Source of the DNA: Patescibacteria group bacterium
Lineage (GTDB): Bacteria; Patescibacteriota; Minisyncoccia; UBA6257; Colwellbacteraceae
DNA length: 64,000 nt
NCBI GenBank assembly: GCA_023380475.1
Contig: JAMCRD010000003.1
Location: 28,397-92,396 of the forward strand
Direction of reading: 5' to 3'
Shown piece after piece: positions 1-64,000 of this stretch (position 1 is its first letter; every line of letters starts with the position of its first letter). Both the position numbers and the translations under genes were made by a program. The notes below the pieces were generated by a model. The model searched no databases and was not told the DNA's origin. It saw only the letters and a program-made list of their open reading frames with translations.

Positions 1-24
1 AGGTTAGAAAACATCGCCGGTTAG
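1..24 (+). CDS. 3' end of an upstream ORF (partial), possibly ribosomal protein L29
   Basis: The frame ...RLENIAG* stops at 22-24, immediately upstream of rpsQ. Its position in the S10/spc-type cluster suggests rpmC, but 7 residues are not diagnostic. Confidence 0.2.
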   Translation, partial: RLENIAG

Positions 25-35
25 AAGGAACGGTT

Positions 36-266
36 GTGTCAGACAAGATGTCGAAGACGCGGGTTGTTGAGGTTGTCCGCTCAAAATTCCACCCCAAATA
101 TCGTAAGCACTACACCGTCAGTTCTAAGTTTAAGGCTCATGACGAGAAGAACGTATACAAAGTCGGCGACCATGTTCTTATTGAGGAAACTAGGCCGATT
201 TCACGCGACAAGTATTTCAGGATTATAGGAAAAGTAGGTGAGACCCCAACTAAAGACAGTGAATAA
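36..266 (+). CDS. rpsQ: 30S ribosomal protein S17
   Basis: The translation KTRVVEVVRSKFHPKYRKHYTVSSKFKAHDEKNVYKVGDHVLIEETRPISRDK matches the uS17 OB-fold pattern. The track start is GTG at 36; an ATG at 48 is an alternative. Confidence 0.9.
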   Translation: MSDKMSKTRVVEVVRSKFHPKYRKHYTVSSKFKAHDEKNVYKVGDHVLIEETRPISRDKYFRIIGKVGETPTKDSE

Positions 267-272
267 ATCAAA

Positions 273-638
273 ATGATCCAGGAACGTTCTATCTTAAAAG
301 TTGCTGATAACTCCGGAGCCAAGGTGGTAAGATGCTTCCGTGTTTTGGGCAGCAGTCGTAAGCGTTACGCACGCTTGGGCGAAACCATCATCGCTTCAGT
401 TCAAGTAGCTGAACCGCGCAAGACCATCAAAAAGAAAGATATTGTTCATGCTTTGGTCATAAGAACCACAGCTCCGATTCGCCGGCGTGACGGCAGTTAT
501 GTTCGTTTCGATGAAAACGCGGTTGTTATAGTCGATAAAAACGAGCCGATAGCTACTCGTATTTTCGGTCCTCTGCCTCGCGAGCTTAAAGAGCTTGGCT
601 ATGATAAGGTTATTTCCTTAGCCCAAGAAATAGTTTAA
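273..638 (+). CDS. rplN: 50S ribosomal protein L14
   Basis: MIQERSILKVADNSGAKVVRCFRVLGSS is a classic uL14 N-terminus. Gene order is S17-L14-L24. Confidence 0.92.
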   Translation: MIQERSILKVADNSGAKVVRCFRVLGSSRKRYARLGETIIASVQVAEPRKTIKKKDIVHALVIRTTAPIRRRDGSYVRFDENAVVIVDKNEPIATRIFGPLPRELKELGYDKVISLAQEIV

Positions 639-643
639 TTACA

Positions 644-952
644 ATGAATATAAAGAAAGGCGATCAAGTTAAGATACTGAAGGGCAAGGACCGAGGTAAA
701 TCGGGTAAGGTTATTAAGGTAAACGTTTCGTACGGCCTGGTGACAGTGGAGGGATTGAACATACATCAGAAAAACGTACGAGCTAAAAATGCCGGCGAGA
801 AGGGGCAAGTGGTCAAATTGCCTACCCCTCTACACGTTTCAAATCTAGCTGTAGTTTGTCCGGCTTGCGGCAAGAGTACCAGAATAGGTTACCGTCGTTC
901 GACTGGTGGCAATAAGGAAAGATATTGTAAACAATGCAACGCAACCATTTAG
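644..952 (+). CDS. rplX: 50S ribosomal protein L24 with a C-terminal CxxC...CxxC zinc-ribbon
   Basis: It has the KOW motif KKGDQVKILKGKDRGKSGKV and lies at the uL24 position. The C-terminal tail is CPACGK...CKQCN. Confidence 0.85.
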   Translation: MNIKKGDQVKILKGKDRGKSGKVIKVNVSYGLVTVEGLNIHQKNVRAKNAGEKGQVVKLPTPLHVSNLAVVCPACGKSTRIGYRRSTGGNKERYCKQCNATI

Positions 953-1413
953 AAAAAATTGTAGTCTCGATAGGCGTAGGTAAGCTTCGCCAAAATCAGC
1001 AGTTTGAAGAGAAGATGCTACCTGCCATAGTAGAAGAGTTGGGGCTTATCACCGGCCAAAAGGCGGCTACACGTTCAGCTAAAAAATCGATAGCGACGTT
1101 TAAGTTGCGTCAAGGCGATATCGTCGGCCTGGTGGCAACGCTTCGCGGTCAGAGAATGGAAGACTTTTTGAAAAGAATGGTTAATGCAGCTCTGCCTCGA
1201 GTACGAGATTTCCGAGGGATAGACCTCAAAAATTTTGACCAGCACGGTAATTTGACAGTAGGCTTCCGCGAGCATACTGTTTTCCCTGAAATAAACGCCG
1301 AGACATCCAAGGTCAACTTTGGATTGGAAGTTACTTTGGTAGCCAATACCAAAAATAAAGAAGAAGGTATATCTTTCTTCCGTAGCTTGGGTCTACCTAT
1401 TAAATCTAACTAA
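934..1413 (+). CDS. rplE: 50S ribosomal protein L5 (N-terminally short)
   Basis: [15 protein letters not shown]...[15 protein letters not shown] and the C-terminal FFRSLGLP fit the uL5 family. It overlaps the L24 stop by 19 nt, so the true start is uncertain. Confidence 0.8.
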
Positions 1414-1418
1414 GTGAA

Positions 1419-1604
1419 ATGGCTAAAACATCAGTGAGAGTCAGAGCAAAGAAGAAACCCAAATATTCCACACGCGTTGTGCGGCGTTGCTGGCGTTGCG
1501 GCCGTAAACGTGGTTATATGCGCGACTTCGGGTTGTGCCGTATATGCTTTAGAGAATTAGCTCAATTGGGTCGCATACCTGGCGTTAAAAAATCTTCTTG
1601 GTAA
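1419..1604 (+). CDS. rpsZ: 30S ribosomal protein S14 type Z (zinc-binding)
   Basis: A 61-aa protein with [20 protein letters not shown] (a C-x2-C-x12-C-x2-C motif), located between L5 and S8. Confidence 0.92.
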
Positions 1605-1605
1605 C

Positions 1606-1989
1606 ATGATTTACAACGCACTTTCCAGAATCAATAACGGTCTAGCCAGAAAAGTAAGCAGGGTGAAAATCCCATTCTCTAAAGCCGATATGGCGATGTT
1701 GGAGGCTTTGGTCAAATATGGCTATGTGGCGTCAGTCGAGCGTAAGGGACGAGGGGTGAAGAGAATAATTGACGTTAACCTAAAGTACAATGAGGATGGG
1801 CGTTCGGCCATTAAAGGTATTAAGCTTGTCAGCAGGCCATCGCGCCGCGTTTATATGGGTTATCGCGATATAAAACCGTCCCGGCGCGGAAGAGGTCGTT
1901 ATATCATTTCCACTCCAGTGGGCTTAAAGAGTAATCACGATGCACGAAGGGAAAAACTGGGCGGTGAAGTACTTTTTGAAATTTGGTAA
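1606..1989 (+). CDS. rpsH: 30S ribosomal protein S8
   Basis: MIYNALSRINNG...VSTPVGLKSNHDARREKLGGEVLFEIW is a typical uS8 sequence and end. Confidence 0.9.
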   Translation: MIYNALSRINNGLARKVSRVKIPFSKADMAMLEALVKYGYVASVERKGRGVKRIIDVNLKYNEDGRSAIKGIKLVSRPSRRVYMGYRDIKPSRRGRGRYIISTPVGLKSNHDARREKLGGEVLFEIW

Positions 1990-1991
1990 CC

Positions 1992-2555
1992 ATGTCTAAG
2001 ATTGGCAAAAAATTGATAACCATACCCGAGGGGGTCAAGATACAAGTCGTTGACGGCTTGGTTAAGGTTGAAGGATCTAATGGGAACACAGACATGAAAG
2101 TTTTAAAGGGGATTACACTGAAGATTGATGGTAACACTTTGAGTGTGGTGCCTGACAATGAATCCAAGCAAATCCGTAGCAACTGGGGAACCATGCGGGC
2201 TCTTATCCAAAATGCCGTGACTGGTGCCAAAACGGACTTCGGTAAGGAATTAGTTATCGAAGGTATCGGTTTTCGAGCTGAGGTTCAGGGAACTGATTTG
2301 GTATTGAATCTAGGTTTGTCCCACCAGGTTCGTTTCCCAATTCCGATAGGGATAAAGATCGTAACCGAAAAAAATGTCATTAAGATATCCGGTCATGACA
2401 AAGCGCAGGTAGGGGATACCGCCGCCCATATCCGTAAGTTAAAGAAACCAGAACCATATAAAGGCAAGGGTATACACTATGCTAATGAAACAGTACGTCG
2501 CAAGGCTGGTAAGAAAGCAATCAGCACGTCTGGCGGCGGTGCAGCTAAAGGTTAA
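1992..2555 (+). CDS. rplF: 50S ribosomal protein L6
   Basis: MSKIGKKLITIPEGVKIQV...VKVEG is a uL6 N-terminus. The ATG is at 1992; the track lists a TTG start at 1983. Confidence 0.9.
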   Translation: MSKIGKKLITIPEGVKIQVVDGLVKVEGSNGNTDMKVLKGITLKIDGNTLSVVPDNESKQIRSNWGTMRALIQNAVTGAKTDFGKELVIEGIGFRAEVQGTDLVLNLGLSHQVRFPIPIGIKIVTEKNVIKISGHDKAQVGDTAAHIRKLKKPEPYKGKGIHYANETVRRKAGKKAISTSGGGAAKG

Positions 2556-2570
2556 TCTATTTACAAAGCA

Positions 2571-2927
2571 ATGAAACAGAAGCAGAAAAACGTTATTCGC
2601 AAGAGAAGAGCCATAAGAACGAGAACTAAAATCGTGGGCACTGGAGAAATCCCAAGGCTTTCGGTGTTTCGTAGCAATCGTCACATCTATTTGCAATTGA
2701 TTGATGATACCAAAGGGGTGACTGTCCTTTCGGCGTCGACTAAAGTATTAAAACCAACTAAAGGATTAAAGAAGACTGATCAAGCTCAGGCGGTCAGTGA
2801 ACTGTTGGCCGAGAAGGCCAAACAAGCCGGTATAAGATCGGTGGCTTTTGATAGAGGCATGTACCGTTATCACGGTCGAATCAAAGCCGTAGCTGATGTT
2901 ATGCGTAAGGAAGGCATAAAAATATAA
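2571..2927 (+). CDS. rplR: 50S ribosomal protein L18
   Basis: RLSVFRSNRHIYLQLIDDTKGVTVLSAST...AVSELLAEKAKQAGIRSVAFDRGMYRYHGRIKAVAD is a uL18 signature. Confidence 0.9.
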   Translation: MKQKQKNVIRKRRAIRTRTKIVGTGEIPRLSVFRSNRHIYLQLIDDTKGVTVLSASTKVLKPTKGLKKTDQAQAVSELLAEKAKQAGIRSVAFDRGMYRYHGRIKAVADVMRKEGIKI

Positions 2928-2928
2928 A

Positions 2929-3456
2929 ATGAGAGAACCTAGATTAACGGTAAAAGACGAGTTTAAAGACGAGACATTGGAAACAAGGCGTGTCACAAGG
3001 GTTATGGCTGGTGGGAAACGGTTCCGTTTTCGTTCGACTGTTGTTATCGGTGATATGAAAGGCAGAGTCGGTGTGGGCATTGGTAAAGGAGTCGATCTGC
3101 AGCAGTCCATTCAGAAGGCTAGGCATAATGCCAAGAAGAGCCTTATAAGTGTAGCTCTCAAAGAAAACACTATTCCTCACGAAACTTATGCCAAATTCAG
3201 CGCAGCCCGAGTTATCCTTAAACCCGCTCGTCTGGGGCATGGCTTGATGGCTGGAGGCGCTGTACGTATCGTCCTAAAGTTAGCTGGAATTCGTGATGCT
3301 ACAGCTAAATGTTTGGGTACTACCACTAATAAACTGACGACGGCTATGGCTACCATTAAAGCCCTTGAGTCTCTGAGTCTGCCTTACAGCAAGCTCTCAA
3401 ATGCAAAAGAAGGGTTGGTTGAATCGGCCAGCCAAGGTGATAAAGTGAAGGAATAA
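2929..3456 (+). CDS. rpsE: 30S ribosomal protein S5
   Basis: RRVTRVMAGGKRFRFRSTVVIGDMKGRVGVGIGKG shows the uS5 dsRBD and C-terminal domain pattern. Confidence 0.9.
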   Translation: MREPRLTVKDEFKDETLETRRVTRVMAGGKRFRFRSTVVIGDMKGRVGVGIGKGVDLQQSIQKARHNAKKSLISVALKENTIPHETYAKFSAARVILKPARLGHGLMAGGAVRIVLKLAGIRDATAKCLGTTTNKLTTAMATIKALESLSLPYSKLSNAKEGLVESASQGDKVKE

Positions 3457-3743
3457 TGCAGCTACATGATTTAAAACCTAGGCATGCCCGTTTTCTCAAG
3501 AAGCGTGTGGGTCGTGGCGGTAAGCGCGGGACTTTTTCTGGCAGAGGGACCAAGGGCCAGCGTGCTAGAGCTGGACATAAGATTCGTCCAGCCGAGCGAG
3601 ACTTTATCCAGCGCTTGCCTAAACTACGTGGTGTTGGCAATAGGACAAATGGTGTGAGCCAAGCCAGAGAGCTAATGCGGCAGCGTGCCAGACACCGTGC
3701 CTTGCGTATGGCTCGTAAGACCCCCCATGGAAAGAATTCTTAA
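3456..3743 (+). CDS. rplO: 50S ribosomal protein L15 (short, 95 aa)
   Basis: The N-terminus LKPRHARFLKKRVGRGGKRGTFSGRGTKGQ...RLPKLRGVG matches uL15. The C-terminal globular domain is absent, and it follows S5 directly with no L30 gene. Confidence 0.7.
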   Translation: MQLHDLKPRHARFLKKRVGRGGKRGTFSGRGTKGQRARAGHKIRPAERDFIQRLPKLRGVGNRTNGVSQARELMRQRARHRALRMARKTPHGKNS

Positions 3744-4998
3744 TATATTTAGGATAAAAGACCTGCGCAACAAGGTGCTGATAGTGGCAGGTCTCTTGGT
3801 GTGTTCACGAGTACTGGCAGCAATTCCTCTCCCAGGCATTCAGCAAGCTGCCCTGAAAAATTTGTTAGCCGGGAATCAATTACTTGGTTTTCTGAATATA
3901 TTCTCGGGTGGAGCTTTGTCGACCATGTCCATCGCCATGCTCGGTTTGGGGCCGTATATCACCTCTACCATCATCATGCAACTTCTAACAATGGTTTTCC
4001 CTTCATTGAAAGCCATGTATTACGAAGAGGGTGCAGTAGGTAGGTCTAAATTCAACCGTTATACCCGTTATCTGACGGTACCTCTAGCCGTACTACAGTC
4101 TTACGGTTTTCTGCGTTTGCTGGCTTCCCAAGGCGTGATCACTAATCTTAGCCTTGCTCAGGAGATTATAAACGTGATAGTAGCTACAGCTGGCTCGCTT
4201 GTCCTGGTGTGGTTTGGTGAATTGATAACCGAGCAGAAAATAGGCAACGGTATATCACTGCTTATATTTGCCGGCATAGTCGCTGGTTTACCGACATCTT
4301 TCAGGAATGCCATTCTTACTTACACTCCGGGATCTATGCCGTTCTACATATTATTCTTATTGTTGATACTGGCAGTCACTGCTGCCATGGTGCTGATGAA
4401 CGAAGGGGTACGTAAAGTTGCCGTTTCTTACGCTAAACGCATCCGCGGTAACAGGGTTTACGGCGGCGTGTCGACCTACCTGCCTCTGAAAGTAAACCAG
4501 GCCGGCATGATCCCGATCATATTCGCCATATCAGTACTACTGGTTCCCCAGTTTATAGGACAAGTGCTAGCTGGCTTTTCGACACATTTTGCCACGACGA
4601 TTAACAGCTGGGTCAATAGTTTTATGAACAATCAGCTGCTCTACGGCGTAGTTTATTTCGTTTTGGTATTTGCGTTTACTTACTTTTATACAGCTATCAC
4701 CTTCGATCCGAACGAAATTTCTAAGAACTTGCAACGAAGTGGGGGATTTATCCCTGGGCTGAGGCCTGGTGAACCAACAGCGCAATACCTCAGCAAAGTT
4801 ACGTCTCGGATAACCTTTTTTGGAGCGCTATTTTTGGGATTAGTAGCCATCTTGCCGCTGATTATTCAGGCTTTTACTCACACCCAATCTCTGACGATAA
4901 GTGGTGCAGCCATGCTGATCGTCGTTGCAGTGGCTCTTGAGGTAGCTCAGCAGATTGATTCACAGCTTACAGTTCGCGAATACGAGGGCATAAGGTAA
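3727..4998 (+). CDS. secY: preprotein translocase subunit SecY
   Basis: MERILNIFRIKDLRNKVLIVAGLLVCSRVLAAIPLPGI plus 10 TM segments, at the canonical position after L15. The track start at 3685 is probably too early. Confidence 0.9.
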   Translation: MERILNIFRIKDLRNKVLIVAGLLVCSRVLAAIPLPGIQQAALKNLLAGNQLLGFLNIFSGGALSTMSIAMLGLGPYITSTIIMQLLTMVFPSLKAMYYEEGAVGRSKFNRYTRYLTVPLAVLQSYGFLRLLASQGVITNLSLAQEIINVIVATAGSLVLVWFGELITEQKIGNGISLLIFAGIVAGLPTSFRNAILTYTPGSMPFYILFLLLILAVTAAMVLMNEGVRKVAVSYAKRIRGNRVYGGVSTYLPLKVNQAGMIPIIFAISVLLVPQFIGQVLAGFSTHFATTINSWVNSFMNNQLLYGVVYFVLVFAFTYFYTAITFDPNEISKNLQRSGGFIPGLRPGEPTAQYLSKVTSRITFFGALFLGLVAILPLIIQAFTHTQSLTISGAAMLIVVAVALEVAQQIDSQLTVREYEGIR

Positions 4999-5002
4999 AA
5001 TA

Positions 5003-5662
5003 TTGTTGATGAGAGCTGTCATCATCTTTGGTTCCCCCGGCGCCGGCAAGGGTATGCAGGCCACGTTATTGGAACATGCCTACGGTTTTATACATTTTGA
5101 TACTGGTAAATACATCGAGCGGGAAGTTCATGGCCCTCGTGTATCACAGAGCCATACTCTTCGCCACGAACGTAAGTTGTTCGATAGCGGCTTTCTGAAT
5201 ACCCCGTCATGGGCTTTCGGAATTGTTAAGCGTGAAGTAATCAGGATGTCTGAGGCCAGGGAAGACTTAGTGTTCAGCGGTTCGCCTCGGACGCTATTTG
5301 AGACGGAACATTTGGTGCCTTTGCTCGAGCGGCTCTATGGCCGAAAGAATATCAGTTTCTTTCATTTGTCCGTTCCCAAAGAAACTGCCGTCAAGCGTAA
5401 TCTGGCACGTCGGATATGTTCAGTTTGCGGTGCAGTGATTATAGATCCCCGCACTAGTTTCAAACGCTGCCCCATATGCAGAGGCAGGTTGACCAAGCGG
5501 ACTCTGGATAATAAACAAGCTCTGGTAAGACGTTTTGAGCAGTATGTCGATCGTACCAAACCTATCTTTGAATATCTTAAAGGACGCGGCTATAAGATAA
5601 TTAAGATAGATGGAACACCTTCTCCGGAAATCGTGTTTGCCAAGATAAGCAAGCATATTTAG
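5003..5662 (+). CDS. adk: adenylate kinase with a Zn lid
   Basis: It has the P-loop GSPGAGKG. The LID domain reads CSVCGAVI...CPICRG (a C4 zinc motif). Confidence 0.88.
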   Translation: MLMRAVIIFGSPGAGKGMQATLLEHAYGFIHFDTGKYIEREVHGPRVSQSHTLRHERKLFDSGFLNTPSWAFGIVKREVIRMSEAREDLVFSGSPRTLFETEHLVPLLERLYGRKNISFFHLSVPKETAVKRNLARRICSVCGAVIIDPRTSFKRCPICRGRLTKRTLDNKQALVRRFEQYVDRTKPIFEYLKGRGYKIIKIDGTPSPEIVFAKISKHI

Positions 5663-5682
5663 ATTTCTGAGCCATCACGACG

Positions 5683-6450
5683 TTGCTTATGACATCTTAT
5701 GTAAAAACTGAAGAGGAGATCCAGCGCATTCGGCGATCGGCCAAGATATTGGCCGCCGTTCTTCGTAGACTGACCGCGGTTTCTGCTCCAGGGGTTACCC
5801 TGATCGAATTGGATACGATGGCTAGAGGACTTATTGAGACCGCCGGTGGTAAGCCAGCCTTTTTAAACTATCGTCCTTACGGTGCGAGTAAAGGATTCCC
5901 TTTCACTCTTTGCGCTTCAGTAAACAACGTTATCGTGCACGGTCTGCCGTCAGGTTATGCCTTGAAGTCAGGCGACCTATTGAAGTTGGACCTCGGGGTC
6001 GATTGGGAAGGAGGAATAAGCGATTCAGCCATTACGATACCCATAGGGCGAGTAGACAGCGAGGGACTTCGGCTTACTAAAGTTACCAAACTGGCTCTCC
6101 GGGAAGGGATAAGGGCTGCCAAAGATGGCAATAAAATAGGGGATATAGGATTTGCTATCGAGCGGGCTGCCAGCGCCGCTGGGTTCAAGGTAGCCGAAGG
6201 CCTCACGGGCCACGGCGTAGGGAATGAACTACATGAGGAACCTACTATATATAACTATGGCAAGCCGCACACTGGAGTTCCCCTCAAGAACGGCATGGTT
6301 ATAGCCATAGAACCTATGATTAACATCGGCAGCGCGGCGATAAAACAACTCAAAGATGACAGTTACGTAACCGCTGATGGAAGTCTTTCAGCTCACTTTG
6401 AGCATACCGTCCTGATTACTAGAACGGGAGGTGAAGTGCTCAGCGCTTAG
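5683..6450 (+). CDS. map: type I methionine aminopeptidase
   Basis: The peptidase M24 fold has its metal ligand residues in context (D...D...H...E...E). It sits at the canonical position after adk. Confidence 0.85.
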   Translation: MLMTSYVKTEEEIQRIRRSAKILAAVLRRLTAVSAPGVTLIELDTMARGLIETAGGKPAFLNYRPYGASKGFPFTLCASVNNVIVHGLPSGYALKSGDLLKLDLGVDWEGGISDSAITIPIGRVDSEGLRLTKVTKLALREGIRAAKDGNKIGDIGFAIERAASAAGFKVAEGLTGHGVGNELHEEPTIYNYGKPHTGVPLKNGMVIAIEPMINIGSAAIKQLKDDSYVTADGSLSAHFEHTVLITRTGGEVLSA

Positions 6451-7766
6451 TTGGTTATGGTATAGCTGAAAAGTCCTTCTGGAGTAACGTAATAAACGGT
6501 ATCGTTGGCTGCGTTATAGTCAAACTGGCTGACATTGTGCGAAATTATATCGCTGTTTACGGGAGTGCCGGATGCTACTTCGATAAAACTTAAATCACTG
6601 CCCTGCAAGACAAAGAGATGTGAGTTGTCTTTGTACCACTTCAGACTGTTTATGGCCGGACCGGAGTTGATCAAAGTAATGTAACTATCGTTGTTCGTAT
6701 TGTAGACTGACAGTTTACCGTCGTTGTTACCAAAGGCAATGTACTTGGAATCGCCTGAGAAAGCGGTCAAATTGGCGCTGTTGGCAATACCGACGAGACT
6801 ATTGGTACCGGCATCGAACAGGTACAGCTTACCAGTTCTGTTGATAACAGTTATCAAGGATCGCGAAGGGGACTCGTTAAGGCTCACCGGCGAGATAGCG
6901 GTGTCGGTGGCGAACTTTAAGACGGTTGTCGTTGCATTAAGAACTAGGTTATATCTCCACAAACCTGTGTTGTCGGCCCAAATGAGCTGATCGTAACTTG
7001 CAGCGAAATCGGCCACTTTAGTGGCGATCCGGTCAAGCTGCAGGTTAGTTGTATCCATGACATACAGGCCATCTGTGGCGTTTATGATTACGCTAGAGTC
7101 ATCGAAGGGATTAAAAGCTATTTTGCTTATAGCTACTCGTCCCGCTAGATGCAGCTGGGATACTCTAAGTTCCGATAATAACGACGTTAGATTGAGGCTC
7201 GAACTGGCGTTGGATAAATCAACCAGGTGATACGCTGTGCCTGCATTGTTGCTGGTTATAACGCGGCCAGCTTGCGAGGAAGCGACAACCCTGGCCCCCG
7301 GTATTGGGCGGCTATTAAATAAGATTGACCCGTTTTTAATTGTCAGTAGTTGTCCATCGGCTATAGTAAATCCCGTGGCATTCTTACTAATCAACTTGCC
7401 TGAGTTTGTTGTAGGCAGAAGGATTATGTTGTCGAATACAGTTACCTCGCTGGATTTCACCTCAGCTGTTTTCGCCCAAGAAGTGTATCCGTTATCACTG
7501 ATGGTCAGATAGTAACTCCCTGGTACAAGCTCCGAGATCAATGTCCCCGACTGGAGCAGGCCAGACTGGTTCTTGACTGGCTTGCCATCCAAAGTTATGC
7601 TCGCGTCCGAAGGGGTGCTGTTTATATATACGCCTCCAATTACCTGAAACGAACCGGTCTGGAAATCGAAACGCCACCCCTGAGAATATAAGACTATTAT
7701 TGTACCGAGTATCAAAAATACGACTACGAATATATAGAAGAGGAGTCTTCTAGTTCCTAGAGACAT
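6447..7766 (-). CDS. membrane-anchored PEGA-domain and beta-propeller repeat protein
   Basis: The N-terminal TM is LLFYIFVVVFLILGTIIVLY, followed by a PEGA-like stretch DASITLDGKPV...LVPGSYYLTIS. Repeated blades of about 45 aa, each containing L(F/Y)..D, make up the rest. Confidence 0.5.
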   Translation of the reverse strand: MSLGTRRLLFYIFVVVFLILGTIIVLYSQGWRFDFQTGSFQVIGGVYINSTPSDASITLDGKPVKNQSGLLQSGTLISELVPGSYYLTISDNGYTSWAKTAEVKSSEVTVFDNIILLPTTNSGKLISKNATGFTIADGQLLTIKNGSILFNSRPIPGARVVASSQAGRVITSNNAGTAYHLVDLSNASSSLNLTSLLSELRVSQLHLAGRVAISKIAFNPFDDSSVIINATDGLYVMDTTNLQLDRIATKVADFAASYDQLIWADNTGLWRYNLVLNATTTVLKFATDTAISPVSLNESPSRSLITVINRTGKLYLFDAGTNSLVGIANSANLTAFSGDSKYIAFGNNDGKLSVYNTNNDSYITLINSGPAINSLKWYKDNSHLFVLQGSDLSFIEVASGTPVNSDIISHNVSQFDYNAANDTVYYVTPEGLFSYTITN

Positions 7767-7786
7767 TATCCCCTATAATAGGCAAG

Positions 7787-9055
7787 ATGAAATTCGTTGT
7801 AAATGGAGGCAAAGAACTGAACGGCGAGATCGAAGTTCGTGGTTCGAAGAACGCCGCGACCCCCATCATAGCCTCGACCCTTTTGACATCAAGACCCTGC
7901 ATAGTAGAAAACATACCGCTCATAAGCGATGTTTTTACCACTCTCCAGATCCTGGAAAGTATGGGTTCGGAAATAAGCTGGCTAGGCGAAAGAAAAGTAA
8001 GGATAATTAATAGAGACATAGACCCTACCAGAGTTGACCAGCGCTTAGTGCGCAAAATAAGATCTTCCATTCTTATTCTTGGGCCGCTTTTGGCCAGATA
8101 CGGGGAGGTTGTTATAGCCACTCCGGGTGGCTGCCAAATAGGCACACGTTCCATCAGTGCTCACCTTGAAGCCATAAAAGATTTAGGTGGGGTTGTCGCC
8201 TATGATCCTAAAGAGGATCTGTATGAAATAACTAAACCAGTTGGGCAATGGGGTAATGGAGTTGTACTTAAGGAGTTTAGTGTGACGGCCACTGAGAACA
8301 TAATGATGCTGGGAGCGTTGTCTGCCCCACTTAAAATAGAGTTATGCGCCGCTGAGCCTCATGTTCAAGAGTTGGGATATTTTATGAATATTCTAGGGGC
8401 TGACTATCGCGGTCTAGGTACTCACGAGATTGTCATAACCCGCGGCATTGAGAATCGTAACCAAGAAATCAGTCACCGTATCGCAAGCGACTATCTTGAG
8501 GCTGGAACTTTCATGGCTCTGGCGGCGATGATTGGCGACAAGGTCAGGATTAAAAACGTCCCTATCGATTACTTGACCGCTGCTATCCAAAAACTAAGAG
8601 AGTTCGGTGTTTTGCTGAGCATAAGCGGCGACAGTATACTAATCACCGGCGACCGAAAGCGTTTGACAAGCACGAACGTGCAAACCTTGCCGTATCCTGG
8701 CTTCCCAACTGATCTTCAAGCGCAATTTGGAGCCATGGCAACTCAATGTCAGGGTGACAGCCTTATTTTTGACACTCTTTACGAGGGAAGATTAAAATAC
8801 ATTGAAGAGCTAGTTAAAATGGGTGCACGGGCTAAAATTCTTGACCCTCACCGTGCGCTAATATCTGGTCCGACCAAGCTGCACGGAGCCGAAATCGAGA
8901 GCCTCGACCTGCGGGCCGGAGCCACATTGGTTATAGCAGCTTTGGCGGCCAGTGGCGTAAGTTCTTTGGGGGGCATTGAGCAGATTGACCGCGGTTACGA
9001 GCATATTGAAGAACGTTTGAAGTTATTAGGTGCGGAGATAGAAAGAAACAATTAA
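7787..9055 (+). CDS. murA: UDP-N-acetylglucosamine 1-carboxyvinyltransferase
   Basis: MKFVVNGGKELNGEIEVRGSKNAATPIIASTLL is the characteristic MurA N-terminus. Confidence 0.88.
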   Translation: MKFVVNGGKELNGEIEVRGSKNAATPIIASTLLTSRPCIVENIPLISDVFTTLQILESMGSEISWLGERKVRIINRDIDPTRVDQRLVRKIRSSILILGPLLARYGEVVIATPGGCQIGTRSISAHLEAIKDLGGVVAYDPKEDLYEITKPVGQWGNGVVLKEFSVTATENIMMLGALSAPLKIELCAAEPHVQELGYFMNILGADYRGLGTHEIVITRGIENRNQEISHRIASDYLEAGTFMALAAMIGDKVRIKNVPIDYLTAAIQKLREFGVLLSISGDSILITGDRKRLTSTNVQTLPYPGFPTDLQAQFGAMATQCQGDSLIFDTLYEGRLKYIEELVKMGARAKILDPHRALISGPTKLHGAEIESLDLRAGATLVIAALAASGVSSLGGIEQIDRGYEHIEERLKLLGAEIERNN

Positions 9056-9061
9056 ATTTTT

Positions 9062-10069
9062 ATGTTCACGAATAGGATAGGCATAGATTTAGGTACAACT
9101 AATACGGTTGTTTTTGTGCCCGGACGAGGTTTTGTGGTTAATGAGCCGACCATTGTCGCTCTCAGTCTGCCGGACAACAACGTTATGGCCGTCGGCAGAG
9201 AGGCTAAAGAAATGATCGGCAGAACTCCGGGGGATATAGCTGCCTATCGGCCATTAAAGGACGGTGTGGTTGCTGACTACTATATCACCAGAGCTATGCT
9301 TAAGTATTTCATAAACAAGGCCACGGGGCCTTGGAACTTGGTTAAACCGGATGTTGTCATATCGGTACCGGCAGGGATTACGGCTACAGAGCGACGGGCG
9401 GTTATCAATGCTGCCCAGGAAGCAGGAGCCAAAAACGCCTATGTTGTGCGCGAGCCGCTGCTGGCCGCCCTTGGCGCAGGGATAGCCATTAATTCATCTT
9501 CAGGGAATATGATCATTAATATCGGCGGCGGAACTTCTGAAGTCGCCGTTATTTCCTTGGGAGGGATAGTTTGCTGGTCCAGTATAAGAGTGGCTGGCAA
9601 TAAATTTGACGAGGCCGTCATGGGCTACATTAAGAAGAAATATGGTGTAGCTATAGGAGAACAGAGTGCTGAAGCTATAAAGATATCAGCCGGTTCAGCT
9701 ATGCCTCTTAAGACCAAGCTTGAGGTTAACTTCCGTGGCCGAGATTTGGTGAGTGGCCTACCTAAGGACCTGACGATAAATTCCAACGAGATAGCAGAGG
9801 CTTTAAACCCTTATCTGGCCGATATAGCAGCGGCGGTCCAGGGGGTTTTCAACCAAACCCCTCCGGAACTGGTGGCAGACGTCATGGAAAAGGGGATTAT
9901 TTTGTCAGGCGGAACAGCCAACCTGCGCCACATTGACGGATTCTTCGAACGAATCTTTAACGTGCCAACGTACGTCGCTGAGGATTCAATTTTATGTGTA
10001 GCTAAAGGCTCCGGGATAATCATCGATCACCTTGATGTCTATAAAAGAACGCTCCTCAACAAGAGATAG
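9062..10069 (+). CDS. mreB: rod shape-determining protein MreB (paralog 1)
   Basis: IGIDLGTTNTVVFV...NEPT...MIINIGGGTSEVAVIS shows the actin-fold phosphate-1 and phosphate-2 motifs. Confidence 0.88.
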   Translation: MFTNRIGIDLGTTNTVVFVPGRGFVVNEPTIVALSLPDNNVMAVGREAKEMIGRTPGDIAAYRPLKDGVVADYYITRAMLKYFINKATGPWNLVKPDVVISVPAGITATERRAVINAAQEAGAKNAYVVREPLLAALGAGIAINSSSGNMIINIGGGTSEVAVISLGGIVCWSSIRVAGNKFDEAVMGYIKKKYGVAIGEQSAEAIKISAGSAMPLKTKLEVNFRGRDLVSGLPKDLTINSNEIAEALNPYLADIAAAVQGVFNQTPPELVADVMEKGIILSGGTANLRHIDGFFERIFNVPTYVAEDSILCVAKGSGIIIDHLDVYKRTLLNKR

Positions 10070-10082
10070 GGCGCCTAAACCT

Positions 10083-10907
10083 ATGGCAGGTTACGACCGG
10101 CTTTGGGGCACTTTTGTTGAAAAGGCTGACAATCACAGTCTTTTTCACGGTTATATCTTCTTTGGAGAACAGGGGGTCGGCAAGTTCACTTTTGCTAATT
10201 GCTTGGCCAACTATCTTGAGTTCGACCGCATGGATAAACAGGACACGCCTCGCAGCGAAACCTTAATGGTTAGCGTTGGCAATGGGAAAGAAAGTATAGG
10301 CATAGATACGATTCGAGACATAAAATATTTTCTATCTGAGCAGCCATCAGCCTCAGCTTATCGAACGGTACTAATCGACGGGGCTGATAATCTTACCGAC
10401 CAAGCTCAGAATGCTCTATTAAAGGTATCAGAAGAACCCCCGGCGCATGGACTATTGATATTGATTACCAATGATCTCGATAATCTCTTGCCCACCCTTC
10501 AATCGCGCTTCCACAAGATTTACTTCCCAAGGCTCTCTAAAAACGAGATAGCTAAGCATTTAGAATCAATACTGAAATTGGATAAAGAAGCGGCTGAGAA
10601 AATAGCTAAGATTTCTTTTGGCAAAATGGGACGCGCTTTACAGTTGGCTGCAGGTGACGAACTAGATGCAAGACAAAAGGCCAGGAAGGCACTCAAAGAT
10701 CGACTTGCGGCTAGGAAATTGCTGGCTGACGCCGTAGACGATCCAGAGCAGCTTAATGCTATTATTAAAGAGTTACTGGCCGAGTTAGCCTTAAACCCTC
10801 AGCAGAATCTCACAACCATTAAAGAGCTATTGCGTAGGAATACGTTGAACAACTCGCTCAACACCAACAAGAGACTACAATTGGAAGCTGCCCTATGGAC
10901 TATATAA
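10083..10907 (+). CDS. holB: DNA polymerase III delta' subunit (clamp-loader AAA+)
   Basis: It has GYIFFGEQGVGKF, a box with VLIDGADNLTDQAQNALLKVSEEPP, and SRFHKIYF. The ATG is at 10083; the track start at 10032 overlaps mreB. Confidence 0.75.
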   Translation: MAGYDRLWGTFVEKADNHSLFHGYIFFGEQGVGKFTFANCLANYLEFDRMDKQDTPRSETLMVSVGNGKESIGIDTIRDIKYFLSEQPSASAYRTVLIDGADNLTDQAQNALLKVSEEPPAHGLLILITNDLDNLLPTLQSRFHKIYFPRLSKNEIAKHLESILKLDKEAAEKIAKISFGKMGRALQLAAGDELDARQKARKALKDRLAARKLLADAVDDPEQLNAIIKELLAELALNPQQNLTTIKELLRRNTLNNSLNTNKRLQLEAALWTI

Positions 10908-11428
10908 AAGAATTAGAAAAAAAGTTTGCCGCCGCCGCCGCCGAGCTTAAGGAGACGCTGTCGTCTTTTCGAACAAATCGCCCTACGCCTAAGTTGGTGG
11001 AAAACATCAAAGTACCTTATTTAGATCAAACAATGTCGGTTAAGCAATTGGGGTCAATAACAGTTGAACCACCCCGCGATTTAGTTATATCAGTTTGGGA
11101 CAGGAACAGTTTGCCGGCTGTGGCTAAGGCCATCGAATCAGAGAATATAGGACTTAGCGTTGCCCCCCAAGGCAATGTAGTTAGAGTGCGTCTGCCTGAA
11201 CTCACTGAAGAAAGGCGCCACGAGCTGGAAAAGTTGGTAAAATCTTCCATTGAAGAGACTAGGATAAAAATGCGAGTGGAGCGTGACGCAGTCAACAAAA
11301 ATATAAATGCCGAAAGCGATAAGGATACCAAGTTCAGGTCAAAAGAAGAAGTGCAAAAATTGGTTGATAAGTTTAACGGCGTAATTGAAGTAATGCTGAA
11401 GGACAAGCTAAGCGAGATCCTTAGCTAG
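10895..11428 (+). CDS. frr: ribosome recycling factor
   Basis: FRTNRPTPKLVENIKVPY...PELTEERRHELEKLVK is a typical RRF sequence. Confidence 0.88.
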   Translation: MDYIKELEKKFAAAAAELKETLSSFRTNRPTPKLVENIKVPYLDQTMSVKQLGSITVEPPRDLVISVWDRNSLPAVAKAIESENIGLSVAPQGNVVRVRLPELTEERRHELEKLVKSSIEETRIKMRVERDAVNKNINAESDKDTKFRSKEEVQKLVDKFNGVIEVMLKDKLSEILS

Positions 11429-11429
11429 G

Positions 11430-12473
11430 ATGTTGTCAGCCATAGTAGCGGCGATAGTATTTTTACTTATCTTGGTTATCGGCCACGAGCTTGGTCATTT
11501 TTTGATGGCTAAACTTATGGGAGTTACGGTTTTGGAATTTGGTTTCGGCTTTCCGCCTAAGATAGTTTCCAAGCGCTTTAAGGGAACGGAGTATAGCCTT
11601 AACACCCTGCCGTTCGGAGGATTTGTAAGAATATACGGCGAGAAAGAGGCCTTGAGACCAGAACCAGGCGTAGAGCCAGGCACTACTTTAGTGAGTTTCA
11701 AAGACCTGTCGGCACCCAAGCAGGTATTGATAGCTGTTGCTGGGATAATCATGAACTTGCTGATAGCTTGGGTAGCCTTATCGGTCGTATTTATGATCGG
11801 TACTCCGTCGACAGTGGTAGTAACCGCCGTGGAACCTAATAGCCCAGCCGCAGCAGCGAAGATCATGCCCGGGGACGAGATTCTCAATTTTAACAGCCCC
11901 AATGCTTTCAATACTTTCATAGATAAAAATCTAGGTCATCAAATCTCTTTCGAAGTGAATCGGGACAGCAAGCAGATAGATATCGAGGTATCGCCTCGTT
12001 CCAATCCGCCTGCTGGCGAGGGCCATTTAGGTGTTGTCCTGGCAGGTGCCGGTATAGCCAAAGAAAACGTATTTAGCTCTATAGTGGACGGAGCAAAACT
12101 TACAGCTGAGACAACCGCTTTGGTGGGCATGGCGCTGTGGGAACTGTTGGCAGGCTTAGCCACCGGGCACTGGGGAGTTTTGGCAGGGGTTACCGGTCCA
12201 GTCGGCATAGTATCTATTGTAGGGCAGGCCACAACTCAAGGCATACCTTATCTGCTGTATCTTTTAAGTTTGATATCAGTTAACTTGGCTATCATAAATA
12301 TCGTACCCTTCCCGGCCTTGGATGGAGGCAGAATTATCATGATCGGGATAGAAAAGGTATTCGGCCGCAAAATTGAGCCCAAGATTGAAGCCTGGATCAA
12401 CGGCATAGGCATGCTTCTTTTGCTATTTTTAATGGTCCTGATTACTATAAGAGATATAGGTAGATTGTTATGA
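11430..12473 (+). CDS. rseP: RIP metalloprotease RseP (site-2 protease)
   Basis: It has HEXXH (GHELGHFLMA), a PDZ segment, the LDGG motif (PFPALDGGRI) and multiple TM helices. Confidence 0.85.
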   Translation: MLSAIVAAIVFLLILVIGHELGHFLMAKLMGVTVLEFGFGFPPKIVSKRFKGTEYSLNTLPFGGFVRIYGEKEALRPEPGVEPGTTLVSFKDLSAPKQVLIAVAGIIMNLLIAWVALSVVFMIGTPSTVVVTAVEPNSPAAAAKIMPGDEILNFNSPNAFNTFIDKNLGHQISFEVNRDSKQIDIEVSPRSNPPAGEGHLGVVLAGAGIAKENVFSSIVDGAKLTAETTALVGMALWELLAGLATGHWGVLAGVTGPVGIVSIVGQATTQGIPYLLYLLSLISVNLAIINIVPFPALDGGRIIMIGIEKVFGRKIEPKIEAWINGIGMLLLLFLMVLITIRDIGRLL

Positions 12474-13687
12474 AACAGAGTGAATTATTTACTAAGACCT
12501 TGCGAGAAGCGCCAAAGGACGAAGATGCCGTGAACGCTCAGTTGCTTATACGAGCCGGCTTTATAGATAAGTTGATGGCTGGTGTGTACACGATGCTGCC
12601 GCTGGGGCTCATGGTGCGCAATAAGATTGAACAGATTGTCCGTGAAGAGATGGCTAAGATAGGAGGCAACGAGATAGTTATGCCGGTACTGCAGCCTATG
12701 GCCAACTGGGAAAAGACCGGTCGTTGGAATAGTCTAGACGTCCTTTTTAAGTTCACAAGCTACTACACTAAAAACGATTACGCTCTTGGACCGACACATG
12801 AAGAAGTGATCTCGCCTTTGTTAAAGAAGTTCATTCTTTCTTACAAAGATCTGCCTAGATACGTTTTCCAGATCCAGAATAAATTCAGGGATGAACCACG
12901 CTCCAAATCCGGTCTACTGCGAGGCAGAGAATTCTTGATGAAAGATCTATATTCTTTTCACGCCAACCAGAAAGATCTGGATAAATATTATGAGTTGGTA
13001 ATCAAAACTTATATGAAGATGTATAAACGCCTTGGATTGGGGGGTAATACATACGTTACCTTTGCTTCAGGTGGAACTTTTTCCAAGTATTCTCATGAGT
13101 TTCAGACGGTAGCTGATGCTGGCGAAGACACTATATATATATGCGATAAATGTAAGATAGCCGTAAATAAAGAGATAATCAAAGAACAAAAGGTATGTCC
13201 CAAGTGTGGTGGAAGCAAGTTAAGGGAAGCCAGATCGATTGAGGTTGGGAATATATTCAAGCTTAGCAACAAGTTTTCGGCACCATTCGGGCTTTCATAT
13301 CGAGATGAGCGTGGGAATATGAACGACGTAGTAATGGGTTGCTATGGTATGGGGATAAGCCGTCTAGTTGGTACTATCGTGGAAGTCTCTCACGATGACC
13401 GGGGAATTATATGGCCGGAGAGCATTGCCCCATTCCGTTTTCATCTTGTCGAGCTTAGGAAAGGAATAGGGCGTGACCTTTATAGGCGTTTGCAAGCCAA
13501 AGGAGATAATGTACTCTATGACGACAGGGAACTTTCAGCGGGGGAGAAGTTTGCTGATGCGGACCTAATCGGCATCCCTTACAGACTGGTGGTCAGCGAG
13601 AAGACCGGTAAGAAGATTGAGGTCAAGAAAAGGGATAGTAAGAACACAAAATTAGTGGGTTATGGCACTATTTCGAAACTTTCATAA
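12470..13687 (+). CDS. proS: prolyl-tRNA synthetase, minimal form with a Zn-ribbon insertion
   Basis: Class II motif 2 (FRDEPRSKSGLLRGREF) and motif 3 (GCYGMGISRLVG) are present. A C-terminal anticodon-binding domain ends the protein. CDKC...CPKCGG sits where the INS editing domain would be. Confidence 0.8.
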   Translation: MKQSELFTKTLREAPKDEDAVNAQLLIRAGFIDKLMAGVYTMLPLGLMVRNKIEQIVREEMAKIGGNEIVMPVLQPMANWEKTGRWNSLDVLFKFTSYYTKNDYALGPTHEEVISPLLKKFILSYKDLPRYVFQIQNKFRDEPRSKSGLLRGREFLMKDLYSFHANQKDLDKYYELVIKTYMKMYKRLGLGGNTYVTFASGGTFSKYSHEFQTVADAGEDTIYICDKCKIAVNKEIIKEQKVCPKCGGSKLREARSIEVGNIFKLSNKFSAPFGLSYRDERGNMNDVVMGCYGMGISRLVGTIVEVSHDDRGIIWPESIAPFRFHLVELRKGIGRDLYRRLQAKGDNVLYDDRELSAGEKFADADLIGIPYRLVVSEKTGKKIEVKKRDSKNTKLVGYGTISKLS

Positions 13688-14708
13688 GAACGTAGGTATA
13701 GATCTAGGCACAGCTAACTTCCTTATTTATTTGGGTGGGCAAGGCATTGTGGTTAATGAACCGACTTTGGTTGCTTTGAATAATCGTACCGGTCAAATAC
13801 TGGTGATCGGCAATGAAGCCAAAAAAATGCTGGATCGCTCGCCAGCTCATATTAGTTTGATCAAGCCTCTTATCGGTGGCGTAATATCCGATTTTGAGAT
13901 GACGGAAGCCATAATAAAATACTTCCTAAGGAAAGTCGGTGGAGAGGGATTGTTCACTCGCTACAATCTCGCTGCCATATGTGTTCCAACCAACCTTACC
14001 GAGGTGGAACGTAAATCAGTTGAGGATGCAGCTGTATCCGCCGGGATATCCAAAACGCTGCTAGTCGAAGAACCGATAGCTTCAGCTATTGGCGGTCGGT
14101 TGCCCATCGAAGAGCCTACCGCTAATATGATTGTCGATATCGGCGGAGGTACAAGTGAGATATCCATAATCTCGGCTGGCGGAACAGTCATTTCCAAGAG
14201 CCTTAAGGTAGCTGGTCAAAAGCTTAACGAAGATATAGTTCGCTATATAAGAGATGAATTCAAATTGATGGTTGGTGAACCTACCGCTGAAGAACTTAAG
14301 ATAACTATCGGCTCAGCCATACCTCAAGATGAAAAATTGGAGATGACCATCCGTGGCAGGGACATGTCTACTGGTCTGCCGAAAGAGATAACCGTGAAAA
14401 GCGGCCACGTCCGAGTAGCCATGCAAAAATCGCTGAAAACCATTGTCGAAGCTATACGTGAGATAATCGAGGAGGCCCCACCGGAGCTCGTCGGCGATAC
14501 GTTAAAACGGGGTATTTATCTCTCGGGAGGTGGCAGCTTGCTTATGGGGCTGGACCAATATATTGAGAGGGAAACTACGGTCAAGACCAGGTTGGTGGAC
14601 GATCCTCTGACTTGCGTTGTCCGCGGCTTGGGGATAATCGTTGAAGATTTACCCAAGTATGAAACCATACTATCTAATCAGCCGAAAGCTAAAGTGGTGA
14701 ATATATAA
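13662..14708 (+). CDS. mreB: rod shape-determining protein MreB (paralog 2, in the mreBCD operon)
   Basis: VGIDLGTANFLIYL...NEPT...MIVDIGGGTSEISIIS. It lies directly upstream of mreC. Confidence 0.88.
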   Translation: MALFRNFHKNVGIDLGTANFLIYLGGQGIVVNEPTLVALNNRTGQILVIGNEAKKMLDRSPAHISLIKPLIGGVISDFEMTEAIIKYFLRKVGGEGLFTRYNLAAICVPTNLTEVERKSVEDAAVSAGISKTLLVEEPIASAIGGRLPIEEPTANMIVDIGGGTSEISIISAGGTVISKSLKVAGQKLNEDIVRYIRDEFKLMVGEPTAEELKITIGSAIPQDEKLEMTIRGRDMSTGLPKEITVKSGHVRVAMQKSLKTIVEAIREIIEEAPPELVGDTLKRGIYLSGGGSLLMGLDQYIERETTVKTRLVDDPLTCVVRGLGIIVEDLPKYETILSNQPKAKVVNI

Positions 14709-14710
14709 AT

Positions 14711-15385
14711 ATGAGGCGGGCCTTTGCCTTAGTGGTCATTGCTCTGGCGGTAATCGTGTTCATAGTACACAGCCAGTTCGCAACCGAAGGCAAGTCGTTG
14801 GGAACGGCAGCTATAGGGGATATAGCTGCCGTCGTAAGTTCGTCTAACTCTAGCGTGAGTAATGAGTTGACAGCATTGCAACAAGAGAACGCCGCCTTAA
14901 GGGTGCAACTGTTTAACCAAAGCCTGTACAGCCCGACAAATACAGTTGAAGTTTATTCAGACTATCCCTTGAACAGCGAGCAGGAAATAGCTATTGCCGC
15001 TGGCAGTCGGGAAGGGGTTAAAGTCGGGGACATTGTCACGTGGGGGAGCAGCGTTCTGATAGGTAAAGTTACGGCGGTGATGGATGACGCCAGCATTGTC
15101 TCCACGATTTTTGACCCATCTTGGCAAATGGCTGTTAGAATAGGTAACTCGCAAGCAGACGGATTGCTTCAAGGTGGCGTATCGCCAACCGTCACTCTCA
15201 TACCCCAGAATGGGCAGATCAATGTCGGTGATATGGTCATAACAGCCACAACGGGTTTCCCATACGGTTTAGAGGTCGGGGTCGTAAAGACAATCGAAAA
15301 CACTCCGAATAGCGTTTTCCGTCAAGCTACCATTCAGACCGAAATAGACATACCGCATCTGACCAATGTTACGGTTCATTATTAA
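14711..15385 (+). CDS. mreC: rod shape-determining protein MreC
   Basis: An N-terminal TM is followed by a coiled-coil (LQQENAALRVQL) and a beta domain (GVKVGDIVTWGSSVLIGKVTAV). It follows mreB. Confidence 0.75.
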   Translation: MRRAFALVVIALAVIVFIVHSQFATEGKSLGTAAIGDIAAVVSSSNSSVSNELTALQQENAALRVQLFNQSLYSPTNTVEVYSDYPLNSEQEIAIAAGSREGVKVGDIVTWGSSVLIGKVTAVMDDASIVSTIFDPSWQMAVRIGNSQADGLLQGGVSPTVTLIPQNGQINVGDMVITATTGFPYGLEVGVVKTIENTPNSVFRQATIQTEIDIPHLTNVTVHY

Positions 15386-15806
15386 TTTGATTCTAATAAT
15401 AGTTGCTGGGTTACTGCAGTCCGCAACATGGTTCACGCTTGCTGGCGTCAAGTCTGATCTGGTCATGGTCCTAGTGCTGGTCATGCTTATGATTGATCAC
15501 GACTGGCTGGATCGTTTGGCTTTGATTCTTTTAGGAGAATTAATGCTCCAGTTTGGTCCTCGTCCCGACATATACAGCATCATCTTTTTAGGTTTAATGG
15601 TAATAAGCGCGCTGGTCATCGACTTGGTTAGTCTGCAACCCTACTTAACTTTGGGATCCGTAGTGGTCGCAGCAACCATCTTGATGAACGTCTACGGTCA
15701 CATACCGTGGAGCATCATCCTGACAGAATCGGCCTACAACCTCGTGCTAGCCATTTTGTTCTACACCGTGTTAAAACGACCTTATGGCCAAAAGATATCT
15801 AAATAA
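15366..15806 (+). CDS. mreD: rod shape-determining protein MreD (putative)
   Basis: A 146-aa polytopic membrane protein between mreC and pbp2. The call is positional. Confidence 0.55.
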   Translation: MLRFIINLILIIVAGLLQSATWFTLAGVKSDLVMVLVLVMLMIDHDWLDRLALILLGELMLQFGPRPDIYSIIFLGLMVISALVIDLVSLQPYLTLGSVVVAATILMNVYGHIPWSIILTESAYNLVLAILFYTVLKRPYGQKISK

Positions 15807-17640
15807 AAATATAGATCTGGACGAGACGGTGGCGGATAGCGCCTTTCAAGGGCTAAACCCGAAAGAACAACCCTTGCACTCGCGTGTCTTCTGGCTATTG
15901 CTTCTACTCGCCCTTATGTTTGCCTTAGCTACCTCGATACGCCTCATCACCATGGGGACTTTGAACTATACCCATTACAGCCTCTTGGCTGAAGAAAATG
16001 CCAACGAGATTACACCCATTGTTGCTCCCCGCGGTGTGATAACCGACCGCTTTGGTACTTCTTTAGCTGAGAACCAGCCGGTTTTCAGCGCTTATTTGAA
16101 TGTAGCCGACATGATTAAGAACAGCCAGAGAGATGCTGTGTTCAACGCTGCTCAAAATATCTTGGGCGTAGATAGCAGTAAACTGTCTTCCGAGGTAGGC
16201 GGGGTCAATTTTGAACAAGGGGGACAAATTCTTCTGTTGCGCGATCTCAGCCGCGAACAGCTAATAGCCTTGCAAAGTTTGAATATCTCCTCAATTAAAA
16301 TCGAGAATGACTATGAACGTCTTTATCCGAATGATTCCCAAGCCTTCTCAACGGTTATTGGCTATGTCGGTCAAACCAGCAGTAGCAATCGGCTCCAAGG
16401 ATTAGCCGGATTAGAAAGCTACTATAACGCCACTCTTCAAGGAACAGATGGTGAAACCGTCACGCCTAGGAATGCCCAAGGTCAGATTGAAGGTCAACCG
16501 ACAACCATAGCGCCTCAAGCTGGGCAGAACCTTCAGACGACCATCGATGGCCCATTTCAAGACTACTTTTATAACCGCATGTTGTCTGGCTTACAGCAGC
16601 TTAACCGCACCAATGGCATCGGTCTAGCTATAAATCCACAAAACGGGCAGGTGTTGGCCATGATAAGTTTCCCAACCTATGATCCTAATAACGTCGCCGC
16701 GGCGCTTAACAACCCCAACCAGCCGTTGTTTAACCGAGCCGTCAGCGGCCAGTACAGTCCCGGTTCGACCATAAAACCGCTGGATGCCGTAGCTGTCTTA
16801 AAAAGCGGCAACATAAGCCCAACCCAACAGATCATGTCGGTAGGCTATATGTACGTGCCCAATCCATATAATCCCTCTAGCCCCAGCAAGTTCATGGATT
16901 GGCGGCCTCAAGGCCTTGTTGACCTCTATTCAGCTATTGCTCGCTCTTGCGATGTTTACTTCTACATCACGGTCGGCGGTTCGCCGGCGCGGACGACGCC
17001 CTTGCTCAACGACCCTAGTGACTATGGCGTCACGGGGATCGGCCCCGGAAGCTTATATGAATGGTGGCAAAAGTTCGGCTTAGGCAAGCCAACTGGCATA
17101 GATATGCCTGGAGAAACGGCCGGCTTTCTGCCTAACCCCACTACCTACGAACAGACCACTGGCCGCCCGTGGTTGTTGGGTGACACCTATAACGTCGCCA
17201 TTGGTCAAGGTGACCTGCAGGTCACGCCCTTACAGCTAATGGACTACATTAGTGCCATTGCCAACAATGGCGTAGCTTATCAGCCGAGCTTATTACTGAA
17301 CGCTACTCCAACCAAGATCTTAGATCTGTCGAGTCTTTCGCCCCAGATCAAACAGGTTCAGCAAGGCATGATCGAAACCGTAGCCAAATCTTATGGGACA
17401 GCTTATCTCCTGCATACCCTGCCATTTTCGGTCGCCGCCAAAACAGGCAGTGCTCAAACTAACAACAACAGCCGAGTCAATGCTATTTTTGTTGGCTATG
17501 CTCCGGCCACCAACCCTCAGATTGAGGTCGTGATTCTGATAGAAAATGGCTATGAAAGTATTTTGAACGCTGTCCCGATAGCTAAGGATGTACTGTCGTG
17601 GTACTATGAAAATCGAATAGCCAAAAACAGCAACAGTTAA
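15784..17640 (+). CDS. mrdA: penicillin-binding protein 2 (elongasome transpeptidase)
   Basis: An N-terminal TM, the SxxK motif (STIKP), SxD/N (SCD) and KTG (KTGSAQ). It sits in the mreBCD-pbp2 arrangement. Confidence 0.85.
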   Translation: MAKRYLNKNIDLDETVADSAFQGLNPKEQPLHSRVFWLLLLLALMFALATSIRLITMGTLNYTHYSLLAEENANEITPIVAPRGVITDRFGTSLAENQPVFSAYLNVADMIKNSQRDAVFNAAQNILGVDSSKLSSEVGGVNFEQGGQILLLRDLSREQLIALQSLNISSIKIENDYERLYPNDSQAFSTVIGYVGQTSSSNRLQGLAGLESYYNATLQGTDGETVTPRNAQGQIEGQPTTIAPQAGQNLQTTIDGPFQDYFYNRMLSGLQQLNRTNGIGLAINPQNGQVLAMISFPTYDPNNVAAALNNPNQPLFNRAVSGQYSPGSTIKPLDAVAVLKSGNISPTQQIMSVGYMYVPNPYNPSSPSKFMDWRPQGLVDLYSAIARSCDVYFYITVGGSPARTTPLLNDPSDYGVTGIGPGSLYEWWQKFGLGKPTGIDMPGETAGFLPNPTTYEQTTGRPWLLGDTYNVAIGQGDLQVTPLQLMDYISAIANNGVAYQPSLLLNATPTKILDLSSLSPQIKQVQQGMIETVAKSYGTAYLLHTLPFSVAAKTGSAQTNNNSRVNAIFVGYAPATNPQIEVVILIENGYESILNAVPIAKDVLSWYYENRIAKNSNS

Positions 17641-17645
17641 GTTTC

Positions 17646-18629
17646 ATGGCGCAATCGGAGTTAAGACAGGATGTGGTTTCAGGAGATTGGGTTCTGCTGG
17701 CCCCGGCCAGAGGGAGCCGCCCCCATCAGTTGGTAAACAAAACCAAACCCAAGATACCTTCTAAAAAGGGATGTATTTTTGAGAACCCGGAGAAAGCTGG
17801 AGGTTCACCGATAATAGTGAGTTCTCCTAAAAACAGTCCGTGGGTTCAAATCGTACCTAATAAATTTCCGGCTGTTAGTCACAGCAGGATCATGGCAGTT
17901 ATCGCCAAACAGGGGCCATTTTTCGTCCTGCCAGGGGTAGGCCACCACGATCTGGTCGTAACCAGAGATCACCGAAAGAATTTCCCCAAGTTGCCCTTGG
18001 AAGAAGCCAGGCTGCTGGTGCAGATGTTCCAACGCCGCTACAAGACCTTGGCCCAGGATCCTTACGTAGCTTACATATCTGTATTTCATAATTGGGGCAT
18101 ACGAGCCGGAGCGTCCATCTACCATCCTCATTACCAGATAATAACCATGCCGATAATACCCCCTACGGTGGAACATTATCTGGCCGGATCAGCTAAGTAT
18201 TTTCGCGATAACGCCCATTGCGCCTACTGCACGTCGATCAAGTGGGAAAGGAAATATGAGAAGCGGGTTATCTATGAAAACGATGAGGCGATAGCTTTTG
18301 CGCCCTTTGTTTCCAGATATCCTTTTGAGATACAAGTTTTCCCGAAGAAACACCTTCCTTTCTTCGAAGACACAGACGCAGCTACCCTTAACAGCGTGAC
18401 GGAAGTCCTTCATCGGTCGCTGCGAATGATCGAGAGAAAATTTAAACAACCGGATTACAACTTTTTCTTTGATACAGCTCCGACAATAGACAAGAGCAAG
18501 AATAAACACTATCACTGGCATATTGAGATCCGGCCGAAATTCAAAGTCGACGGCGGTTTCGAGTCGGATACCGGCATAGAAATCAATACCGTCGATCCCG
18601 ATCTAGCCGCGAAGTTTCTGAGGAGGTAA
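17646..18629 (+). CDS. galT: galactose-1-phosphate uridylyltransferase family (HIT superfamily) protein
   Basis: It has GHHDLVV and the HPHYQ histidine motif. The size and two-half architecture match GalT. Confidence 0.75.
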   Translation: MAQSELRQDVVSGDWVLLAPARGSRPHQLVNKTKPKIPSKKGCIFENPEKAGGSPIIVSSPKNSPWVQIVPNKFPAVSHSRIMAVIAKQGPFFVLPGVGHHDLVVTRDHRKNFPKLPLEEARLLVQMFQRRYKTLAQDPYVAYISVFHNWGIRAGASIYHPHYQIITMPIIPPTVEHYLAGSAKYFRDNAHCAYCTSIKWERKYEKRVIYENDEAIAFAPFVSRYPFEIQVFPKKHLPFFEDTDAATLNSVTEVLHRSLRMIERKFKQPDYNFFFDTAPTIDKSKNKHYHWHIEIRPKFKVDGGFESDTGIEINTVDPDLAAKFLRR

Positions 18630-18645
18630 AACCATCCGAACGACT

Positions 18646-19254
18646 ATGGGTTTTTCGCTTCTTTCGGAAATATCGGCCTTTATTCTGGCGGTAGTATCCA
18701 GCCTCGGCTACTGGGGAGTATTCATCCTCATGGTTTTTGAAAGTCTGGACATACCTATCCCTTCCGAAGTTGTGCTGCCTTTCGCTGGCTTTCTGGTTTA
18801 CCTAGGCAAGTTTGATATTGTAGCCGTCATTCTAATCGCGGCCACGGGTAATTTGGTCGGCTCATTGATCAACTACTGGCTGGCTTATAGGTATCGAGAC
18901 GGTGCGGCGGCGCTGATTGAAAAGTGGCACCTGGTTGGCGTTAAGGAAATAAACTGGGCTTACCGTTGGTTTGAGACAAGGGGATTGATTGTAGTGTTCC
19001 TGGGACGTTTATTGCCCATAGTAAGAACCTTCATTTCCTTCCCAGCCGGATTCTTTAAGGTCAGCCTGAAGCACTTCGCCTTACTTACTTTCATTGGCTC
19101 GTTTATATGGGGAGCAGCCTTAACATATATAGGCTATGTAGCTGGCTATAACTGGATGACGCTCGAACCATACTTCCGGCAATTCGATTATCTTATATGG
19201 GGCATAATTGCCATTGCTATAATCTGGGAGATAGCGCGGAGGATTCGCAAGTGA
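18646..19254 (+). CDS. DedA/SNARE-associated family membrane protein
   Basis: VLPFAGFLVYLGKF...GNLVGSLINYWLAYRYG is the DedA signature. Confidence 0.75.
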   Translation: MGFSLLSEISAFILAVVSSLGYWGVFILMVFESLDIPIPSEVVLPFAGFLVYLGKFDIVAVILIAATGNLVGSLINYWLAYRYRDGAAALIEKWHLVGVKEINWAYRWFETRGLIVVFLGRLLPIVRTFISFPAGFFKVSLKHFALLTFIGSFIWGAALTYIGYVAGYNWMTLEPYFRQFDYLIWGIIAIAIIWEIARRIRK

Positions 19255-19290
19255 GGACTCCGCAATAAAATAGTGCTAAAATTTCTAAAG

Positions 19291-19998
19291 ATGATTAAGT
19301 TACTTGTCGCTAACTGGAAAGCCAACCCCGAGACGTTAACCGAAGCAGTTAGGCTAGCTAAAAATATAGACTACACTGGTGTAGTCATTGCACCTCCCTT
19401 CCCATTTCTAGATGGTGTTAGAAAAGTTATACACAAAGCAAAATTGGCTGCTCAGAATGTGTTTTGGTCTGATGGGCCATACACTGGAGAAGTTTCAGCA
19501 AACCAACTTAAGAAGTTGGGCGTAAGATACGCAATAATCGGCCACTCTGAACGCAGAAGAAATCTGAATGAGATCGATGCGATCATAAATAAGAAAGTTA
19601 CAGCCGCCTTAAACAATAGTATCAAGCCGATATTATGTGTAGGCGAAGGGCCGGAACTCCATAAAAGCGGGGATCACTCGAAAGTCCTAAGGTTTATAGA
19701 CAATCAACTTAAACTTGACTTGCATGGCATACGCAATCCCAGAGGGGTAATAATTGCTTACGAACCAATATGGGCGATTGGTACGGGGAATAGCGACTCG
19801 ACTGAACATGTATCTAAAGTAGTAGCGCTTATTAAAGAAAGATTGGGCAGCGTATCTATTTTATACGGTGGGTCTGTGAATCCAAATAACGCTGACAAAT
19901 TTATGTCTATTGCCGGCATATCAGGCGCGCTGATAGGCGGGGCAAGTTTAAAGTCGAGTGAATTCAAGAAGATTATTTCGATAAGCAAACGCTATTAA
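19291..19998 (+). CDS. tpiA: triosephosphate isomerase
   Basis: LVANWKAN, IGHSERR and AYEPIWAIGTG motifs are present. The ATG is at 19291; the track start at 19273 is GTG. Confidence 0.88.
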   Translation: MIKLLVANWKANPETLTEAVRLAKNIDYTGVVIAPPFPFLDGVRKVIHKAKLAAQNVFWSDGPYTGEVSANQLKKLGVRYAIIGHSERRRNLNEIDAIINKKVTAALNNSIKPILCVGEGPELHKSGDHSKVLRFIDNQLKLDLHGIRNPRGVIIAYEPIWAIGTGNSDSTEHVSKVVALIKERLGSVSILYGGSVNPNNADKFMSIAGISGALIGGASLKSSEFKKIISISKRY

Positions 19999-20023
19999 AC
20001 AACAATTGTTGTATAATTAAGCT

Positions 20024-20767
20024 ATGCAAAACAATTTATACCAAGGCGCAAAATTAGTTCTAGTCATAGTAATAATAATCGCAGCCTGTGCGGCAGTGTA
20101 TGGATTGGTAAGTTGGGGAAATTCACTGACTCCAGCTAAAACCATGACCGTCACGGCGGACGCTCAAACCAATGTCTCACCAGATCTAGCAACAGTGTCT
20201 TTCTCTGAAGTGACGATAGGCAGTGACCCTACCAAAATTGAGGCTGCGAATGCAACTCAAATCAACAGCGCTATAAATTTTGTAAAACAGGAGGGTATAA
20301 GCTCTGAAGATATCGCTACCACTAACTATAACTTGTCGCCGAATTATGACTACACTCGCAAAGACGGTAAGGTATCAATAATAAGTTACACGATAACTGA
20401 GACAGAAACGCTTAAAATCAAAGACTTCACTAAGATCGCACCGATATTAGCAGGACTGGTAAACCTCGGCGTAAACCAAATAGGTCAGGTTACATTCAGC
20501 GTCGAAGATCCAGATAGCCAACTAGCCAGCGCGAGAAAAGAAGCCTTCGCCAAAGCTCAGTTAAAGGCTCAACAGATGGCGGTGGATAATGGCGTCAAAT
20601 TAGGGGGGATAATAAGTGTATCAGAGAATACTAATAACATAGGCCCATTACCAATCTATAATACTATGTCGGCCGCCGGCGTCAGTGGTAGAGCCGTTAC
20701 TCCGACCATAGAACCAGGAACCCAGCAACTAACGGACTACGTAAGCATTACTTATGCCATACAATAA
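20024..20767 (+). CDS. SIMPL (DUF541) domain periplasmic protein
   Basis: N-terminal TM, then TNYNLSPNYDY...VTFSVEDPDSQLASARKEAFAKAQLKAQQMA...GVKLGGIISVSE, matching the SIMPL/BP26 family pattern. Confidence 0.75.
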   Translation: MQNNLYQGAKLVLVIVIIIAACAAVYGLVSWGNSLTPAKTMTVTADAQTNVSPDLATVSFSEVTIGSDPTKIEAANATQINSAINFVKQEGISSEDIATTNYNLSPNYDYTRKDGKVSIISYTITETETLKIKDFTKIAPILAGLVNLGVNQIGQVTFSVEDPDSQLASARKEAFAKAQLKAQQMAVDNGVKLGGIISVSENTNNIGPLPIYNTMSAAGVSGRAVTPTIEPGTQQLTDYVSITYAIQ

Positions 20768-20780
20768 ACGAGGGATTGAG

Positions 20781-22196
<1,416 letters not shown>

Positions 22197-22302
22197 TGGT
22201 TGCTTATTTCTTAGTTCTGTGTTATATTCTGAATTAGAGTGAGTGGTGAACAGCCCTCGGCGATGATATCGATCGAGGATTGTCCCTTAGCACTGTTTGG
22301 TC

Positions 22303-22328
22303 AAAACCCCTTCTTCGGAGGGGGTTTT
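22303..22328 (+). terminator. rho-independent terminator hairpin
   Basis: aaaaccccttcttcggagggggtttt is a GC stem with a T-tract. It lies inside the 5' extension of the track ORF 22239. Confidence 0.6.
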
Positions 22329-22346
22329 GGTTGTTATAATAGAAGC

Positions 22347-23408
22347 ATGACTTATTTGCTAAGGGTTAATCTCGACATTGAAGACAAAGATCCAACCGGC
22401 TCGCAGCGCTTTAAAACGGCTGTAAGCACGATAAACTACATTCTTAAAGGCGGGCATAAAGTAGTAATCCTCAGCCATTTTGACCGCCCCTCGAAGTATG
22501 ATCGCAGGCTTAGCTTGTCGCGTTTTCAACCGTTTCTGCAGAAGAAGTTGGGTAAGACGGTGGTTTTCTTTCCGCAGTTTGATTTCCCTAAAATTAGAAG
22601 GAGTATCCTTACTTCCGAAAATCACGTCTTCCTGCTGGATAATCTCCGATTTCTGCTTGGCGAAACTAAAAATGATCCCGCGACCGCATCACAATTGGCC
22701 TCCTTGGGAGACAGGTACATAAACGACGATTTTGCTACTGCTCACCGCGAAGCAGCCTCGACCGTAGCTATAACAAAACTAATGCCCAGTTCTCCCGGAC
22801 CGACGCTTTTAAGTGAAGTAGCCCATCTTACTAAAGTGACAGTTCATCCCCGAAAGCCAGTTACATTAATAATCGGCGGCGAGAAAATGAAAGACAAAAT
22901 AGGCGTGGTACACCACATGCTAAATAAGATAGATCATGTTCTTATTGGCGGAGGACCCGCTAACACATTTCTGTTGGCTGAAGGCAAGAACATTAAGAAG
23001 TCAATCTGCGAACCGGATATGCTAGCGGAAGTTAAAAAACTTATGAAAAATAAGAAAATCGTAACACCAATGGATTCGCGATGGGGTAGCGACAAAATCT
23101 TGGATATCGGTCCGAAAACAGCAAAAGAGTTCTCAAGTATTATCAGAAAATCAGCTACCGTAATCTGGGGCGGGCCCATGGGTTACTTTGAAAATCCGCA
23201 TTTCGCCAAGGGTTCGTACGATATAGCTAGAGCCTTAGCTGCTTCACATTCATTTTCAGTTGTTGGAGGCGAAGAAACAGGGATGGTAATAAATCACCTT
23301 AAACTCAACAACAAGATAAGTTTTCTGTCGACTGGCGGCGGCGCCATGTTGGATCTCTTAGCCGGCGAAAGAATGCCTGGTCTGAATGCGTTAAAGATTA
23401 GGTATTAG
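22347..23408 (+). CDS. pgk: phosphoglycerate kinase
   Basis: LRVNLDIED...VILSHFDRPSK...NDDFATAHREAAS. The ATG at 22347 follows the terminator and a tataat box; the track start at 22239 is too early. Confidence 0.85.
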   Translation: MTYLLRVNLDIEDKDPTGSQRFKTAVSTINYILKGGHKVVILSHFDRPSKYDRRLSLSRFQPFLQKKLGKTVVFFPQFDFPKIRRSILTSENHVFLLDNLRFLLGETKNDPATASQLASLGDRYINDDFATAHREAASTVAITKLMPSSPGPTLLSEVAHLTKVTVHPRKPVTLIIGGEKMKDKIGVVHHMLNKIDHVLIGGGPANTFLLAEGKNIKKSICEPDMLAEVKKLMKNKKIVTPMDSRWGSDKILDIGPKTAKEFSSIIRKSATVIWGGPMGYFENPHFAKGSYDIARALAASHSFSVVGGEETGMVINHLKLNNKISFLSTGGGAMLDLLAGERMPGLNALKIRY

Positions 23409-23410
23409 CT

Positions 23411-24220
23411 ATGTCCTCGGAACCGCAAATAGCAGTTTTGTATCACAAAGACTGTTTAGACGGATTCGGTGGCGCTTGGGCTGCCTACAAGAAGTTTGGC
23501 AACAAGGCCAGATATATAGCCGTGGAGCATGGTTTAGCGCCCCCTCCTGGGTTGGATGGCAAGACAGTATACTTAATTGATTTTGCATACTCGCAATTGA
23601 AGACCGACTCAATAGCAAAGAAAGCTAAGAAGTTAATAATATTAGATCATCATATCAGCGCTAAGGATGTCGTAAAAAGTTACGACGGCAGCATATTTTC
23701 TAATAACCGTTCCGGATCGGTTCTCGCTTGGTCTTATTTCCATCGCGGAACCAAAATCCCAAAGCTGCTTTTATACATTCAAGCTATCGACTTATGGCGC
23801 TTTAACTTACCATGCACCAAAGAAATAACCGCTTTCCTGCGTAACATCGACTATACTTTTAAAGTATGGGACCGGTTGGCCGTCAGTTTCGAGAGTAAGA
23901 AAAAGTTCGTGGTGTACGTGCAACGGGGAGAGTTGTTATTGAGTTACGATAATTTGATGATAGGTAACCTTATCGCTGACGGCTATGAAACTAACTTCGA
24001 TGGCCATAGGGCTTTTGTGGTCAACTCCCCCGTTCTTAACTCTGAAATAGGAGCTGCTATAGTCAAGCGCGGATATCCCGTAGCCATGATATGGTGTATT
24101 AAAGGTGGGATTGTCCATGTATCGCTTAGATCATCTGGCAAGGTTGATGTTTCCAAACTTGCGTTAAAGCGAGGCGGAGGCGGACATCGCGCCGCAGCAG
24201 GTTTCGAGGTAATCGTATAA
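23411..24220 (+). CDS. DHH/DHHA1 phosphoesterase (NrnA-like nanoRNase or pAp phosphatase)
   Basis: It has the DHH motif (ILDHHISA), N-terminal DxD metal ligands and the DHHA1 motif GGGHRAAAG. Confidence 0.7.
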   Translation: MSSEPQIAVLYHKDCLDGFGGAWAAYKKFGNKARYIAVEHGLAPPPGLDGKTVYLIDFAYSQLKTDSIAKKAKKLIILDHHISAKDVVKSYDGSIFSNNRSGSVLAWSYFHRGTKIPKLLLYIQAIDLWRFNLPCTKEITAFLRNIDYTFKVWDRLAVSFESKKKFVVYVQRGELLLSYDNLMIGNLIADGYETNFDGHRAFVVNSPVLNSEIGAAIVKRGYPVAMIWCIKGGIVHVSLRSSGKVDVSKLALKRGGGGHRAAAGFEVIV

Positions 24221-24243
24221 ACCGACTGTAAGTATTCATATTC

Positions 24244-24855
24244 ATGGCTACCAAGAATAACTTCTATGCATATCTTATTCCCGGGGGACCCAAAGGGGTA
24301 ACCGACAAATGGCAGACTTGCGAGAGTATCGTGAAAGGCGTCGAAGGCGCACGCTATAAAGGTTTTAAAAATAAAGAAGAGGCTAGCGACTGGCTAGCCA
24401 GTGGAGCTAGTTATGGATCTAAGACTAAAAAGAAACTTACACCTGGGATATATTTTGATGCAGGGACGGGGAGGGGCAAGGGGGTAGAAATAAGTGTGAC
24501 TGATGAAAGGGGAGTTGATCTGTTATATAAGGGAATGCCTAAGAAAAAGTTAAACCGCTTTGGTAAATACCTCATTAAAGACAAGATGGCAACCAATAAC
24601 TACGGGGAGCTGCTTGCATTGAACTATGCAATTAAGATCGCTGGCAAAAGTAGAACAAGAAATATCTTTGGAGACAGTAGCCTAGTAATAAACTTCTGGT
24701 CCAAGTGGATAATGAAACGGGATTATTTACCGGAAGACACCATAAAACTTGCCAAAGAAGTATCGATGTTGCGCTCAAAGTTCGAGAAGGGAGGTGGATC
24801 AATCAAACATATATCAGGAGACGATAATCCAGCGGATTTGGGATTCCACAAGTAG
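24244..24855 (+). CDS. rnhA: ribonuclease HI with an N-terminal hybrid-binding domain
   Basis: The HBD reads FYAYLIPGGPKGVTDKWQTCESIVKGVEGARYKGFKNKEEASDWL. The catalytic DEDD is spread over GIYFDAGTG, YGELLALNYAI, IFGDSSL and GDDNPADLGFH. Confidence 0.8.
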   Translation: MATKNNFYAYLIPGGPKGVTDKWQTCESIVKGVEGARYKGFKNKEEASDWLASGASYGSKTKKKLTPGIYFDAGTGRGKGVEISVTDERGVDLLYKGMPKKKLNRFGKYLIKDKMATNNYGELLALNYAIKIAGKSRTRNIFGDSSLVINFWSKWIMKRDYLPEDTIKLAKEVSMLRSKFEKGGGSIKHISGDDNPADLGFHK

Positions 24856-24873
24856 TATAATCAATAAGTAGAA

Positions 24874-27800
24874 ATGCTAACCATTGATTGTATGTCTAAA
24901 GTCAGATTAAGTAGGGCACTAAAGATATTTCTACTAACAGCATCCATAATAATAGCCGCTGGCGTTTTCCCGTCTGCATCTTTTGCTTCTCAAATAATAA
25001 CCGTAGCTTTCAACTATACCGGTACAGTACAGTCGTGGACTGTACCTACTGGCATAACTTCTATTACGATCTCCGCCTCAGGCGCGGGAGGCGGCAGCGG
25101 TGGAGCTGGAGGAACCGCCACGGGGACTTTAACTGTAACTCCAGGGGCTACCTACTACATTCTAGTCGGCGGTGGCGGAGGTAATGTACCTTGGTGCACT
25201 TCCACAGGTGGAGCTGGTGGGTATGGCGGCGGAGGAGCTGGCGGATCTTCTAACTGTAGCCAAGGTTATAGTGCCGGTGGAGGAGGCGGTGGTATGACAT
25301 GGTTCGCCCCGAATAACACATTTAATACGTCATTGGTCATTCTTGTAGCCGGAGGCGGAGGTGGAGGTGCAGGACGCTCTGGGGGAGCGTCCGGTGGTGG
25401 CTCTGGCGGAGGAACGAGCGGTGGCAATGGGGCTAATTATACTGGATTCGTAAACCCTGATGGAATAGGTGGCACACAAACTGCCGGAGGAGCAACTGGA
25501 GGTTCGGCTGGGCAAGGTGGAGCAGGCGGTTCGCTTGGGAACAACGGCAACGGTGGTGGTGGAGGAGGAGGTGGATATTATGGTGGCGGAGGTGGTGTAC
25601 TAAACAATGGTTGGATTATCAACCCTGGTGGAGGAGGTTCATCTTATTTGTCCCCATCCCTTACTTTAGCGACCACAACGGTTGGAACTGGCGTAACTAG
25701 CGGAAACAATGGATATCTAAACATATACTACACTCTATCCTTGCCGACAGTTTCCTCTTTAACAGTTACAAATGCTACCACCTATACCAGTGCTACCTTA
25801 GGCGCCAACGTGACGTCTGACGGTGGTGCTAGTTTGACATCTGTAGGAATATGCTGGGGGCTTTCTTCATCATCTATGTCTAATTGCAGCGCAGATAGCA
25901 GTGCTACTACAACTGGTGCTTATTCAATGAGTATTACTGGTTTGCCAAGCAATACCACCATTTACTTCGAAGGTTATGCTACGAACGCAGTTGGTACGGG
26001 ATACTCCACTTATGGGACGTTCACCACTAATCATATTTTCCTAAACTCGGGCACTTCGTGGACCGTCCCTTCAAACTGGAATAATGCCAGTAATACCATT
26101 GAAGTAATAGGGGCAGGGGGCAACGGAGGTACATCAGGCTACGCATATGGTGGTGGAGGTGGTGGAGGTGCATACTCTAGAGTTACAAACCTGGCTTTAA
26201 CTCCAGGAAATTTGGTCCAGTACAATGTTGGGCAAAATAGCGGAACCAGAGATACGTGGTTTAACGGTACATCGCTATCTTCAGCATCTGTATCTGCTCA
26301 AGGCGCTTCAGACGGTCAGTATTTTGCTAATGGTGGCGGAAGTGGCGGGCAAGCGTCGAGTGGTATAGGTTCAATAAAATACTCTGGCGGTAGCGGAGCA
26401 GCTGGTGGAGGCGGAGGAACGCAATCTGGTGGCGGGGGTGGAGGTACAGCTGGACCAAACGGCCATGGTAATAGCGGGTCTGTCGGTGGTGGTGGATTAG
26501 GAGGAATTGGTGGGTCGGCAGACGCGGGATACGGCGGCGGAGGTGGTAGCGGTGGTATACCAACTGGTGCCGGTGGGAATGGTGCAGAGTACAACTTCTT
26601 CTTTGGCAGCGGAGGAGGCGGTGGAGGAGCCGGTTCGTTAACTAATACCACAAATTCAGGTAGCGGCAGTGGTGGTCTATATGGTGGCGGAGGAGGCGGT
26701 GGAGGTGTAGATGGTGGTCCTTGGTCAGGACAAAACGGGCTAATAGTAATTACTTACTCGCCGCCTCTTCCAGTTCCTACAGTTACAGCTATATCACCGA
26801 ACAATACTCAAAACAATGCGACCACGACAGTATCTTCGGTAACTGGTACGAACTTCCAATCAGGAGCAACTGTCATGCTAACCATGAGCGGCCAGTCTAA
26901 CATAAACTGTACTGGGTTTACTTTCACTAACTCGACTACATTATCAAATGGCACCTGCCCAACCAACGGTGCAGCAGCTGGCAATTGGAATGTTGTCGTT
27001 ACTAACCCTGACACACAGACAGGAACTTTAGCTAATGGTTTTACTGTGTTCGTTTATACTCCCGCTGCTAACGGTTCGCTTGTCTCCAATATCTTCGATA
27101 CCGGTTACTCGAGTGGCGTAGCTTTCAATTCAATAATGTGGCAAGGATCTCTAGGGGTTGGCTCTTCTACAGTGCAGTTTCAATTTGCGGCATCCAACTG
27201 TCAAAATGGAGCGTCGAACTACCCAAGTTGCACTGGTAGTTCCGGCATCATTTCAGGACCAATCGATTCCACCAACTACTGGGGTTGGAATGACACGCTT
27301 GGCTGGCTGAACTTCTCAACCGCCGCCGTGGGATCAAGCCACCTGACAGGCTGGGCCACAGTCCAGTCGAATGGCGACTACATCGCCCTTGATTGCTCGA
27401 CATTGCCACCCAGCAATAGCAACAACTGCTCCGGCACAGGCAATTTCACCGTGTCCGACAATAGCAATAACTTGGCCGGATGGGGCTGGAACGATACCTA
27501 CGGTTGGATCAGCTTCTGCGGCGATTCTTCAGGTAACTATTCCACCTGGAATGGCACCAATTGGGTTTGCCCCTCTAACCCAACGTATGAAGTGACTGTC
27601 AATCCCTCTACGGGGCAGTTCCACGGATTTGCTTGGAATGACATATTAGGCTGGATTTCATTCAACTGCGCGGACGTAAACGGCGGGACATGCAGCCCAA
27701 GTTATTACGTACAAGTCGACAATGCAAGCTCTGTTTGGAGCTTCACCGGCCCAGACGACACGTCTAACACGTATTACACAGCCGGTCCAAACACTCCGAT

Positions 27801-27921
27801 TCCATTAGTTGGGTCGTACTACGATAATAACCGTTACTACCGCTACGAGATATTTATAAACAAGGCAGCTGGGGCTACTACTCCTGTAGTTAATAGCATT
27901 ACGGTCAATTGGAGCCCATAA
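24874..27921 (+). CDS. large secreted glycine-rich protein (signal peptide, two Gly_rich-like modules, 4x W/C-rich GWNDxLGWxSF repeats)
   Basis: The signal peptide ends ...PSASFA. The modules read QSWTVPTGITSITISASGAGGG and TSWTVPSNWNNASNTIEVIGAGGNGG. The C-terminal repeats are GWNDTLGWLNFS, GWGWNDTYGWISFCGD and FAWNDILGWISFNCAD. Confidence 0.65.
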   Translation: MLTIDCMSKVRLSRALKIFLLTASIIIAAGVFPSASFASQIITVAFNYTGTVQSWTVPTGITSITISASGAGGGSGGAGGTATGTLTVTPGATYYILVGGGGGNVPWCTSTGGAGGYGGGGAGGSSNCSQGYSAGGGGGGMTWFAPNNTFNTSLVILVAGGGGGGAGRSGGASGGGSGGGTSGGNGANYTGFVNPDGIGGTQTAGGATGGSAGQGGAGGSLGNNGNGGGGGGGGYYGGGGGVLNNGWIINPGGGGSSYLSPSLTLATTTVGTGVTSGNNGYLNIYYTLSLPTVSSLTVTNATTYTSATLGANVTSDGGASLTSVGICWGLSSSSMSNCSADSSATTTGAYSMSITGLPSNTTIYFEGYATNAVGTGYSTYGTFTTNHIFLNSGTSWTVPSNWNNASNTIEVIGAGGNGGTSGYAYGGGGGGGAYSRVTNLALTPGNLVQYNVGQNSGTRDTWFNGTSLSSASVSAQGASDGQYFANGGGSGGQASSGIGSIKYSGGSGAAGGGGGTQSGGGGGGTAGPNGHGNSGSVGGGGLGGIGGSADAGYGGGGGSGGIPTGAGGNGAEYNFFFGSGGGGGGAGSLTNTTNSGSGSGGLYGGGGGGGGVDGGPWSGQNGLIVITYSPPLPVPTVTAISPNNTQNNATTTVSSVTGTNFQSGATVMLTMSGQSNINCTGFTFTNSTTLSNGTCPTNGAAAGNWNVVVTNPDTQTGTLANGFTVFVYTPAANGSLVSNIFDTGYSSGVAFNSIMWQGSLGVGSSTVQFQFAASNCQNGASNYPSCTGSSGIISGPIDSTNYWGWNDTLGWLNFSTAAVGSSHLTGWATVQSNGDYIALDCSTLPPSNSNNCSGTGNFTVSDNSNNLAGWGWNDTYGWISFCGDSSGNYSTWNGTNWVCPSNPTYEVTVNPSTGQFHGFAWNDILGWISFNCADVNGGTCSPSYYVQVDNASSVWSFTGPDDTSNTYYTAGPNTPIPLVGSYYDNNRYYRYEIFINKAAGATTPVVNSITVNWSP

Positions 27922-27942
27922 ATAAAGGGAATTTTCTTGTAT

Positions 27943-27970
27943 TGACAGTGCCTGTCAAATATGGTATAAC
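27943..27970 (+). promoter_or_regulatory. sigma70-type promoter (TTGACA-N16-TATAAC) with an overlapping palindrome TTGACAGtgcCTGTCAA
   Basis: cttgtaTTGACAgtgcctgtcaaatatggTATAACt lies 100 nt upstream of the ATG at 28074. Confidence 0.5.
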
Positions 27971-28073
27971 TTACTCAGTCCTTTTAATCATAGGAGAGGG
28001 TAATTCAGCTCAAGGTCGGTATCCTCTCAGTTCAATTAACCGCAACCCCAATTCATAAGGTTGCCGGTCAATT

Positions 28074-28343
28074 ATGAACACTCTCAAGAAATGGTTGTCT
28101 GGTCGCCACACGACAGTGACAATGGCGAAGGTGGGCATCATCGCTTATCTTACGGGAGTATTTACCAAGAATCTCTTGGTTAAATATATTATCGGTTCGA
28201 AAGCGTATGAGGCTGTCTTCGGAAATGGGCACAATCTCGCCATTCTGCTTGTCGCGATAGCGATTACAATCTTCATCGCCCGCAAATGGACGGCCAAGAA
28301 TTCGGACAATCGGAGCATGAGTTTAGCTCCCCACTCTAACTAA
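28074..28343 (+). CDS. small membrane protein (hypothetical)
   Basis: An 89-aa ORF with 2 TM segments downstream of the consensus promoter. No recognisable family. Confidence 0.4.
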   Translation: MNTLKKWLSGRHTTVTMAKVGIIAYLTGVFTKNLLVKYIIGSKAYEAVFGNGHNLAILLVAIAITIFIARKWTAKNSDNRSMSLAPHSN

Positions 28344-28403
28344 CAGGGGAGAATATGAAAGGGGCAGCCTCACGGGTTTGCCTCTTTTCTTTTATTCAAA
28401 AGT

Positions 28404-28412
28404 TGATATAAT
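28404..28412 (+). promoter_or_regulatory. extended -10 promoter (TGaTATAAT) for rnpB
   Basis: ttgatataat lies 7 nt upstream of the first base of the P1 helix. Confidence 0.45.
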
Positions 28413-28417
28413 AATCC

Positions 28418-28826
28418 TCGCCAATCCAGACGGTAGCTCTATCACATCCCACGAGCCCTTATGATAGCTCTTTATATCGGGAATGGATGGAGAGGAAAGT
28501 CCGGACACTCTCTTGCCGCAAGGCGAGATAAAAACTATACGGGCTAACTGCCCGCCGCAGCAATGCGAGAGGTGCGAACAGAAACGTTCCGATCCGAAAG
28601 GACCAGGAGGACCCAATCCCAACGTTGAAGGTCTAGTTCCGTTATAGGGACAAAAAGACGGAAATGAAACGACTAAATCCTTATGGAGTGCAAGGCCGAG
28701 TCCTGAAAGCGTAAAGCCAACAGGAAGTGCCGCTAGATCCTGAGAGCAATCGATGGACCAGACAAATTGCCGTCTCCTCTGGCATAACGTCGGAGCAGAC
28801 AGAATCCGGCTTACGGATTGGCTATT
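28418..28826 (+). ncRNA. rnpB: RNase P RNA (bacterial type A-like)
   Basis: The 5' P4 strand GAGGAAAGTCCGGAC is at 28492-28506 and the 3' ACAGAATCCGGCTTA at 28797-28811. P1 pairs GCCAATCC (28420-27) with GGATTGGC (28815-22). The spurious minus ORF 28392..28850 overlaps it. Confidence 0.8.
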
Positions 28827-28827
28827 C

Positions 28828-28859
28828 AAAATAACCTTGGTTAATACCAAGGTTATTTT
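28828..28859. terminator. bidirectional rho-independent terminator
   Basis: aaaataaccttgg-ttaata-ccaaggttatttt is a 13-bp perfect stem flanked by A- and T-tracts. It sits between rnpB and the convergent minus-strand gene. Confidence 0.75.
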
Positions 28860-28877
28860 GAAATCCGACTATGCCAG

Positions 28878-29636
28878 TTAACAGCTTTCCTCTTTCGACC
28901 TGGCCCCCCAGTAAGCACAGTAATCACAATCCTCGGACGAAGTTGGTAAAGTATCTTTCTCCAACACCTTTCGGGCTTCGGCCAGCATACCTTGAATCCA
29001 CGAGTCATCTCCTTCGTACGGGATCAATTTCACATTGAACTCCAATCTGGCATCGAAAGCCTTAGCGTCTGCTTTGCCATTCACGTAGACGAAATAGGCC
29101 GTAGGGGAGACATCAAAATCGTTCTTGCGGAACAGCCACTGATACACTTCTACTTGCCGCTTGTAGCTATTCTGCCAATCCGCGTCCAAGCTTACCTCGC
29201 CGCTCTTAGCGGTAGCCTTATAGTCCACGACTATCAGCTGGCCTTTAGAATTGACCCAGACATCGTCGATGCCTCCGGTAACTCTGAAATTCGTCTCAGG
29301 ATCAATGTATTCAACCCCGCCTCGTCTTGATTCCCGCCAAAGCTCCAGATATTCGTGCCTGAAAGGTACGGCATCTATCCCGTAACTTTTCATCAACGGG
29401 TGCGGGTTGCCTTTAGCTCGATAGGCATCGAATTCCTTTTTAAGTAGGGCGTCCACAGCCGTGTTAAGTGTGAGAGGGTAACCTGGAGGCTGGGCTATAC
29501 CCAAACGCAGGTCCAGATAGAAACAACGCCGGCACTTTATAAATAATTCGATCTTGCTGCGGCTCAATCTGAAAGGCTCACTCGACTGCGGATCAAACAA
29601 CCCTCTTGTTCTTTTGGCGTTATAGTATTCGGACAT
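28878..29636 (-). CDS. Cas4-like PD-(D/E)xK nuclease with an Fe-S cysteine cluster (standalone)
   Basis: Motif II is GGIDDV, motif III is VVDYKATAK, and the QxxxY motif is RQVEVY. The cysteines are N-terminal KCRRC plus C-terminal CDYCAYWGARSKEESC (C-x2-C-x6-C). Confidence 0.65.
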   Translation of the reverse strand: MSEYYNAKRTRGLFDPQSSEPFRLSRSKIELFIKCRRCFYLDLRLGIAQPPGYPLTLNTAVDALLKKEFDAYRAKGNPHPLMKSYGIDAVPFRHEYLELWRESRRGGVEYIDPETNFRVTGGIDDVWVNSKGQLIVVDYKATAKSGEVSLDADWQNSYKRQVEVYQWLFRKNDFDVSPTAYFVYVNGKADAKAFDARLEFNVKLIPYEGDDSWIQGMLAEARKVLEKDTLPTSSEDCDYCAYWGARSKEESC

Positions 29637-29651
29637 AGGCAGTATGATAAC

Positions 29652-30245
29652 CTAGATGGCGTCTTTAGGTAAGGACCAGATATAAATTCCTATCAGAAGG
29701 CAGATGGCCGCCATAATTATAAACAATACCGGGAATCCCAGCTCTTCAATGATCAATCCTCCGATGAGAGCTGATAAACCAACAGCGATGGAGGTCACAC
29801 CCTCATAGCGGCTCCACTGTTTGAGAGACCGTTCGCTGTCGGTATTCTTGGTATAAAGCGAGTCAAAGGCCGGCGCGCCGACAGCTGCGCCTATACCCCA
29901 CAATAGTTGGGTCACAATAAGCTGAGGGAGATTGGTCATAAAGGCATAACTCACGAATACAGCTCCTCGAATGACATAACCTAGGGCTACCAAGCGTTCC
30001 CTGTGATGAAAAACTCGCAGTCCCCAGTCCGAAAACACCAAGACCAAAACGCCGGATACAATCGAGAACACGCTCCAAGAGATACCAGCGAAGATTACAC
30101 CGCCCCCTATTTTCTCTATGAATAGAGCATAGAATGGCGAAAACAAGCCCGTCGCGAATACAATAAAGGTGTTTACGGTCAGAAGTATCTTTAAACCGCG
30201 GCTAAATATTGACTTGCTGTAGATATGCCCAACTAAATCGTCCAT
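29652..30245 (-). CDS. 6-TM membrane protein (MFS half-transporter-like)
   Basis: A 197-aa protein with 6 predicted TM helices and a GLRVFHHRERLVALG loop resembling MFS motif A. It is co-oriented 15 nt upstream of the Cas4-like gene. Confidence 0.4.
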   Translation of the reverse strand: MDDLVGHIYSKSIFSRGLKILLTVNTFIVFATGLFSPFYALFIEKIGGGVIFAGISWSVFSIVSGVLVLVFSDWGLRVFHHRERLVALGYVIRGAVFVSYAFMTNLPQLIVTQLLWGIGAAVGAPAFDSLYTKNTDSERSLKQWSRYEGVTSIAVGLSALIGGLIIEELGFPVLFIIMAAICLLIGIYIWSLPKDAI

Positions 30246-30392
30246 GATCGTTTATACATTACAGCTTAACATTAATATCTTAGCAAAAAAGTAATTGCCT
30301 GGTCTCCACCGCGATAAACAGAGCATTTACGCAGCAGCGGATATCTGATAATATGGCGTGGGGCCCGAGAGGGCCTTTTAATCTATAAACCT

Positions 30393-32204
30393 ATGGAACT
30401 GCGCAATATAGCCATAATAGCCCACGTTGACCACGGCAAAACCACATTGGTTGATGCCCTATTAAAGCAATCCGCCAGCTTTAAACAGAAGAGTGGAGCA
30501 ATAAACGAGTTGATAATGGACACCAATGAACTAGAGCGGGAACGGGGGATCACCATCTTCTCCAAAAACGCGGCTATTATCTACAACGACATCAAGATAA
30601 ATATAGTCGATACGCCGGGGCACGCGGATTTCGGAGGAGAAGTTGAGCGCATAATGCGTATGGTTGACGGCGCGTTGCTTTTGGTCGATGCCAAAGAAGG
30701 GCCGATGCCTCAGACAAAATTCGTATTGAAAAAAGCTATCCAGGCCGGTCTGAAAATAATCGTAGTCATAAACAAGATCGACAAGCCTGACGCCAGGCCA
30801 ATGTGGGCTTTGGAACGAACCTTCGATCTGTTTGTCGATCTGGGCGCTTCCGAAGAGCAAGCCGACTTCCCGGTTATTTATGCGTCAGGCGTTAACGGCA
30901 AAGCTGGATATAACCACAACCTGAGCGAAATGAAAAATATCAGCCCATTGTTTGATGCCATTATCAAATACATCCCTCCGCCAAAAGTTGACCTTTCTAA
31001 ACCGCTCCAGATGCTGACCTTCAGTCTTTTGCAAGATAACTTCAAAGGGAAAATCGCTGTTGGTCGCATCTATTCCGGAACTTTAAAGAAAGGCATGGAG
31101 GTTGGTTATATCAATAGGGCGGGAGCGCTGAAGAAAGCTTACCTAAGCTCGGTGATGGCTTTTGATGGTCTTAACCGAGTGGAGACCGAAGTAAGTACGC
31201 CCGGTGACATCGTGGCCATAGCCGGTATACCCGATATATCTATCGGTGAAACCATAACTGATTTCAACAATCCACAACCACTGCCGCCGATAAGCATCGA
31301 CGAACCGACGGTAAAAATAAATTTCTTGGTAAACGACTCTCCCTTTGCCGGTAAGGAAGGAACATACTCTACTTCGATCAATCTCCGTGATAGGTTAAAA
31401 CGGGAACTGGATACTGATGTGGCGCTGCGCGTTGAGTCAACTGATTCGCCAGACAGATGGATTGTATCCGGTCGGGGAGAACTGCACTTATCTATACTCA
31501 TCGAGAAGATGCGCCACGAGGGTTATGAGTTCCAAGTGTCACGCCCCCAGGTTATCTTGCATGAAACGGATGGCAAAAAAACTGAACCAATCGAACGTCT
31601 ATCAATCGAAGTGCCGGAAACATACACCGGAACAGTGATCGAGCAGGTTGGCTCGCGCAAGGGTCTTATGGTCGATATGCGGGTCGATAAAGGTACGGCT
31701 TATCTAGAATTCCTCATACCCACCCGGGGCCTTATAGGTTTCCGTAATCAATTCATGACCAGTACCAAGGGACTCGGTATCATGAACTCTATCTTTGAGA
31801 AATACGAGGATTACAAAGGAGACTTCGATTCGAACCCCCATGGCTCGTTGGTGGCCAGCGAAACTGGTGCTACCAGAACCTATGGCCTCCTCAACGCCGA
31901 GGGCAGGGGAGAGCTGTTTGTTGGACCAGGAGTTAAGGTTTACGAAGGCATGATCGTCGGCCAAAACGCTAAAACAAATGACATACGCGTCAACGTCTGC
32001 AAAGAGAAACAGCTATCCAATATGCGAGCCAAATCCGACGGTGCCATGGAGTTCCTAAAAGTTCCCAGAACTTTGACTCTCGAAGAGGCAATTGAATTCA
32101 TCGGCAATGATGAACTGGTTGAAATAACGCCCCAATCGATCAGGCTGCGCAAGTTATGGCTGAAAGAGGGCGATGAAAACCGTTCCAAAAGGGGACTGCT
32201 CTAA
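30393..32204 (+). CDS. typA: translational GTPase TypA/BipA
   Basis: [34 protein letters not shown] and NKIDK form the G-domain. The 603-aa length matches BipA. Confidence 0.9.
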
Positions 32205-32227
32205 GCACAAAAGGTATAATTACTAGT

Positions 32228-32608
32228 ATGGATGAAAATCAGCCTGTAGCTGTGGCTACCTGCCCAAAGTGTCATCAATCAGTGCTGCCCCAATACTATT
32301 TCTGCCCCAACTGTGGCCAAGCCTTGAGAGAGCCACCACTCCCAACGTCGGCCTTGGCCCAAATCAAGCTCTATGCTTTCACCTTGATTCTCATGCCATT
32401 GACCTGTTATCTCATCTACCGGCGCTGGCTGGGGGTAAAATACCTAAGATCACAGGATCCAAAAGCAAGACAGATAGGCATCGTGTCTATGATCCTTCTT
32501 ATCGTTTCAGTAGCCCTCGTTATATGGCTAATCTGGGCGGCAATTATATGGGCCGAACAGTACGTTCAGGCTCAAGAGAACAGCCTGAACAGTTTGAGCG
32601 GCTTATAA
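32228..32608 (+). CDS. zinc-ribbon plus 2-TM membrane protein (hypothetical)
   Basis: An N-terminal CPKC...CPNCG ribbon followed by two hydrophobic helices. Confidence 0.45.
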   Translation: MDENQPVAVATCPKCHQSVLPQYYFCPNCGQALREPPLPTSALAQIKLYAFTLILMPLTCYLIYRRWLGVKYLRSQDPKARQIGIVSMILLIVSVALVIWLIWAAIIWAEQYVQAQENSLNSLSGL

Positions 32609-32623
32609 ACTACAGGTGTACAG

Positions 32624-33301
32624 CTAGCGCAAGAATCTAAACGTACCGACTATATTGTCCAGGACAGAAGTGGCTTGGATCTCGTCAAACGGTTTTAGAT
32701 TGTATGAGGCCGGGTAATTCATTATCTGGCTGGAGTGAAGAGTATATTCAATGGCGAAACACTGATTGTTGTGCACCGCACGATAGCTAGTTGTTTGGTA
32801 ATAATTACCGGCGCCAGCATCGCTGGAATGGAAGACTGTAAATTCAATGCCGTTGACAATAATGCTGCTCGAAGTAGCTGCGGTTGGATTAGTGGGATCC
32901 GGCACCATACACTGAGCCACCGCCGTTCCGTCGTTACTGGCCCCGACTGTCAGGGTCGCATCATCAAAGTTAGTCTGCGGCTCAAACACTCTGGGGATCG
33001 TCAGGGTAAGATATTTTATTCCTTGGGTGCCATTGGAGTTGATACGCCAATCAGTCGAAGGCGTAGCTAGGTAGTTATCGTCAACTTGAAAATCTAGAGG
33101 GTAGGCTATACTAAACGTCCCACCACTGGTATCTGTTTGCCACTCCGCTACATCGCTATAGTAGTTATTTAATGAAGTGGCTTTGCTATTGGTCTTTTGA
33201 CTTTGACCATAATGCTCCCCGATATAAAACCCTGCGACAGCCAAAACGATCATGACGATGACCATTATCAACTTGGCATACCAACCTGACTTATTGTTCA
33301 T
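32624..33301 (-). CDS. membrane-anchored secreted protein (hypothetical)
   Basis: The N-terminal TM is AKLIMVIVMIVLAVAGFYIG. The rest is hydrophilic with no recognisable family. Confidence 0.4.
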   Translation of the reverse strand: MNNKSGWYAKLIMVIVMIVLAVAGFYIGEHYGQSQKTNSKATSLNNYYSDVAEWQTDTSGGTFSIAYPLDFQVDDNYLATPSTDWRINSNGTQGIKYLTLTIPRVFEPQTNFDDATLTVGASNDGTAVAQCMVPDPTNPTAATSSSIIVNGIEFTVFHSSDAGAGNYYQTTSYRAVHNNQCFAIEYTLHSSQIMNYPASYNLKPFDEIQATSVLDNIVGTFRFLR

Positions 33302-33420
33302 TTGTTGTTATAAATATTTTACCTTAGCTTGTGTTACTATATACTATATAACAACTGGTTGTTCTGCGATATTCTCCTGGGACAACAGTGCAATCAACAT
33401 AAAAAAACCAAAACAAACTC

Positions 33421-35865
33421 ATGGAAGCACATAATAACGTCGACCGGCCAAGTCCGGCCGTGGCCCAGTGGGAAATGATTGTTAAGACTGTCTCCAAAGT
33501 AGCGCTTATTTTATTGGGTCTAGTGCCTCTGATAGTAGACGGCTACGTCATCTTCCCTTACATATCCGGGAAGATGATTGCTATCCGCATAGCTGTCACT
33601 CTTGTTTTATTATCAATCTCGCTCGGTCTTATTATTTCAAGACGTTTCAGGCATGAACTGTACGCGCGAGTAAGGAAACTGATCCATAATCCAATATTCT
33701 TAACTGCCAGCGCCTTCATGCTTTCTATAGGCTTAAGCGCTATTTTCGCTGTGGATAAATACCGGGCCTTTTGGGGGAATGTCGAAAGAGCCGAGGGTTT
33801 TGTCGGCATATTCTCTTACTTTATATTCATACCGCTAGCTTACCTCATCTTCAGCCGCAAGGACTGGCTATGGTTTTTCAAAACTAGCTTAGGCGCAGGC
33901 ATAATCCTCTTTATAAACGAGGTCATGTCTTTGCCGACCGATCCGACCGCGGCCAGGCCAGGATCGTTCACCGGAAACCCGTCTTTTTTGGCAGGTTACC
34001 TCCTATTCGTGATCGCCTCAGCGATCATCATCGTCTACAACGCCAAGCGTGAAGACCGCGCCTCCAGCGAATGGTCTGTAATAGCTCTATTAGCTTTGGT
34101 GGGCGTATTTCTAACCACCGGCGCGGTGAGCGGTTGGCTTGGACTGACCCTCACAATCGTTCTCACACCGGCAGCTATTGCTCTCATAGCCGTATATAAC
34201 AAGCGGGTAGAAGGCAAGATATCGAGATTGTTCTGGCAAGCTATCCCTTCTTTAACGATCGCAGCCGCAATAGTAGGCATGTTCTTAACCCAAACCAGAG
34301 GGACTCTCCTAGGGCTGGCTGCGGGTTTCGTCATACTGGCTATCTACTGGGCTATTAAAGGCAAACACATAACTGTATTTCGTAAACTAAGCTTAAGGAG
34401 AGCCGCCATTTTACTCATGGTTATTTTGGTTGCTTTCGCAGCTGTATTTTTCGTAACAAGAAGCGACTCATTCTGGCAAAAGATACCGGGAATGAACAGA
34501 TTCGCCCAACTCAGCCTAGACCATATCATCAATGATCCTACTGTCCAGACAAGGCTGATCTCCGATGGCATAGGGTTGAAAGCCATGAACCCGGTCTCCG
34601 TCGGTTACCTACGGCTAGTATTCGGCTGGGGGCAGGAGAACTTCGGCATAGCCTACAACTCTTACTACAACCCTCGCTACTTCGAATTTGAACAGGAATG
34701 GTTTGATCGAGCTCACGATAAGTTGATGGATGTCTTGGTTATGAACGGGGTCATTGGCCTGATATCATATCTCGCCCTATGGATGTCCTTCATATGGGTA
34801 GGATTCAAGAAAAAAGAGTTCTCCGTTGAGAAAATGGCACTGTTGTTCTTTGGGGTCGCTTTCTTCGTGAATCTTCTGTCGTTGTTCGATCAAGTATCCA
34901 CCTATATACCCTTATTCGCCGCACTCGGCTTAATGGCTTATCTTCGCGACGAAGAACACCATGAGAGCGAAGCCACTCCGCCGCCGCGCGGCAATTCTGT
35001 GTTCTCTTATATTCTGTATACGGTCGTCGGCGTTATTTCCTTGTTCATGCTTTATGTGCTTGTGGTTAGTATGACCGCATACGTCCAAATGCATGAATAC
35101 ATTGGCCTGCTACAAAGTCAGGATCTGGTTCAGATAGAAAATGGTCTAGATGGCGTGACATCCCCTTACAACTATGCCCAGCAGGACATACGAGGAGAAC
35201 TCTTGTCAGCTGTGACCGCGCGATACACGTCTACTAGTGTTTCGTACTTGCAGCCGCTCATGGACAAGGCCATAGGGTTGGAAGAACAAGTTGTAAATAT
35301 GGATCCGTATGACCCAAGACAATCGCTAATTATCGCAACCGCTTACGACACTGAAGGCATTGCCGCCACGAGTACCGCCGCAGCCACAACCTATTACCAA
35401 GAAGCCGAACAGTACTACCGTAGGGCCTATCAACTGGCTCCAGAGAGACAAGATGTAATTCTACCCCTGGTTCAGAATCTGTTCTACCAGCGACAGAACA
35501 GCGAAGCACTGGCTTTGTTGATACAATGTTACCAAGAGGATCCCAATGTCGTGGTGTCCAACTATGAGCTAGGCTATGTTCTTAGTCTGACCAGCAGCAG
35601 CTACTATTCCGAGGCTCTGCCACTGCTGAACTTTACACTTGATCATTACGCCTCAAACCTAAGCCAGCTCGGGAACATAGAAAATGTAATCAAAGTCTAC
35701 GAATCGTTCGTCAGTTACTTCTACAACACTAAGAATGCGGCCGATTTTGCAGAGACAATGCACGGTTTGACCATACTCGAGCCTTATAACTCGGCTAATT
35801 TTAGTGCTGCCGCCACAGCGGCTCAAACAGGGAACTGGTCAGCCATTAACCTAAAATCAATTTAG
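33421..35865 (+). CDS. O-antigen ligase/Wzy_C family polytopic membrane protein with a C-terminal TPR-like soluble domain
   Basis: At least 10 TM helices. The FLTQTRGTLLGLAAGFVILAIYW loop is typical of the WaaL/O-antigen-polymerase family. A C-terminal region of about 300 aa is helical and repeat-like. Confidence 0.5.
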   Translation: MEAHNNVDRPSPAVAQWEMIVKTVSKVALILLGLVPLIVDGYVIFPYISGKMIAIRIAVTLVLLSISLGLIISRRFRHELYARVRKLIHNPIFLTASAFMLSIGLSAIFAVDKYRAFWGNVERAEGFVGIFSYFIFIPLAYLIFSRKDWLWFFKTSLGAGIILFINEVMSLPTDPTAARPGSFTGNPSFLAGYLLFVIASAIIIVYNAKREDRASSEWSVIALLALVGVFLTTGAVSGWLGLTLTIVLTPAAIALIAVYNKRVEGKISRLFWQAIPSLTIAAAIVGMFLTQTRGTLLGLAAGFVILAIYWAIKGKHITVFRKLSLRRAAILLMVILVAFAAVFFVTRSDSFWQKIPGMNRFAQLSLDHIINDPTVQTRLISDGIGLKAMNPVSVGYLRLVFGWGQENFGIAYNSYYNPRYFEFEQEWFDRAHDKLMDVLVMNGVIGLISYLALWMSFIWVGFKKKEFSVEKMALLFFGVAFFVNLLSLFDQVSTYIPLFAALGLMAYLRDEEHHESEATPPPRGNSVFSYILYTVVGVISLFMLYVLVVSMTAYVQMHEYIGLLQSQDLVQIENGLDGVTSPYNYAQQDIRGELLSAVTARYTSTSVSYLQPLMDKAIGLEEQVVNMDPYDPRQSLIIATAYDTEGIAATSTAAATTYYQEAEQYYRRAYQLAPERQDVILPLVQNLFYQRQNSEALALLIQCYQEDPNVVVSNYELGYVLSLTSSSYYSEALPLLNFTLDHYASNLSQLGNIENVIKVYESFVSYFYNTKNAADFAETMHGLTILEPYNSANFSAAATAAQTGNWSAINLKSI

Positions 35866-35866
35866 T

Positions 35867-36913
35867 CTATTCGGCAGCGGCTTCCGTTTTATTACCTTCA
35901 AGCATATCGAAAGTCTTGCGGCTCATCACCACGTCCTCAGCCATATTTTTAAGATCTTCTTCGCTCTCGTCCGGATAGCGGAATTTTAGAAGCTCGGTAT
36001 TGGCTTCTATCTCCTGTTGCGTGGCAAAAATATTCTCCGTCTTTTGGATTTCGCTTATCACGAACTGGGCCCGCAATTGATCCTCTGTGAAAACCCGCTC
36101 TTCCTTAGCCAAACTTTCTACCGTCTTTCCGGATTCCTTTAAATATTGCTCCAGCGAGAAACCGGCTGCCTTAATATTGGCATCACGCTGAACCTTAAAT
36201 CTTTCCAGTTCCTGGTCCACCAACAGAGCCGGTACGGTGAGCTTTGCCATTTTGACTATCTCGCGCAGCGTTTCATCCCGCTTGGCTTCGTGCTGCTTAG
36301 CCAGCTTATTCTCACCAAGTTGTTTCTTTAACTCGTCTTTGAATTCAGCAACGTTTTGGAAAGGACCAGCCTTTTTGACGAGATCGTCCGTCAGCTCCGG
36401 CAGGTTATTGGTTGGTTTGCTCTTCTCCTCATCGCTTATCAGCATCCGTTGCACTTGTTCAACGGCCTGCTGCAATTCCTTATCGCTTATCTCGCTGTCT
36501 TCTTTACGTTCAAATATAGCTTTGGCTATTTGCTTGTAATCTGGTAGTACAATCGCTGGGTAAAGAGCCACCTTAACCCTGAATACAATCGGGCTGCCAA
36601 CGGTTATCTTCTCCAGAGAAGCTGCAGGCGAACCAACTACCCGCAACTCGGAATCGATAACGATCTCCCTTATAGCATCATTGAGAGACTGGTTGGCCGC
36701 CTCTTCAAAAAGATGCATCGGATCGACATGCTCCTTCACGATACTTCCCGGTATCTTGCCCTTTCTAAAGCCCGGCAGCTCAAGCGTCGATCCTATCTCA
36801 ACCAACACTCTAGCTGTATTTTCTTCTATCACCTTGAGGGGTATCTCAGCCTCGAATTCCACCTCACTGTCACGCTGCCTGAGTTTCTTGAGCTTAGTAT
36901 ATGATTTATCCAT
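35867..36913 (-). CDS. tig: trigger factor lacking the PPIase (FKBP) domain
   Basis: The ribosome-binding signature GFRKGKIP sits in the N-domain. The C-terminal arm domain is conserved. The 348-aa protein joins the N and C domains directly. Confidence 0.75.
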   Translation of the reverse strand: MDKSYTKLKKLRQRDSEVEFEAEIPLKVIEENTARVLVEIGSTLELPGFRKGKIPGSIVKEHVDPMHLFEEAANQSLNDAIREIVIDSELRVVGSPAASLEKITVGSPIVFRVKVALYPAIVLPDYKQIAKAIFERKEDSEISDKELQQAVEQVQRMLISDEEKSKPTNNLPELTDDLVKKAGPFQNVAEFKDELKKQLGENKLAKQHEAKRDETLREIVKMAKLTVPALLVDQELERFKVQRDANIKAAGFSLEQYLKESGKTVESLAKEERVFTEDQLRAQFVISEIQKTENIFATQQEIEANTELLKFRYPDESEEDLKNMAEDVVMSRKTFDMLEGNKTEAAAE

Positions 36914-37000
36914 AAAAGCTACTTAGTTTAGCCGGTGGTAAGTGATATTGCAATTGATTGCTATCTACATGGTTCCAGCTGGTACTTTATGTTATAGTTA

Positions 37001-37273
37001 ATGCAAATGACGGCACTGACTATAGCTGAGACTGTGTTCTACATAGTGGTTTCATTAGCCATAATAGCTTTGGGCGTGTTCTGTTGCGTCGTGACTTACG
37101 AGCTGGTCAAGATAACCAAGAATCTGAGAATCATCTCCGAAAACTTGTCCTCAATGTCAAAAGACACCGAAGAAAAAGTAAAGGAGATGTTAGACAGGCT
37201 ATCTGTTTCGCCAATACTGTCCTTTTTCATGAAAAGGGGCAAAGCATCATCCAAAGGTCGCAGCAGCAAGTAA
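37001..37273 (+). CDS. small membrane protein (hypothetical)
   Basis: A 90-aa ORF with an N-terminal TM and a charged C-terminus. Confidence 0.4.
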   Translation: MQMTALTIAETVFYIVVSLAIIALGVFCCVVTYELVKITKNLRIISENLSSMSKDTEEKVKEMLDRLSVSPILSFFMKRGKASSKGRSSK

Positions 37274-37281
37274 TCATATTT

Positions 37282-37629
37282 ATGGCCAAGAAAAAAGTGG
37301 CTAGCAAACACGCTGATTATCTTATGGAGGGCGCTGTGATCGGCGCTGCCCTAGGGATAGCCACAACCCTTTTAGCTGATTCCAAAAGCGGCAAGAAGAT
37401 GGGTCGGAAGGTACGACAAGGAGTGAGACATGAATCTCTAGAGTTCTACCGCTACATCACTCCCAAGATAAAGAAAGCGAAGAGGTTAGGTGAAACCCAG
37501 TACAAGACCATGGTCAAAAAGACGGTAGCGGCCTATGGTCGAGACAGAAAATTATCCGCGAAGGAGATGGCGCTTCTCTTAAAGGAGGCCCAATCGCTCT
37601 GGGCTCATCTGAAAAGGGCAACCAAATAG
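37282..37629 (+). CDS. small YtxH/DUF948-like protein (hypothetical)
   Basis: MAKKKVASKHADYLMEGAVIGAALGIATTLLADSKSGKK, with the ATG at 37282. The track ORF 37084 is a 5' extension in the same frame. Confidence 0.4.
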   Translation: MAKKKVASKHADYLMEGAVIGAALGIATTLLADSKSGKKMGRKVRQGVRHESLEFYRYITPKIKKAKRLGETQYKTMVKKTVAAYGRDRKLSAKEMALLLKEAQSLWAHLKRATK

Positions 37630-37647
37630 AACCCTGGATTCTTTTTT

Positions 37648-37680
37648 ATCAAAAAACAGCCTAGATGGCTGTTTTTTGAT
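37648..37680. terminator. bidirectional rho-independent terminator
   Basis: atcaaaaaacagcc-tagat-ggctgttttttgat lies between convergent genes. Confidence 0.7.
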
Positions 37681-37687
37681 AAACCAA

Positions 37688-39280
37688 TCAGTACATTCCT
37701 TCCTTCTTGCTACGTAGGAAAGTGTCGAGGTTTTCGATGAACAGCACCAACACTTGAAACGGGACATCAAACAAGGCAAATACTATGACCAGAATTTTTA
37801 TCTTGCTTAGACCGTAAATGGCGAACTTTCCAATGGTAACGAACGGCATGAAGATCAGGTCGCCGAGAAACGACCAAACTGAGGCTTTGGCTGGTTCCAC
37901 GCTTATGTCCTTAGCCCGATTGTTAACTCTAACACCGGTCGCAGCCACTATGGAAGTAAACAGGATTAAGACTATCGAGCTGGCTACAGAGAACTTGAGC
38001 AATTGCAGTAACCGCCACGTTTCCCATAGAACAAAAATGGATACTGCGAAGAATAGGATGTTAACCATGGCCCGGCCGAACCGTTTCTTGCTCTCAGGCA
38101 ACATCATTAGATACTTCTTACGATGTTCATTGTAAACGGCCGCTTTTATCTCAGTTTGGACAAGATCAAGATTGTGCTTGGAAGGCATGCGGATGACAGC
38201 CAGCAAGAACGTCATAAGCAGGGGAGGGAAGATGATACTTGCCACCGTGTTAGCCAAAATAAAAGTATGAAGAGCGTTGTCGAGCGGTATCTCAATAGCC
38301 AAAGCGATTATGACTTTTGTAATAAAAAGCGAGACTACGCTGAAAAAAGCTAGATTCTTGAGACGACTCTTCTGCTGTTCAAAACGTCTGTTGTAAGCCG
38401 AAACTATAGCCGGAATTAGTTTATGCTCATCACTGAAAATTTCCTCTACAGCTTCCGGTGCCTTGCCACCGTCAAAGACAATATCCCCCAATAGTAGGAA
38501 AACGGTATTAAATTGATTGCATAGTTTGAAAAAATAAGACGATAGGGGATTTCTAGCATAACCATCTAACTCCCGCTTCACGGTCAAGAGATTGCTTGCC
38601 AACCATTCGAACCGCTCATCGGTTGGATCGTCCCAGTAAGGGTAGAACTGTTTGAGCAAGCGATAAGCCAGCTGATCCTCGTCAACGCGCAGCAAAGCTC
38701 TCTGGATGGCTATAAACAGCTGTATGTCTCTATCCCGATCATCAACCTTTCCACCCGATATGACCATATTCTCCCGCAGAGCCAAAAACATTGCTCCTGC
38801 CATCGCTCGATCCTTAAACGGCGGGTCTAAAAATTCTTCGATAGCCGATGCTGTGACCGAGATCAGCCAAGAGGCCAGATCATCCTGACGGTAGGTTCTA
38901 TTGTCTTTAGACTTATCTATAAAAAGAGTGAGATTGTTTATCAAACCCTGCACATGAGCCACCTTGGTTTCTGGGATTTGATCGTTAGGGAAATATCCTG
39001 AGCGGATCATTTCCTTTATAAGCACTTCGGCGACGTTGTTCCGACGGTGCAACCGTATATCTATCTTAAGAGCCCGTGAAATGCTGTGCTGGCGAATCAG
39101 GTGTTCCTCGTAATAATCAACTATGCTCCGTATTTGCTCGTAGGCCTTAGCAAACTTGGAAGCTACTTCGTCAACGTGAATGCATACCGTGGTTTCCGAA
39201 GACGGCTTGTTTAAATTAGAGTTATCCTTGTAACTCTTTAAGAGGTAACGAATTGCTTCTGATAGCATAATGGTGGTCAA
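37688..39280 (-). CDS. hypothetical protein: about 310-aa cytoplasmic N-domain plus 6 C-terminal TM helices
   Basis: A 530-aa ORF with no recognisable motif. The C-terminal third is strongly hydrophobic. Confidence 0.45.
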   Translation of the reverse strand: MTTIMLSEAIRYLLKSYKDNSNLNKPSSETTVCIHVDEVASKFAKAYEQIRSIVDYYEEHLIRQHSISRALKIDIRLHRRNNVAEVLIKEMIRSGYFPNDQIPETKVAHVQGLINNLTLFIDKSKDNRTYRQDDLASWLISVTASAIEEFLDPPFKDRAMAGAMFLALRENMVISGGKVDDRDRDIQLFIAIQRALLRVDEDQLAYRLLKQFYPYWDDPTDERFEWLASNLLTVKRELDGYARNPLSSYFFKLCNQFNTVFLLLGDIVFDGGKAPEAVEEIFSDEHKLIPAIVSAYNRRFEQQKSRLKNLAFFSVVSLFITKVIIALAIEIPLDNALHTFILANTVASIIFPPLLMTFLLAVIRMPSKHNLDLVQTEIKAAVYNEHRKKYLMMLPESKKRFGRAMVNILFFAVSIFVLWETWRLLQLLKFSVASSIVLILFTSIVAATGVRVNNRAKDISVEPAKASVWSFLGDLIFMPFVTIGKFAIYGLSKIKILVIVFALFDVPFQVLVLFIENLDTFLRSKKEGMY

Positions 39281-39521
39281 TCCCGTATTTACCAGCTGGT
39301 TTCGCTGACTCTAGCTAGCTGGCCGGCAAGGCGGTTTGGGTAGCATTTCAAGCCATATCTCGCCCAATAGACCTTATTAGGTCTACTATAGATAACGCCA
39401 AATATCAAATTGACCGCTGTGGCAGGGGACTTGATACCAGCAGAATTATATGTATACTCATCTGAGTTGAGTTAAAGGAGGAGACTAGGTCGAGTTTTCC
39501 AAAGAAGAAAAAGATAAAATT

Positions 39522-39719
39522 ATGAAAGGAACCATCAAAAAGCTCACGGACAGAGGATTCGGTTTCATCGCTCGCGAAGGCGAGACGAAGGATCTGTTCT
39601 TCCACTCTAAAGAGCTAAAGGGTGTCACGTTCGACGAATTAAAAGTCGGCGACGCTGTCACATTTGATGTGGTCGACACCGATAAAGGTCCGGCCGCTAC
39701 GAACGTAAGCCGCGCTTAG
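39522..39719 (+). CDS. cold-shock protein (CspA family)
   Basis: MKGTIKKLTDRGFGFIAREGETKDLFFH carries the RNP1-like GFGFI and RNP2 motifs. Confidence 0.88.
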   Translation: MKGTIKKLTDRGFGFIAREGETKDLFFHSKELKGVTFDELKVGDAVTFDVVDTDKGPAATNVSRA

Positions 39720-39745
39720 AACGAACTCTAAACGTAACTAACTAG

Positions 39746-39776
39746 AAAAACCACCGCTTTAGGGCGGTGGTTTTTC
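39746..39776 (+). terminator. rho-independent terminator
   Basis: aaaaaccaccgc-tttag-ggcggtggttttt. Confidence 0.75.
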
Positions 39777-39852
39777 TATCTTCGCTTCAAAAATAAGAAT
39801 TTACGTTGTATAATTTTTATTAGTAAAGAGTCGAAAAACAGCAAACTAACAA

Positions 39853-40014
39853 ATGTGGAAACAATGGGCCAATGCGCTCCTGGGAATCGTCGTAATAGTA
39901 TTTGCTTTTACCGGAGCACACGTCATTAGGTTTGTTATCGCCGGCGCACTAATACTCATCTTGGCCGTTTGGTCGGCATTAGAAAAAAAGCCGACGGCTC
40001 CAACCCAGCAATAA
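39853..40014 (+). CDS. small 2-TM membrane protein (53 aa, hypothetical)
   Basis: MWKQWANALLGIVVIVFAFTGAHVIRFVIAGALILILAVWSALEKKPTAPTQQ. It is absent from the ORF track because it is under 60 aa. Confidence 0.3.
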   Translation: MWKQWANALLGIVVIVFAFTGAHVIRFVIAGALILILAVWSALEKKPTAPTQQ

Positions 40015-40105
40015 AGTAGTCTAGTAATTAGGTAGTCTATTATAAGTGGCTATAATCCAGTAAAAGCGGCAATAGTCGTAGGCCGTCAGTTGTCACCTAA
40101 AAATC

Positions 40106-40273
40106 ATGACATCATACAAATGTCCACAGTGTGGTGCTGTATCCACACAACCTGGGAATTGTTCCAAATGTAACGTTCCTATGGTGGCGGTAGAAGAGCA
40201 AGTCGGTGCTGACGCGCCGCAGCAAAAAGAGCAAACACCGCAAGAGCCGCAGCCGCAGCAACCCCAGCAGTAA
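40106..40273 (+). CDS. small zinc-ribbon protein (55 aa, hypothetical)
   Basis: MTSYKCPQCGAVSTQPGNCSKCNVPM... followed by a PQ-rich tail, with a terminator directly after it. Confidence 0.35.
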   Translation: MTSYKCPQCGAVSTQPGNCSKCNVPMVAVEEQVGADAPQQKEQTPQEPQPQQPQQ

Positions 40274-40283
40274 GCTTGCGCTA

Positions 40284-40334
40284 CAGTAACAAAAACACCT
40301 CGCTTTTAGTTCGAGCGAGGTGTTTTTGTTACTG
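40284..40334. terminator. bidirectional terminator: 20-bp perfect inverted repeat
   Basis: cagtaacaaaaacacctcgc-ttttagttcga-gcgaggtgtttttgttactg lies between convergent genes. Confidence 0.75.
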
Positions 40335-40335
40335 C

Positions 40336-41451
40336 TTATTCATACTGGATGAAACTAGGTTGAGGTGAAAGTTTCAGGATTTCTTCCGGCGTCATTAAGG
40401 CACTGCCAGGCTGCAGTACATCATTCTTGTAGAAAAGCTTGAAACCAGTAAATTGAATAGGCTTAGTTGCTACCACACCATCGTAGGTTTTTATCTTCTG
40501 AGCTTGCGTACCAAAACCATCCATATCCATAACAATCTCTACCTGAGGCAATGGTTTAATCTTATCCCAGTTCGTAACCATCTGATTAGTGAATATGTGA
40601 ATAACCAGTATCTTCGGCGGCAAATTATTTTCTTTAACAATCTGCGCTAGATATTGTGCAGCATAATTAATATCTGCAGCATCCATAGTGCCTATCCTTG
40701 TACCTGGATAACCACCATCACGCATAGAGAATTCTGGATCGAGTGCTAGCTCGACTTGAGATAGCTTCAAATATTTTGCAAGTAACGGTAATTCGGTTTC
40801 GACAGCACTTAAACCAATTTGTACGTCCAAGACAACAAGCCCATTGACACTTTCAGCCAAACTTATAGCTTTATCAATCTGGCTCGACGGCATTCGTAGG
40901 CTATACAACCCATCCGACCCAGGGGTATTCTGCGCAGCGACAGCAATATAGTCTATAGCTGGTATAACTGGCGTTGAGGTATCCACCGCTTGCCACTCAT
41001 CGACCGCATTTTTAAGCATGCTAATCATCTGACCGGGGGGATATTCGCCCAATACTCCCATCTGCTTAGAATAGAAATTACCGTAATAAGCAACGATCCT
41101 GCTAAACGGTAAAATGGCACCTCCCAACGGGTATACCGTTTTGACTGGCCAAGAACTCGGCGTCGAGGTTGCTACAAGCTCTGTAGATGTAGTAGAGGAT
41201 ACAGTAGATGAAGCGATCGCAATCCTAACATAGTGAATTGGGATATTAGCTAACTCTTCCAATTTTGCATTATAGGCAGCTATATCTAAAGGTGGATAGG
41301 TAAATGGAATCGAAGTGGCTTGTTTGGGAACATCTTTGCCGTCGCTTAATACAAACATTGGTTGATAGTAGATAAACGTTGCAGCCACGGCTACAAACAA
41401 CAAAATTCCAAAAACAATAAAGGCTTGCCTTACCCTACTTTTACTCTTCAC
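40336..41451 (-). CDS. membrane-anchored secreted protein (hypothetical)
   Basis: N-terminal TM ILLFVAVAATFIYY plus a 340-aa extracytoplasmic domain of unrecognised family. Confidence 0.45.
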   Translation of the reverse strand: MKSKSRVRQAFIVFGILLFVAVAATFIYYQPMFVLSDGKDVPKQATSIPFTYPPLDIAAYNAKLEELANIPIHYVRIAIASSTVSSTTSTELVATSTPSSWPVKTVYPLGGAILPFSRIVAYYGNFYSKQMGVLGEYPPGQMISMLKNAVDEWQAVDTSTPVIPAIDYIAVAAQNTPGSDGLYSLRMPSSQIDKAISLAESVNGLVVLDVQIGLSAVETELPLLAKYLKLSQVELALDPEFSMRDGGYPGTRIGTMDAADINYAAQYLAQIVKENNLPPKILVIHIFTNQMVTNWDKIKPLPQVEIVMDMDGFGTQAQKIKTYDGVVATKPIQFTGFKLFYKNDVLQPGSALMTPEEILKLSPQPSFIQYE

Positions 41452-41509
41452 CTTATTTTCCGAATTATTCTGATCCAGGGGTCTTTAATTTACACAATAA
41501 TTGACCTTG

Positions 41510-41581
41510 CTGCGGGGCTAGGAGTCGAACCTAGAATTCCTGCTCCAAAGGCAGGCGTGTTACCAATTGCACCACCCCGCA
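41510..41581 (-). tRNA. tRNA-Gln (anticodon UUG)
   Basis: The reverse complement UGCGGGGUGGUGCAAUUGGUAACACGCCUGCCUUUGGAGCAGGAAUUCUAGGUUCGACUCCUAGCCCCGCAG folds as a cloverleaf. It has U1-A72 and G73 (Gln identity elements), a TTCGA T-loop and a CUUUGGA anticodon loop. No CCA is encoded. Confidence 0.8.
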
Positions 41582-41812
41582 ATAACTTAGACTAAACTCT
41601 AACTTAACTTAAAATAATTTGCCACTCCATCGACCCATCCTGCTATCCTTCTGTTTAGGGCGGAACTCGCTTTTACTCTAATTCTCAATAATCCAAAGTA
41701 CGATTTGCCTACATTTTCCCAGTTGTTCGGAAACCAATCTTTATTAAGGTCTCATCCTACTATTGGACGTCTAGACGCCCCAAATATAAAACTGGAGTCG
41801 GGTAGCCACAGA

Positions 41813-42922
41813 CTACTTTTTTAGATTCTCTATTATAGCGATCTCCAAGGGTACAACAGCAAATGGGCTGTAACGCATTTCGCTATACGCTCGGATAAGT
41901 GATTTTATAATCGCGATCAACTTCACATCGTCCTTGATCATAGCTCCATGTTTCTTAATCAAAGATATTTCCTCACCAGTCAACTCGCGCTTGAAGACGT
42001 CCTCAAGATCTGGATCGAACCTGAGCGAGAGAACTCTTCTAAAATAGTGAATCAGGTCGCGAGTAAGCTGGACCAAGTTAAAACCTGCTTCATTGATATC
42101 GGCCAGATAACTCAAGGCGGCTTGCAAATCGCCTGCCAGTATGTAGCCCGCCAGTCCCGAGGTGCGGGTGAGACCTACCTTACCCAACAGTCTCTCGACA
42201 TTCTCCAGCGTCGTCCCGCTCCCCATGGACACAACTTGTTCCAACAGAGATTCGGCGTCCCGGAAACTGCCGTCGGCCGCCGTGGCGATAAGTTCCAGAG
42301 CAGCGCTGTCGATATCAAATTTTTCTTCAAGAACTATCTTGTTCAGTTTTTGCAATATTTCCTGAGTTGGCACGCGGCGGAAATGGAAACGCTGGGTACG
42401 CGAGGTTATGGTTGGCGGGAGTTTATCCACCTCAGTCGTAGCCAAAATGAAGATGGCGTGGGCGGGCGGCTCTTCCAAAGTTTTCAAAAGAGCATTCGCT
42501 GCCTCCTTAGTAAGCTGGTGGGCTTCGTCGATTATAAACACCTTATAGCGATTGGAAGTAGGGGAAAGTTTTATGCCTTCCTTCAAGCTTCTTATCTCAT
42601 CGATTCCTCGGTTAGAGGCGGCATCGATCTCGATCACGTCCAAGGCATGCCCTTCGTCTATCTCTCGGCAAGCGCGGCATTTATTACACGGTTCGCCGGT
42701 CGCCCTGAACTTCGGGTCGCTGGCCCGGGTCTCACAGTTAGCTATCTTGGCAATCAATCTTGCCGCCGTCGTCTTGCCGGTACCCCTCGGGCCATAAAAA
42801 AGGTAAGCATGACTCAACTTGTCCTCGCGGGCTGCATTCTTTATGACCTCAACTACCAGGTTCTGTCCAATCAATTCGGACAGGAGTTTGGGCCGGTATT
42901 TCCTGTATATCGCCAGAGCCAT
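41813..42922 (-). CDS. dnaX: DNA polymerase III subunit gamma/tau (short form, AAA+ clamp-loader ATPase)
   Basis: YRKYRPKLLSELIGQ, GPRGTGKTT, the Zn module CNKCRACREI, DEAH, and SRTQRFHFRR (sensor 1 and the arginine finger). The ATG is at 42922. Confidence 0.85.
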   Translation of the reverse strand: MALAIYRKYRPKLLSELIGQNLVVEVIKNAAREDKLSHAYLFYGPRGTGKTTAARLIAKIANCETRASDPKFRATGEPCNKCRACREIDEGHALDVIEIDAASNRGIDEIRSLKEGIKLSPTSNRYKVFIIDEAHQLTKEAANALLKTLEEPPAHAIFILATTEVDKLPPTITSRTQRFHFRRVPTQEILQKLNKIVLEEKFDIDSAALELIATAADGSFRDAESLLEQVVSMGSGTTLENVERLLGKVGLTRTSGLAGYILAGDLQAALSYLADINEAGFNLVQLTRDLIHYFRRVLSLRFDPDLEDVFKRELTGEEISLIKKHGAMIKDDVKLIAIIKSLIRAYSEMRYSPFAVVPLEIAIIENLKK

Positions 42923-43020
42923 CGCTTTAATTATATGTGGAAACGACATAAAATGAAGCGTCAAAACATAAACCCTGAGTTACCCCGATAAACAGAAGGG
43001 GAATTGCCCGCCCGCACATC

Positions 43021-43737
43021 ATGAGTGACTACGAACTGAAGCTTCCCGAGTTCCAAGGCCCGATAGACAAGCTGCTTGAGCTGATTGAGGCCAAGCAGCT
43101 TGAGATAAACCGAGTCAGCTTAGCTGAAGTTACAGCTGACTTCATCCAGTACCTGGAAACCATCAAGAACGTTTCAGCTTCGACTTTGGCCGATTTTATC
43201 TCTGTAGCTGCAAAACTGATTCTTATAAAGTCACACACCCTTCTGCCATCTTTGCCAGTAACAGCTGAAGAAGAATCGGAGATGGCCGAGTTGGAGCATC
43301 GGCTGGCTATATACCGTGAACTAAGGAACGCTGAAAGAAACATCCATAAGATTTGGGGTAAGAACGTTGCTCTAAACAGAGAGTTTTTGGCCAACGTGCC
43401 TGAAGGGTTTTACCTAAGCCAGCCTCTCCAGCCCAATGAGCTGTTAGCGGTAATGAATAAGCTGAACCAGGAAGTGACGACTTTCCTGCCGCAGGAAGCC
43501 TCCGAAAAAGTCAAAATTGTAAGTCTGGAAGAAACTATCCGTGGATTGGCTGCAACGATAAACAAGGTTATGTCGACCAGCTTCGACAGATTGACCAAAG
43601 GTAAAGATAAAAAAGAGATAGTGGTTCTTTTCCTAGCTTTGCTGCATTTACTCAAAGACAATATAATCCAAGTGGATCAACCAGGAATATTCGAGAGTAT
43701 AAATATAGTTTTCCAAAACAATGCCAAGCAATCTTAA
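43021..43737 (+). CDS. scpA: segregation and condensation protein A
   Basis: LPEFQGPIDKLLELIEAKQLEINRVSLAEVTADFIQYL is a ScpA N-terminus. It lies upstream of scpB. Confidence 0.8.
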   Translation: MSDYELKLPEFQGPIDKLLELIEAKQLEINRVSLAEVTADFIQYLETIKNVSASTLADFISVAAKLILIKSHTLLPSLPVTAEEESEMAELEHRLAIYRELRNAERNIHKIWGKNVALNREFLANVPEGFYLSQPLQPNELLAVMNKLNQEVTTFLPQEASEKVKIVSLEETIRGLAATINKVMSTSFDRLTKGKDKKEIVVLFLALLHLLKDNIIQVDQPGIFESINIVFQNNAKQS

Positions 43738-44278
43738 AGCAGCTATCGAGGCTCTTCTCTTCGTATACGGCGAGCCGGTCAAAATAAAGAAACTCGCTCA
43801 GATAAACCAGACTGACGAAGAAACCGTAAACAAAGCCTTGGAAGAAATAAAATCGTCTCTCCAAGCCCAAGAGGGAGGACTAAGTCTGATGGTTTATGAC
43901 GGCGAAGCGGTTCTAACCACCAAGCCGGAACTAGCCAGTCTACTGCAAAATGTGATCAAGGAGGAAATGGATTCAGAGCTGACTCCGGCAAGCCTCGAGA
44001 CCCTAACCATCGCATCTTACTTAGGGCCGTGCAGCCGAGCCGAAATAGACTATGTCCGTGGCGTAAACTCTGCCATCATCTTAAGAAGCTTAAGCGTGCG
44101 GGGACTGGTTACCCGTAAGCCGGATCCTGAAAGAAGCAATAGCTACCTCTATCAAGTGACGGGGGATTTCTTACGCCATATCGGTCTAGGCTCACCAGAA
44201 GATTTGCCCGAATACAGCAAGTACCACGAACTTATCAAAAAACTTCGGGAAATAAATGAGGCTCCCGAAAATAAGTAA
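43721..44278 (+). CDS. scpB: segregation and condensation protein B
   Basis: LKAAIEALLFVYGEPVKIKKLAQI is a wHTH pair typical of ScpB. Confidence 0.8.
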   Translation: MPSNLKAAIEALLFVYGEPVKIKKLAQINQTDEETVNKALEEIKSSLQAQEGGLSLMVYDGEAVLTTKPELASLLQNVIKEEMDSELTPASLETLTIASYLGPCSRAEIDYVRGVNSAIILRSLSVRGLVTRKPDPERSNSYLYQVTGDFLRHIGLGSPEDLPEYSKYHELIKKLREINEAPENK

Positions 44279-45188
44279 GAGCAGACTGTCGCTCGCCATC
44301 ACTGGGCTGGCAGTGCTAGCTATAGCCGCTGGCTTAGTTATCTCAAGAGAACAATATATTTTCAGCTATCCATCAAATCGTCTGACAACGACCTCTTCAG
44401 AACCAACCAGTGCTTACAGCGACACGGCAACGGCGCTAAAGTCCGTTTCTTCGATCTACCAGTATACCTCGAGCACCGATGCAGCCACGGCGGCTGTCTA
44501 TTCGCTCCAAGACGGTACTGAAATCCTAGGATGGAATGATGGCAAGCAGTGGCCTATAGCTTCCCTGACCAAATTGATGACAGCCTTGGTGACCAGCCGC
44601 CTGCTGCCATCCGATCAGCTGGTAACTGTAAGTTCAACCGACGAACAGTACCTCACCGCAGCCCAAGCTGCACCAACTTTCAAGGTAGGGGATACGCTCA
44701 CTGTCCGAGATCTCATTACCTCAATGATGATTGTTTCTTCAGACGATGCTGCCGAAGCTCTGGCAGATTACTACGGTCGCGATAAATTTCTGCAGGTCAT
44801 GAATGATACTGCAAAGAGTCTCAACATGGACGATACGAGATTCGTGAGTCCTTCTGGCCTCTCACCCCAAAACTTATCAACAACCTCCGACTTGTTCCAG
44901 TTGGTAAAATTCATATGGTCCACTGACCCGAACCTCCTCGCTCTAACCCGCCAAAAACAAGCTAGGGTCACGGTATACGAGGGAGGTGCGGCTACTTTCA
45001 GATATCTCACCAATATCGACCAGTTCGCTGGAGCAGCGAACTTCCTTGGCGGTAAAACAGGAACCTTGCCAGTCAGCGCTCAAAACATCATCTCCATTTT
45101 TGAGAGCGGCGGCGCGGCGAAAGTTATAATTGTTCTTGGATCCACCAATCGCTACGCCGAAGCCACTAAACTACTAACTACACTATGA
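44256..45188 (+). CDS. D-alanyl-D-alanine carboxypeptidase (peptidase S11-like)
   Basis: A TM anchor, then SxxK (ASLTKLM), a second serine motif (VSSDDAA) and KTG (GGKTGTL). Confidence 0.7.
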   Translation: MRLPKISKSRLSLAITGLAVLAIAAGLVISREQYIFSYPSNRLTTTSSEPTSAYSDTATALKSVSSIYQYTSSTDAATAAVYSLQDGTEILGWNDGKQWPIASLTKLMTALVTSRLLPSDQLVTVSSTDEQYLTAAQAAPTFKVGDTLTVRDLITSMMIVSSDDAAEALADYYGRDKFLQVMNDTAKSLNMDDTRFVSPSGLSPQNLSTTSDLFQLVKFIWSTDPNLLALTRQKQARVTVYEGGAATFRYLTNIDQFAGAANFLGGKTGTLPVSAQNIISIFESGGAAKVIIVLGSTNRYAEATKLLTTL

Positions 45189-46234
45189 TAACTACTGTCC
45201 TCCAAGCCATAAGAGTTTTCACTTTTGCAATCGTAGCTTTTTTGCTGGCCTTGTCATTGACGCCAACTCTTTTGGACTTTCTCAAGCGGATAAACGCTCG
45301 GAAACAGATACGCTCCAGCGAGGCCGCCCCGATATATTCCCGACTTCACGCCAACAAGGCTGGCACCCCCACTATGGGTGGCGTCATCATCTGGGGCACA
45401 GTCATCGTCTTGGCCTTGGTATTCGCCATACTTAACCTATTGTTCAACGGTTTCTTTAAATATCTTAACTTTATAGACCGTGCTCAGACCTATCTGCCGC
45501 TAGCCGCACTGCTAATCGCAGCCATTCTAGGATTAGCCGATGACATCGTAGGCATATTGAAAATCGGCCCGAAGGGCGGCGGGCTGACGGTGCAATACAA
45601 ATTACTGGTCTACTTTGTCTTGTCGGCCATCGGTGCTTGGTGGTTCTACTACCGTCTCGGCTGGAACACGCTTTACATTCCATTCGTCGGCAATGTTGCT
45701 ATCGGCCTCTGGTACATACCGATATTCATATTTGTCGTCGTCGCCACCGCTTTCTCGGCTAACGAAACCGATGGTCTAGATGGCCTGCTAGGCGGTGTTT
45801 CTTTGTTCGCCTTCGGGGCATTGACCACTGTAGCTTTTGTGCTGGGGCGTTATGACCTCGCAGTGATGGGTGGAACAATGGGTGGAGCACTGTTGGCTTT
45901 CCTTTGGTTCAACATCCACCCTGCCAAATTATTCATGGGTGACACGGGCAGCATGGCTATCGGCATAACCTTGGGCATCATGGCCTTGCTCACCAACACA
46001 GCACTGTTCCTGCCCTTGTTTGCTTTCATAATGGTCATTGAATCACTGTCGGTAATCATTCAGCTGATCAGCAAGAGGCTTTTTAAGCATAAAATATTCC
46101 TCTCTACGCCAATTCATCACCATTTCGAGGCTCTGGGCTGGCCGGAATACCAGGTTACCATGCGTTTCTGGATAATATCAGTCGTGTTTGCCGGGTTGGG
46201 CCTAATCGTTTTCTTCCTGGCTAGGATCCTGTAA
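45185..46234 (+). CDS. mraY: phospho-N-acetylmuramoyl-pentapeptide transferase
   Basis: KAGTPTMGG, NETDGLDGL and PAKLFMGDTGSMAIG are MraY signatures. Confidence 0.88.
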   Translation: MITTVLQAIRVFTFAIVAFLLALSLTPTLLDFLKRINARKQIRSSEAAPIYSRLHANKAGTPTMGGVIIWGTVIVLALVFAILNLLFNGFFKYLNFIDRAQTYLPLAALLIAAILGLADDIVGILKIGPKGGGLTVQYKLLVYFVLSAIGAWWFYYRLGWNTLYIPFVGNVAIGLWYIPIFIFVVVATAFSANETDGLDGLLGGVSLFAFGALTTVAFVLGRYDLAVMGGTMGGALLAFLWFNIHPAKLFMGDTGSMAIGITLGIMALLTNTALFLPLFAFIMVIESLSVIIQLISKRLFKHKIFLSTPIHHHFEALGWPEYQVTMRFWIISVVFAGLGLIVFFLARIL

Positions 46235-46292
46235 GGATTCCGGAAACAATAAACGTCTCTCGGGCTAATAGAGAGGTGCTATAATTCAGAGA

Positions 46293-47777
46293 ATGAGCCT
46301 GCTTATAAAAGGCGTCCAAGTGGTGGACGGTGAAGGGAAGCCACCATATTTGGCTGATGTTCTCGTCCAAAAGAATGTGATTGGCGCCATTGGCAACTTT
46401 AAAAACAAACAGACCGATGAAGTCATAGACGGCCTAGGCAACTATCTCATGCCTGGTTTCATAGATGTCGACACCGATTCCGACCACTACCTGGATATAT
46501 TCACTCATCCATCCCAGACCGATTTTACATCTCAAGGAGTAACTACCATTATTGGCGGCCACTGCGGTTCATCGCTGGCACCGCTGCTCTACGGCACGCT
46601 CGAGGGATTGGACAAATGGGCTGACCCATCGACTATCAACGTGAATTGGCACACCATGGCTGAATTCCTATCATCTTTGGACAAACTCAAGCTAGGGGTT
46701 AATTTTGGATCCCTGGTCGGATACTCAACCGTACGTCGAGCTTTAACCGGAGATAACGAACGCGCCCTGACTCACAGCGAGTTGGCCATCTTTAAAGAAG
46801 TTGTCAGTCGGGCTTTACGGGAAGGAGCCTTCGGTCTGTCGACCGGCCTAGGTTACGTCCACGGCCGCACGGCCAAACCGGAGGAGATAAAAGAGCTGGT
46901 CAGCATCCTTAAAAACTTTGACGCTGTGTATGCCACCCATCTGAGAAATCAAACCGATCGTCTTCTGGCCTCAGTTAGAGAAACAATTGACGTTGCTTCA
47001 GCCACCGGCGTCCAGACTCTGATAAGCCACCTCCGCCCCCTGAAAGGGTATGAAGATCAATATATCAAGGCTCTCGAATTGATCGAGCACAGTGCCGCCC
47101 AAGCCAGCATTTTCTTCGATGTCTATCCCCACGACACGAGCATCTACTCGCTGTACTCGCTCCTACCACGCGAAGCCCAGAAGAGGAGCGCCGAAGCAAC
47201 GTTGGAGCACATAGCCAAACCCAAGAACCTCAAGACGATAGAAAAAAATCTGGCCGAACTTGATCCGGATAATATGCAGATTGCCAGCGCCCCTAAATAT
47301 GATCATTTAGTAGGCAAAACTATCCGCAACGTCGCCGAAGACAAAGGCATCACCCCTGCCAAAGCTCTACTGGAACTGATGAGGCTTACCTCACTAAAAG
47401 CCACTGTCTTCTATAAAGACGTTAACCTGGACTTACTAACTCAAGCCATGGTCAGCGACCGTTGTTTCATAGCCTCCAACGGCCACTCGCCGCTCCCTGG
47501 AAAATTTATGAAGCACGAGCGTTCGACCAATACCTTCCCTAAATTCCTGGAGATGGCAAGCAAGCTCAACCTGATGCCGATAGAAAAAGCTGTAAAAAAG
47601 ATAACCTCCTTGCCGGCCAAATATTTCGATCTCAACGACAGGGGAGCGATCAAAGAAGGCAAAATCGCCGACCTGGCCCTGGTCGGCAAGGATGATCTCA
47701 AAGTGAAAGAAGTCGTCGTTGGCGGGGAACGCCGAGGTGCAATCCTTCGCCACCAAAATCACAAAGGCAAGAAGTGA
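46293..47777 (+). CDS. D-aminoacylase-family amidohydrolase (divergent; HxH replaced by DxD)
   Basis: PGFIDVDTDSD stands where GFIDxHTH is expected. GGHCGSS, YATHLRN, ISHLRP and the C-terminal TSLPAKYFDLNDRGAIKEGKIADLALV match the N-acyl-D-amino-acid deacylase architecture. Confidence 0.6.
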   Translation: MSLLIKGVQVVDGEGKPPYLADVLVQKNVIGAIGNFKNKQTDEVIDGLGNYLMPGFIDVDTDSDHYLDIFTHPSQTDFTSQGVTTIIGGHCGSSLAPLLYGTLEGLDKWADPSTINVNWHTMAEFLSSLDKLKLGVNFGSLVGYSTVRRALTGDNERALTHSELAIFKEVVSRALREGAFGLSTGLGYVHGRTAKPEEIKELVSILKNFDAVYATHLRNQTDRLLASVRETIDVASATGVQTLISHLRPLKGYEDQYIKALELIEHSAAQASIFFDVYPHDTSIYSLYSLLPREAQKRSAEATLEHIAKPKNLKTIEKNLAELDPDNMQIASAPKYDHLVGKTIRNVAEDKGITPAKALLELMRLTSLKATVFYKDVNLDLLTQAMVSDRCFIASNGHSPLPGKFMKHERSTNTFPKFLEMASKLNLMPIEKAVKKITSLPAKYFDLNDRGAIKEGKIADLALVGKDDLKVKEVVVGGERRGAILRHQNHKGKK

Positions 47778-48877
47778 TGCGCCAGAGAGGTCATGCCGAC
47801 TACATAATCCTCGTAACGTTTATCATTCTGGTAGCTTTCGGCTTCATGATGCTGGCCTCAGCCTCATCAGACTTAGGGAAGACCAACTTCAACAACCCTT
47901 ATTACTATATTGAACACCAGATAATGTACGGTTTTAGTTTAGGCGTCGTCGGCTTCTTAATCGGATTGCTGGTGCCGTATAAGTTCTACAAGAGATACGC
48001 TCTACTTTTCTTGATAGCCACAATAGCACTACTGGTGATAGTCTTCGTGCCTCATATCGGTGTATCCAGCGGCGGAGCTCAACGCTGGATAAATGTTGGC
48101 CCGTTAACCGTACAACCTGGAGAAGTTACTAAACTGCTTTTTATAATGTATCTGGCTGCGTGGCTGTCGTCGGCGCGCAAAGACAGACGCACTCGAACAG
48201 TAACCGAAGGGCTTATACCTTTTTGGGTCACAACCGGCTTGGTAGCCGTGTTGCTCCTTTTGGAGCATTCCACCAGTTCAGTTTTTATCGTCCTTGCCGG
48301 GGCTTTAACTGTTTACTTCGCAGCCGGTGCCAAGAAATTTTTCTTGTTAGCCACCTTCGTCCTGGGAGGGCTGTTGGTCGGCGCTTTTATCCTTATCACC
48401 CCTTACAGACTGGCTCGCATTGATGCCTACCTCAATCCTTCGGCCCAGAACGTATACGGCTCAGGCTACCAGATTAACCAATCGCTTCTGACCATTGGTT
48501 CCGGCAGTTTGTTTGGGGTAGGTTACGGCAATTCCGTTTCTAAAAGGTATCTACCAGCTAGGCTGGATGACGCCATTTTTGCCATCATCGCCGAGGAGTT
48601 CGGCTTTATAGGTTCTGTGGCCGTGGTTGCTCTTTTCTTTACCTTAGTCGGTCGGGGATTGATCCTAGCCAAGAAAATGTCTGATCCCATGGGTAAGTCA
48701 ATACTGGTCGGCTTCTCAACGATAATCGGCGTCCAGGTTTTCCTGCATATAGGTTCGGTATCCCAGCTGATCCCGCTGACCGGTGTGCCACTGCCTTTCA
48801 TAAGTTACGGTGGTACGGCTTTAGCTGTATTTATGACCATGGTGGGCATAATGTTAAACATAAGCAAGTATGTCTAA
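47774..48877 (+). CDS. ftsW: SEDS-family peptidoglycan glycosyltransferase FtsW/RodA
   Basis: 10 TM segments, the VGPLTVQPGE loop, and PFISYGGTALAVFMTMVG at the C-terminus. It lies between mraY and murG. Confidence 0.8.
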   Translation: MMRQRGHADYIILVTFIILVAFGFMMLASASSDLGKTNFNNPYYYIEHQIMYGFSLGVVGFLIGLLVPYKFYKRYALLFLIATIALLVIVFVPHIGVSSGGAQRWINVGPLTVQPGEVTKLLFIMYLAAWLSSARKDRRTRTVTEGLIPFWVTTGLVAVLLLLEHSTSSVFIVLAGALTVYFAAGAKKFFLLATFVLGGLLVGAFILITPYRLARIDAYLNPSAQNVYGSGYQINQSLLTIGSGSLFGVGYGNSVSKRYLPARLDDAIFAIIAEEFGFIGSVAVVALFFTLVGRGLILAKKMSDPMGKSILVGFSTIIGVQVFLHIGSVSQLIPLTGVPLPFISYGGTALAVFMTMVGIMLNISKYV

Positions 48878-50024
48878 GTTGAGAGTATTGATGACTGGCG
48901 GCGGGACAGGCGGGCATATTTATCCGCTGGTCTCGGTTGCGGCTGAGCTTCAAGTATTGGCCGCCGAGAAGAAAATCAGCTTGGATATCCATTACCTCGG
49001 TGCCTTCGGACCGTTCCAAGAACTGCTCGAGCTAAACGGCTTGAAAGTAGGCCGCATCGCCGATAGCAGACTGAGACGTTATTTTTCGATGCGCAATTTC
49101 ATAGACGTTCCGAAATTTGGCTACAGCTTATTGCAAGCTGCCTTCAAGATGTTTTGGTTCATGCCAGATGTAGTTTTCTCGAAAGGCGGACCCGGAGCGC
49201 TGGCAGTTGTCTTGATTGCTCGCTTCTACCGGATACCGGTAATAATCCATGAGTCCGATTCTGTGCCAGGACTTACTAACCTTATCTCCGGTAAGTATGC
49301 CAATGTAATCGCGACTTCTTTCGAGTCCGCTTCGGTCTATTTCCCAAGCGATAAAATAGTGCTGACCGGCAACCCCATCCGCCGCTATATGCTGGAAGAT
49401 TTTAAAAAGGAATCGGTTAGCCGTAACAAGGGATTCCTCGGCTTCGATCCTTCTTTGCCTCTCATAACCGTGATGGGTGGTTCGCAAGGAGCTGCGGCTC
49501 TAAACGACTTCGTCATCGGACATCTGCGGGAGATATTGAATATAACGCAGGTTTTGCACCAAACAGGAACGGCCAACTACGACGATGTTGTGTCTAAACT
49601 TGAATCAGCCTCGGCGGGAATCGATAACGATCTGCTCAAACGCTACCGTCCCGTCGCTTATCTCAAAAATGATCTACGAGCTGCCTTTATCGCTTCTGAT
49701 TTGGTAGTCAGCCGCGCCAGCGGCGGCGGCATATTTGAACTGGCCGCTTTTGGAAAACCATCTATCCTCATACCACTGCCGTCGGACGTGGCCGCCGGAG
49801 ACCACCAGACCAAGAACGCTGCCGATTACTGCCAGACCGGTGCGGCTGTGATGGTGAAGCAGGACGAAATGCCCAGCCGTCTACTCAAAGAGGTTCAAAG
49901 ACTGCTAGCATCGCCGGCGGAATTAAATCAAATGAGTCAGGCAGCCACACGTTTTTCTAAGCCTGAGGCCGCTTTAAATATAGCCGAAACCGTCCTAAAA
50001 TTAGGAGGTTATGGTGAGAGTTAG
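48870..50024 (+). CDS. murG: UDP-GlcNAc:undecaprenyl-PP-MurNAc-pentapeptide GlcNAc transferase
   Basis: VLMTGGGTGGHIYPLVSVAAEL is the MurG N-terminal G-loop. Confidence 0.88.
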   Translation: MSKLRVLMTGGGTGGHIYPLVSVAAELQVLAAEKKISLDIHYLGAFGPFQELLELNGLKVGRIADSRLRRYFSMRNFIDVPKFGYSLLQAAFKMFWFMPDVVFSKGGPGALAVVLIARFYRIPVIIHESDSVPGLTNLISGKYANVIATSFESASVYFPSDKIVLTGNPIRRYMLEDFKKESVSRNKGFLGFDPSLPLITVMGGSQGAAALNDFVIGHLREILNITQVLHQTGTANYDDVVSKLESASAGIDNDLLKRYRPVAYLKNDLRAAFIASDLVVSRASGGGIFELAAFGKPSILIPLPSDVAAGDHQTKNAADYCQTGAAVMVKQDEMPSRLLKEVQRLLASPAELNQMSQAATRFSKPEAALNIAETVLKLGGYGES

Positions 50025-51402
50025 ATTCGCGCCTTCTCCGACAGGTTCATTGCATATCGGAGGAGCGCGCACAGCGCTATTTAACTGGCTGCACGCGAAA
50101 TCGCAGGGCGGTCATTTTATCCTTCGGATTGAAGACACGGACCGCGAGCGGTCCACCCCTGAGTCCGAGGCGGACATTTTGGAGGGGCTGTCTTGGCTAG
50201 GGATAACCTGGGACGAGTTCTACCGCCAGAGCGATCGGATTGGGATCTATCGCGAGTATCTTAAAAAACTTATTGATGACGACAAAGCGTATTACTGCTT
50301 CTGTTCCAAGGAAGACCTGGAGGCTGAACGGCAGGCGTTGGTAGCTCAAGGTTTTCCTCCCAAATATTCCGGCCGATGTCGCGCCCTCTCAAAAGAAGAG
50401 GTAGTCAAACGACTTAACGAAAATAAAGAACACGTCATCCGTTTCAAAGTACCCGAAAGGGAAGTGGTGTTTAAGGACTTAATAAGAGGCCAAGTGAAGT
50501 TCGACGCCTCGCTGTCGGGCGACGTCATAATCGCCAAAAATCTGGACCAGCCACTGTACAACTTTGCGGTAACTGTCGACGACTTTCTGATGGGTATAAC
50601 ACATGTGATCAGGGGAGAGGAGCACCTCTCGAACACGCCTAAACAGATACTGCTGGCTGAGGCTATGGGCATGAACGCACCGCAATTCGCACATCTTCCT
50701 CTCATCTTAAATACTGACCGCAGCAAGATGTCCAAGCGTATGTCTGACGTCGCCTTGCATGACTATCGTAACAAAGGCTATCTACCGCAAGCGATAGTCA
50801 ATTTTATATCCTTCCTAGGATGGCATCCCAGGGAGGACAAAGATATGATGAGTCTCGACCAGATCACATCCGAATTTGAGCTTAACCGCGTTCAGAAAGG
50901 CGGAGCTATATTCAATGTAGATAAATTGGATTGGCTGAACGCTCACTATATCAACAGCCTGACTCCTGAAGAGCTAGCCGGGATGGCTAAGCCCTTCATG
51001 CCTGAAGGGTACGAACTGACAATCGCGATGGCGGCCAGTGTAAAAGGGAGAATAAAAACCTTGGCTGAGATACAAGGCATAGTTGATTTGTTCTTCAAGC
51101 TGCCGGCGTATGATACTGAATTATTAAAATGGAAAGACATGCCGCTTTCACAGGTGACCTCTAACCTGGAGTCAGCTTTAACCGTGCTAAATAAAATAGG
51201 CGAGAGTGACTACAACCAAGCTAATCTCGAGAAGGTTTTATCACCGCTGGCACCGGAAGGGAATAGGGGAGAACTCTTCTGGCCGCTAAGAGTTGCTCTC
51301 TCGGGCAGTAAAGCTTCTCCCGGTCCATTCGAGATAATGGAAGTCTTGGGTAAACAGGAAAGCCTCTCCAGAATAGAGAAAGCCATCACTAAAGCTAGAT
51401 AA
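50011..51402 (+). CDS. gltX: glutamyl-tRNA synthetase
   Basis: RFAPSPTGSLHIGGARTALFNWL (HIGH) and KMSKR are class I motifs. Confidence 0.9.
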   Translation: MVRVRFAPSPTGSLHIGGARTALFNWLHAKSQGGHFILRIEDTDRERSTPESEADILEGLSWLGITWDEFYRQSDRIGIYREYLKKLIDDDKAYYCFCSKEDLEAERQALVAQGFPPKYSGRCRALSKEEVVKRLNENKEHVIRFKVPEREVVFKDLIRGQVKFDASLSGDVIIAKNLDQPLYNFAVTVDDFLMGITHVIRGEEHLSNTPKQILLAEAMGMNAPQFAHLPLILNTDRSKMSKRMSDVALHDYRNKGYLPQAIVNFISFLGWHPREDKDMMSLDQITSEFELNRVQKGGAIFNVDKLDWLNAHYINSLTPEELAGMAKPFMPEGYELTIAMAASVKGRIKTLAEIQGIVDLFFKLPAYDTELLKWKDMPLSQVTSNLESALTVLNKIGESDYNQANLEKVLSPLAPEGNRGELFWPLRVALSGSKASPGPFEIMEVLGKQESLSRIEKAITKAR

Positions 51403-51404
51403 AC

Positions 51405-52682
51405 ATGGTTCGTAAAATCATCCATAGCAGAGAAATGGCCAAGTTCCTGACCGCGACGGTTCTGCTGGTTAATCTCGCTACGCCTTTTACAGCGGCAGCT
51501 CAAACCGTGACGACTCAACCCACAGCTGCCTCCACCGCATCCCTGCAATCCGAGATCGACGCCAACAATCAGGCAATAGCTAACCTAAATGCACAGATAG
51601 CCCAGTATCAAGCTGAGATCCAGCAGGCTGGAGAAAACAAGAAGACTCTTCAGGCAGCCATCAATTCCCTCAACCTGCAACGCAAAAAGATACAAACACA
51701 AATATACGTCACTAAAGCCCAGATTAGTACCACCAACATCCAGATCCAGCAACTCGGCGACAGTATAGCCAGCACTACACAGATAATCGCCTCCGAGCAG
51801 GAAGCACTAGCCGCAGATATGCGTCTCTTAGAACAAGCTGATAATCAGGAACCACTAGCGATAATATTGTCTTCCGGCACTCTAGACCAAGCCTGGACCA
51901 ACGCTAACGCGGCTCTTCAAATTCAGGAAGCGATTCAAGAAAAGATGACTGCACTTAGGGCTCAAGAAGATAGCCTTACGACTTCCCAAACTGCTTCCCA
52001 AGTTAAACAGGCGACGCTTTCTTCACAGCAACAAACCCTGACCAAACAACAGCAGACCCTGACTGATACAGAAAAATCTAAGACTCGGCTGTTGTCCGAA
52101 ACGAACGCGCAAGAGTCCGTGTATGAACAACTCCTTGCCTCAGCCGAAGAGCAACTCAACAGCATTTCAACATTTTCAAAAAACGCTGGGGGATCAGGAA
52201 TCCTAGGAGATCAAACCCGATGCGATGCTTGGGGGTGCTATTATAACCAGCGCGATGCCGCCTGGGGCAGCGATCCGCTGGACGGCACGAGCTATACTCT
52301 CGCCAGCGATGGTTGCCTAGTAACTTCGGTGGCCATGGTCCTGACTCACTACGGCTATCACAATGTCACACCCGTGACTATAAATACCAACCCCAACAAC
52401 TTTGCGCCATACTTCCCAGCTTATTTGCTGACCACCATAAACGTTGATGGGACTACAGTCACCAGAGTCAGAGCGGCGATTGATGCCACACTGGCCACCG
52501 GTAACCCGGTGATAGTTGGCTTGCATGCCTACGGCGGCACCCACTTTGTAGTTTTGGTGAGCGGCAGCAAGGGTAATTACATCATGCGCGACCCATACAT
52601 AGAAAACGGCGACAATATTCTATTTGCAGATCACTATTCCCTAAGGAGCGTCTTTGCGGTAACCAAGGTACAAATAAGCTGA
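51405..52682 (+). CDS. secreted coiled-coil protein with a C-terminal C39-like cysteine peptidase domain (PcsB-like architecture)
   Basis: A signal peptide, about 230 aa of Q/A-rich coiled-coil, then DGCLVTSVAMVLTHYGY and HAYGGTHFVVLVSG (a Cys/His papain-like pair). Confidence 0.5.
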   Translation: MVRKIIHSREMAKFLTATVLLVNLATPFTAAAQTVTTQPTAASTASLQSEIDANNQAIANLNAQIAQYQAEIQQAGENKKTLQAAINSLNLQRKKIQTQIYVTKAQISTTNIQIQQLGDSIASTTQIIASEQEALAADMRLLEQADNQEPLAIILSSGTLDQAWTNANAALQIQEAIQEKMTALRAQEDSLTTSQTASQVKQATLSSQQQTLTKQQQTLTDTEKSKTRLLSETNAQESVYEQLLASAEEQLNSISTFSKNAGGSGILGDQTRCDAWGCYYNQRDAAWGSDPLDGTSYTLASDGCLVTSVAMVLTHYGYHNVTPVTINTNPNNFAPYFPAYLLTTINVDGTTVTRVRAAIDATLATGNPVIVGLHAYGGTHFVVLVSGSKGNYIMRDPYIENGDNILFADHYSLRSVFAVTKVQIS

Positions 52683-52719
52683 TTTCCCATTTAAGACTAT
52701 ATATGCTATACTCTGTCAA

Positions 52720-52872
52720 ATGGGTTTGCAGACGCTGATAAACAATGTGACATCCACCGCTGCTACCATAATTGGTCCGGCCAAAACTATTCTCGTGTCT
52801 GTAACTCAGATCATCGTACAGATATTGCAATACATTGTTTACCTTCTTAATTTACTGATATCTAAGCTATAG
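52720..52872 (+). CDS. small hydrophobic peptide (50 aa, hypothetical)
   Basis: MGLQTLINNVTSTAATIIGPAKTILVSVTQIIVQILQYIVYLLNLLISKL, followed by a terminator. It is not in the ORF track. Confidence 0.25.
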   Translation: MGLQTLINNVTSTAATIIGPAKTILVSVTQIIVQILQYIVYLLNLLISKL

Positions 52873-52891
52873 CAAGATACCTACAAATAAC

Positions 52892-52920
52892 AAAACAGTC
52901 CTCCAAGAGGGGACTGTTTT
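52892..52920 (+). terminator. rho-independent terminator
   Basis: aaaacagtcctccaagaggggactgtttt. Confidence 0.7.
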
Positions 52921-52940
52921 TAGTATGGTATGATAAACCA

Positions 52941-53618
52941 ATGTTCACTCCTATAAGGAAAGTAAACGGGATATCTTATGAAAGAATAGCTGTTAAGACA
53001 CATCTGATAAGATTCGGGGAAAATCTTATAGGACTCCTCAAAAAATATGTTTCACCTGTTTTGAAGCCGGGGGATTGGTTAGCACTTTCTGAAAAAGTTG
53101 TGTCGGTAACGCAAAACAATATCCGCCATATTTCGACTGTAAAAGTTAGTTGGCTAGCCAAATTGATTGTGAGGGGAGTGAAGAAATACCCCGATGACAA
53201 AGGATGGGACAATCCTGAGAAAATGCAGGTAGCAATAGAAATGGCTGGTTATCCAAGAGCTATCCTAGCAATGTTGCTCGGCGGCATCGGGAAGGTGTTC
53301 CATATCCGTGGCATCTTCTGGACTGTCTTAGGGCACCGCGCTGGAGAACTTGATGGCTTCAATCCAGTGGTTCTTCAACCGTATCGAGAAAACGTCGCTC
53401 TACCGCCATCGCATCCAAGAGAAATGTGCGAAAGGATTGAACGAGAATTGGGCGCACCGGCAGTGATCATAGACGGCAATAACATCAATGTTAAAGTCAT
53501 CGCGATGAGCCACGGCATGCCAGTAAACACTAAGTTCGCTAGATTGGTGCTCTTGGACAATCCCATGGGGCAGGAAGATGAACTAACCCCCTTCATAATT
53601 GTGCGTAAGAAAGATTAA
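52941..53618 (+). CDS. CofE-like (F420-0:gamma-glutamyl ligase family) protein, putative
   Basis: KPGDWLALSEKVVSVTQNN and IIDGNNINVKVIAMSHG resemble the CofE-fold pattern. The match is modest. Confidence 0.35.
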   Translation: MFTPIRKVNGISYERIAVKTHLIRFGENLIGLLKKYVSPVLKPGDWLALSEKVVSVTQNNIRHISTVKVSWLAKLIVRGVKKYPDDKGWDNPEKMQVAIEMAGYPRAILAMLLGGIGKVFHIRGIFWTVLGHRAGELDGFNPVVLQPYRENVALPPSHPREMCERIERELGAPAVIIDGNNINVKVIAMSHGMPVNTKFARLVLLDNPMGQEDELTPFIIVRKKD

Positions 53619-54226
53619 TGATAATCACCTGGGCCGGCGTAAAGCCTATTTTTGCCATTCTCAGTTTGATCACCACCTTATGGGCTGTACTCCCGTATCT
53701 ACGCGACATATTTCTCAAAAAGACGAAGCCCCATGCTTACACTTGGTTGATCTGGACCATAACCCAAGGCACTGCCGCCGCTGGATTGATATATGGCAAG
53801 GGAGGATGGGGAGGCTTAGAACTGGTTGTTGGTACGGCATTGGTATTCATAATATTTCTTCTGTCTCTAAAATATGGCACACGCAGTATAACTAAAAGTG
53901 ACACCGTGGTGCTCATATTCGCGCTGCTAGCGATTGTAATATGGTGGCAATTACATAACCCGTTCCTTGCCGTGATCATGGTGTCAGCCATAGATTTTGC
54001 CGGCTATATACCAAGTTTCAGAAAAACATTTTATGAACCATGGACCGAGACACCATCTTCTTGGGCAATATTCTCGTTGGGCAATATTTTAAACATACTT
54101 GCTCTCAGCCAATATAATTTCCTGACGCTTACTTATCTTATTACGATTATTATTGCTAACGCAGTACTCTTGGCGGTCTGTCTTATAAGGAGACAAGTTG
54201 TACTCCCTGACGCACCTACTAAATAG
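53618..54226 (+). CDS. polytopic membrane protein (hypothetical)
   Basis: A 202-aa protein with 6 TM helices. Its start overlaps the stop of the CofE-like gene (ATGA). Confidence 0.45.
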   Translation: MIITWAGVKPIFAILSLITTLWAVLPYLRDIFLKKTKPHAYTWLIWTITQGTAAAGLIYGKGGWGGLELVVGTALVFIIFLLSLKYGTRSITKSDTVVLIFALLAIVIWWQLHNPFLAVIMVSAIDFAGYIPSFRKTFYEPWTETPSSWAIFSLGNILNILALSQYNFLTLTYLITIIIANAVLLAVCLIRRQVVLPDAPTK

Positions 54227-54494
54227 GGGACTTATCTCAACAACCCATTCGGATTTTATATTTACGAAACTCCACGCAGATCTTTTCAGTTCAATTTACT
54301 TTTTCAGAATGTTATGTTGAGCTAACGTTGCTCATCCACATCGGCACGCCTCGCTGACTCTGCTAGAATAGCTACAGGGGAGCAGGTTAAGAACCTAATA
54401 TCAATCGTCGTATAATGGCTTTTATACGGCAAATTGCCCAAAAGAAAGCCACTTCTACTCCCCCCTAGGACAACTTAACACGAATATATGCCAT

Positions 54495-54520
54495 CCCGAC
54501 CTGAAAAGGTCGGGTTTCTT
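54495..54520 (+). terminator. terminator-like hairpin at the left edge of the phage region
   Basis: cccgacc-tgaaaa-ggtcggg followed by tttctt. Confidence 0.5.
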
Positions 54521-54545
54521 GGTTTAGAAAGGAAAAAACAATAAG

Positions 54546-54668
54546 ATGGATCGCAACAAAGTCAAGCAGCTAATCGGAGGGCTTACCTTCCTAGCTGCCT
54601 TTTTAATTCTTTCGTACGGTCTGCTGGTCGAGTTGGCAATTCTTAACGCAAGATGGTCTGTAAGATAA
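54546..54668 (+). CDS. small single-TM protein (40 aa; holin-like, speculative)
   Basis: MDRNKVKQLIGGLTFLAAFLILSYGLLVELAILNARWSVR, preceded by aaagga as an RBS. Confidence 0.25.
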   Translation: MDRNKVKQLIGGLTFLAAFLILSYGLLVELAILNARWSVR

Positions 54669-54895
54669 AGGAAAAGTCCAACCTGTGCATCCACGGCTAT
54701 ACCTATGGATATTGCCCAGGGGGGTGCACGCAGTTCGTCGATACAAGGGAATATCTCAAAGAAAAGCGCCGAGAGTTCCTGAAGTTATGGGGTCCCAAAG
54801 ACTGGACTGACCCTATGACCAAAAAAACAATTTGTCTCAGATTAGTTAATTACGACAGATTGATCCGGATGGCGCCAGGAGTCGAAGCAAATTAA
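54653..54895 (+). CDS. hypothetical Cys-containing small protein
   Basis: An 80-aa ORF carrying CIHGYTYGYCPGGC, with no recognisable family. Confidence 0.35.
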   Translation: MVCKIKEKSNLCIHGYTYGYCPGGCTQFVDTREYLKEKRREFLKLWGPKDWTDPMTKKTICLRLVNYDRLIRMAPGVEAN

Positions 54896-55019
54896 CAACG
54901 GTCTCAATCGGGAGGGATGCGATCCCCCTCTAAGCGCTTCATAAGAGTGCCGGGAAGACTAGGAAGTTTAATCGGAGACGGTTGGCTTCCTCTCTCCCGA
55001 TTACCAAGATTAAAAGCAA

Positions 55020-56012
55020 ATGAAAACATACACATACGAACCAACAAAACATCCTAGGCTCTTTCGCGTGGTAGACCGCGAGGGGAATTGGGAAAGGTAT
55101 TTCCTGACCGACCTTGTACCTGAAAAGGGCCGAGAAATATCGACCATGGGCGGAGTTTATCTTCGTGGCGTTACTACCATCCTTGATAAGGGATACGCCA
55201 AAGGAGAAGGTCTGTTACGCTTTCTGTCGCAGCATACCGAATCGGAAAGAGATGAGATCCTAAAGTCGGCTGGCGAGAGAGGTGACAAAGTTCACCGCGC
55301 TATTGCCATGCTCAGCGAAGGCTTAGGAACTCTCAACAAAACCGATGGGGTCTATAACCGTGAGATCAAAGAATACGAACCCTTGAGCAATGAGGAATGG
55401 GATTGTCTATTGGCTTTTGAGAGTTTTTGGAGAAGGCACGAACCGATAGTGTTGCAATCAGAAGCACCACTCTATTCGTTGGAAGGAGGGTACGCTGGGA
55501 CAGCCGATAAGATTTGGATCTTAACGAAAGCCTGTGATGTCAAGATGTGCCCTTGCAAGGACTGGATAAACCTCATCGGTCTGAACGATTACAAGACCAG
55601 TTCTGGTATTTACCCGAGCTACTGGGCTCAAGTCGGAGCCTACGCTAAAGCTGAGAACATCAAAGAGTATCTCCCAACGGGCAGAGTGATTGACTACACC
55701 TCGATCCTGCGGCTTGGCACAAACCACAAAACAACGGGAGGTTATGAGTTTCGGGTCAGCAACAGGCTCGGGGCTCAATATGAGTTGTTTGGGGCAGCCA
55801 AGACGATAGCCAACTATGAGAGCAATGAGTTCGATCCCTCCAAAGAGGTTCAAGAAATTCCTGATTCAATCACCATTGAATTGAAAAAGATGCCGGAGTC
55901 CGTCGAAACTCCCAAAGTCGAAAAGAAAAATGGAAAAGGTAAAAGAAATCAACCAAAAGCTGGGCGTAGTGCCAAAGCTAAGGCTGGGCACGCAGCAACC
56001 AGCCAAAAGTAA
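55020..56012 (+). CDS. RecB-family PD-(D/E)xK nuclease (phage-type exonuclease)
   Basis: GDKVHRAIA (motif I His), GTADKI (D), LNDYKTS (DxK) and QVGAYAKA (QxxxY). The C-terminal tail is K-rich. Confidence 0.55.
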   Translation: MKTYTYEPTKHPRLFRVVDREGNWERYFLTDLVPEKGREISTMGGVYLRGVTTILDKGYAKGEGLLRFLSQHTESERDEILKSAGERGDKVHRAIAMLSEGLGTLNKTDGVYNREIKEYEPLSNEEWDCLLAFESFWRRHEPIVLQSEAPLYSLEGGYAGTADKIWILTKACDVKMCPCKDWINLIGLNDYKTSSGIYPSYWAQVGAYAKAENIKEYLPTGRVIDYTSILRLGTNHKTTGGYEFRVSNRLGAQYELFGAAKTIANYESNEFDPSKEVQEIPDSITIELKKMPESVETPKVEKKNGKGKRNQPKAGRSAKAKAGHAATSQK

Positions 56013-56421
56013 GGACGGCAAGATCTACAACGCCATTGTTCCTAATGGTCCGCATCGATTAAAGTTTTTGGACGAACCAGTCGTCATTATAGCTAACATC
56101 AACGGTAAACCTGGGAAGGTCTTGAAATTCACAGTCGAAGAGAACGGCCAGAAGTTTCGTTGGATAGTAAAAATACTAAACGCCGAGGGACAGCCCAATT
56201 ATCTATTGGAACATCTTGAGCCTGTTATGGTCGGCGAGGAAAGAATAGTGGAGATGAAAAACAAGGGCGCTCGCAAGTTCATCGAGATCAGGAAGGTTGG
56301 AGAGGAATCAGCCTCGGAGGATGAAACCGATGAGATAGTCGATTACAAGGAGGATGAGGGATTGTCCGAAGACGAACTCAACGAGATGAGTCGCAGGGCC
56401 AAAGAAGATCTGAAAGAATGA
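55930..56421 (+). CDS. hypothetical phage protein with an acidic C-terminus
   Basis: A 163-aa ORF overlapping the nuclease gene by 83 nt in another frame. Its true start may be a downstream non-ATG codon. Confidence 0.35.
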   Translation: MEKVKEINQKLGVVPKLRLGTQQPAKSKDGKIYNAIVPNGPHRLKFLDEPVVIIANINGKPGKVLKFTVEENGQKFRWIVKILNAEGQPNYLLEHLEPVMVGEERIVEMKNKGARKFIEIRKVGEESASEDETDEIVDYKEDEGLSEDELNEMSRRAKEDLKE

Positions 56422-56603
56422 AAGCCTATCTCATACAAATTGAAGTGCGTCTTTCCTCCAAATCATATTTTCAGACACTGGGAGAGTCGCGACAGAATTG
56501 CAGCTCAGCGGAGACCGCCTCCAGTAGGGCTTTGAGAGAACTCAGACATGAATTGAAAGGTCGGAGGATAGCCGAGTACAAGATCCATATCACCAAGTGC
56601 TAG
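56418..56603 (+). CDS. hypothetical small protein
   Basis: A 61-aa ORF with an ATGA overlap with the upstream gene. Confidence 0.25.
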   Translation: MKAYLIQIEVRLSSKSYFQTLGESRQNCSSAETASSRALRELRHELKGRRIAEYKIHITKC

Positions 56604-56702
56604 TTATCTGACTGGGGCGTCCGGGCCAGATTAAGATCAACACTCCAAGTATCTCGATCTCATCGGCGTCTTGGTCAAGGAGAATAAGCAAAAGGGGAAG
56701 CG

Positions 56703-57185
56703 ATGTACTACATAAATATATCAAACGGTCTGCTTAAAGATTCCCACCGTACAAGGATGGGAGAGGCTATTTGGGAGTTCATGTGGTTATTGGATCGTAT
56801 GACTAGCGAGAGCGAGGATGGCATAGGGAAAGTCTTGGGGGGCAGGCCGATAAAGATTGATGAAATAGCCTGTGGATTTCCTGTGCATAGGACAACGGTG
56901 ATCCGCAATCTCAAACGCTTGGAGAATGAAGGATACATCAACGTTATTCGGGCTCCTTACGGATTAGTGATAACTGTGAATAAAGCCAAGAAAAAGCTAG
57001 TGAGAGATGTTGCGAGTTTGCACAGAGATATAGCGGATACGCAACATCTAATTAGATATAGCAAAGACGCAACATCTAATAATACTAAACACTACTTAAC
57101 AAAGACTAAACAGTCGGCACGCCCTGCGGGCGTCGATGTTAAACCCCTTGAAGGCGTAAGAGGGGGAGGATTAAGGCATATATGA
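56703..57185 (+). CDS. winged helix-turn-helix DNA-binding protein (phage regulator or replication-organiser-like)
   Basis: GFPVHRTTVIRNLKRLENEGYINVIR is a classic wHTH, followed by a basic tail. Confidence 0.5.
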   Translation: MYYINISNGLLKDSHRTRMGEAIWEFMWLLDRMTSESEDGIGKVLGGRPIKIDEIACGFPVHRTTVIRNLKRLENEGYINVIRAPYGLVITVNKAKKKLVRDVASLHRDIADTQHLIRYSKDATSNNTKHYLTKTKQSARPAGVDVKPLEGVRGGGLRHI

Positions 57186-57279
57186 ACCAAATGCCCGAAA
57201 AATACGTTACGGGCAGTTAACAAAACTCTAGGCGGTTCGTCGATGCCGATTAATCAAGAATCAAAAGTCAAAAAACAAA

Positions 57280-57756
57280 ATGAACAAAAACGACATAAAC
57301 AACAACTGGGTAGAAATAGGATACAAGCAAATCCCCCAAAAGGTTTTCGACAAATACGGAGTCAAGCCGTTCGAGATAATGAAACGGAAGATGCGCAAAA
57401 AAGAGGGTCAAGTCTGGAACCTCATCTCTTACAATGACGCCAAAGAAGAAGCCGAGCGACGGGGCTGCCGTCTTCCCTCCGTTCAGGAGATGCTGGTACT
57501 GCTCGAATGGTACAAGCACGAGAAGGGGAACAAGGCGAATATCAGAGACAATCAATTTCTGGGCATAGAGGAGCTTTCATATAAGGAGTTTGTCTATCTG
57601 GAATGGGTGGAAGGACTAATTCCGTACCTTCGCGGTGGCGATTGGGGTAATGGCTCGGGTGGTGGGCCGTTCACGTTGAACCTGGATTGGGGCGCGGGCA
57701 CTACGAGCACCTATGTGGGTTTCCGCTGTGCCCGCAGCCGTAGAAATCCGAAATAA
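57280..57756 (+). CDS. FGE-sulfatase (SUMF1-like) domain protein, short form
   Basis: GCRLPSVQEMLVLLEW resembles RLPTEAEWEYA. YLRGGDWGNG and the C-terminal VGFRCARS are the family hallmark. Confidence 0.5.
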   Translation: MNKNDINNNWVEIGYKQIPQKVFDKYGVKPFEIMKRKMRKKEGQVWNLISYNDAKEEAERRGCRLPSVQEMLVLLEWYKHEKGNKANIRDNQFLGIEELSYKEFVYLEWVEGLIPYLRGGDWGNGSGGGPFTLNLDWGAGTTSTYVGFRCARSRRNPK

Positions 57757-57763
57757 AACGAAG

Positions 57764-58153
57764 ATGGAGCTTAAATTGACCCAACACGACATAATCAGGA
57801 ACTACCTCGACGGGAAGGGATGGGTGTACGAGTACAAAATCCGAGGGCTGGACACCGAGTGGGGCTTCATCGGGGCCAGAGGGGACAGGGACGTAAGGCA
57901 GATGATAAGGAACGGGGAACTGGAAGCCTCCTTTAACGGCAAATACCGAATAGTCAGATTGAAAAGGTCGCCGAGTCCAAGAGAACTAGCGGATGAACTC
58001 AACCAAGAAATTGAGGAGAAAGGCGGACAGGTTGTGGCAGATAAAATGCCAAGCCCTATCAAAGAGGTGTCTGGTATGCGGACGGCCGACGCAGGTATGC
58101 CATCACTTTTTCCCGAAGAGCATAGCGGCATCTCTTCGCTACGACATTTCTAA
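57764..58153 (+). CDS. hypothetical phage protein
   Basis: MELKLTQHDIIRNYLDGKGWVYEYKIRGLDTEWGF... It overlaps the HNH gene by 160 nt in another frame. Confidence 0.3.
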   Translation: MELKLTQHDIIRNYLDGKGWVYEYKIRGLDTEWGFIGARGDRDVRQMIRNGELEASFNGKYRIVRLKRSPSPRELADELNQEIEEKGGQVVADKMPSPIKEVSGMRTADAGMPSLFPEEHSGISSLRHF

Positions 58154-58370
58154 CGGCGTTCCGTTATGCAACGTTTGCCATTTCAAGCTGCACAACGGAG
58201 ACCCCACCGTGGGGGCGAAGATACTGGAATTGAGGGGAGCAAAATGGCTGGAGGGATTGGAAGAGCGGCGCAAGGGGAAGGTCAGACCGACGGTGGGATA
58301 TTTCGAGAAAGTCATCGCCGACCTGTCTAACGAGACTGACGAGAAACAAAGAAAGGACAAAGAAAAATGA
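57993..58370 (+). CDS. HNH endonuclease
   Basis: CLVCGRPTQVCHHFFPKS...NGVPLCNVCHFKLH is a CxxC...HH...N...CxxC...H HNH Zn-finger nuclease motif. Confidence 0.65.
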   Translation: MNSTKKLRRKADRLWQIKCQALSKRCLVCGRPTQVCHHFFPKSIAASLRYDISNGVPLCNVCHFKLHNGDPTVGAKILELRGAKWLEGLEERRKGKVRPTVGYFEKVIADLSNETDEKQRKDKEK

Positions 58371-58522
58371 AACAAAAAATGAAGAGGCTCACGGTGTGGG
58401 TAACGACGGAGAATCTGAAGCAGCTCGCCAAACTCGCCAGGGAGTCCAACAAGTCTCGGGTAATCAGGGGTTTAATCGTAAAGGCCGCAGGTGGGGGTTC
58501 CCAGTCGGAAAAGGTACGGTAA
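58367..58522 (+). CDS. ribbon-helix-helix (CopG/Arc-like) small DNA-binding protein
   Basis: MKQKMKRLTVWVTTENLKQLAKLARESNKSRVIRGLI follows the beta-alpha-alpha RHH pattern. Its ATG overlaps the HNH stop (ATGA). It is not in the ORF track. Confidence 0.45.
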   Translation: MKQKMKRLTVWVTTENLKQLAKLARESNKSRVIRGLIVKAAGGGSQSEKVR

Positions 58523-58562
58523 AGACAAAAACAAAAGAGATGGACGATAATAAATTAGAAAA

Positions 58563-59009
58563 ATGAGGCAAATTAAATCAGCATTGGGAGAAGTATTGAA
58601 ACTCCTCAACAAGTCCTATAAAGATCAGGAAATCCGTGTTTGCGACAACTGTGGAGTCCCATTGATATGGACTTTTTGTTGGGCGTATCGCGAGAGATAC
58701 TGTCTCAACTGTGGGATAAGTGGCGCAATGCTGGGGACTGGCGAAGATGTGGAATTAACCAGCGAATTGAAGTATGAGGCAAGGGTGATAGATGACATCT
58801 GGAAAGCAATCTACAAAAATCTAGTGCCGCGTTCATCTTACAAACGGAATGGATGTAAGAAGTGTGAGGGAGAAGATCATAACAAACACCTCTCAAGGTC
58901 CGAAATTTTTAGAGATAAAACAGCGACGGAAATTCTCAAAAAATTAGCGGAGGGCTTCACCGTTAAAAGAGAAATTTTAGAAAGAGGATTATATCAGGGA
59001 CAAGTTTAG
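58563..59009 (+). CDS. zinc-ribbon hypothetical phage protein
   Basis: CDNCG...CLNCG plus CKKCEGEDH suggest two Zn-binding knuckles. Confidence 0.35.
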   Translation: MRQIKSALGEVLKLLNKSYKDQEIRVCDNCGVPLIWTFCWAYRERYCLNCGISGAMLGTGEDVELTSELKYEARVIDDIWKAIYKNLVPRSSYKRNGCKKCEGEDHNKHLSRSEIFRDKTATEILKKLAEGFTVKREILERGLYQGQV

Positions 59010-59042
59010 GAACTGTCCGGAAAACATAATTAAGCCGAAAGG

Positions 59043-59249
59043 ATGGTAAAAACCGTTTACGGCATGAAATCTAAAATGACCGACCAAGAGTTCAAGGAAA
59101 AATGTGAGAAACATAGGGAAAAGCTTAAGGTGCTATTGAACTCCGGCTTCTTTGAGCTCAAAAATACCAAGGTCGAGGTGAACTTCGGGCCAAAGGGAGA
59201 GATAGGGGATTGGTCTATTGTCCGGCAGAGTGTGTACAAACGACCATGA
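59043..59249 (+). CDS. hypothetical small protein
   Basis: A 68-aa ORF with no motif. Confidence 0.25.
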   Translation: MVKTVYGMKSKMTDQEFKEKCEKHREKLKVLLNSGFFELKNTKVEVNFGPKGEIGDWSIVRQSVYKRP

Positions 59250-59340
59250 ATATGCTATAATACTCAAAACTGAATAAGTAAAAGTCCCAAGCGATAATAA
59301 GCCGGACATCTCGCAATGAGGTGGCCGGTATTTCATTTTT

Positions 59341-59778
59341 ATGGGAGCACCAAAGGGAAATCAATACGCAAAAGGAAATAAGGGAGGGCGCCCTCCGAAA
59401 GTAGAGCCGCAAAATCTTCCCGCGTTCGGTGAAGAACTGGTGTCATGGGCAACTCGGAAATACCAGACGCTTCTTTCGGCGCCCGACAAGGAGGCAAAAA
59501 TGCCCTTCTTCATCAAGACGTTCTGTCGGGAGTATAAAATATCGGAAGACACGCTCCAAGCGTACAGGGAGGCAAATAAAGAGTTTTCCGCCTCGTATAA
59601 GCAGGCAAGACAGATTATTGCTGAAGCACTCATGGTTGGAGCACTCAAGGGATGGTGGCATCCGACCGCTTTTATCTTCATCGCCAAGAATGAAACCGAA
59701 ATGAGAGATAACTCGTCGGTTGATCTCACATCGGGCGGAGAAAAGATTACGGTCAACCTGGTCGAATTCAAAAGATGA
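59341..59778 (+). CDS. terminase small subunit
   Basis: MGAPKGNQYAKGNKGGRPPK is an N-terminal signature common to phage TerS HTH domains. It sits upstream of terL. Confidence 0.55.
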   Translation: MGAPKGNQYAKGNKGGRPPKVEPQNLPAFGEELVSWATRKYQTLLSAPDKEAKMPFFIKTFCREYKISEDTLQAYREANKEFSASYKQARQIIAEALMVGALKGWWHPTAFIFIAKNETEMRDNSSVDLTSGGEKITVNLVEFKR

Positions 59779-60314
59779 AACTCTCGGTTTTAATCTGTTC
59801 TTTGTCTTCACGAGGCGAGCATCTCGCCAAGTTGCTTTCGATCTTGTTTCCCCAAATTCAGGAGGAGACTGAAATTATCGTTTCCATTGACGACGGAGGA
59901 CAAAAAATAGGTGTCAAACGCAATAGGTTGATGGCATCGGCACTGGGCCAGTATGTCTGTTTTATCGATGACGATGACGAGGTGAGCGACGACTATATTG
60001 CCCAGATTATGACCGGCATCGAATCCGGTGCCGACCACGTGGCAATAGGCGGCATTATGACGACGAATGGCAGAGAACCACACGAATTCAGAAGCTCGAA
60101 GGATTATGTCTGGCATGAAAAAGACGGCGTCTATTATCGCGGCGTCCAGCATCTGGGAGTGATTAAGCGTGATCTGGTACTTCAATGTCCCTTCCCTCCG
60201 ATCAGTTTCGGGGAAGACCGCGAATTCAGCGAGAGGGTAACGCCGCTAATCAAGACAGAGTACCAAATCCAAAAGCCGATTTACTTCTATCGATACCGGA
60301 ACCCGAAATGCTGA
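59775..60314 (+). CDS. family 2 glycosyltransferase (short, 179 aa)
   Basis: LSVLICSL...EIIVSIDDGGQ...YVCFIDDDDEV shows the GT-A fold with a DxD motif. Confidence 0.6.
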   Translation: MKLSVLICSLSSRGEHLAKLLSILFPQIQEETEIIVSIDDGGQKIGVKRNRLMASALGQYVCFIDDDDEVSDDYIAQIMTGIESGADHVAIGGIMTTNGREPHEFRSSKDYVWHEKDGVYYRGVQHLGVIKRDLVLQCPFPPISFGEDREFSERVTPLIKTEYQIQKPIYFYRYRNPKC

Positions 60315-60964
60315 GTGTCATAATGCCGGTCTATAATCACGTTCTCTACACCTATCGGGCCGTAGAGTCGCTCCTTGAACACACTGCTGCGCCAGCTAGG
60401 CTCATTATGATTGACGATGGCTCGACCGATGATACGCATGATTACGCTATGGAACTTTCGGATCGGCTGAAAGAGAGATTTTATTATGGCCGAAACCAAA
60501 AGAATGAGGGTGTCCACTACAGCTGGAATGCAGGACTACGCGCCGCTTTCGACCAGAATTCAGATTATATCGCCATTGTGAATAACGATGTCCTCTTCAC
60601 AAAGAACTGGGATTCGCCCCTCATCAATGCCCTAAAAACGAAGAAGCTTGTGAGTCCATATCATACGGATGGCTCATTGCCGGATGATTGGCCGTCCGGG
60701 AGCCGCAGGATTGCGAACCAGGGTAACTTGCCGATTCTGGGCGCTTGTTTCATGGCACAAACGCAGACATTCAGGGATGTGGGCTTTTTCCCCGAACAAA
60801 TGCGGTACTACTTCGGAGACAACTGGCTGGTGCGACAGGTCGGGGAACAGCAATGTACCCAGGTGCCCGAAAGCTACATCCATCACTATTTCTCGAAAAC
60901 AACGAGTGAACTTCAGAATGATTTTTGGTTCAAAAAAGACCAAGAAGAATACTTGCGGCTATGA
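60308..60964 (+). CDS. family 2 glycosyltransferase
   Basis: MLSVIMPVYNHVLYT...LIMIDDGSTDDT...YIAIVNNDVLF. Its ATG overlaps the upstream stop, and its own stop overlaps the terL ATG. Confidence 0.65.
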   Translation: MLSVIMPVYNHVLYTYRAVESLLEHTAAPARLIMIDDGSTDDTHDYAMELSDRLKERFYYGRNQKNEGVHYSWNAGLRAAFDQNSDYIAIVNNDVLFTKNWDSPLINALKTKKLVSPYHTDGSLPDDWPSGSRRIANQGNLPILGACFMAQTQTFRDVGFFPEQMRYYFGDNWLVRQVGEQQCTQVPESYIHHYFSKTTSELQNDFWFKKDQEEYLRL

Positions 60965-62241
60965 CAATTCAATTCCCCACCCAAGAATTTATCGACTCTA
61001 TACGACCTTACCAATCCGAGTACCTTTCGTCTCCCCAGAAGAATAACGTGCTTATGTGGCACAGAGGCAGCCGCAAGACCACGACACTGCTCCAAAAATT
61101 GCTTATTTCAGCGCATCGCGAGGTTGGTCTCTACTGGTATATCGGGCCCTATCTTACCCAGGCGCGATCGACGATATGGACAGACCCAGCAACGCATATT
61201 TTCCGATGGATACCATCGGACTATCTGAAGCGGTTACGCGTCAATAACAGCGAGATGTCGATAACATTCCCGAACGGAAGCGTCTTGCAGGCCAAGGGAA
61301 TGGACAATCCGAATGGACTCCGTGGCCCTAAACCGAAGGGGGTTGTGCTCGACGAATACGGTGAAATGGCGAAGCGGTGGGGCAGCGAACCTCGTGAAGC
61401 CATCATTGAGCCGTCCATGCTCTCGTCGGGGGGCTGGACTGACTACGCGGGGACGCCGAAAGGAAACAATGATCTTGCGCACCTTTTACGGCGGCAGGAT
61501 TATTTCGCGTCTCTCAAAACAGTCGAAGATACGGGTGTGTATTTGCCGGAGCAGATTGAGGAATTGAAGCGGAATGCCGTCAATATAGATTTCTTTTGGC
61601 AAGAATACTACTGCAAAATCATCGAGGGAGCCTCAAGCGTTTTCAAAGACATCGAGAATGCCGTCTCGGGAGAACTGGAGAAGCCGCAGAGTGGCGAGGA
61701 GTATCTTTTTGGAATTGATTTAGCGCGGAGTTTTGACGCGACTGTCCTCGTCGGTTTCAAAATATCCACCAATCATCTCGTGTACTACGAGAGGATAAAA
61801 GATAGAACGTGGGAAGCGCAGAAAAACCTCATCGCCGGTACGCTCGCTTCGTACCATGGCGCGCGGGCTATTGTTGACGCAACGGGTGTGGGCGATAGTT
61901 TCACAGAAGAGTTGATGAGGATGGGACTCAATATCATGCCTCTTAAGATCGCCAATAACCTCATTAAGCGGAATCTGGTCGAAAAACTCGGTTCTTACCT
62001 TGAAAACAGATACATCACCATTCCCAGCATTCAAGAAATGATTGACGAATTGAAAAATTACGAGTATGTGCTTACGGCAAGTAACAATATCGTTTACTCG
62101 GCCCCATCCGGCAAGCACGACGATGTCGTAATGGCGTTGGCGCTGGCAGTTTCAGCTCTCAATCCCACGCCTTTCGTTGTTTCCCAAAATGCTTTTGTTC
62201 CGCCGGTTACTATCGACCCCAGAACGGGTTATATTGTATGA
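60961..62241 (+). CDS. terminase large subunit
   Basis: Walker A-like HRGSRKTTTL and Walker B VVLDEYGE sit in the ATPase domain. The nuclease domain carries FGIDLA...DDVVMALALA. Confidence 0.7.
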   Translation: MTIQFPTQEFIDSIRPYQSEYLSSPQKNNVLMWHRGSRKTTTLLQKLLISAHREVGLYWYIGPYLTQARSTIWTDPATHIFRWIPSDYLKRLRVNNSEMSITFPNGSVLQAKGMDNPNGLRGPKPKGVVLDEYGEMAKRWGSEPREAIIEPSMLSSGGWTDYAGTPKGNNDLAHLLRRQDYFASLKTVEDTGVYLPEQIEELKRNAVNIDFFWQEYYCKIIEGASSVFKDIENAVSGELEKPQSGEEYLFGIDLARSFDATVLVGFKISTNHLVYYERIKDRTWEAQKNLIAGTLASYHGARAIVDATGVGDSFTEELMRMGLNIMPLKIANNLIKRNLVEKLGSYLENRYITIPSIQEMIDELKNYEYVLTASNNIVYSAPSGKHDDVVMALALAVSALNPTPFVVSQNAFVPPVTIDPRTGYIV

Positions 62242-62432
62242 ACGAAGAACTACGTTGCAAATTATGCGGTAAATTGTTGGGCAAGGGATTGCAGTTAGGG
62301 GGCATTGTAGCCATCAAGTGCCATCGGTGCGGTACCATCACGGAGTTCGGGAATAAAATCGTCCACTATATCGTTCGTACCGAAGCGGGCGAGGAGTTAG
62401 GGCTCTTGACACTGAAAAATAAAAAGATATAA
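62238..62432 (+). CDS. Mu Com-like zinc-finger protein
   Basis: LRCKLCGKLLGKG...IKCHRCGT parallels Mu Com (IRCKNCNKLL...IRCPRCK). It has an ATGA overlap with the terL stop. Confidence 0.6.
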   Translation: MNEELRCKLCGKLLGKGLQLGGIVAIKCHRCGTITEFGNKIVHYIVRTEAGEELGLLTLKNKKI

Positions 62433-62433
62433 T
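62406..62433 (+). promoter_or_regulatory. consensus sigma70 promoter TTGACA-N16-TATAAT
   Basis: cTTGACActgaaaaataaaaagaTATAATga has a -10 box overlapping the com-like stop codon. Confidence 0.5.
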
Positions 62434-62468
62434 GACAATATAAAATAATAAGTTTTGAGTGCCTTTGA

Positions 62469-62491
62469 GCGCCAGAAGTGGCGCTTTTTTT
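62469..62491 (+). terminator. rho-independent terminator hairpin in the leader of the portal gene
   Basis: gcgcca-gaag-tggcgc followed by ttttttt. The T-tract runs into the portal ATG at 62489. Confidence 0.65.
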
Positions 62492-64000
62492 GTTGTATGA
62501 AAAAACCATCGGCACAAGAAATACTCAATCAATTTCGCATCGAGAAACAGGCAGCCTCGAAGACTCGGCAGTCGAAGATGTCCCATTGGCTCCAAAATGA
62601 GGAGCTTCACAATGGCGTTATTCAGCGAACTCTTTTGACGAAATCAAATCTTCATGTCCCGAAAGTGTTTGAGGGGGTACAAGATATGGCGTCCCGTCTC
62701 GGGGAGTTACCGACTATCGAATACGACACAAAGCCGGAAGGCGATGAAAATGCAGCAGATCTCATGAAGCATCTGTTCTTGTATGACGGCAGGAAATCAG
62801 ATTTGGAACACTTATGGGAACTGTCAAAAATCGAAGCGGGTCTCTATGGGCGTCCCATTTACAAACTGTTTCCATCACCGAACGGCGTCGCTTTCCAGCT
62901 TATCGATACGATGAGTTTTCTCATTTCTCCGCTTTCGCCGACGATAGATTCCGCGCTTTATTGCGGTCAGCAATTCATCTATAAGACGGCAGCGCAGCTG
63001 ATGGAGGAGGCCGAAGAATACGGTTACGACAAGAAAGAGGTGATGAAGGCTCGCAAAGCCGTGGCCGAAACCATCTCATCGGAAAATCCGGAAGTGAGCC
63101 AGCGCAACCTGCGGCTTGCCTATCTCGGTTTTGACAATGTGAACCTCGCAGGAGCGAAAGTCATCGAACTCACGGAATGGTACACGCATCTTGTGAACGA
63201 AAAGGGGTTGCCGGAAAAATATCTTCTCACCGTCGCGAACGACCAGTTCCTGCTTCGCGCCATTCCGATAACTGAAGCGGGGTTTGAGGATAAATTCCCG
63301 TTTATTTCGCGGGCGCTTTTCCCGCGTCTCGTCTCGTTCTGGGTTCCGTCAGTCGCGGATATCTATCGCGATCCGAACTTGGCGATGGATGTGATTATGA
63401 ATCAGAACATCGACAATAATACCTACCGCAATTTCGGGATGCTCTTTGTCGATTCGGCCAGCGGTCTCAAGCAATCCGCTGTCGTTCCGCGCCCCCTCGG
63501 CGTTGTACCGATCAATGTCGGAGCGAAATCGGTTAAGGACGCCGTGCTGCCATATAATCCGCCGGATATTTCGCAATCTACCGCCTTATCCAGCCAGATT
63601 GAAACGCTCTCTGACAATGCGGCCGGTCTCGGTTTCGTGCTTCCCATGGGACGGGCAAAAATGTCGGTCTCCCAATTAAACCTCGAAATGTCGCTCATTG
63701 AACAGCGATTAAGCACGTCAAAGATGAACCTCATCGCGATGGCAAAGGATATGGGCCAGATGTACGCCGATCTCATCAAGAAGAACCTTACGACTCCCCG
63801 GGCAGTCAAAACCTTCGGCATGAAAGACCTCACTATCTCAGGAGTTACGAAAGCGAACTTTAAGGGCGTTGACTTCATTGCAAAGGCGACTGCGAAGGAG
63901 AATGTCCAGCAAAACAAGGCGCTCTGGCAGAAATCAATTCAGGCTCTCTTCGCGATGTTCAAGGACGACCAGAACATCCCCAATCAGCGCTATCTCCGCG
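62489..64000 (+). CDS. probable portal protein (5' partial view; ORF continues past the window end)
   Basis: At least 504 codons are open from the ATG at 62489, in frame through base 64000. It lies immediately downstream of terL/com. The assignment is positional. Confidence 0.4.

What the first reader, a model, noticed from the sequence alone, without database searches (positions are those of the whole stretch)
62238..62491. Mu Com-like zinc finger fused to the terL stop, then a consensus promoter and terminator leader before the portal gene
The 64-aa ORF has the RCKxCxKLL...CxRC pattern of Mu Com, a translational activator of mom. No mom-like gene follows it. Instead a textbook TTGACA-N16-TATAAT promoter (62406-62433) overlaps its stop codon. 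A strong terminator hairpin follows 35 nt later (62469-62491), with its T-tract abutting the portal ATG. A promoter immediately followed by a terminator suggests antitermination-controlled late expression. The Com-like protein may regulate in cis.
Basis: partly seen in the sequence, partly recalled or inferred. Interest (0 to 1): 0.5.

Follow-up and report, generated by a model that had tools for sequence, protein, structure and literature searches.

The report
Com zinc-finger switch on portal terminator
A prophage encodes a small Mu Com-type RNA-binding zinc finger right next to its own RNA recognition hairpin, and that hairpin overlaps a transcription terminator in front of the portal gene, so the protein most likely switches on the phage's structural genes, a job not previously described for this protein family.

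Summary
The 64-aa ORF (62238-62432) passes Pfam's Zn_ribbon_Com threshold, overlaps the terL stop (ATGA) and is under purifying selection. TTGACA-16-TATAAT (62406-62433) is the only 12/12 promoter match in 72 kb. An 8-bp terminator hairpin with a U7 tract (62467-62491) ends 5 nt before the portal ATG (62497).

The new finding lies between promoter and terminator. GAGUGCC-UUU-GAGCGCC (62457-62473) is a perfect copy of the published bipartite Com RNA target, 5'-GAG(N)2CC-3' twice. It has the same 4-bp stem and 6-nt loop as the Mu mom operator, GAAUGCCUGCGAGCAUCCC. Its second half is the 5' arm of the terminator, so the Com hairpin and the terminator cannot form together.

Promoter, site, terminator and ATG are kept in about 10 diverged lineages. 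The whole module recurs about 8 kb downstream in the same prophage. Unrelated viral contigs pair Com genes with the same site and terminator ahead of protease, scaffold, capsid or terminase genes.

Best reading: Com-dependent antitermination of late structural operons, possibly with translational activation as well. This is a new variant of the Com system. All evidence is computational.

The parts
59233..59261 (+). Candidate promoter of the terS-GT2-GT2-terL-com operon (TGTACA-17-TATAAT with an extended TG)
   Evidence: 10/12 match. It is inferred to drive com expression; this was not tested.
59341..59778 (+). Small terminase subunit gene, first gene of the operon that ends with com
   Evidence: PHROG 606 terminase small subunit, E = 4.5e-9. 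Its stop overlaps the next gene's start as ATGA.
60961..62241 (+). Large terminase subunit gene (ATG 60961; the ORF is open from TTG 60925)
   Evidence: Terminase_6N and Terminase_6C; PHROG 2, E = 7e-34. Relatives are called at 426 aa.
62238..62432 (+). com-like gene: 64-aa CCCC zinc ribbon (C7, C10, C28, C31) plus a conserved C-terminal extension
   Evidence: PF10122 at 27.2 bits, above the 22.9 gathering cutoff. Aligns with Mu Com. dN/dS is about 0.18. Found in the same position in about 10 lineages.
62406..62411 (+). -35 hexamer TTGACA, inside com codons L-T
   Evidence: TTGAC is invariant in 10 lineages and in module 2 while the flanking codons vary.
62428..62433 (+). -10 hexamer TATAAT, which contains the com stop codon TAA. 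The predicted transcription start is about 62440.
   Evidence: TATAAT is invariant even in L012 and L013, where the com stop lies elsewhere. The start site is inferred from standard -10 spacing.
62457..62473 (+). Bipartite Com RNA operator GAGUGCC-UUU-GAGCGCC. The predicted small hairpin spans 62459-62472: stem G-C, U.G, G-C, C-G and loop CUUUGA.
   Evidence: It matches the SELEX consensus of two GAG(N)2CC copies with CC(N)2-3GAG in a 6-nt loop, and the Mu 19-mer GAAUGCCUGCGAGCAUCCC (PMC6483171). Only 2 strict matches occur in 72 kb against 0.24 expected. The stem covaries across 42 Com-adjacent sites. Predicted fold energy is -4.8 kcal/mol.
62467..62491 (+). Intrinsic terminator: stem-loop 62467-62486 (5' arm GAGCGCCA is operator half-site 2), then a U-tract at 62485-62491
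   Evidence: -13.5 kcal/mol. The consensus hairpin is present in all 19 aligned modules.
62497..64000 (+). Portal gene (runs off the window; 571 aa if read from this ATG in L020, against the 585-aa Logan call that starts at TTG 62455). The first 10 codons (62497-62526) are invariant at the nucleotide level, and GGCAC at 62511-62515 is complementary to half-site 1.
   Evidence: PF23899 SU10_portal, E = 3.8e-15. Translation. Codon invariance has P of about 8e-6. Long-range pairing appears in the predicted fold, but it is not general across modules.

Best explanation
The ORF encodes a genuine Com-family RNA-binding zinc ribbon. It is the last, translationally coupled gene of the terS-GT2-GT2-terL-com operon.

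**Layout.** Twenty-five nucleotides after the com stop lies its cognate RNA operator: two GAG-NN-CC half-sites that can form a 4-bp stem with a 6-nt loop, like the Mu mom operator. The 3' half-site is also the 5' arm of a strong intrinsic terminator. That terminator sits between a consensus sigma-70-type promoter, embedded in the 3' end of com, and the portal ATG.

**Proposed mechanism.** Without Com, transcripts arriving from the terminase operon and those starting at the internal promoter fold the terminator and stop before the portal gene. Once Com accumulates, it captures the operator hairpin on the nascent RNA and holds the nucleotides the terminator needs. RNA polymerase then reads through into the portal, capsid and tail genes.

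**Second target.** An identical promoter-operator-terminator module about 8 kb downstream, just outside the window, would be opened by the same protein acting in trans.

**What is shown.** The protein family, the operator motif and its hairpin, its overlap with the terminator, conservation, duplication, and co-occurrence with Com genes.

**What is inferred.** That Com binds this site, and that binding causes read-through. A contribution from translational activation of the portal gene is possible.
For: **Protein.**
- The ORF passes the Pfam Com threshold and aligns with Mu Com.
- It is under purifying selection.

**Operator.**
- It matches the published Com SELEX motif and the Mu 19-mer.
- Relative to Mu it carries a compensatory A3-U16 to G3-C16 change.
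- Across 42 distinct sites next to Com genes, 111 of 126 stem positions pair, against 81 +/- 3.5 in shuffles; 0 of 2000 shuffles reach the observed value.
- The small hairpin and the terminator share 62467-62472.

**Conservation.**
- TTGAC, TATAAT, both half-sites, the stem and the U-run are invariant across about 10 lineages, although synonymous sites in com and portal are near saturation.
- TATAAT persists where it no longer overlaps the com stop.

**Second module.**
- TTGATT-16-TATAAT, GAGTGCC-GAT-GAGCGCC, a hairpin, a U-run and an ATG lie at L020 18298-18385.
- The two modules are the only strong terminators in the structural region.

**Co-occurrence with Com genes.**
- Bipartite-site terminators have a Com ORF directly upstream in 7 of 11 families. 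Only 1 of 108 control terminators with a GAGCGCC arm does (Fisher P = 5e-8).
- Their downstream genes are head protease, scaffold-like proteins or TerL.

**Antitermination rather than unmasking of a ribosome-binding site.**
- In Shine-Dalgarno-using examples (L132, L057, L346) the SD and AUG lie 15-45 nt beyond the terminator and are unpaired in the predicted folds. The hairpin there is therefore not a translation-inhibition structure.
Against: - There are no transcript or binding data.
- The terminator (-13.5 kcal/mol) is far more stable than the Com hairpin (-4.8 kcal/mol). The switch must therefore be kinetic and protein-driven.
- In lineage L223 one stem pair of the small hairpin is A.C.
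- Published binding studies disagree on whether Com prefers a hairpin or a duplex.
- The only Com mechanism shown experimentally is translational.
- The terminator 5' arm is fixed, so the terminator stem shows no covariation.
- The AlphaFold model of the protein is low confidence: pLDDT 61.
Confidence: 0.6

Rival explanations
1. Mu-style translational activation only. The hairpin and neighbouring structure mask the portal translation-initiation region. Com binding opens it, and termination is incidental or constitutive and partial.
For: - Translational activation is the only experimentally established Com mechanism.
- The hairpin ends 11 nt before the AUG.
- The first 10 portal codons are invariant at the nucleotide level (P of about 8e-6). 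GGCAC at 62511-62515 can pair with half-site 1, enclosing the AUG.
- Module 2 also has GGCAC 2 nt before its ATG.
- In L177, a Com site clearly pairs with the SD and AUG of a major head protein gene.
Against: - The start codon is not inside the hairpin.
- The host uses no Shine-Dalgarno sequence that could be masked.
- A U-tract is conserved after every hairpin, although a translational operator does not need one.
- In L132, L057 and L346 the SD and AUG are far from the hairpin and unpaired.
- The long-range pairing is not general across modules: mean z = -0.57.
Confidence: 0.2
2. An ordinary operon boundary. The hairpin simply ends the terminase operon and the promoter simply drives portal expression with leaky read-through. 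The GAG-NN-CC repeat has no regulatory role.
For: - Terminators with a GAGCGCC arm are common in phages that have no Com gene nearby.
- The single motif GAGNNCC is frequent: 88 copies in 72 kb.
Against: - The promoter lies upstream of the terminator at both modules, so its own transcripts must cross it.
- The strict bipartite motif occurs only at these two places in 72 kb.
- Both half-sites are invariant although any GC-rich stem would terminate equally well.
- The bipartite site is strongly associated with Com genes (P = 5e-8).
Confidence: 0.07
3. Com is a negative regulator. Binding the leader RNA promotes termination or blocks translation, limiting structural-gene expression.
For: - One published study found that Com prefers duplex RNA (cited).
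- The direction of the effect cannot be read from sequence alone.
Against: - The small Com hairpin competes with the terminator rather than reinforcing it.
- com is co-transcribed with the terminase genes, at a stage when structural proteins are needed.
- All characterised Com proteins are activators.
Confidence: 0.08
4. Com acts on DNA, either as a lambda-Q-like antiterminator loaded at the promoter or as a repressor that binds the direct repeat as an operator. NCBI labels the identical protein a 'DNA-binding transcriptional regulator'.
For: - The NCBI product name.
- A strong promoter closely followed by a terminator resembles lambda PR'-tR'.
- A -10-like TATAAA lies just downstream of the -10 hexamer.
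Against: - The promoter spacer, where a Q-binding element would lie, is not conserved.
- The repeat is always on the transcribed strand downstream of the start site. It matches an RNA SELEX motif, and its stem covaries as RNA.
- No Q-family hit was found among the neighbouring ORFs scanned.
Confidence: 0.05

Closest known systems
Bacteriophage Mu Com / mom translational activation system (and the Com-methyltransferase pairs of FluMu and Pnm1)
   Same: - A small CCCC zinc-ribbon protein of the same Pfam family.
- An operator immediately 3' of, or within, the com gene on the same transcript.
- An operator made of GA(G/A)-NN-CC half-sites forming a 4-bp stem and a 6-nt C...GA loop next to an inhibitory hairpin.
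- Late-gene timing.
   Different: - The target here is the portal and structural operon, plus a second late unit, not a DNA-modification gene.
- The inhibitory hairpin is an intrinsic terminator with a U-tract that shares nucleotides with the operator. In Mu it is an adjacent structure that contains the SD and start codon.
- A consensus promoter is embedded in the 3' end of com.
- The protein has a conserved, probably structured, C-terminal extension instead of Mu's disordered tail.
Protein-dependent terminator/antiterminator switches (BglG/SacY/LicT-RAT, HutP, ANTAR regulators). This comparison rests on established knowledge.
   Same: An RNA-binding protein stabilises a small hairpin whose 3' strand overlaps the 5' arm of an intrinsic terminator in a leader, giving read-through.
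   Different: - The protein fold is unrelated (a zinc ribbon).
- No ligand or phosphorylation input is evident.
- The regulator is encoded immediately upstream on the same phage transcript.
Lambdoid PR'-tR' / Q late-gene antitermination. This comparison rests on established knowledge, plus the abstracts listed.
   Same: A strong constitutive-looking promoter is followed within tens of nucleotides by a terminator ahead of the late morphogenesis genes. A phage protein is needed to pass it.
   Different: - No Q homologue was found.
- No conserved DNA element lies in the promoter spacer.
- The conserved element is in the transcript and overlaps the terminator, implying local occlusion rather than processive modification of RNA polymerase.

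Membership tests
Com family (Pfam PF10122 Zn_ribbon_Com) | An N-terminal CCCC zinc ribbon with an RCxxCxKLL ... I-x-C-x-RC signature, scoring above the Pfam gathering threshold | tested here: met
   27.2 bits against a 22.9 cutoff. The residues R6, C7, C10, L14, C28 and C31 are invariant in the alignment with Mu Com. BLASTP against Mu Com gives E = 6e-6.
Com family (Pfam PF10122 Zn_ribbon_Com) | A cognate RNA operator next to the gene: bipartite GAG(N)2CC with CC(N)2-3GAG in a hairpin loop closed by a C-G pair | tested here: met
   GAGUGCC-UUU-GAGCGCC lies at 62457-62473. The motif definition comes from PMC6483171. Rarity is shown and stem covariation.
Com family (Pfam PF10122 Zn_ribbon_Com) | Zinc binding and sequence-specific RNA binding by the protein | not testable with these tools
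   This needs EMSA or footprinting with purified protein. The AlphaFold model is only pLDDT 61, and no solved Com structure was found by sequence.
Mu com-mom type regulatory unit | The downstream target is mom or a DNA methyltransferase | tested here: not met
   The downstream gene is an SU10-type portal. No methyltransferase is called in the 20 kb around it.
Mu com-mom type regulatory unit | The inhibitory structure is a translation-inhibition hairpin that contains the target's SD and start codon | tested here: not met
   The hairpin ends 11 nt before the AUG and is followed by U7. The host and phage genes lack Shine-Dalgarno sequences.
Intrinsic (factor-independent) terminator | A GC-rich stem-loop directly followed by a U-tract on the transcribed strand | tested here: met
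   8 pairs (5 G-C), a tetraloop and T7. Energy -13.5 kcal/mol, z = -3.6. Present in all 19 aligned modules. Termination activity itself was not tested.
Sigma-70-type promoter | -35 TTGACA and -10 TATAAT with a 16-18 nt spacer, conserved independently of coding constraints | tested here: met
   A 12/12 match, unique in 72 kb. The hexamers are invariant while the spacer and flanking codons vary, and TATAAT is kept where the stop codon has moved. Host genes show TATAAT upstream of their starts. Promoter activity was not tested.
Lambdoid Q-type antitermination | A Q-family protein and a conserved Q-binding DNA element between -35 and -10 | tested here: not met
   The spacer sequence differs between lineages. 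No Q-like family appears among the neighbouring ORFs scanned. The rest of the prophage beyond L020 was not examined.
Rfam cis-regulatory RNA families | A match to any curated covariance model | tested here: not met
   No family reaches its gathering score in 52000-64000. Only chance-level matches appear at E up to 10 in 62200-62700.

The most novel reading that the evidence does not exclude
Com-family zinc ribbons may be a general, previously unrecognised class of phage late-gene riboregulators, of which Mu com-mom is only one special case. In many unrelated phages, including a prophage of a Patescibacteria (CPR) bacterium, a Com protein binds GAG-NN-CC hairpins that overlap intrinsic terminators, or translation-inhibition hairpins in SD-using hosts. 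These hairpins lie in front of portal, protease, scaffold, capsid or terminase genes. The result would be a minimal antitermination regulon: a protein of about 60 aa, an RNA site of about 17 nt, and several sites per genome.
Probability: 0.45. Interest if true: 0.8.

Novelty: new variant of a known kind. Interest (0 to 1): 0.68.

Why it matters
Com has been a one-gene curiosity for 35 years: the translational activator of Mu mom and of a few methyltransferases. Here the same protein-RNA recognition pair is wired to intrinsic terminators that gate whole structural operons, at two sites in one prophage and in several unrelated phages.

If this is confirmed, four things follow:
- It would add a very small protein-RNA antitermination system (a protein of about 60 aa and an RNA site of about 17 nt) to the known ways phages time late genes.
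- It would explain why Com-like ORFs turn up inside head-morphogenesis modules.
- It would give a predicted regulatory circuit for a phage of the hard-to-culture Patescibacteria.
- It would offer a compact, portable switch for synthetic biology.

It is directly testable with one purified peptide and one short template.

Tried and rejected
- **Close DNA relatives in GenBank phages.** None were found.
- **Portal relatives in GTDB species genomes.** None were found, so host range could not be checked independently. The host label rests on NCBI's name for the identical protein and on bacterial housekeeping genes in window 1-52 kb.
- **Rfam.** No family matches.
- **Solved structures.** No Com relative is detectable by sequence. 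The AlphaFold2 model from a 14-sequence alignment reached only pLDDT 61, so no fold search was run.
- **Broad Com alignment.** A narrower 6-sequence alignment worked.
- **First IMG/VR scan for the 14-base motif.** It was saturated by chance matches and had to be filtered for a downstream T-run. That filter biases the set towards terminators. A very strict 23-base pattern found only 3 loci, so the true abundance is unknown.
- **Upstream portal start at TTG 62455.** One gene caller uses it. Rejected, because it is in frame only in this lineage and is interrupted by TGA in the L001 group.
- **Long-range pairing as a general feature.** Pairing of half-site 1 with the portal 5' coding region is not supported across independent modules: mean z = -0.57. 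It is kept only as a feature specific to this sub-clade.
- **Covariation in the terminator stem.** It is uninformative because the 5' arm is fixed.
- **Literature.** Searches for Com-like proteins linked to terminators, structural genes or antitermination returned nothing relevant. The library lacks most subscription-journal papers, so prior description cannot be excluded.
Full report
**1. The observation**

- **The ORF.** A 64-aa ORF (62238-62432, +) starts with an ATG that overlaps the terL stop as ATGA. It encodes MNEELRCKLCGKLLGK...IKCHRCG....
- **Family.** It scores 27.2 bits on Pfam PF10122 Zn_ribbon_Com (gathering cutoff 22.9). It also hits the PHROG families 'translational regulator' and 'gpCom'. 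It aligns with Mu Com across the zinc ribbon.
- **Neighbours.** The upstream gene is a large terminase and the downstream gene is an SU10-type portal. The portal's conserved start is ATG 62497.
- **Promoter.** TTGACA-16-TATAAT at 62406-62433 is a 12/12 match. It is the only one in 72 kb on both strands; about 0.035 are expected per 64 kb. The com stop codon lies inside the -10 hexamer.
- **Terminator.** The hairpin at 62467-62486 has 8 pairs and is followed by seven T. Its predicted energy is -13.5 kcal/mol, z = -3.6.

**2. Context**

- **Host.** Window 1 to about 52.7 kb is bacterial chromosome carrying PBP2, BipA and GluRS.
- **Prophage.** From about 55 kb the genes are phage-like: an exonuclease, a DnaD-like loader, an HNH/NinG nuclease and terS. 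This is therefore a prophage.
- **Host label.** NCBI labels the identical Com protein as coming from a Patescibacteria-group bacterium.
- **Translation signals.** Neither host nor phage genes show Shine-Dalgarno sequences. Several host genes have TATAAT 7-12 nt before their ATG. Two things follow. A sigma-70-type -10 element is plausible in this host, and the lack of an SD before the portal gene is not anomalous.
- **Operon structure.** terS/GT2a, GT2b/terL and terL/com are each joined by ATGA overlaps. com is therefore the last cistron of the packaging operon.

**3. Conservation**

- **Rarity.** The Com subfamily is rare: about 11 clusters among 5.8 billion proteins.
- **Synteny.** Every locus recovered shows terL, com, a 60-105 nt gap, then portal.
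- **Selection.** Between lineages, com has pN 0.18-0.19 and pS 0.60-0.85, which indicates purifying selection. com is nevertheless the least conserved stretch of DNA in the region.
- **Invariant leader.** The non-coding leader is nearly invariant. The invariant elements are TTGAC, TATAAT (always with a 16-17 nt spacer of varying sequence), GAG(U/C)(G/A)CC, GAGCGCC, the 3' arm GGCGC and the U-run.
- **-10 element is independent of coding.** In L012 and L013 the com stop has moved out of the -10 hexamer, yet TATAAT is retained.
- **Loop tolerance.** In the L001 group the terminator loop is exactly inverted (GAAG to CTTC) while the stem is untouched. The loop sequence therefore does not matter.
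- **Distant relatives.** More distant portal relatives (45-52% aa identity) have no Com gene and no terminator, but keep a consensus promoter before the portal.

**4. The key element**

The invariant sequence at 62457-62473 is GAGUGCC-UUU-GAGCGCC.

- **Published motif.** Nowacka et al. 2019 (PMC6483171) selected RNAs that bind a Com zinc finger. They obtained a bipartite motif of two 5'-GAG(N)2CC-3' copies. Binding centred on CC(N)2-3GAG in the 6-nt loop of a short hairpin closed by a C-G pair. The native Mu target is 5'-GAAUGCCUGCGAGCAUCCC-3' (Mu sequence checked).
- **Fit of the window site.** It has the same layout: stem G3-C16, U4.G15, G5-C14 and C6-G13, with loop CUUUGA. Relative to Mu it carries a compensatory A-U to G-C change.
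- **Rarity.** The strict bipartite motif occurs only twice in 72.4 kb, against 0.24 in shuffles.
- **Covariation.** I collected 42 distinct candidate sites downstream of Com genes with a pattern that does not require complementarity. Of 126 stem positions, 111 pair, against 81 +/- 3.5 when partners are shuffled; 0 of 2000 shuffles reach the observed value. Pair types include UG/CA, UG/CG, CG/CG, AA/UU and GG/UC.

The window site is therefore a bona fide Com operator hairpin by sequence and by family-wide covariation.

**5. Coupling to the terminator**

The operator's second half-site, GAGCGCC(A), is the 5' arm of the terminator. The small Com hairpin (-4.8 kcal/mol) and the terminator (-13.5 kcal/mol) share 62467-62472, so only one can form. 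Any GC-rich arm would terminate equally well. The invariance of this particular arm across lineages points to an extra constraint, which I take to be protein recognition.

**6. A second module**

The other strict motif lies just beyond the window, at L020 18339-18355 (window-equivalent about 70.6 kb).

- Its order is TTGATT-16-TATAAT, then GAGTGCC-GAT-GAGCGCC, then the hairpin AGCGCC-GAAAA-TGGCGCT, then AUUUUUAUU, then an ATG. It sits directly after tail-fibre-like genes.
- No com gene precedes it, so the protein must act there in trans.
- These two hairpins are the only strong terminators in the structural region. At both, the promoter lies upstream of the terminator rather than downstream. 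Each promoter's own transcripts must therefore cross a terminator.

**7. Beyond this phage**

- **Motif-side scan.** An IMG/VR scan for the motif, filtered for a downstream T-run, gave 11 distinct families. Seven have a Com-like zinc-ribbon ORF directly upstream, and a twelfth (L346) has one 330 nt upstream.
- **Control.** Among 108 terminators with the same GAGCGCC arm but no first half-site, only one has a Com ORF nearby. That one has a bipartite site with a longer spacer. Fisher P = 5e-8, or 4e-6 when relatives of this phage are excluded.
- **Com-side scan.** This showed two classes.
  - *Mu-like class.* The Com tail overlaps a methyltransferase gene and the site lies inside com.
  - *Short-Com class.* Com is followed by an intrinsic terminator whose 5' arm carries GA(G/A)NNCC.
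- **Downstream genes of the terminator-linked modules.** These are head maturation protease, scaffold-like proteins, TerL or, in this window, portal.
- **Evidence for a transcriptional effect.** In SD-using examples (L132, L057, L346) the SD and AUG lie well beyond the terminator and are unpaired in the predicted folds. This favours a transcriptional rather than a translational effect for this class.
- **A translational counter-example.** In L177 the operator's 3' half pairs with the SD and AUG of a major head protein gene, which is a Mu-style translational lock on a capsid gene. The principle common to both classes is that operator half-site 2 forms the 5' arm of an inhibitory hairpin.

**8. 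Mechanism proposed**

1. Com is made as the last product of the packaging operon.
2. Until it accumulates, transcripts from that operon and from the strong internal promoter terminate at about 62491. The internal promoter would then yield an RNA of about 50 nt.
3. Com then binds the operator hairpin on nascent RNA, blocks terminator folding and opens the portal-capsid-tail operon. The same happens at module 2.

Confidence is about 0.6 for antitermination as the main effect. Confidence that the site is a Com operator is higher, about 0.8.

An additional translational layer is possible in this sub-clade:
- The first 10 portal codons are invariant at the nucleotide level (P of about 8e-6).
- GGCAC, at 62511-62515 and again 2 nt before the module-2 ATG, can pair with half-site 1.
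- This pairing is not general across modules.

**9. What is known and what is new**

- **Known.** Com activates mom translation in Mu, and Com homologues precede methyltransferases in FluMu and Pnm1.
- **Literature.** I found no paper linking Com-like proteins to terminators or to morphogenesis genes. The library is incomplete, so prior description cannot be excluded.
- **Rfam.** No family matches this leader.
- **Classification.** The protein is a member of the Com family. The regulatory unit is not a com-mom unit, because the target and the type of hairpin both differ. It works like protein-dependent antiterminator switches of the BglG/LicT type and occupies the regulatory niche of lambda Q. 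It is homologous to neither.

**Verdict.** This is a new variant of a known kind. All evidence is computational.

Noticed in passing
window 59775-60314 and 60323-60964: Two family-2 glycosyltransferase genes sit inside the packaging operon between terS and terL. They are conserved in all related phage contigs. This is an unusual cargo for that position.
   Followed up: partly
window 7787, 20024, 24874, 46293 (gene starts) and the phage genes generally: Host and phage genes lack Shine-Dalgarno motifs. Several host genes have TATAAT only 7-12 nt upstream of the ATG, which suggests leaderless or very short-leader mRNAs in this presumed Patescibacteria host.
   Followed up: partly
L020 18298-18385 (window-equivalent about 70535-70622, outside the window): A second promoter, Com site and terminator module lies before a 249-aa ORF with no PHROG hit, directly after tail-fibre-like genes.
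   Followed up: yes
window 62497-62526 and 62511-62515: The first 10 portal codons show no synonymous change among three lineages whose synonymous sites are otherwise near saturation. GGCAC is complementary to operator half-site 1 and also occurs 2 nt before the module-2 ATG. The pairing is not significant across unrelated modules. The constraint is unexplained.
   Followed up: partly
L001/L003/L006, terminator loop (aligned to window 62475-62478): The tetraloop GAAG is replaced by its exact reverse complement CTTC while the stem is unchanged. This looks like a hairpin-loop inversion by template switching.
   Followed up: no
L222 about 240-300; L013 3882-3915: Extra tandem copies of TTGAC(T/A), five in L222 and two in L013, lie just upstream of the functional-looking -35 hexamer. 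Their meaning is unknown.
   Followed up: no
L017/L018 about 3740-3885; L019 about 3027-3200: Portal relatives that lack Com carry a different small ORF (about 48-58 aa...ILRE.KPFE...DQSG.AD.Y.VHRSQKI...) in the same terL-portal slot. A consensus promoter again overlaps its 3' end, and there is no terminator.
   Followed up: no
L177 1611-1670: The Com site GAGAACC-GUUUU-GAGUUCC is almost identical to the SELEX-derived RNA I. Its 3' half pairs with the SD and AUG of a major head protein gene, which is a Mu-style translational lock on a capsid gene.
   Followed up: partly
window about 54341-54514: Two promoter-like sites are followed by a strong terminator (CCCGACCTGAAAAGGTCGGG plus T-rich tail). 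They lie in the roughly 800-nt gap between the last host-like gene and the first phage gene. There is no Rfam match. This could be a small RNA or the end of a host operon at the prophage boundary.
   Followed up: no
window 41509-41581 (-) and 40336-41451 (-): A tRNA-Gln (UUG) gene lies next to a 371-aa ORF with no Pfam hit. It is about 13 kb from the prophage's left end, so it is probably unrelated to this prophage's integration.
   Followed up: no
L114 1389 and 5333; L041 about 2720 and 2761; L054: Other phages also carry two Com sites per contig. In L054 a double site precedes a DNA methyltransferase-like gene and has no terminator.
   Followed up: partly
window 62455: One public gene call starts the portal at TTG 62455 and reads through the operator and terminator (585 aa). 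This frame is open only in this lineage and is probably a mis-call.
   Followed up: yes
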